From contig JAKAJJ010000003.1 in the NCBI GenBank assembly GCA_021813835.1, forward strand, positions 1 to 23,809: a stretch of DNA of 23,809 nucleotides, given 5' to 3'. Below are positions 1 through 23,809 of the stretch, one piece after another (positions within the stretch are counted from its first letter, which is position 1; every line of letters begins with the position of its first letter). Under the pieces are notes generated by a model. The model searched no databases, was not told the DNA's origin, and saw only the letters and a list, made by a program, of their open reading frames with translations. The DNA is from a bacterium. GTDB lineage: Bacteria > Patescibacteriota > Minisyncoccia > Phycocordibacterales > Phycocordibacteraceae. Made by a program: the position numbers and the translations under genes.

Positions 1-18
1 GAGGCCATCTAAAAACTC
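1..18. repeat. IS terminal inverted repeat (left in window)
   Basis: GAGGCCATCTAAAAACTC, perfect reverse complement of 905-922. Confidence 0.9.
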
Positions 19-511
19 ATTTCCGGCATCGTGAAAGCTTTTTTGCATAGCAACGAATGAGTGCGACGGACACAAGCCCTTCATACTGCGCCCGGGTGTG
101 CTCCCAGAGGTAATCGAGCCGTCGTTGCTGATCAAGGCATGCAATGGAGCGCTCCACCTTCCAGCGACAGGGTGCATACCTGCGCTCAGCCCGATCATCC
201 CAGAGGCGGGGTGGCTTGTGGCGATTGGCGAAGCCGCGATGATCAACTGCGGATTTGATGCCTCGCCTGCGCAACTCGCTTCTGAACTCCGCGCTGTCAT
301 AGCCCTTGTCCGCCCGAAGCCGCTTCGGTCTGCGGCGTCGGGTGCCAACAACAAGCGCATCGATGGTCGGCAGCGCCGAATCAATGTCCGCCACGTTCGC
401 TTTCGTGGTGAGTACGGCAAGCGGCAGACCGTTGCCGTCTATTAAAATGCTCCGTTTTAAGCCGTTTTTCTTCTTGAATCCCGAGTATCCAACCTGATCG
501 TGACCCCCTTT
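17..511 (-). CDS. IS5-family transposase, DDE-containing ORF (orfB), reached by -1 frameshift from orfA
   Basis: The tracked ORF is 17-394, but its frame is open up to 511. Read by hand it gives KGGHDQVGYSGFKKKNGLKRSILIDGNGLPLAVLTTKANVADIDSALP...KGYDSAEF. The minus-strand run AAAAAG (plus 508-513) followed by GGGG lies at the orfA/orfB overlap. A -1 slip there would give ...QNKK-GGHDQVGY... Confidence 0.8.
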   Translation of the reverse strand, partial: KGGHDQVGYSGFKKKNGLKRSILIDGNGLPLAVLTTKANVADIDSALPTIDALVVGTRRRRPKRLRADKGYDSAEFRSELRRRGIKSAVDHRGFANRHKPPRLWDDRAERRYAPCRWKVERSIACLDQQRRLDYLWEHTRAQYEGLVSVALIRCYAKKLSRCRK

Positions 512-852
512 TTATTCTGTCGAACAGAAGCATCGAGATACGCATTCTGCCAGTTGATCTTGCGGCGGCGGTTCAGTTCCATGAGCAGAATGCCGGCCAT
601 GGCCGCCCATCGGCCTTCTCGGTGCCACGAAGTGAAGCGATACCAGCACGTTTTGCCGGAGCCATAGCGCTCGGGTGGGATATCCTCCCAGCGGCAGCCG
701 GTGGAGAGGACATAGAGGATGCCGTTCATCGTTTTGCGGTCATCGGAACGAGGCCTGCCGGTTCGCGCGGGCACCGGCATAAGCGGAGCGAGGAGGGACC
801 ATTCCTTGTCTGAAAGGTCTGACGGGAGCGGTTTGAGAGAAGACATGAGCAA
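457..852 (-). CDS. IS5-family transposase, N-terminal ORF (orfA)
   Basis: The sequence LPSDLSDKEWSLLAPLMP...GRPRSDDRKTMNGILYVLSTGCRWEDIPPERYGSGKTCWYRFTSWHREGRW is typical of the IS5/IS427-group orfA. The tracked ORF starts at TTG 852. ATG at 846 (MSSLKP...) is the more likely start. Confidence 0.85.
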   Translation of the reverse strand: MLMSSLKPLPSDLSDKEWSLLAPLMPVPARTGRPRSDDRKTMNGILYVLSTGCRWEDIPPERYGSGKTCWYRFTSWHREGRWAAMAGILLMELNRRRKINWQNAYLDASVRQNKKGVTIRLDTRDSRRKTA

Positions 853-904
853 AAGTGAGGCGGATAATGCCCCTGCTCCTTGGAACTATTTTAGCATGAA
901 AAGA

Positions 905-922
905 GAGTTTTTAGATGGCCTC
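905..922. repeat. IS terminal inverted repeat (right in window)
   Basis: GAGTTTTTAGATGGCCTC, reverse complement of 1-18. It supplies the TAA that ends the truncated Fic reading frame. Confidence 0.9.
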
Positions 923-1524
923 CGTAAAACCTTCCGGCGGCAAGGCTCTGGAATTTTGGTCGACAGCAAACTCAACTCCGTGTTTTGCGAGCACTATTCG
1001 CTCAATCTCGATAGCAACATAACTCGGATCAATATTTTGTGCGCTGAATCTGTCCTGTACAGCTTCTTGCACTGCACTTCGCTCTTCTGACCGAGATTCA
1101 TGAGGCGTTAGGAGCAAGCCCAAGACGCGAGCTGCCTTCCATTGCCGTCGGCGTATCGATGTACTGCGTTGACCACAGCGGGCAGCATGTATCTCTCGTC
1201 GCTTTCATGCTTCATATGCCCAACGGCTTCGTAAGCCATCTTTAGCAACGGCTCTTTATCCTCGGGTCGCGGAACTTGCGCGTCTCCGACAAAGCCACCG
1301 ATATATACTCGGTCGCCGTCGACGTTACGATTGCGGATCGGGATATTTCTCGCGATCGCATTTATGCGATCGAGAAAATCTCGGAATTGGTCAAATGATA
1401 TTTGTTGTACCTTTTCCGGGTGTTGTTGCAAATCATCAAAGAAATCGTAAGCGCCCGATCTATTCAGAAATGCGTCTACTTTCGCTCCGCTAGCTTCGCG
1501 AACCGCTTCCGAACCCTGTCTCAT
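911..1524 (-). pseudogene. Fic-domain protein gene, frameshifted inside the Fic motif and 3'-truncated by the IS
   Basis: ORF 1108-1524 ends ...AVVNAVHRYADGNGRQLASWACS*. Shifting frame by one nt after GNGR(Q) continues as ARVLGLLLTPHES... (ORF 911-1123). This restores H-x-(F/Y)-x-D-G-N-G-R-x-x-R, the Fic core motif. The second ORF runs into the IS inverted repeat, which supplies its stop codon. A hand count of 1381-1440 gives 22/60 G+C. Confidence 0.6.
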
Positions 1525-1622
1525 ATCTCAATCTTAGCAGATTTACCTGCCACGAACTTAGACCCTCCGCAGCGCATCGTCGGGCTATGCGTCCGCATAC
1601 CTCCGATACTAAATACTTCGGG

Positions 1623-1707
1623 CGGAGGAGGTGAGATTCGAACTCACGGTGCCTTGCGGCACGCCTGTTTTCAAGACAGGTGCACTAGACCGCTATGCGA
1701 CTCCTCC
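1623..1707 (-). tRNA. tRNA-Ser (anticodon TGA)
   Basis: Folded by hand. Acceptor stem is GGAGGAG/CTCCTCC. Anticodon arm is CCTGT-CTTGAAA-ACAGG (anticodon TGA). The long variable arm GTGCC-GCAA-GGCAC is class II. T arm is GTGAG-TTCGAAT-CTCAC, with discriminator G. CCA is not encoded. Confidence 0.85.
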
Positions 1708-1712
1708 CGGAC

Positions 1713-1979
1713 TTACCGCGCCGATGATGAATGATTCGTCGGCGCGTGCTCGTGCGCGTCCTTGGGGCGGAACCAGATGAGGTAGATGATCTCGAGGATG
1801 CCGAGCGTGTTCACGACGAGGAGCGCGACGAACCACCATTTCTGGCTTCCGCGCGCGGCGTACCAGAGCGAGAATCCCTTGAGGACGACGGTCCAGAGGA
1901 GCGCGACGAGGATGAGCGGCACGAAGATGCTGCCGGGGCCGGCGGCGAGCGGCGAGTAGAACAGGGAATAAGCGTGCAT
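1713..1979 (-). CDS. Small two-TM membrane protein (DUF5652-like, common in CPR genomes)
   Basis: LKGFSLWYAARGSQKWWFVALLVVNTLGILEIIYLIWF matches my memory of the DUF5652 signature. The tracked ORF is 1713-1997. I prefer ATG 1979 because TGGTATGCT (an extended -10-like element) lies 8 nt upstream of it. Confidence 0.6.
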   Translation of the reverse strand: MHAYSLFYSPLAAGPGSIFVPLILVALLWTVVLKGFSLWYAARGSQKWWFVALLVVNTLGILEIIYLIWFRPKDAHEHAPTNHSSSAR

Positions 1980-2008
1980 ATGCGCCGAGCATACCATACA
2001 CTTGCCCT

Positions 2009-2416
2009 ATGCGGTATCTCGGCGTCGACTTCGGCACGAAGAAAGTCGGCCTCGCGCTCTCCGACGAGGCGGGCATGATGGGTTTCCCGCATAAAGTCGT
2101 GCCCGCCTCGCCGCGGCTTGCCGGCGAGCTCTGCGCGCTCATCGCCGCGGAGAACATCGGCGCGGTCGTCATCGGGGAATCGAGGAACCTCGCGGGCGGC
2201 GATAATCCGATCGCCGCCGCCGCCCGCGCGCTCGGCGACGACCTCGCCCTGCGCGCGGGCGTGCCGGTCTTCTACGAGCCGGAAGCGTTTACGACCGCGC
2301 AGGCGCGGCGCGCGCCGAGCAAGGAAGGGAAAACGCGCGCGCCGAAAGGGAGCGCTCCCGTCGACGCCTCGGCCGCGGCCCTTATCCTGACAAGCTATCT
2401 TTCCCGTCATTCATAA
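2009..2416 (+). CDS. ruvX: Holliday-junction resolvase-like nuclease YqgF/RuvX
   Basis: MRYLGVDFGTKKVGLALSD...IGAVVIGES is the YqgF family N-terminus. Length is 135 aa. The stop overlaps the next start (TAATG). Confidence 0.85.
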   Translation: MRYLGVDFGTKKVGLALSDEAGMMGFPHKVVPASPRLAGELCALIAAENIGAVVIGESRNLAGGDNPIAAAARALGDDLALRAGVPVFYEPEAFTTAQARRAPSKEGKTRAPKGSAPVDASAAALILTSYLSRHS

Positions 2417-2757
2417 TGAATAAACCCCGCATTTCCCTCGACGAGTTCTCGAAGATAGACGTGTCCGTCGGCACGGTCAGAAGCGCCGAGCGCGTGCCGG
2501 ACACCGACAAGCTCCTGCGGCTCCTCGTTGATTTCGGGGAAGAGGCCGGTCCGCGGCAGATCATTTCGGGCATCGCCGCGTACGTGCCGGAACCCGAAAC
2601 GCTCGTCGGCCGCCAGCTCGCATTCGTGACGAACCTCGAGCCGCGCGCGATACGCGGACTCGAATCGAACGGAATGCTCTTCGCCGTCGGATCGGGAGAG
2701 GCCTTCGCGTTTCTTTCGCCCGACCGCGCCGTGCCGCCCGGCACCGCCGCGCATTAG
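2416..2757 (+). CDS. Stand-alone OB-fold tRNA-binding domain protein (CsaA / MetRS-C-terminal type)
   Basis: FSKIDVSVGTVRSAERVPDTDKLLRLLVDFGEE..RQIISGIAAYV.PE.LVGRQLAFVTNLEPRAIRGLESNGMLFA matches the tRNA-binding (EMAP-II/CsaA) domain pattern. Confidence 0.8.
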   Translation: MNKPRISLDEFSKIDVSVGTVRSAERVPDTDKLLRLLVDFGEEAGPRQIISGIAAYVPEPETLVGRQLAFVTNLEPRAIRGLESNGMLFAVGSGEAFAFLSPDRAVPPGTAAH

Positions 2758-2787
2758 CGCCCCCGCGCTGCGGTATACTTCCCGCAT

Positions 2788-3885
2788 ATGTCCTTCGCGT
2801 TCGGCGAGCGATTGCGTGCCGCGTTTGCGCCCCCGCGCTATCTCGCGCTTCCCCTGTCGGGCATCGACCTTTCGACAAGCGGCGTCAAGACCGTGCGTCT
2901 CGCCGAAAGCGCCCACGGCCTCATCCTCGCCGGATACGCGCAGGTGTGGCTGCCCTCCGGCGCGTTTTCCGACGGCGAGATCGTCGACCGCAAAGCGGTC
3001 GTCGCCGCGCTCGCGGAGGCCGCGAGAATTTCCGGCATCTTCACCGCGAACGCCGCCCTTCCGGAATCAAAGTCGTACCTCTTCGAGACCGCGGCGCCGG
3101 GCGCCGGGAAGGACGCCTGGCGCCTTTCGGTCGAACAGCATCTCGACGAATTCGTGCCGCTCGCGCCGCCCGAGACCGCGTTCGACATCGTCGGGGTAGG
3201 GAAGAACGCGGCAGGCGACACGCTCCTCGCGGGCATCGGGTTCGCGCGGCGCATCGTCGACGACACGGTTTCCGCCTATGACGAAGCCGGCATCCGCGTG
3301 CGGGCGCTTGAGGGCGAGACCTTCGCGATGGCGCGCGCGCTTTTGCCGCGCGGGGACGATTCCACCGTCCTCATCATCGACGTCGGCAAGACGACGACGA
3401 AAATCGCCGTCGTCGCGAAGCGCGTTCCGCGCTTCGCGACGACCATCGGCATCGGCGGCCATGCGCTCACGCTCGCGGTGCAGAAGCACTTCGGCGTGAG
3501 TGAAGCCGAGGCCCGCACGGTGAAAGCCGAACGCGGCATCGTGCCGAGCGCCGGCAACGAGGATTACCTTGCGGCCATGCTGTCGACCGTGTCCGCCATC
3601 CGCGACGAGATTTCCCGCCGCCTCGAGTACTGGCAGAGCAAAGCCGCGCTCTCCTCGGAGCATGAGCCGGTATCGCGCGCCATCCTCGCGGGCGGCAACG
3701 CCTCGGTGCGCGGGCTCCCCGAGTACCTCGAGGGAGCGTTCAAGGTCCCCGTCGCTACGGGCGACGTCTTCACGAACCTCGCGCCGCGCGATACCTGGCT
3801 CCCGTCCCTCGACTACACCGAGTCGCTCGCGTACGCGACGGCCATCGGCCTCGCGCTCTACGACGACACCCAACCGTATGTATAA
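2788..3885 (+). CDS. pilM: Type IV pilus assembly ATPase-fold protein PilM
   Basis: Length is 365 aa. Actin-like fold motifs are present (GIDLSTSGVKTV, LIIDVGKTTTKIAVV, AILAGGNASVRGLPEYL). It is followed by translationally coupled bitopic proteins, as in pilMNO loci. Confidence 0.8.
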   Translation: MSFAFGERLRAAFAPPRYLALPLSGIDLSTSGVKTVRLAESAHGLILAGYAQVWLPSGAFSDGEIVDRKAVVAALAEAARISGIFTANAALPESKSYLFETAAPGAGKDAWRLSVEQHLDEFVPLAPPETAFDIVGVGKNAAGDTLLAGIGFARRIVDDTVSAYDEAGIRVRALEGETFAMARALLPRGDDSTVLIIDVGKTTTKIAVVAKRVPRFATTIGIGGHALTLAVQKHFGVSEAEARTVKAERGIVPSAGNEDYLAAMLSTVSAIRDEISRRLEYWQSKAALSSEHEPVSRAILAGGNASVRGLPEYLEGAFKVPVATGDVFTNLAPRDTWLPSLDYTESLAYATAIGLALYDDTQPYV

Positions 3886-4432
3886 CGAGCGCACCAATCT
3901 CCTGCCCGCGAGCCGCCAGCGCGCCGTTCTCCGCAATTATTTCCTGCGCCTCGGCGTCGTCACGGCCGTGCTTGTCGCCGCCCTTCTCTTCGCGGCCGCG
4001 GCGCTCCTCCTCCCGACCTACGTGTACCTATCGGCGAGCGAAAAGGCGAAGCAAGCGCATCTCGCGAGCATCGAATCCGCCCTTTCCTCCGCCGACGAAT
4101 CCGCCCTTTCCTCGCGCCTCATCGCGCTCTCGAACGATGCAGCCGTCCTTACGGCGCTCCAGGATGCGCCGTCCGCGAGCGCGACGGTCCGCGCCCTCCT
4201 GGGCATCCTCCGTCCCGGCGTAACGCTCTCGAGCATCACGTATGCGTCGCCTTCCGGCGCGGCGCGGGGAACGCTCGCGGTCTCCGGGATCGCGGCGACG
4301 CGCGATGCGCTGCGCAGTTATCAGCTCGCGCTCCAGAACGCCCCGTTCGCCGCGAATGCGGACTTGCCGGTTTCCGCATACGCGAAAGACAGCGATATTC
4401 CTTTCACGATCACCGTAACGCTCGCGCCATGA
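3878..4432 (+). CDS. PilN-like bitopic pilus assembly protein
   Basis: ATG 3878 is in frame within tracked ORF 3569-4432 and overlaps the pilM stop by 8 nt. ERTNLLPASRQRAVLRNYFLRLGVVTAVLVAALLFAAAALLL is a PilN-type N-terminus followed by one TM helix. Confidence 0.6.
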   Translation: MYNERTNLLPASRQRAVLRNYFLRLGVVTAVLVAALLFAAAALLLPTYVYLSASEKAKQAHLASIESALSSADESALSSRLIALSNDAAVLTALQDAPSASATVRALLGILRPGVTLSSITYASPSGAARGTLAVSGIAATRDALRSYQLALQNAPFAANADLPVSAYAKDSDIPFTITVTLAP

Positions 4433-4986
4433 AATCCCCCCTCTCCCACCTGCTCGCCGCGCTCGCCGTATGCGCCGTCATCCTCGCCGGCTACGGGGCG
4501 GCGTATGCCGCCGTCGCCGCGGAAAGCGCCTCCGTCGCGGCGCTCGAGAGCCAGATCGGCGCGGCGACGGCGACGGCGAACCGCATCGCCTCCGCGCGCG
4601 CGGCGCTCGCCGAGATCGCGGGCGACGAGGCCGCCGTGCAGGCGTACTTCGTTCCCGAGTCCGCCATCGTCGCGTTCATTAACGCCCTCGAGGAGCGCGG
4701 CCGCGCGCAAGGGGCCAGCGTGAGCGTCGCGTCCGTTTCGGCGCAGACCGTGAAGGCGCATCCCATGCTCGCGCTCGCGCTCACCGTGACGGGCACCTTC
4801 GGCGCGGTGATGCGCACGGTCGGCTCCGTCGAGTATGCGCCGTATGATCTCGCCATCTCGACGCTCTCCGTCGGGCAGGACGCGAAGAGCGGCTGGCGCG
4901 CCGATCTGACGCTCTCCGTCGGTTCGGCGCTGTCCGCCGCGACGACGACGCTCGCGGCGCCGGGAGCCGTAGCGCCCGCCCGCTGA
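4429..4986 (+). CDS. PilO-like bitopic protein (assigned by position and topology)
   Basis: Its start overlaps the upstream gene (ATGA). It has an N-terminal TM helix, an Ala-rich coiled segment, then a beta-rich C-terminus. The assignment rests mainly on synteny after pilM/pilN. Confidence 0.5.
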   Translation: MKSPLSHLLAALAVCAVILAGYGAAYAAVAAESASVAALESQIGAATATANRIASARAALAEIAGDEAAVQAYFVPESAIVAFINALEERGRAQGASVSVASVSAQTVKAHPMLALALTVTGTFGAVMRTVGSVEYAPYDLAISTLSVGQDAKSGWRADLTLSVGSALSAATTTLAAPGAVAPAR

Positions 4987-5298
4987 ATGCGTATGACCCT
5001 TCCTCCCCTCACCTCCCTCGCGAAGCGATTGAGGTACGGCGCGTCCATCGACCCCGTCCGCGACTGGCTCGTCCTCCTCATTGTTGCGGCTCTGGCGTTC
5101 ATCGGCATCGTCGCGTGGAATATCTGGGCGTTCGATACCGTCGCGGGCGGAGGTACCATCGGTTCTCCGGCTCCCGTCGCGCCGCCCGCCTTCAGCCAAT
5201 CCTCGCTTGACACCATCCGCGCCATCTTTGCGAGCCGCGCGGCGGAGGAAGCGAAATACGCGGACGGCACGTATTCTTTCGCGGATCCCTCGCACTAG
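4987..5298 (+). CDS. Hypothetical single-TM protein, last gene of the pilM operon
   Basis: It starts immediately after the preceding stop codon. It contains a TM helix (WLVLLIVAALAFIGIVAWNIWAF). I recognise no family. Confidence 0.5.
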   Translation: MRMTLPPLTSLAKRLRYGASIDPVRDWLVLLIVAALAFIGIVAWNIWAFDTVAGGGTIGSPAPVAPPAFSQSSLDTIRAIFASRAAEEAKYADGTYSFADPSH

Positions 5299-5379
5299 CC
5301 GGAGGAACCGCGCCAAGCGCAGCGAAGCGAAAACAACGGCTCGCATCCGAGCCCGCTTGGTAGTAGGGTGGGGAAGTTC

Positions 5380-5451
5380 GCCCCCGTAGCTCAATGGACA
5401 GAGCCGCGGACTTCTAAGCCGCTGATGTGGGTTCGATTCCTACCGGGGGCA
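5380..5451 (+). tRNA. tRNA-Arg (anticodon TCT)
   Basis: Acceptor stem is GCCCCCG/CGGGGGC. Anticodon arm is GCGGA-CTTCTAA-GCCGC (anticodon TCT, with an A:G mismatch at the loop-closing pair). T arm is GTGGG-TTCGATT-CCTAC. Discriminator is A. Confidence 0.8.
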
Positions 5452-5482
5452 CAGCTGGTCCGCCCGTCAGCGGACGAGACAG

Positions 5483-5564
5483 GGGCATGTGGCGGAACTG
5501 GTATACGCGTACGTCTCAGAAGCGTATGTCGCAAGACGTGAGGGTTCGACTCCCTCCATGCCCA
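5483..5564 (+). tRNA. tRNA-Leu (anticodon CAG)
   Basis: Acceptor stem is GGGCATG/CATGCCC. Anticodon arm is TACGT-CTCAGAA-GCGTA. The long variable arm is TGTCGCAAGACGT. T arm is GAGGG-TTCGACT-CCCTC. Confidence 0.85.
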
Positions 5565-5579
5565 CACGAAAATAAAAAT

Positions 5580-5652
5580 GCACCCTTAGCTCAGTCGGTA
5601 GAGCAGCGCATTTACACTGCGAAGGCCGGGGGTTCGAGTCCCTCAGGGTGCA
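5580..5652 (+). tRNA. tRNA-Val (anticodon TAC)
   Basis: Acceptor stem is GCACCCT/AGGGTGC. D arm is GCTC-AGTCGGTA-GAGC. The anticodon loop is TTTACAC. T arm is GGGGG-TTCGAGT-CCCTC. Confidence 0.85.
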
Positions 5653-5691
5653 CTTGAAACTAAACGCCCGGCGGTCTAGGTTTCCAGGGAT

Positions 5692-6390
5692 ATGACCGAA
5701 CGCGGGGATCCGCCCGGCGCCGCGTGCGTCGGCATCATTATGGACGGGAACCGACGCTGGGCGCGTTCGCGCGGCTTGCCGAGCATCGACGGACACACCG
5801 CGGGCTTCGCGAAGGCGAAAGAAATCATCCGCCACGCGTTTTCGCGCGGCATCGGCACCGCGATCCTCTACGCGTTTTCGACGGAGAACTGGAATCGCGC
5901 GCCGGAGGAGGTCTCCTATCTTATGCGGCTCTTCGCGAACGCTCTTGCGGACGAACTCGCCGAAATTTCCCGGGAGGGCATCCGCATCCGGTTTCTCGGC
6001 GACCTCGCGCGCCTGCCGGAGGAGCTCCGCGCCGCCGCGCGGAAACTCGAGACCGAAAGCGCCGCGGGCGGCGCGGAGAAGACGCTCGCCATCGCGCTTT
6101 CCTACGGCGGCCGCGCGGAAATACTCGCGGCGATGAACCGGCTTCTCGCCGCGGGGACACGCGCGGTCGGCGAGGAAGAGATGAATGCCGCCCTCTGGAG
6201 CGCGGGTCTGCCGGACCCCGACCTCGTCATCCGCACGGGCGGCGAGAAGCGCCTCTCCGGATTCCTCCCGTGGCAGTCGGTCTACAGCGAGCTTTTTTTC
6301 ACCGATACGCTCTGGCCCGATTTTTCGCGGGAGGAATTCGACGGCATCCTGGCCGGCTTCGCCGCGCGCGAGCGGCGGCGCGGGAAGTGA
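5692..6390 (+). CDS. uppS: Undecaprenyl-diphosphate synthase (cis-prenyltransferase)
   Basis: Signatures present: GIIMDGNRRWA, LYAFSTENWNRAPEEV, DLVIRTGGEKRLSGFLPWQSVYSELFF. Confidence 0.9.
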   Translation: MTERGDPPGAACVGIIMDGNRRWARSRGLPSIDGHTAGFAKAKEIIRHAFSRGIGTAILYAFSTENWNRAPEEVSYLMRLFANALADELAEISREGIRIRFLGDLARLPEELRAAARKLETESAAGGAEKTLAIALSYGGRAEILAAMNRLLAAGTRAVGEEEMNAALWSAGLPDPDLVIRTGGEKRLSGFLPWQSVYSELFFTDTLWPDFSREEFDGILAGFAARERRRGK

Positions 6391-6413
6391 CGGGAAGTGC
6401 TACGCTCCTAGGG

Positions 6414-7136
6414 ATGGAACTTCCCGTCCTCTACGAAGACGCGGACGTCGTCGCGGTCGCGAAGCCCGCGGGGATTGCGACGCATCCGGACGGACGCTCG
6501 AGCGCGCCGACCGCCGAGGATTGGTTCAAGGAGAAGTACCCTGGCGTAAAGCTCGAGCGGCCCTATGCGCACCGCCTCGACCGCGACACCTCCGGCGTCC
6601 TCGCGTTCGCGAAAAGCGCGCCGGCGCATGAATTCCTCCGCAAAGCGTTTACCGGCCGCGCCGTGCGGAAAACCTATCTCGCCTTCGTGTACGGCGTGCC
6701 GAAAGAACGGAAAGGAACTATCGATTTCGACATCGGCCGCTCGCGCAAGGACTTCCGCCTGCGGAGCGCCCAGCCGAAGGCGCGCGGGCGCCTGCGCGCC
6801 GCGGTGACGCGCTACGAAGTCGTCGCCGACGACGGCGCATACGCGCTCCTCAGAGTCGAGCCGGAGACGGGCCGGACGCACCAGATCCGCGTGCACCTGA
6901 AAGCCATCCACCATCCCGTCGTCGGCGACCCGCTCTACGCGCCGGAGCGCCCGCCGGCGCTCGGCGCGGAGCGCCTCGCGCTCCACGCCTATGCGCTCGA
7001 CCTGCCGCTCCCGTCGGGCGGGCAGGCGCGCATCCTCGCTCCGGTCCCCGCCGACCTCGCCCCCGCGCTCGCGCATTTCCCCTCCGCGCGCGGAAGATTT
7101 TCGGAAACTGCAGAAGGGCACCTTCTGCAACTGTAG
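6414..7136 (+). CDS. RluA-family pseudouridine synthase (short form, no S4 domain)
   Basis: ATG 6414 lies within tracked ORF 5724-7136; the upstream part of that ORF overlaps uppS and reads as Arg-rich noise. Motifs present: HRLDRDTSGVLAFAK (catalytic Asp), GRTHQIRVHL, GDPLYA. The last about 15 codons run through a hairpin, and the stop codon lies in the inverted repeat at 7134. Confidence 0.85.
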   Translation: MELPVLYEDADVVAVAKPAGIATHPDGRSSAPTAEDWFKEKYPGVKLERPYAHRLDRDTSGVLAFAKSAPAHEFLRKAFTGRAVRKTYLAFVYGVPKERKGTIDFDIGRSRKDFRLRSAQPKARGRLRAAVTRYEVVADDGAYALLRVEPETGRTHQIRVHLKAIHHPVVGDPLYAPERPPALGAERLALHAYALDLPLPSGGQARILAPVPADLAPALAHFPSARGRFSETAEGHLLQL

Positions 7137-7309
7137 AACCGGTCTCAAAAATAATGGCCGAGCGAGAGCCGGATTTTTCGAGCGAGAATCGCCGGCGCAG
7201 ACTGAAACGTATCGAGATACGCTGAAGGCGAGCCGTTGCGGTTCGGAGCCGAAAAATCCGGTTCGTAGCGGCCACGCATTTCCAAAGGTTATTTTTGAGA
7301 CCGGTTCTA
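7134..7309. repeat. 176-bp long-hairpin element with perfect 21-bp terminal inverted repeats (MITE-like element or structured RNA / bidirectional terminator)
   Basis: TAGAACCGGTCTCAAAAATAA (7134-7154) is the exact reverse complement of 7289-7309. A nested 12-bp inverted repeat, CCGGATTTTTCG (7169-7180), pairs with 7250-7261. A further 5-6 bp pairing joins 7155-7160 and 7269-7274. The element exactly fills the gap between two convergent stop codons. Confidence 0.6.
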
Positions 7310-7312
7310 ACA

Positions 7313-9200
7313 CTATTGGACGATAGAATTAGCCGAGACGTATCCCGGGTCGGCCGGCGTTTCGGTCGTCGCCGGGGCGGCCGTCGCCGAGATCTGCGTG
7401 CCCGCAAAGCGGTCGTAGCCCGAGAAGGACGCGGCCCCGGTCAAGGCGGGCGCGCTGCCCTTCTGCGACGTCGACGGCGTAAAGGAGACCTGGAACGAAC
7501 CCTGCGCGCTTCCGCCCTGCGGGAAGTCGCCCGCATTCCACGTGACGGAGCGGGACGCGCCGTCGTAGGAGAAGGAGCCGGCGCCGGAGGTCTTTCCCGT
7601 ATAGGAAACGTAAGAAGGCAGGGTCGCCGTCATCGTGGCGCCGGCAAGAGCGCTTCCCAGGTCGCGCGCGCTCCAGACGACCGTATACGTCGTCGCCTGG
7701 TTGGCGCGCGGCGGAACGGGCCCCGTGTTCGCGAGCGTGCCCGACGCATGAAGGGCGGCGGCCGAAAGGACGACGGTGGTTTCCACTTTCGCGGTCTTCG
7801 TCACGGAGGCGTTCACCTGTTCCGGAACGTTCGCCTGCCCCACGCGCGTTCCCGACACCGAAATGGCGAAAGCGACGGAGGGCGACGCGGGAAGCGCATC
7901 CGCCGGCAGGGTCGAGAAGGTGAAGGTGCCGAGGCCCGTCGCGCCCGGGGGAAGCGACGCGAGCGACGGGTCGGTATCGCTGTCGAACACGACGGTATGC
8001 GTCGCGGACTGGTAGAAGCCGTTTGCCGTCTGGATGCTCGCGGGATCGACGGCGGAGCCCGAGACCGTCACGGCCACCGTCGCGTTCGTGACATTCGTCG
8101 CGAGCGTGTTGGCGTAGGAAAGAGTGACGGTCTGGAGGGAGCCGGGCGCGAGAACGAAGGTACCGGACGTGTCGCCGTTCACCGCAAGCGTCGTGCTGAT
8201 GAACGGCGCGGTTATCGTGACCGTCGCGTCCTGCGTCATATACGGCACCGCGATGGTCTGGTCGGACGGGCTGCTCGCCGTTCCCACGGTGAAATGGAAG
8301 ACGCGCTGTTCGTTGTCCTGTCCCGTGAGCGTGCCGGTAAGCGTGACGGTCTTCGTCGCGCCCGGGGGAAGCGTCCCGAGGAGAAACGCGGAATCGGAGA
8401 GCGGAAGCGAGGACGACGCGACCGAGAAGCCGAACGGGAATGCCGCGGAGAGGACGGCGTTCGCGAGCGGAACCGTCGCGTTGCTGCGAACGGTGAGCGC
8501 GAACGTGAGCGGCTTCCCGGACACGGCTTCGGAAAGCGAGTCGACCGAAAGGGAGAGCGGCGTCGAGGAAATGGCAAACGCGTAGGAGGTCTTCTTCACG
8601 AAGACGGCATTGCTGCCCGCCGTGCCGTAGGAAAGGGAAACCGGCATAGTAAGGGCTTGCCCCGCGGCGCCGAAAACGACCGCCTTCACCGAACGCATAA
8701 CGGTGGCGCCGGGCGCGATCTCGCCGAGATTCTCGGTATAGCGCGGATACGGCTGGAGCACGTTGTCGGCGCTCCGCGTGCCATCGGGGGAAATCGATCT
8801 CGAGCGTCGCGTTCTCGATGGCGACCGGATTCCGGTTCGTGATGGCGAGCGAGAGCGGGACGGTGTCGCCGCCGGCGATGGTCGTCGGCCCCTGGATGCC
8901 GATGTCGATCTTGTCGACCGAGACGGAGTTGCCGCCGAAGTAAAAGAAGTAGGCGGCGATGCCGAGCGCGACGAGGAAGAAGGCGAACGCGAACGCGAGG
9001 AAAAGCCCGGCGAGCCGCACATGGCGGTGGCCGAGGCGGGGGACGACGGGCGGCGGCGGCTTGTCGCCCCACTCATGCGGAACGGAACGCTCGTCGGCGC
9101 CGACGAGCGGTATGTCCATGGGGCGCGGCGCGGCATTCTGCGCATAGAGGCGCTCGCGGGCATGCTCAAGCGAGCTCACGTCGTCGGAGGAAGGGGGCAT
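7313..9200 (-). CDS. Membrane-anchored surface protein with several tandem beta-sandwich-like repeats, interrupted by a 1-nt frameshift at a G5/C5 run (8786-8790)
   Basis: The N-terminal part (from ATG 9200) is in the frame of tracked ORF 7329-9485. It reads MPPSSDDVSS...LAGLFLAFAFAFFLVALGIAAYFFYF (TM)...NRNPVAIENATLEIDFP. The remainder is in the frame of ORF 7313-9169 and reads DGTRSADNVLQPYPRYTENLGEIAPGATV... with recurring ..PPGAT..T.T.. modules. Outside these segments both frames translate to Arg/Ser/Pro-rich noise. Confidence 0.7.
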
Positions 9201-9222
9201 CGCGTACCAGTATACAAGAGTA

Positions 9223-9792
9223 TCAGAGGCCCGACGCGGCGATGCCGCGATTGACGCGGGCGACGTATGCGGCGCGTTCGCGCGCAACCTCCGCGAGCGC
9301 GCCCGGCGTGAAGGCGCCTGCGCCGGCCGGAGCATCCCCGCCGTCGAGACCGAGGACGCGAAGCATAAAGAGCGCCGCGAGCACTTCGGCGGCATCGTGA
9401 AGCTCGGGGGGAAGCGTCGAAAGCGCGTCGAAAAATCCATACAGGATGGGAAACAGGGCGGCATCGCGCTCCTCCCCCGCAACAAGCCGCAACAGGAGTC
9501 CGGAGAACCGCGCCGCGCGAATGCGCGGCGCGGCGGCGCGCATGCCCCGGAACCTGTTCTCGGCGAGAACGGCGCCGGCGACGCGCCATTCTTCTTTCCC
9601 CCGCACGAGGACGAGGTCGCTCTCGGCGAACGTCGCGAGCGCGGCGGCGAGCTTCGCCCCCGGGCGGCGCAGGCCCTGCGCCCGCGCGCGCACGAGGCCG
9701 AGGTCGGCGGTGAGAAGCGCGAGGAGGACGTTCGCTTCGCCGAGCGGGGAACGGAAAAGCACGATGCCCCGCGTTTCGTACTTATGTCTCAC
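9223..9792 (-). CDS. recO: DNA repair protein RecO (short form)
   Basis: ETRGIVLFRSPLGEANVLLALLTADLGLVRARAQGLRRPGAKL is a RecO-type OB-fold N-terminus. The GTG start overlaps the ileS stop by 11 nt. Confidence 0.7.
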   Translation of the reverse strand: MRHKYETRGIVLFRSPLGEANVLLALLTADLGLVRARAQGLRRPGAKLAAALATFAESDLVLVRGKEEWRVAGAVLAENRFRGMRAAAPRIRAARFSGLLLRLVAGEERDAALFPILYGFFDALSTLPPELHDAAEVLAALFMLRVLGLDGGDAPAGAGAFTPGALAEVARERAAYVARVNRGIAASGL

Positions 9793-12700
9793 GGACGATG
9801 TCGAACCGCGCCGAACCGGTTGAGAGTTCGACCGCGTACTTCCCTTCCAGACGCATTTCGGGATGCACGACGTCCTTCGGCGAAAGATTTTCGCTCTTGC
9901 GCGCCTCGGCGACCGCGCGCGCGAGTTCGCGCGCGTCGCCCTCCCCCACGAGTTCCGGCGTGAGCGCCGTGTCGAGCGCGAGCGCGCTCGCGCGCGTCTC
10001 GACGCGCTTCACGTTCACCTCCTCGGCGAGGATCTGCGCGAGTTCGGCGGGAAGGTCGTCCGGGACCGAGAGCTTCGCGAGCGGCTGGCGCACCTTGATG
10101 CCTGCTTTCTGGCGCACCTCATGCGCCTCCGACGCGAGCGCGCGCACGCGCTCCATATCCGACAGGAGCTTCGTGTCGACGCCGCGCTTCCGGAATGCGA
10201 ACGTCCAGGCGCGGCCCCACGACGGCCACTCGGCCAAGTGCACGCTTTCCGGATCGTCCGCGGCGCGAACCGCCTGGAATACTTCTTCCGCGAGAAATGG
10301 CGTTGCTGGAGCCATAATGAGCGCAAACGTGTAAAGCACGTGCCGAAGCGTCGCAAGCGCCGCGCGTCTGTCAGCACTGCCCTCCTTGAACCGATCGCGC
10401 GAACGGCGCACGTACCACGCGGAGAGGTCGTCAATGAACGGCACGAGCGGCCGGGATGCAGAATTGAGTTCGTACGTCTCATATCCTTTCGTCGTCTCCG
10501 CGACAAGCGCATCGAGGCGCGCGAGTATCCAGCGATCAAGCGCATTGGTGCTCGTGCGCGCTCCCGGCGTGCCGTCGTTATGCAGTTCGTAGAACGCGCG
10601 CACGTTCCGGAGACGTCCGATATTCTTCTTCGCAACCTCATCCACGCCGCTTTCCGAGAACGCCAGGTTCTCCGCCTGTACGACAGGCGATAAGAGGAGA
10701 TAGAGGCGGAGCGCATCGGCACCGTGCTGTTCAACGATATGCATCGGATCCGGGTAGTTCTGGAGTCGCTTTGACATTTTCTTCCCGTCTTCGGCGAGCA
10801 CAATGCCGTTCACAATGACATTCTGAAAGGCGTTTTTGTGAAAGAGCGCGCCCGCGAGTACGTGGAGATAGTAGAACCACGCGCGCGTCTGGTCGATGCC
10901 CTCCGCAATGAACTGAGCCGGGTAGGTCTTCTCGAACCGCTTCCTGTTCTCGAACGGATAATGTACCTGAGCGTACGGCATCGAACCCGAGTCGAACCAG
11001 GTATCGAGCACGTCGGGAACGCGTAGGAGCGGTTCGCCTTTCTCGTTCACGAATTCCATCTCGTCGATGTACGGCAAGTGCAAATCGAGCTCGTAGTTTT
11101 CATTGTGCGGGAGCGGAACGAAATCGAGCGGGTGCACCGCGCCTGTTTTGAAATCGGACGTGCGCGCGACCTCCGCGATGACGCGCTTGTCGCCGCCCCG
11201 CGCGAGAGTCGCGAGCGATTCGAGGCCGATGCTGTGCGTCACGATGAGGATGCGCTTCCCCGAAACCGACGATTCGAGATCATAGATGAACGAGCCGAAG
11301 CGGCGCTTCACGTCGGCATAGCTTTCTCCGCCCGGAAAGGATTCCGTGAAGTCCGGAGCGCGCGTATCGCGATACGCGACGAATTCCGAAAATGGCTTTC
11401 CGGAGAGTTCGCCGAAATCGAGCTCGCGCAGGCGGTCGTCGTAGACGACCGCCTGCGGCGGGATGCCGAGCGCGTCCGCCACGAGTTCCGCCGTTTCCCG
11501 CGTGCGCAGGAACGGCGACGCGTAAATGGCGTCGATGCCGGCGCGGGCGAGTTTCCGGGCGGTCGTGCGCACTTCCTCCCTCCCCCGCTCGGTGAGGTTA
11601 TTGCTCGTCGGGTCGGAACTCACGATATTTTTCACGTTCTTCTCGCTCTCGCCGTGCCGCATCATAAAATACGCGTTCCCGGACTTCTTCGTATGCCGCT
11701 TGAGCTCGTCCACCGAACCGATGACCGTGAGATTTCCCTTCCCATCCTTCCAGATGGGAATGGCGCTCGCCCAGAACCGCTGGCGGGAGATTGACCAGTC
11801 GCGCGCGCCGTCAAGCCAATTCCCCCACCGGCCCTCTTTGATGTGCGCAGGCGACCACGAGATGCGTTTCGCATTCTCGATAAGGTTTCCCTTTATCTTC
11901 GTCACCGCCACGAACCACGACGAGGTTGCGTAGTTGAGGAGCGGCGTCTCGCAGCGCCAGCAGTGCGGGTACGCGTGCGTGATGTTCTCCTTCGCGAAAA
12001 GCAAGCCGTGTTCCTGCAGGTACTTGAGTACCGCGATATCCGTCCCGAGGCGGACAGCATCATCGTCCGAGCGCGGCTTCACTTCCCTGCCGGCGAAGGC
12101 GGTCACCTCCGGTTTCATCGTGCCGTCTCCATTCACGTGCTGCACGAACGGCAAGTCATATTTCTTGAGCAGTTCCCAGTCGTCCGCGCCGAACGCCGGC
12201 GCTTCATGCGCGATGCCGGTACCGTCCTCTGCCGTCACGAAATCCGCCGCGTACACTTTCCAGCCGTTCTTGCGATTCTTGAGCGACGGGTCATTCGCGT
12301 AATAGTCGAAGAGCGGCTCGTATTCGAGACCGACGAGGTCGACACCCTTCACCCGTTTTTCGATTGTGTGTTCAAGTACTGGTCCGAGATATCTTTCAAC
12401 GGAGATAGTTTTCGATATCTCGGTTTCTCGAGAGACAACGTACTCGATATCCTTTCCTACCGCGAGCGCGACGTTCCCGGGCAACGTCCACGGCGTCGTC
12501 GTCCACGCGAGCAGATATACGTCACCCGAGAGGCCGATCTTCTCCGGATGCTTCAGCTTGAATTTCACCGTCACCGCAATGTCCTTCACGTCCTTATATC
12601 CCTCCGCGACCTCTTGCTGAGATAATGTCGTTTCGCAGCGCGGGCAGATATGCATCGAGCGGTAGTCCTCGTACACGAGCCCTTTGTCGTAGACCTGCTT

Positions 12701-13177
12701 GAACACCCACCACACGCTTTCCATAAATGACGCGTCCATCGTACGATACGCGTGCTCCATATCGACGAAGCGGCCGATGCGCGGGATGAACGTCTTCCAG
12801 TAATCGACGTACTCGAGCACCTTGCTCCGGCATTGTTCGTTGAATTTCTCGATGCCGTAATCCTCGATGTCTTTTTTGTGCTTGAAACCGAGCTCCTTTT
12901 CGACGATGTTCTCGATCGGGAGGCCGTGCGTGTCCCACCCCCAGATGCGCGGCACGCGGTATCCGCGCATCGTCCAGAACCGCGGCACGACATCCTTGAT
13001 GACGCTCGCGACGATGTGGCCGTAGTGGGGCGTGCCGGTGGCGAAGGGCGGCCCGTCATAAAAAACGTATTCACCCTTCGGCGCCGGCTTTGCGAGCGTT
13101 TTTTCGAAGATTTTCTCGCGCTTCCAAAAGGCGAGCACCTCCTCCTCGCGCTTCGCGGCCTCCGACTTCTCTGCCAT
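9782..13177 (-). CDS. ileS: Isoleucyl-tRNA synthetase (eukaryote-like / type-2 architecture) carrying an internal histidine-phosphatase domain
   Basis: FYDGPPFATGTPHYGH (HIGH-type motif), WSISRQRFWASAIPIW, DTWFDSGSMPYA, FIAEGIDQTRAWFY and KKMSKR are all present. There is no Cys-rich C-terminal Zn domain. Residues about 501-690 (nt 11108-11677) form a PGAM-like domain; see findings. Confidence 0.95.
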   Translation of the reverse strand: MAEKSEAAKREEEVLAFWKREKIFEKTLAKPAPKGEYVFYDGPPFATGTPHYGHIVASVIKDVVPRFWTMRGYRVPRIWGWDTHGLPIENIVEKELGFKHKKDIEDYGIEKFNEQCRSKVLEYVDYWKTFIPRIGRFVDMEHAYRTMDASFMESVWWVFKQVYDKGLVYEDYRSMHICPRCETTLSQQEVAEGYKDVKDIAVTVKFKLKHPEKIGLSGDVYLLAWTTTPWTLPGNVALAVGKDIEYVVSRETEISKTISVERYLGPVLEHTIEKRVKGVDLVGLEYEPLFDYYANDPSLKNRKNGWKVYAADFVTAEDGTGIAHEAPAFGADDWELLKKYDLPFVQHVNGDGTMKPEVTAFAGREVKPRSDDDAVRLGTDIAVLKYLQEHGLLFAKENITHAYPHCWRCETPLLNYATSSWFVAVTKIKGNLIENAKRISWSPAHIKEGRWGNWLDGARDWSISRQRFWASAIPIWKDGKGNLTVIGSVDELKRHTKKSGNAYFMMRHGESEKNVKNIVSSDPTSNNLTERGREEVRTTARKLARAGIDAIYASPFLRTRETAELVADALGIPPQAVVYDDRLRELDFGELSGKPFSEFVAYRDTRAPDFTESFPGGESYADVKRRFGSFIYDLESSVSGKRILIVTHSIGLESLATLARGGDKRVIAEVARTSDFKTGAVHPLDFVPLPHNENYELDLHLPYIDEMEFVNEKGEPLLRVPDVLDTWFDSGSMPYAQVHYPFENRKRFEKTYPAQFIAEGIDQTRAWFYYLHVLAGALFHKNAFQNVIVNGIVLAEDGKKMSKRLQNYPDPMHIVEQHGADALRLYLLLSPVVQAENLAFSESGVDEVAKKNIGRLRNVRAFYELHNDGTPGARTSTNALDRWILARLDALVAETTKGYETYELNSASRPLVPFIDDLSAWYVRRSRDRFKEGSADRRAALATLRHVLYTFALIMAPATPFLAEEVFQAVRAADDPESVHLAEWPSWGRAWTFAFRKRGVDTKLLSDMERVRALASEAHEVRQKAGIKVRQPLAKLSVPDDLPAELAQILAEEVNVKRVETRASALALDTALTPELVGEGDARELARAVAEARKSENLSPKDVVHPEMRLEGKYAVELSTGSARFDIVRET

Positions 13178-13202
13178 ATCCGCCTATCCTAGTACATTTC
13201 CC

Positions 13203-14876
13203 TCACATTTTCTCGGGCGCGGGGATGCCGAGGAGCCGGAGACCGTTGGCGAGCGTGTGCGCGAGCGCGCGGGTGAGCCGCTGCTTGTACGCTTCTTCGG
13301 GAGAGCCGAGAACCTGCTCCTTCGCGTAAAACGCGTTCCATTCTCCCGCGAGTTCGGTGAGGTACGTGACGAGGAGGTTCGGCGCGCACTCGCGCGCCGC
13401 GCGCGCGGCTACTTCCGGATAGTGGACGAGGAGCCGCTCGACGGCGTACGGCGCGGCCGGTTCATCCGTACCGTTCCCCTCGCCTCCTCCGTACGCGAGG
13501 ATCTTCTTCGCGCGCACGAGCGCGTACTGCAGATAGGGCCCTGAGTCGCCCGCAAGCGACAGCGATTTCTCCGGATCGAAGATGATGTCCTGCCCGGGCG
13601 CCTGCCGCAGGATCATATATTTGACGGCGCCCACGGCGACCTGCTCGGCGATGAGCGGATCAGGATTCTTCTCGCGCACGAGATGCGTCACGTCCTCGAG
13701 AAAACCGGCCGCCGTAATGACGTTCCCCGCGCGCGAGGACATCTTGCCGCTCGCGAGCCGGAGGAAGCCATGCGCGACGTGCCGCGTTTTCGCGGCGATG
13801 AGCGGCGCGAGCTCCCCGAGCGCCGCAAGCACCGTCTTGAAGCGGCCCGTCTGCTCGCTGCCGGTCACGATGACGACGCGGCTGTTCGGCCAGCGCTCTT
13901 CCTTGAGGAACGCGAGGCCGATGTCCTTCGCCTCGTAGGTCGGCGTGCCGTGGCCCGTGATGAACACCATCGTGTGCACGCCCTTCGCCGTCCCGTCGTA
14001 AATCACCGCGCCGCCGCTCTCCTTGAAGATGCCTTTCGCGAGGCCGTCTTTGACGATGCGCAGGCCGCTCCCGACCGTGTCGCTGTCGAAAAACGTGAAA
14101 TCGAACTTCGTGCCGAATATGCGCCAGAGACGCCCGAACTCCTCCATCGAAACATCGCGGCCTTTGCGCCAGAGCGCCATAAGGGCGCGATCCTCTCCCC
14201 GATAGAGCTCTTGGTTGAGCGCGTCGATTTCCTGTTTCGCCTGCGGATCGTCCTCGTACGCGCGGGAGCCCTCGGCGTACGCTTCGCCGATCTCTTTCGC
14301 GCTCTCGGGCTCGGCGACGCCGCGCCGGCGGAGCGCCCAGAGCGCCTTCGCCACGTGCGGTCCGACGTCGCCGCCGAAGGTATCGCGGGCGACGGCGGCG
14401 CCGGCGTTCTCGGCGAGGCGCGACAGCGCCTCGCCGATGACGGAACCCATCAGATGCCCGAGGTGCATCTCCTTGAACGGGTTGGGGTTGCCGTATTCGG
14501 CGAAAACGCGCTGCCCTTCTTCGGCACTCCCCTTTCCCCACTCCTCGCCCTTCGCGTCCGCCTCGGCGACGAGCGCCGCGACCGCATCCCCGGAGAGCGC
14601 GATGTTGACGAACCCGGGCCCGGCGACGTCCGTCCGCTCGACCGATTCGCCGAGCGAACGCGCGAGGTGGCGCGCGAGTTCGTCCGCGAGTTCGCGCGGA
14701 TTCTTCCCGAGCACTTTTGCCGCTGCGAGCGCGGCATTTGTCGCATAATCCCCGTGCGCGGGGTCGCTCGGCCGTTCAACCGCAAACGCAATATCCGGCG
14801 CGCCCGCCTCTTCCAGCGCCTCGCCGACCGCTTTTCGGATCCGCTCCTCCATGGGGAAAAGTATACCAGTCCGCAT
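13203..14876 (-). CDS. argS: Arginyl-tRNA synthetase
   Basis: Length is 557 aa. The signature FAEYGNPNPFKEMHLGHLMGSVIGEAL is present, along with a DALR-type C-terminal domain ending ...LLGIPAPEKM. The likely true start is ATG 14852 (MEERIRK...), which has TGGTATACT 7 nt upstream. ATG 14876 lies inside a hairpin. Confidence 0.95.
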   Translation of the reverse strand: MRTGILFPMEERIRKAVGEALEEAGAPDIAFAVERPSDPAHGDYATNAALAAAKVLGKNPRELADELARHLARSLGESVERTDVAGPGFVNIALSGDAVAALVAEADAKGEEWGKGSAEEGQRVFAEYGNPNPFKEMHLGHLMGSVIGEALSRLAENAGAAVARDTFGGDVGPHVAKALWALRRRGVAEPESAKEIGEAYAEGSRAYEDDPQAKQEIDALNQELYRGEDRALMALWRKGRDVSMEEFGRLWRIFGTKFDFTFFDSDTVGSGLRIVKDGLAKGIFKESGGAVIYDGTAKGVHTMVFITGHGTPTYEAKDIGLAFLKEERWPNSRVVIVTGSEQTGRFKTVLAALGELAPLIAAKTRHVAHGFLRLASGKMSSRAGNVITAAGFLEDVTHLVREKNPDPLIAEQVAVGAVKYMILRQAPGQDIIFDPEKSLSLAGDSGPYLQYALVRAKKILAYGGGEGNGTDEPAAPYAVERLLVHYPEVAARAARECAPNLLVTYLTELAGEWNAFYAKEQVLGSPEEAYKQRLTRALAHTLANGLRLLGIPAPEKM

Positions 14877-14900
14877 TCATCTCATGCGGGAACGATTAAA

Positions 14901-14920
14901 GGGTATGATATATCATACCC
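14901..14920. promoter_or_regulatory. Perfect 20-bp palindrome GGGTATGATATATCATACCC (candidate operator or bidirectional -10 element) upstream of argS
   Basis: The sequence is its own reverse complement. It overlaps the stop codon of the TrpR-like gene and lies about 35 nt upstream of the argS -10-like hexamer. A 17/20 matching copy lies at 15375-15394. Confidence 0.5.
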
Positions 14921-15347
14921 TCGGCCCGGATAGTGATTTGCCGAGGAACTTCCAACGACCCTTGCCGGCGCGCGGCGGCATACCGAAATGAATGACACGG
15001 ATGAGCTCATCCACGAATGCCTCTTTTTTGAAATGTCTTGTATGGTCGCGCGCATAGCGGGCTATCTCGTCGTACTTCCCCGCCTTCATATCCTTCCAAA
15101 TGCGCACCGCGGTCTGCCGCGAGATCCCAAGCGCGTCTTCGATCTGCGTAAATGAATATCCACGAACCAAAAGGACGACGCTGGCGAGGCGCTTTGCGAG
15201 CATGACCCGCTCAGTCTGAGAGAGGAGCTCGTTCGCCAGAATACGCGCCTCGCCTTTGGTGCGCGCAAGAGATAGGAATATCAGGAATTGATCCGCGAGC
15301 TCTGTCGCGACTTCCTTCTTTATTTTCTTTTTTGAGATATGGGGCAT
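14913..15347 (-). CDS. TrpR/YerC-like helix-turn-helix regulator
   Basis: ELLSQTERVMLAKRLASVVLLVRGYSFTQIEDALGISRQTAVRIWKDMK fits the Trp-repressor-family pattern (T..E...L..R......LL.G.S...I...LG.S..T..R). G+C is lower than in the neighbouring genes. Confidence 0.6.
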   Translation of the reverse strand: MPHISKKKIKKEVATELADQFLIFLSLARTKGEARILANELLSQTERVMLAKRLASVVLLVRGYSFTQIEDALGISRQTAVRIWKDMKAGKYDEIARYARDHTRHFKKEAFVDELIRVIHFGMPPRAGKGRWKFLGKSLSGPRV

Positions 15348-15374
15348 GTACGTGTGGTTAAGAATGTACGATGC

Positions 15375-15394
15375 TGGTGTGATATATCATACCA
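15375..15394. promoter_or_regulatory. Second copy of the palindromic site (TGGTGTGATATATCATACCA) in the promoter region of the TrpR-like gene
   Basis: 17 of 20 positions are identical to 14901-14920, with a shared core GGT(A/G)TGATATATCATACC. It lies 28-47 nt upstream of ATG 15347. Confidence 0.45.
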
Positions 15395-15460
15395 TTATTC
15401 CGACCCCGGGCGAGCGCATGCGAAACTAAAAAATACCGCGTTCCGGCGGAGGCATCGGGG

Positions 15461-16726
15461 CTATGCGAAGGATTCGGGGATGGGATGCGCGAGGGCGAGT
15501 TTCTTCATCTCCCGTTTTGCGCGGTTCACCGTCACGTCATCGCGCTTCGTGAGCACCTCGATCATGATCTCCGCGACGCGCGCCGCTTCTTTTGCAGTGA
15601 AGCCGCGGGTGGTCATCGCCGGCGTGCCGAAGCGGATGCCGGAGGGGTCCATCGGCTTGCGCGTATCATCCGCAATTGCGTTCTTGTTAAGCGTGATGCC
15701 CGCGCGGTCCAGAAGTTTCTCGGCCTCGCCGCCCGAAATACGAAACGATGTCCACACGTCGAGCAGGATGAGGTGGTTGTCGGAGCCGCCGGTAATCATC
15801 CGCGCTTTGTTCTTCTTGAAAACTTTCTCCATCGCGTGCGTATTCGCGATGATCTGCTTCGCGTACCTCTTGAACGACGGCCGGAGCGCCTCGCCGAAGG
15901 CGACCGCCTTCGCGGCGATCTGGTGCATGTGCGGCCCGCCCTGGAAGCCGGGAAATACGGCCTTGTCTATCTTCTTCGCGAGCTCCTCGCTCTCGCGCAC
16001 GAGAATCATCCCGCCGCGCGGGCCGCGGAGCGTCTTGTGCGTGGTCGTGGTCATGATGTCGAAGCCGTCGTCAAACGGATTCTTCGCCGCCTTCCCCGCG
16101 ATGAGCCCCGCGATGTGCGCGATGTCCATCACCGAAACGGCGCCCACCTCGCGCGCGATAGAGACGAACTTTTTATAATCCAACTCGCGCGGATATGCCG
16201 AGAAGCCGGCGAGAACGATTTTCGGCTTTATCTCCTTCGCCGTGCGCCGCATGGCGCCGTAGTCGATCTCGCCCGTTTCCACGTCCTTCATCTTGTACTG
16301 ATGGAAATTGAAAATCTTGGCGAGGTACGTCACGGGGTGGCCGTGCGTGAGATGCCCGCCGTGCGAGAGATCCATCCCGAGCACGGTGTCGCCCGGTTCA
16401 AGCAGGGCGAAATACATGGCGATGTTCGCGTTCGCGCCGCCGAGCGGTTGGACGTTCGCATACTTCGCTTTGAAAAGTTTCTTTGCGCGCTCGATGGCGA
16501 GCGTCTCCGCCTGGTCCGTGAATTCCTGTCCGCCGTAGTAGCGCTTTCCCGGATACCCTTCCGAGTACTTGTTTGTCAGGGACGACGCCATCGCCTCTTT
16601 CACCGCGCGCGAAACGTAATTCTCGCTCGGAATGAGCTCCAGCCCTTCCGCCTGTCGCTTCTCCTCGCCCACGACGGCGCGGTATATGTCTTTGTCCTCT
16701 TTGCGGATGCGTTTGTAACAGTCCAT
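15461..16726 (-). CDS. glyA: Serine hydroxymethyltransferase
   Basis: LELIPSENYVSRAV, YPGKRYYGG and TTTTHKTLRGPRGG (the PLP-lysine motif) are present. Length is 421 aa. Confidence 0.95.
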   Translation of the reverse strand: MDCYKRIRKEDKDIYRAVVGEEKRQAEGLELIPSENYVSRAVKEAMASSLTNKYSEGYPGKRYYGGQEFTDQAETLAIERAKKLFKAKYANVQPLGGANANIAMYFALLEPGDTVLGMDLSHGGHLTHGHPVTYLAKIFNFHQYKMKDVETGEIDYGAMRRTAKEIKPKIVLAGFSAYPRELDYKKFVSIAREVGAVSVMDIAHIAGLIAGKAAKNPFDDGFDIMTTTTHKTLRGPRGGMILVRESEELAKKIDKAVFPGFQGGPHMHQIAAKAVAFGEALRPSFKRYAKQIIANTHAMEKVFKKNKARMITGGSDNHLILLDVWTSFRISGGEAEKLLDRAGITLNKNAIADDTRKPMDPSGIRFGTPAMTTRGFTAKEAARVAEIMIEVLTKRDDVTVNRAKREMKKLALAHPIPESFA

Positions 16727-16728
16727 GA

Positions 16729-17718
16729 TTATTTTCTTTTTGGTTTTTTCGCCGCCCGGTGCAGCTTTTCGTTATAACCGCCGACAACGGAAAACGGGGC
16801 TTTGATGGTAGCGTGCGGATTGTAGTCGATAAGTTCTACAAATTTTGGCAGGAAAGTATCAAGCGACTTGAATGTTTTAGTGAATTTTACTTTCGGAAAC
16901 GGTCGCGGTTTGCGCTTGAGTTGCTCCCTCGCCTGCTCGCGATGGTCCTCATATATATGCAAGTCCCCGAAGGTGTGGACGAATTCTCCCGGCTCGCGGC
17001 CGAGTATTTCCGCGATTATCAGAGTGAGAAGCGCGTAGCTCGCGATGTTGAACGGCACGCCGAGGAAAATATCGGCGCTCCGCTGATACAACTGAAGGCA
17101 TACTTTCCCGTGTTTGATGTTCACCTGGTACAAGTTGTGGCATATCGGAAACCGCGCTCCTTCGCCCGGCTTGGCCATGCTGTAAAGATATTGCGGGTTC
17201 CACGCGGTGACGATCGTGTTGTGCGCATCCGGGTCTTTCCGGAGCTCCTCTATCACCCAGCCGAGCTGATCCACGGTCCGCTTGCCCTCCGCCGGCCAGC
17301 GTCGCCACAGCTCGCCGTAGATGTGGCGGAGCTCGCCGTGCTTTTTCGCGAACGCGGCGCTCTTCGCTATCTTCTCTATGAACGCCTCCTTCGTGAGCTC
17401 GGGCTCCTTCCCTTTTGCCACCTTTTCTTTGTAGATCTTGTAGGGGTAATCGTCCCAGATGTGCACGTTGTTCTCCACGAGGTATTTGATATTGGACTGG
17501 CCGGAGAGGAACCAGTACAGCTCGTGGAGAATGCCATTCCAATAGACTTTCTTGGTCGTGAGGAGCGGCAATCCTTGCGACAGGTCAAAACGGATCTGCC
17601 GACCGAAAACGCTGTAGGTCTTTATTCCCGTCCCGGCGTCCGTCTGCTCTTCACCGTTTTGAAGCGTGTCGCGCACGAGGTCCAGGTATTGGTGTTCGGG
17701 ATGGCGGGCTTTCTTCAT
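16729..17718 (-). CDS. Divergent thymidylate-synthase-fold protein (ThyA paralogue, Lactobacillus-type long form, altered phosphate-binding and C-terminal residues)
   Basis: ATG 17718 (MKKARHPEHQYLDL...) lies within tracked ORF 16729-17775. Conserved features: LLTTKKV, HELYWFL, PICH (Cys), [38 protein letters not shown]. Deviations from canonical ThyA are listed in the findings. Confidence 0.8.
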   Translation of the reverse strand: MKKARHPEHQYLDLVRDTLQNGEEQTDAGTGIKTYSVFGRQIRFDLSQGLPLLTTKKVYWNGILHELYWFLSGQSNIKYLVENNVHIWDDYPYKIYKEKVAKGKEPELTKEAFIEKIAKSAAFAKKHGELRHIYGELWRRWPAEGKRTVDQLGWVIEELRKDPDAHNTIVTAWNPQYLYSMAKPGEGARFPICHNLYQVNIKHGKVCLQLYQRSADIFLGVPFNIASYALLTLIIAEILGREPGEFVHTFGDLHIYEDHREQAREQLKRKPRPFPKVKFTKTFKSLDTFLPKFVELIDYNPHATIKAPFSVVGGYNEKLHRAAKKPKRK

Positions 17719-17722
17719 ATGG

Positions 17723-18316
17723 TTATTTATTTTTCTTCGCCGGTTTCCTTTTTGCCGGCTTTTTCTTCGGAACAACGGTCCGCTTCGGGGCGAAATGGTT
17801 CCAGTTGTTCTTCGCGAACCGCCCCGTGGTCCTGTAGGTGCGCGAGGGCGGTGACGATATCATCGAGAACATAATCTGCGCGATCTCCATGCCGGGGCGC
17901 AGAACGATAGGGATGTTGTTCTGGTTCGTTATTTCGAATGTGACGTTCAGAAAGTGCCCGGGGTTGATGATGCCGGCGGTGTTGTGCACCATGAGCCCGA
18001 TGCGGGCGAGCGAGGATTTTCCTCCGAGCTGTATGAGGTACTTGTCCGACCCGAAGAATTCCTTGGAAACGGCGAGTGCCGAGATGCCGGGATGCAGTAC
18101 GAATTCGTCACCATCTCCGATCTCTATCTCCCGCGGCTTCGCATAGTGCTTCCGTACGGGATCTATGACCATCGTGCCGGTGTCTTCATTCAAAACGAAT
18201 GTATTGCCCAGCCGGATGTCGTAGCTCACGGGTTGCAGCCGGGAGAGGTCGAACGGCTCAAGCGTGATGTCGCCCGCCTCCAGTGAACTCTTGATGTCGA
18301 CATCGGAAAGGAACAT
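17723..18316 (-). CDS. dcd: dCTP deaminase (Dcd family) with a polybasic C-terminal tail
   Basis: MFLSDVDIKSSLEAGDITLEPF..LQPVSYDIRLG, GGKSSLARIGLMVHNTAGIINPGH and VTFEITN (the Glu is retained) are present. The tail reads KRTVVPKKKPAKRKPAKKNK. Confidence 0.85.
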   Translation of the reverse strand: MFLSDVDIKSSLEAGDITLEPFDLSRLQPVSYDIRLGNTFVLNEDTGTMVIDPVRKHYAKPREIEIGDGDEFVLHPGISALAVSKEFFGSDKYLIQLGGKSSLARIGLMVHNTAGIINPGHFLNVTFEITNQNNIPIVLRPGMEIAQIMFSMISSPPSRTYRTTGRFAKNNWNHFAPKRTVVPKKKPAKRKPAKKNK

Positions 18317-18318
18317 GG

Positions 18319-18882
18319 CTAGACCTGGGTTTCCTCTCCGTGCGAGACGCGGCCGCCCTGGTGCTGTCCGCGGTAGCCGATAGCTTCGCCCTCAATTTTA
18401 TAAAACACGATGTTGCAGAAGCGCGCGCCGAGCTGGAGCTTCACCGGAAACGGGCTCAAATTCGTGAGACCGAAAGTGAGCGGTCCCGTATACCCCGGGT
18501 CGGTCTTCGTCGCAAGAAGGAGGAGGCCGGCGCGGAAGAGCGAGCTGCGCGGATAGACCATCGGCATCAGGTCAAGCGGCGCCGTGATCGTCTCGGCCGT
18601 CTGCACGAGATAATATTCGCCCGGCTTCACGATAAGTTCATCTTGCGTGTCGCCCTCTTTGAGGCGGAAGATTTCTTCGGTCGTCACGCCGCGGCGCTTG
18701 CCGAGACCGGCGGCGCCGTCGGCTTCAATGTAGGCGCCGCCCTCACTAATCTTGTGGACGGCGCCGAGGCGCAGGTCAATGCCGGTTCCTTCCGGATTGG
18801 AGAAATCGCGGCCGCCGAGTCCGGTAATAAGGTTCTCCTCTTTCATTCTCCGGACGACTTCCTTGATGCCGATGACTGACAT
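18319..18882 (-). CDS. Dcd/Dut-superfamily protein, probable dUTP diphosphatase (lacks the deaminase Glu)
   Basis: ATG 18882 (MSVIGIKEVV...) lies within tracked ORF 18319-19056. The motif is PRSSLFRAGLLLLATKTDPGYTGPLTFGLTNLSPFPVKLQLGARFCNIVF. The Asp of xDPGY is kept, but Gly replaces the Glu of the T(L/F)E(L/I) deaminase motif. Confidence 0.65.
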   Translation of the reverse strand: MSVIGIKEVVRRMKEENLITGLGGRDFSNPEGTGIDLRLGAVHKISEGGAYIEADGAAGLGKRRGVTTEEIFRLKEGDTQDELIVKPGEYYLVQTAETITAPLDLMPMVYPRSSLFRAGLLLLATKTDPGYTGPLTFGLTNLSPFPVKLQLGARFCNIVFYKIEGEAIGYRGQHQGGRVSHGEETQV

Positions 18883-18900
18883 CCTGCTAGTATACGGGAA
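18883..18900. promoter_or_regulatory. 18-bp divergent intergenic region with overlapping -10-like hexamers for both flanking genes
   Basis: The sequence is CCTGCTAGTATACGGGAA. TAGTAT lies 7 nt before folA ATG 18901. On the other strand, TATACT lies 6 nt before ATG 18882. The two hexamers share the palindrome GTATAC. Confidence 0.4.
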
Positions 18901-19428
18901 ATGCCAAAAGGTACAGATATTGACATCGCATACGGTTCGGGTCGGATTTCGCTTATTGCCGCTCTCGGGAAGCATCGGGAGCTCGGGAAGGACGGGCGGC
19001 TCCTGTGGCGCTTGCCGGACGATGTGCGACGGTTTAAGGAGCTGACGCGCGGCCACCCGGTCATTATGGGACGCAAGACGTGGGAGTCGCTCCCCGAGCG
19101 CTTTCGCCCGCTCCCTGGCCGCACCAATATTGTCGTCACGCGGCAGGCGGGATACGAAGCGAGCGGGGCGACGGTTGTTGACGGGCTGTCAGATGCCTTT
19201 CTCGCGGCACAGGATGCCCCGGGTTCACGGGAGACGTTTGTCATCGGCGGCGGCGAACTCTACGCGAGCGCTCTCCCCTACGCGACCCGCCTCTACCTCA
19301 CGCTCGTGGACGCCGCCGCCGAGGCCGACACCTTCTTCCCGCCGTACGAAACGGATTTCAAAATAATTTCGGATGAGCTCGGCGGCGGAGAACCGGCGCA
19401 CCGTTTCATTGCGCTCGAGCGAAGATAA
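18901..19428 (+). CDS. folA: Dihydrofolate reductase
   Basis: ISLIAALG, PVIMGRKTWESLP, LPGRTNIVVTR and FVIGGGELY are present. There is an N-terminal extension of about 14 aa relative to the usual MISLIAA start. Confidence 0.9.
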   Translation: MPKGTDIDIAYGSGRISLIAALGKHRELGKDGRLLWRLPDDVRRFKELTRGHPVIMGRKTWESLPERFRPLPGRTNIVVTRQAGYEASGATVVDGLSDAFLAAQDAPGSRETFVIGGGELYASALPYATRLYLTLVDAAAEADTFFPPYETDFKIISDELGGGEPAHRFIALERR

Positions 19429-19430
19429 GT

Positions 19431-19458
19431 AAAAACGCGGCAGCCCCAGGGCTGCCGC
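19431..19458 (-). terminator. Intrinsic terminator for thyA, between convergent folA and thyA
   Basis: A 9-bp stem GCGGCAGCC (19437-19445) / GGCTGCCGC (19450-19458) has a 4-nt loop. On the minus strand it is followed by CGTTTTTAC. Confidence 0.6.
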
Positions 19459-19473
19459 TGAACGTCCAAGGAT

Positions 19474-20310
19474 TCACACCGCCACAGGCGCCAAGATGGC
19501 CGGCCACGGATCGTACCCTTCGAGTTTGAAATCTTCGTACTTGAAACCGAAGATGTCCTTTACGTCGGGGTTGAGCTTCATCGTGGGGAGCGTCCGCGGC
19601 TCGCGCGAAAGCTGTTCCTTTACCTGTTCCAAATGGTTCAGATACAGGTGTGTGTCGCCACCGGTCCAGATGAACTCGCCGGGTTCGTAGCCGCACACCT
19701 GCGCGAACATCATAGTGAGCAATGCGTATGAGGCTATGTTGAACGGTACTCCGAGGAACGTGTCGCAGCTCCGCTGATACAGCTGGCACGAGAGCTTGCC
19801 ATCTGCCACGTAGAATTGGAAGAGGCAGTGACACGCCGGCAACTTCATCTTCGGCACATCAGCAGGGTTCCATGCCGTCACAATGATGCGTCGCGAATCG
19901 GGGTCCTTTTTGAGAAGCTCGACTGCATCAGCGATTTGGTCGATTGGCTCGTTGCGATAGAAACCGCTGCTTTCCGCCGTCGAACCCCGTCTATACACAT
20001 AGTTCGGCCAGGTTCGCCACTGGTAGCCATAGGCCGGCCCGATGTCACCGCTCGCGTCCGCCCACTCGTCCCAGATTGTGACGCCGCGTTCCTGTAGCCA
20101 GCGAATGTTCATATCGCCGCGTAAAAACCACAAAAGCTCGTAGATGATGCCTTTCAGGAAGACTTTCTTCGTTGTGAGGATCGGGAATCCCTTTGCGAGA
20201 TCGAAACGCATTTGGTATCCGAAGATACTGATGGTTCCCGTACCCGTACGGTCTGACTTCTTCACGCCGTGTTCTTCGATGTGCCGGAGTAAATCAAGGT
20301 ACTGTTTCAT
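19474..20310 (-). CDS. thyA: Thymidylate synthase (canonical ThyA)
   Basis: [70 protein letters not shown] and the C-terminus ...ILAPVAV are present. AGGAGG lies 5 nt upstream of the ATG. Confidence 0.95.
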
Positions 20311-20376
20311 TGCGCCCTCCTAATCCGTCAATCGAATTGACCCGAGCAAACTCTACGCTTCGGGGATGCCAAATGC

Positions 20377-20410
20377 AAACCGCCGCGACGGCTCTGCGTC
20401 GCGGCGGTTT
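20377..20410 (-). terminator. Intrinsic terminator downstream of rplK
   Basis: An 11-bp GC stem CCGCCGCGACG (20380-20390) / CGTCGCGGCGG (20397-20407) is extended by AAA/TTT. On the minus strand it is followed by TTTGCATTTGG. Confidence 0.6.
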
Positions 20411-20421
20411 TGAATGCAAAA

Positions 20422-20844
20422 CTATCCCTTCACTTCCACGCCCATCGAGCGGGCCGTGCCCTCGATGATGCGCGCGGCCATCGCGGGGTCGTTCGCGTTC
20501 AGGTCCGGCATCTTCTCCGCGGCGATGCCCGCGACCTGCGCCTTCGTGAGCGTGCCGGCTTTCTCCTGCGGCGCTTTCCCCGAACCCTTCTCGATGCCGA
20601 GAGCCTTCAAAATGAGGCGCGAGGCGGGCGGGGTCTTCATAATGAAGGAGAACGAGCGGTCGTCGTAGACCGAGAGCTCCACCGGGATGATCGTGCCGCG
20701 CTTGTCCTTCGTCGCCTCGTTGAATTGCGTCACGAACTGGCCGATGTTCACGCCCGCCGGGCCGAGCGCGGTGCCGACCGGCGGCGCGGGAGTCGCCTGC
20801 CCGCCCGGGATCTGCAGCTTTATCTTCTTCACGACGGTAGCCAT
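20422..20844 (-). CDS. rplK: 50S ribosomal protein L11
   Basis: [38 protein letters not shown] is present. Length is 140 aa. Confidence 0.95.
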
Positions 20845-20863
20845 ATGTAGGAGCGAATGTACC

Positions 20864-21499
20864 TTAGAGCTTCCTCACCTGCAAGAAGTCGAGTTCGACC
20901 GGCGTCTCGCGGCCGAACATCGAAACGAGCACTTTCACCTTGCCGCGCTCCTCGTCGATGTCGCCCACCTTCCCCTCGAGGTCCTTGAACGGGCCGTCGG
21001 CGATGACGACCGGGTCGTCCTTCACGAGGTCGATGCGGTGCTTCGGCGCTTCCGCCGTCATCCGCTTCATAAGCGAGGCGACTTCCGCTTCCTCCATCGG
21101 CACCGGCGTATTGCCGCTCCCCACGAAGCCCGTCACGCGCGGCGTGTTGCGCACGACGAACCAGGAATCGTCGTCCACGATCATCCGCACGAGGATGTAT
21201 CCCGGGTAGATCTTTTCTTCCTCGACGGCGCGCTTGCCGCCTTTCACGCGGATCTTCTTCTCCGTCGGGACGACGACGTCGAAGATCTTATTTTCCATTC
21301 CGAGGGACTCGATGCGCTGTTTCAAATTGCGCTCAACGGCGTTCTCGTAGCCGGCGTAGGTGTGGATGGAGTACCACCGCGCGTCGTCCGGCTTCGGCGC
21401 GGTCTCGTCGCGCACTTCCTTGCGCGCCGACGGCGCGATGTCCGCCATCCCGATCTCCTCCGGGAGATCCCTTTCTCCGCTCTGGATGTGGTCGTCCAT
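20864..21499 (-). CDS. nusG: Transcription termination/antitermination factor NusG
   Basis: The NGN domain ([19 protein letters not shown]) and KOW domain ([40 protein letters not shown]) are present. It has an acidic N-terminal extension. Confidence 0.9.
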
Positions 21500-21506
21500 A
21501 CGAAAA

Positions 21507-21692
21507 TTATCCGCCCGCGACGCGGCTCACGACCGCGCTGAACGCGCCGTCCAGGACGCCGACCAGAAGCGCGATGGCCGCCGCGATGAGGACGACGACG
21601 AGCGTGTGCGCGATCGCCGTCCGGTTCGTCGGCCAGACGATGTGGGCGAACTCTTCGCGGACATGCTTCAGATAGCTGAGCAGTGAGGTCAT
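21507..21692 (-). CDS. secE: Preprotein translocase subunit SecE
   Basis: Length is 61 aa. VREEFAHIVWPTNRTAI is followed by one TM helix. It sits directly upstream of nusG. Confidence 0.8.
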   Translation of the reverse strand: MTSLLSYLKHVREEFAHIVWPTNRTAIAHTLVVVLIAAAIALLVGVLDGAFSAVVSRVAGG

Positions 21693-21780
21693 GGGATGGC
21701 GGCTAGTAAATAAGCAAGCTTGTTTCCGGCGCCCGCTCGCAAAAGATAGATAAGAATCTCTCTTTAGCTCACTCGCTTGG

Positions 21781-21804
21781 AAACAAAAAAGCCCTGCGGG
21801 CTTT
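21781..21804 (-). terminator. Intrinsic terminator after the SIMPL-domain gene
   Basis: The minus strand reads AAAGCCC-GCA-GGGCTTT followed by TTTTGTTT. Confidence 0.65.
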
Positions 21805-21858
21805 CAATGCCGGCATCGTAGTATGCCGGGCGGGACGTGTCAAGCGTCCGCGCCGCGC

Positions 21859-22653
21859 CTAGCGGATCTCGTAGGTGATCGAGACGGATGCGGTGTACGT
21901 GTTCTCGCCGGTCGGGACGTTCGGCGCCGCCGCGGCCGACCTCGCGTCCACCGCGCCGAGGCCGTACACCGGGTACGGATAGTTCCCCGAGGACTCGCTG
22001 AAATTCACGATTTTCCCGAGCGAAACGCCGAGCTGCGTCGCGAGGAGCGCCGCCTGCGCTTTCGCTTTCGCGATGGCGTCGGCGCGCGCCGCGTCGTAGC
22101 CGGCCGAGGGATCGTCGAGCGCGAAGGCGGGGCCGGACACGTTCTGCACCTCGAGCTTTCCGAGCCCTGCGAGCAGCGCGCCGACCGAGGAGAGATCGCG
22201 CACCGTCACCTGGATGCTCTCCGCGACCTGGTACCCGATGACCTTCGGCGTCCGCACGGGGCACAGCCCGCCCGCGGCGCAGGGGCTCGGATACGCGTAC
22301 TGCGGCGTGATGCTGTAGGAGAGCGTCTTCACGTCTTTGCTCGCGACGCCCCGCCCCGCGACGTAGTCGAGGACGGCGTTCGCCTGCTTTGTCGTCGCGG
22401 CCTGGGCGTCGGAAACCGCGGCGGCGGTGTGTTCGACCGTGAACGAGACGCGCGCGACGTCCGGCGGGAGGGTCGCCTGTCCCGAACCGTTCACCGTGAC
22501 GGTATCGGTCGCCGGCACGCCCGGGCGACCGAAATCCTGCGCGACCGCCACGGTCTGCGCGAGCAGGAAGAGCGAGAGGATGGACAGGGTGCCGATAAGC
22601 GCGATGCGGACGCCGCCGTTCTCGAGAAGCCCCTGGAAGGGATCGTTGTTCAT
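21859..22653 (-). CDS. SIMPL-domain (DUF541) periplasmic/secreted protein
   Basis: ATG 22653 (MNNDPFQ...) lies within tracked ORF 21859-22977. It has an N-terminal TM/signal helix. TVTVNGSGQATLPPDVARVSFTVE and the C-terminal GENTYTASVSITYEIR fit the SIMPL pattern. TATACT lies 6 nt upstream of the ATG. Confidence 0.75.
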   Translation of the reverse strand: MNNDPFQGLLENGGVRIALIGTLSILSLFLLAQTVAVAQDFGRPGVPATDTVTVNGSGQATLPPDVARVSFTVEHTAAAVSDAQAATTKQANAVLDYVAGRGVASKDVKTLSYSITPQYAYPSPCAAGGLCPVRTPKVIGYQVAESIQVTVRDLSSVGALLAGLGKLEVQNVSGPAFALDDPSAGYDAARADAIAKAKAQAALLATQLGVSLGKIVNFSESSGNYPYPVYGLGAVDARSAAAAPNVPTGENTYTASVSITYEIR

Positions 22654-22666
22654 AAGGAAAGTATAG

Positions 22667-23320
22667 TCAATTCCCCTGGAGCGTCGCAAGGAGCTTCCGG
22701 AGCGCCGATTGCGCGGGGAGCGCCGAGACGCCGAGCGCCGGATCGGTCCAATTCGCAACGCCGCGGTCGATAGCGTCGAAGCGGAGCATGTCGGTGCCGT
22801 GCGCGAGGTAGTACGCGGTGTCCACGACGCCTTCGAAGCGCTCAATGGGGACGACGGTGAGATTCCGGTCGGCGATGATAATCGAGACGTACTTCGCTTC
22901 CGGTACGGGCAAGCCGGAGGGGCTGCCGAGGGCGGTCGCCTGGATGACCGCGAGCGGCGTCGAGGACGCGAGGGCATAGCGACGGATGACGATGCCCGCC
23001 GGTTCGGTCGTCGACGCGGACGAGGTCGCGATCGGCGAATCGTAGGCGGCGATGCTCGCCGCGTCCGGCAGGGCGGCGGGAGAGAATCCGTCCGGAACGG
23101 CGTAGGCGATGCCGGCGTCGGGAAGCGATACGTTCGGCGGCGGGCACTCCGGGAACGTGCAGGAAAGTCCCGTGCGGGCGACCGATGTTCCGTCGGGGCA
23201 CACCTTCGCGTCGAGCGGGCAGGCGATCGGCTGGAACGGATGTTCGACGGCGTTGCGGTACAGGAGCCCGCCGAGCCCGACGACGACGATGAGCAGGATG
23301 CCCGCGATAAGGCCTTTCAT
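22667..23320 (-). CDS. Hypothetical membrane-anchored protein with a 4-Cys motif after the TM helix
   Basis: ATG 23320 (MKGLIAGILLIVVVGLGG...) is preferred over 23338 because TGCTATCAT lies 8 nt upstream of it. The motif CPLDAKVCPDGTSVARTGLSCTFPEC resembles a Cys motif I recall from CPR/actinobacterial hypothetical proteins. Confidence 0.55.
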   Translation of the reverse strand: MKGLIAGILLIVVVGLGGLLYRNAVEHPFQPIACPLDAKVCPDGTSVARTGLSCTFPECPPPNVSLPDAGIAYAVPDGFSPAALPDAASIAAYDSPIATSSASTTEPAGIVIRRYALASSTPLAVIQATALGSPSGLPVPEAKYVSIIIADRNLTVVPIERFEGVVDTAYYLAHGTDMLRFDAIDRGVANWTDPALGVSALPAQSALRKLLATLQGN

Positions 23321-23506
23321 ACGGGGAAATGATAGCACGCGGGCGCCGCTGTGCGGCGCCCGCGTACCCCTGGGGCCGAAGGGGTGCAGATAATCGAACG
23401 CCAGAAACGATAGACTTTCTCGGCATCCTTTCAGACCCTGAGCATATGGCGGGAGTGAAAGAGAAAGTAATAATGATTATTTCATTGACAGAGGTATAAT
23501 TGTTAT

Positions 23507-23809
23507 ATGGTTGGTCACTACACAAAATTCACGACTCGGGCCGAGGATCGGACGCGGCTTGCTTCCCTACTTTCCCAAGCCGCAGCGGCAATGGGAAAAC
23601 TTGCCGGATGCAAACTTTATGAAATAGCACTCGATGCGACAGACTCCGCGGTTACCGTAGTAAACGAAGTGTGGACGGACGAATCGGCACACGATGAATC
23701 TCTTCAAACCGAAGCCGCGGAAACCCTCATCGCCCAAGCAATGCCGCTGATGGTAGCGCCGTCGAAGCAAATCAGATTCGGCTCGATTGTCGCGGACTGG
23801 TTAGATTAA
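23507..23809 (+). CDS. ABM-fold (antibiotic biosynthesis monooxygenase / YgiN-like) protein
   Basis: Length is 100 aa. The pattern ...LYEIALDATDSAVTVVNEVWTDESAHDESLQTE... is typical of the ABM ferredoxin-like fold. TATAAT lies 6 nt upstream of the ATG. G+C is lower than in the backbone. The stop codon is the last codon of the window. Confidence 0.65.
   Translation: MVGHYTKFTTRAEDRTRLASLLSQAAAAMGKLAGCKLYEIALDATDSAVTVVNEVWTDESAHDESLQTEAAETLIAQAMPLMVAPSKQIRFGSIVADWLD

Follow-up and report, generated by a model that had tools for sequence, protein, structure and literature searches.

A predicted histidine phosphatase nested in the CP3 subdomain of a bacterial isoleucyl-tRNA synthetase, and its relatives encoded beside ileS

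Aminoacyl-tRNA synthetases are among the best-studied enzymes and, to our knowledge, unrelated catalytic domains nested in their Rossmann fold are essentially unknown in bacteria, the CP1 editing domain excepted. The ileS gene of the window (the whole stretch of 23,809 nucleotides analysed here, from a bacterium of the candidate phyla radiation, CPR, a group of very small cells) raises the question of what a phosphatase-type domain is doing inside an isoleucyl-tRNA synthetase (IleRS), and whether it has anything to do with isoleucine charging. A first-pass annotation, made from the sequence alone, had regarded this domain as a singular oddity and knew of no characterised synthetase built in this way. 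The latter point agrees with our literature searches for IleRS or other synthetases carrying histidine phosphatase, PGAM or CPR insertions, which returned nothing relevant. The former does not hold, since the domain is one member of a large group of IleRS-associated phosphatases: the partnership occurs in hundreds of related species and in several layouts, for which we found no published description.

The synthetase and its inserted domain

The ileS product scores 841.8 bits against the NCBIfam model TIGR00392 (cutoff 621.4), with the match split into two stretches. In the same line, the two stretches of Pfam tRNA-synt_1 flank a His_Phos_1 domain and are followed by Anticodon_1, so that profile-HMM searches (PF00300, TIGR00392) confirmed the nested architecture originally proposed. 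The closest solved structures are the type-2 IleRS of T. thermophilus, eukaryotes and P. megaterium. The first 476 residues are colinear with residues 11-482 of 1ILE (Pfam tRNA-synt_1 spans 14-499) and keep the invariant columns, the editing region aligns to 1ILE/1WK8, and both signatures of the synthetic site are in place (HYGH at aa 51-54 and the KMSKR loop); colinearity with type-2 enzymes on both sides of the insert was thus correctly recognised from the start. The gene lies between argS and recO, an arrangement that recurs in the related loci L002, L003, L004, L087 and L088. Moreover, the window ileS is Paceibacteria/Kaiserbacteria-like, and orthologous insert-less ileS genes of related genomes occupy the same argS-ileS-recO slot, from which it appears to be a putative housekeeping copy whose IleRS part would aminoacylate normally. 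The features of the locus are collected in Table 1.

Table 1. Coordinates of the features of the ileS locus (positions in the window)
Feature	Position	Strand	Description	Evidence or conservation
argS	13203..14876	(-)	Conserved upstream neighbour	Pfam
ileS	9782..13177	(-)	1131-aa type-2 isoleucyl-tRNA synthetase with nested phosphatase domain	One uninterrupted ORF
aa 1-476	11750..13177	(-)	First Rossmann half, CP core, CP1 editing domain, CP2, DWSISRQRFW linker	
HYGH motif	13016-13027	(-)	First Rossmann half	
CP3 subdomain, aa 477-722	11012..11749	(-)		Varies as one unit between orthologs with and without the insert
N-terminal junction, aa 497-501	11675..11689	(-)	KKSGN motif	Near-invariant across very different IleRS backbones; entropy 0.7 bits
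Inserted His_Phos_1, aa ~502-696	11090..11674	(-)	PhoE/iPSP1-type histidine phosphatase	PF00300, AF2, Foldseek
R507-H508	11654..11659	(-)	RHG motif, with H508 as putative nucleophile that accepts the phosphate	Invariant in 49/49 close homologs
R507 codon	11657-11659	(-)		
H508 codon	11654-11656	(-)		
R558	11504..11506	(-)	Second phosphate-binding Arg, SPFLRTRET motif	Invariant; aligned to PhoE motif
E585	11423..11425	(-)	Predicted general acid	Invariant
H648	11234..11236	(-)	Second catalytic His, VTHS	Invariant
C-terminal junction, aa 685-705	11063..11125	(-)		Entropy 0.45-0.9 bits; conserved in 67/67 GTDB ORFs inspected
KMSKR signature loop, aa 800-804	10766..10780	(-)	Synthetic site	Read from sequence; K800/K803 invariant
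recO	9223..9792	(-)	Conserved downstream neighbour; 11-nt overlap with ileS stop	Pfam RecO_N

The insert comprises about 195 residues at a point where insert-less close relatives, used to set its boundaries, have 7. The extent first reported (11108-11680) was right as to the location, the actual segment being slightly longer at its C-terminal side (11090-11674). His_Phos_1 (PF00300) matches aa 504-661 with an E-value of 1.1e-34 and 120.3 bits in the full protein, and of 6.5e-36 and 124.3 bits for the insert alone (gathering cutoff 21.7), which excludes a chance match. An AF2 model of the isolated insert (pLDDT 92.2, pTM 0.89) retrieved with Foldseek 4IJ6 (E=6e-14, TM 0.79), together with 6S2Q, 9MMH, 1H2E and 6E4B, with TM values around 0.8; the full-length IleRS model was poor (pTM 0.43, synthetase core pLDDT 65.6). 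The modelled fold is of the phosphatase type (PhoE/iPSP1) and not that of a mutase. In this regard, the model dPGM_arch gives 96-100 bits against a cutoff of 225 and the remaining dPGM models stay far below theirs, whereas the residues expected for a dPGM (E-R-H-Y-G after the acid and H-G-N after the second His) are replaced by E585-L-D-F-G and H648-S-I-G. SixA (TIGR00249) is likewise rejected, with 38-41.7 bits against 74.5 over the N-terminal 75 residues only, and the insert scores below every curated NCBIfam equivalog cutoff. Its GC3 and codon usage are indistinguishable from those of the remainder of ileS, ruling out a recent foreign acquisition, and opposite-strand ORFs across the insert gave no family matches.

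All four catalytic signatures noticed initially were recovered, the "second Arg" being R558 and the acidic residue E585, and the codon positions given for both histidines were exact. The domain shows the whole set of branch-1 features: an RHG motif with the nucleophilic His, a second Arg, a second His, an acidic proton donor and a superposable alpha/beta fold. R507, H508, G509, N514, R558, E585 and H648 are invariant in 49 close homologs, regardless of a mean identity of 41% in the insert compared to 73-81% in the synthetase body, and the full catalytic pattern of seven residues, RHNREEH, occurs in 135 copies of the domain within the representative set and in 65 of 67 GTDB ORFs. Following a branch-1 mechanism, H508 would attack a phosphomonoester gripped by R507, R558 and H648, E585 would protonate the leaving group, and the phospho-His would then be hydrolysed. 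As far as the sequence can tell, the nested domain is very probably an active phosphatase.

A recurrent module at the tip of CP3

The domain sits at the tip loop of CP3, between residues 482 and 488 of 1ILE (CP3 boundaries from PMC7191050 and PMC7955072). The first-pass description of a domain "inside the catalytic core" is accurate for the Rossmann-fold sequence, within which the insert lies, but structurally CP3 is a peripheral, solvent-exposed and variable connective-peptide subdomain. Nor do other enzymes simply have a short variable linker here, as the first-pass annotation had it: in relatives, the CP3 tip loop connects one half of a Cys4 zinc knuckle (Cys-x2-Cys...Cys-x-Cys) to the other. 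The window protein and 49/49 close homologs with the insert have other residues at all four cysteine positions, and 71/71 insert-less relatives keep the cysteines. A general rule that the insert always replaces the knuckle holds for those 49 homologs but fails more widely, since 17/67 more distant ORFs with an insert retain the knuckle. The junctions are conserved, and the cap region of the domain is its most variable part. Inserts begin with A/T/K-Y-F, and the conserved P-H-N at the C-terminal junction is followed by E/T/D/R/G, none of them a nucleophile. As the whole segment folds as His_Phos_1, with no match to a Hint-family Pfam model, no splice-junction residues and no endonuclease, it is not an intein, in agreement with the early observation of a frame free of stops and of intein features.

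A search among IleRS homologs for the same insertion point found the domain in 49 of the best 120 homologous clusters (ENA/NCBI/JGI/Logan) and in at least 80 species-representative loci with homologous junctions. An identical protein is encoded on an independent ENA contig, and the architecture occurs in hundreds of MAGs assembled independently, with contigs as long as 0.5-1 Mb. This recurrence in independent assemblies excludes the assembly chimerism that would have undone the original proposal and, combined with the intact frame, also rules out a pseudogene. More broadly, the chance that we are dealing with an artefact (a chimera, a pseudogene with a frameshift, or two genes that the gene caller joined) is negligible for a single open frame with colinear IleRS on both flanks. 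In other CPR IleRS the domain turns up at two or three additional surface loops, or as 2-4 copies in tandem, with the catalytic residues preserved throughout, and among the 150 best representatives no host of the embedded domain other than IleRS was found. The IleRS labelled P0372 even has transposase-like and GNAT domains, the GNAT lying downstream of WFDSG. No viral carriers of the cassette were found in IMG/VR, and the PADLOC-DB defence-system models returned 0 families for both the insert and the whole protein.

The genes for the closest stand-alone relatives of the insert lie 4-59 bp upstream of ileS genes that lack it, in the same syntenic slot. In 4/4 close members examined, such a phosphatase stands directly upstream of a zinc-form ileS and can be aligned with the insert over its full length; the C-terminus of the stand-alone proteins, F.P..xN.DYE, is related to the embedded C-terminal junction. 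A single locus thus exists in three states, with no phosphatase, with a separate upstream gene or with the domain nested in CP3, and the stand-alone gene and the nested domain read as a fusion/fission pair. In neighbour-joining (NJ) trees, the only phylogenies used and built on a homolog set biased toward the query, embedded domains and ileS-adjacent proteins cluster separately from the other free His_Phos proteins, which places the domain, by its sequence, in a separate clade of IleRS-associated phosphatases that includes split, nested, tandem and multi-site members. On the direction of change the NJ bootstraps are 55 versus 12, so that the separate gene may have come first or may derive from the nested form.

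In close relatives, CP3 seems to behave as a recombining module that is exchanged as a block, whether it bears the insert or not. The backbone tree requires 10-17 changes between presence and absence of the insert, with mixed clades at 99-100% bootstrap. State-diagnostic columns are all at aa 477-494 and 701-720, and in the closest pairs differing in the insert, identity falls in CP3 only. Moreover, cassette and backbone phylogenies are incongruent, and both forms occur in orthologous synteny. Paralogous ileS copies undergoing gene conversion could have produced such mixed clades, a reading rejected for the pair tested because the two forms, each in a different MAG, share one syntenic position. 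As a mobility signal we considered, and dismissed, an inverted repeat of 12 nt at the boundaries of the cassette (11014-11025 / 11670-11681), which is present in the window sequence only, the boundary repeats of 67 other loci matching a shuffled null.

What the phosphatase may do

The existence of such a large clade, in which split, nested, tandem and multi-site forms coexist, strengthens the case for a real link between both activities, and we consider it likely that phosphatase and IleRS are functionally connected. The partnership has been kept in split, nested and multiplied forms while the cap is hypervariable, from which we infer an accessory activity dedicated to IleRS, an explanation that we favour overall with moderate confidence. 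The domain would dephosphorylate a target that obstructs or accompanies the work of IleRS, with its specificity coming from proximity or docking to the synthetase. Candidate targets are a phosphorylated residue of IleRS itself (e.g., the serine of KMSKR), a tRNAIle with a 3'- or 2'-phosphate at its end, or an active-site ligand that is phosphorylated; any one of them, taken by name, is unlikely at best. Regarding the tRNA, we found no precedent in the literature for branch-1 histidine phosphatases acting on tRNA ends, and the embedded domains, acidic with a net charge of about -6, are no more basic than their free-living homologs, so that there is no RNA-binding signal in their electrostatics. 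A pocket placed near the tRNA acceptor end and the adenylate, as in the first-pass prediction, is at most a possibility, the full-length model being too poor to position it. The split form also indicates that the covalent tether is not obligatory, and a diffusible substrate would fit equally well.

In a rival view, the domain would be a generic PhoE-like phosphatase of broad specificity for small molecules, serving the general metabolism of a reduced genome. It would have no target at the synthetase and would share only its expression with ileS, be it as operon partner or in-frame passenger. The best sequence and fold matches are indeed metabolite phosphatases (PhoE, the phosphoserine phosphatase iPSP1, CobC and the riboflavin-pathway HFP), relatives are annotated as PhoE in the source databases, the acidic surface is that of the free homologs, and the tether is dispensable, as judged from the split form. 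We nevertheless regard it as an unlikely explanation. Expression economy hardly accounts for internal insertions when terminal fusions are far easier, and here we find insertions at three or four IleRS loops, tandem arrays and adjacency, with IleRS as the sole host among the 150 best representatives. Furthermore, a dedicated metabolite enzyme should conserve its substrate cap, which is here the most variable part, and close relatives manage without the domain. Much less probable is an allosteric sensor, in which the binding of a phospho-metabolite in the conserved phosphate pocket would be relayed to the adjacent second Rossmann half and KMSKS, tuning aminoacylation to the energy or phosphate status, with catalysis secondary. 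Ligand-binding domains are classically coupled to a host enzyme by insertion into its loops, and the junctions here are conserved and look rigid, but the full catalytic set is invariant, including the general acid E585 and both histidines, which exceeds the needs of binding alone; the split form cannot relay a conformational change through the backbone, and the hypervariable residues of the ligand cap disfavour one defined effector.

We give very little credence as well to a tolerated or selfish passenger, that is, an upstream gene captured in frame in a permissive loop, where it replaced the zinc knuckle as a stabiliser, and spread by recombination between conserved ileS flanks with no benefit for the host. 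The patchy distribution, the incongruence between cassette and backbone, the loss of the Cys4 knuckle in the window lineage, the permissiveness of CP3 and even the extra domains of P0372 could all be read in this way. Against it, the catalytic residues do not vary across hundreds of copies whose background identity is about 41%, the 17/67 ORFs that retain the knuckle show that the insert is not a replacement for it, codon usage is fully ameliorated, and we found neither an endonuclease nor intein motifs, repeats conserved at the boundaries or viruses carrying the cassette.

Within the idea of an IleRS-dedicated phosphatase, one improbable version would be a repair or immunity module, in or beside IleRS, reversing hostile phosphorylation aimed at IleRS function. 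Its targets would be the mark of a Hip-like kinase on the KMSKR serine, a (pyro)phosphorylated tRNAIle 3' end or a phosphorylated inhibitor in the active site. Conflict genes are known for fast evolution, multiplication and swapping between lineages, and such a role would explain the fast evolution outside the catalytic core, the tandem multiplication and the swapping of CP3 cassettes between lineages. If true, this would be a second "proofreading" hydrolase in a connective-peptide insertion, following the logic of CP1 editing but aimed at phosphate damage. Whatever the substrate, the ties of the phosphatase with IleRS, as operon neighbour, nested or in tandem, across hundreds of uncultivated Paceibacteria species suggest that selection maintains a phosphate-removing step linked to isoleucine charging, which no textbook pathway predicts. 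Once identified, the substrate might bring to light a new level of quality control for tRNA or synthetase, of regulation, or of antitoxin defence in CPR. The locus also documents the modular exchange of a subdomain within an essential and highly conserved gene, and offers for synthetase engineering both a natural, pre-validated permissive site in CP3 and a natural split/fused pair.

Comparison with known systems

Outside the insert, the window IleRS is colinear throughout with the type-2 enzymes of T. thermophilus (1ILE/1JZQ) and P. megaterium (IleRS2, 8C8U), with which it shares HIGH/KMSKS, the CP1 editing domain, CP2, the CP3 flanks, the anticodon-binding domain and a DUF5915-type C-terminus. 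It differs in the 195 extra residues of an unrelated enzyme domain at the CP3 tip, and in lacking the CP3 Cys4 zinc site of T. thermophilus and of insert-less CPR relatives. The insert, in turn, shares its fold (TM ~0.8), size (~190-210 aa) and catalytic residues with PhoE (G. stearothermophilus YhfR, 1EBB/1H2E), iPSP1 (4IJ5/6), CobC and HFP 9MMH, but its identity to PhoE/iPSP1-type enzymes is only 24-27%, its cap is hypervariable, and it is embedded in or adjacent to IleRS.

Extra enzymatic domains are not without precedent in IleRS, as exemplified by NF040702 (ileS_w_GNAT), to which the window protein does not belong (331.6 bits against a cutoff of 1999, with no acetyltransferase domain). 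Similarly, the bifunctional RNase H/acid phosphatases of NF005567 (Rv2228c-like) are a precedent for a PhoE/CobC-like His_Phos_1 fused to a nucleic-acid enzyme. This model is the second-best NCBIfam match of the insert and RNase H-fused relatives are among its nearest free homologs, with membership itself rejected at 89-92 bits against a cutoff of 326. The nearest conceptual precedent for a nested second active site is the CP1 editing domain of IleRS, ValRS and LeuRS, also a hydrolytic domain inserted at a connective peptide of the Rossmann fold. CP1 is universal in the family, has a fold of its own and hydrolyses aminoacyl esters, whereas the insert described here is lineage-specific and optional, resides in CP3 and is by its family a phosphoryl-transfer enzyme.

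A histidine phosphatase domain within IleRS

The nested phosphatase proposed for IleRS in the first-pass annotation was borne out by Pfam, which places His_Phos_1 at aa 504-661 of the window protein (E=1.1e-34; E=6.5e-36 for the excised segment alone), with tRNA-synt_1 on either side and Anticodon_1 after it. The match to the NCBIfam ileS equivalog model, 841.8 bits for a cutoff of 621.4, is divided by the insert into two stretches. The codons initially given for H508 (11654-11656) and H648 (11234-11236) are exact, and the insert lies close to the reported 11108-11680, with its extent now redrawn from insert-less relatives (Table). GC3 and codon usage of the insert equal those of the remainder of ileS, and ORFs on the opposite strand across it gave no family matches.

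Modelled alone, the insert reaches a pLDDT of 92.2 and a pTM of 0.89, and it is the best-predicted region (pLDDT 85-97) of a full-length model with a pTM of 0.43 and a poorly predicted Rossmann core. Its neighbours in sequence and fold are small phosphatases: PhoE (1EBB/1H2E), the phosphoserine phosphatase iPSP1 (4IJ5/6), a mycobacterial hydrolase (6S2Q), the riboflavin-pathway HFP (9MMH) and CobC. As the insert falls under every curated NCBIfam cutoff for dPGM, SixA, CobC and PspA and lacks the dPGM-specific residues, its initial description as PGAM-like holds in the sense of phosphatase-type, not of mutase-type. Among 49 close homologs, no region of the protein evolves faster than the insert (mean pairwise identity of 0.41 vs 0.73-0.81 in the catalytic body), with R507, H508, N514, R558, T562, E585, E618 and H648 invariant. 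Hypervariable parts are the substrate-cap region (aa 595-614) and the C-terminal helices (655-684), at 2.3-3.2 bits, and both junctions are highly conserved (0.45-0.9 bits). Altogether, the insert looks like an active branch-1 phosphatase.

By alignment, the insertion point maps between residues 482 and 488 of the T. thermophilus IleRS, within the connective-peptide subdomain CP3, which comprises residues 473-534 of the C. albicans enzyme (PMC7191050) and 459-526 of the yeast one (PMC7955072). CP3 is a peripheral subdomain whose topology varies among IleRS structures, with a zinc motif only in T. thermophilus (PMC7191050), and that of human IARS1 is an exposed docking surface (PMC13439101). 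Although CP3 starts immediately after the DW-SR-R-WG linker lining the tRNA-CCA pocket (PMC7955072), the insert sits at its distal loop, so that a location "inside the catalytic core" is right topologically but not structurally. A Cys-x2-Cys...Cys-x-Cys knuckle around a 7-residue loop occurs in all 71 insert-less close relatives, and its four Cys are lost in all 49 close insert-bearing proteins, the window one included. Since 17 of the 67 insert-bearing ORFs of the wider species set keep the knuckle, the domain entered the knuckle loop, with loss of the zinc site being secondary.

Outside CP3, the only backbone positions partly co-varying with insert state are aa 68, 110, 118 and 149-150 (nt ~12726-12976), in the first Rossmann half, with a distribution overlap of 0.2-0.46; they may mark a surface packing against CP3 or the phosphatase.

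Features of the window and of related IleRS proteins
Feature	Position	Strand	Remarks
ileS ORF, 1131 aa, uninterrupted	9782-13177	minus	ORF reading
Inserted segment, about aa 502-696	nt 11090-11674	minus	comparison with insert-less relatives
IS4/5-family transposase fragment (DUF4096)	457-852	minus	
PilM (type IV pilus, relevant to DNA uptake)	2788-3885	plus	
RluA-type pseudouridine synthase, long N-terminal extension	5724-7136	plus	
618-aa Ser/Thr/Ala-rich protein	7313-9169	minus	no Pfam match
SHMT	15461-16726	minus	
Long ThyA-like protein with insertion, 348 aa	16729-17775	minus	
Two DCD/dUTPase-like genes	17723-18316, 18319-19056	minus	
Second, canonical ThyA	19474-20310	minus	
P0372 IS200/REP-associated tyrosine-transposase-like domain	aa 326-472		inside editing region
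P0372 His_Phos_1	aa 680-854		in CP3
P0372 GNAT acetyltransferase	aa 935-1063		after WFDSG
IleRS with 2-4 His_Phos_1 copies	P0245, P0256, P0266, P0272, P0346, P0358 and relatives		not in window

Recurrence and probable exchange of the CP3 module

An artefact or one-off was ruled out by an identical protein on an independent ENA contig and by PF00300 at the same place in 49 of the 120 best homologous clusters (58-73% identity; ENA, NCBI, JGI and Logan). The contigs of these 49 clusters reach 503 kb and are labelled Kaiserbacteria, Minisyncoccota or Parcubacteria, their proteins being named only "class I tRNA ligase family protein" or "isoleucyl-tRNA synthetase". A GTDB scan of one genome per species confirmed 552 stretches, 80 of which were kept; all 80 share the insertion point and cover the full cassette (41-67% identity), in Kaiser-, Zambryski-, Nomura-, Vogel-, Lloyd-, Taylorbacteria and other Paceibacteria. 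ORFs were reconstructed for 67 of these loci, each with a single His_Phos_1 domain and 65 with the full catalytic pattern. The conservation of the junction motifs (T/V)KKSGN-Y...RHGE and DF-PLPHN--YELD(L/F)H-PYID on very different IleRS backbones indicates that the cassette at the CP3 site would derive from a single ancient insertion event. Many of the GTDB loci holding this Paceibacteria-type ileS (L007, L008, L010 and similar ones) bear the title "uncultured Candidatus Saccharibacteria" (TPA assemblies), and L027 bears "Bacillota bacterium"; these are probably generic or mis-assigned labels and not a truly wider taxonomic range.

In backbone NJ trees (817 columns, CP3 excluded) built from a hit set biased toward the query, insert presence takes 14 parsimony changes (10-17 over 100 bootstraps; 37 with shuffled labels), and clades mixing both states have 99-100% support. 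The closest insert/no-insert pair tested are orthologs, since they come from different MAGs but share one syntenic slot. In such pairs, protein identity is 85-97% except across aa ~460-720, where it is 27-60%; in DNA, backbone identity is 76-91% with only CP3 unalignable, and state-diagnostic residues all fall at aa 477-494 and 701-720. Cassette and backbone distances are only weakly correlated (rho 0.38), both give the same nearest neighbour in 5 of 47 cases, and incongruent pairs show 89% cassette vs 77% backbone identity or, in another case, 47% vs 90%. The simplest reading is that the whole CP3 module would have been repeatedly replaced by homologous recombination between lineages. Neither a viral carrier of the cassette in IMG/VR, nor a conserved boundary repeat at its ends, nor an endonuclease was found. 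A perfect 12-nt inverted repeat (11014-11025 / 11670-11681) falls at the C-terminal CP3 boundary and the insert N-junction; as a boundary signal it was judged coincidental, being missing from 67 other loci.

Additional, tandem and stand-alone copies

An exhaustive search of the insert against 1.84 billion representatives gave 29 matches under 1e-30; the best 150 were mostly IleRS or IleRS fragments in which the domain lies some 30 residues ahead of D-WFDSG, and the top matches included no other host protein. Insert-bearing IleRS were recovered in this way, unlike in a word-indexed search with the insert alone, where they (including the identical P0001) were absent from the best 120 matches. 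Some IleRS carry two tandem copies in CP3, with mutual identities of 41-52% for d1 and 39-47% for d2 copies, vs about 25% between d1 and d2; these are ancient, mutually divergent paralogs. In other IleRS an extra copy follows window residue 744, between WFDSG and KMSKS, or residue 870, in the loop leading to the anticodon-binding domain; in one the copy comes right behind the second Cys pair, a truncated protein has four, and a two-site 1419-aa IleRS occurs in six assemblies (contigs up to 1.06 Mb). Catalytic residues are kept in essentially every copy.

Of the stand-alone proteins, P0243, which shares 47% identity with the insert, and its family are the nearest relatives. Four close members were examined, and in each the phosphatase gene directly precedes, on the same strand, a Zn-form ileS that lacks the insert (gaps of 59, 4, 11 and 11 bp); a more distant member is located between argS and ileS. 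The adjacent pairs occupy the argS...ileS-recO-(CLIPPER-like)-proS slot of the window ileS. The stand-alone proteins can be aligned with the insert over their whole length, down to the GN-Y..RHGE and F-P...N-DYE motifs near the junctions, and embedded and adjacent forms group together vs other free His_Phos_1 proteins (NJ split bootstrap of 64%), with mean identities of 38.5% between them, 41% among embedded forms and 30% to other free proteins. Both forms would be a fusion/fission pair, in which either could be ancestral. As adjacent, nested and phosphatase-less forms share the same slot, we find one locus with three alternative layouts: a lone ileS (L004), a separate phosphatase gene next to ileS (L087/L088) and a nested phosphatase (window, L002, L003).

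Split loci (L088 3949-4913; L087 5909-7483; contig of P0403) also contain a Pif1-family helicase between argS and the phosphatase gene, and a HAD-family hydrolase, joined in L088 by a PemK toxin gene, just upstream of the phosphatase-ileS pair. In the window, the ileS 3′ end shares 11 nt (9782-9792) with the start of recO, and 25 nt separate the end of argS from the ileS start, in what looks like one tightly packed argS-ileS-recO transcription unit, conserved in relatives. A dense thymidylate/one-carbon cluster (15461-20310, minus strand) is also present, and in relatives argS-ileS is preceded by ThyA-DCD-(Tmk/DHFR)-SHMT; that ThyA and DCD are duplicated might point to a modified-nucleotide pathway. 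The counterpart of the 618-aa protein in relatives gives weak CLIPPER matches, always after recO.

Possible role and known systems

At the sequence level, the window gene is shown to encode an intact IleRS together with an intact branch-1 phosphatase active site, in a conserved association. Standard phospho-histidine chemistry would occur at H508. The domain could be a generic metabolite phosphatase merely co-expressed with ileS, an allosteric sensor of a phospho-ligand, or a tolerated or selfish passenger; a phosphatase role dedicated to IleRS is what we infer, because the association persists whether the phosphatase is split off, nested, present at several sites or in tandem, even as the specificity cap varies. 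The same pattern, an association maintained with a cap free to vary, suggests specificity via docking or proximity. Candidate substrates of such a dedicated phosphatase are conjectural and could include phospho-IleRS, the phosphorylated tRNAIle 3′ end or a phosphorylated active-site ligand, to which the acidic surface of the insert, the lack of precedents in the literature and the lack of matches to defence-system models give no positive support.

The first-pass annotation knew of no characterised synthetase with this architecture, and our full-text literature search likewise found nothing on IleRS or other aaRS with histidine phosphatase, PGAM, CPR or Patescibacteria insertions. The IleRS-phosphatase association, which would surprise a specialist, is widespread and uncharacterised, with insert-bearing proteins already in public databases under generic names only. 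In this line, a truncated 1066-aa IleRS ORF from JGI (P0372) carries three foreign domains in frame, and the NCBIfam exception model "ileS_w_GNAT", of which the window protein is not a member, shows that IleRS with extra enzymatic domains exist; both suggest that the loops of CPR IleRS are hot spots for whole-enzyme insertions. The window protein itself combines two kinds that are known: a class Ia synthetase carrying an insertion in a connective peptide, and a phosphatase of the PhoE type.
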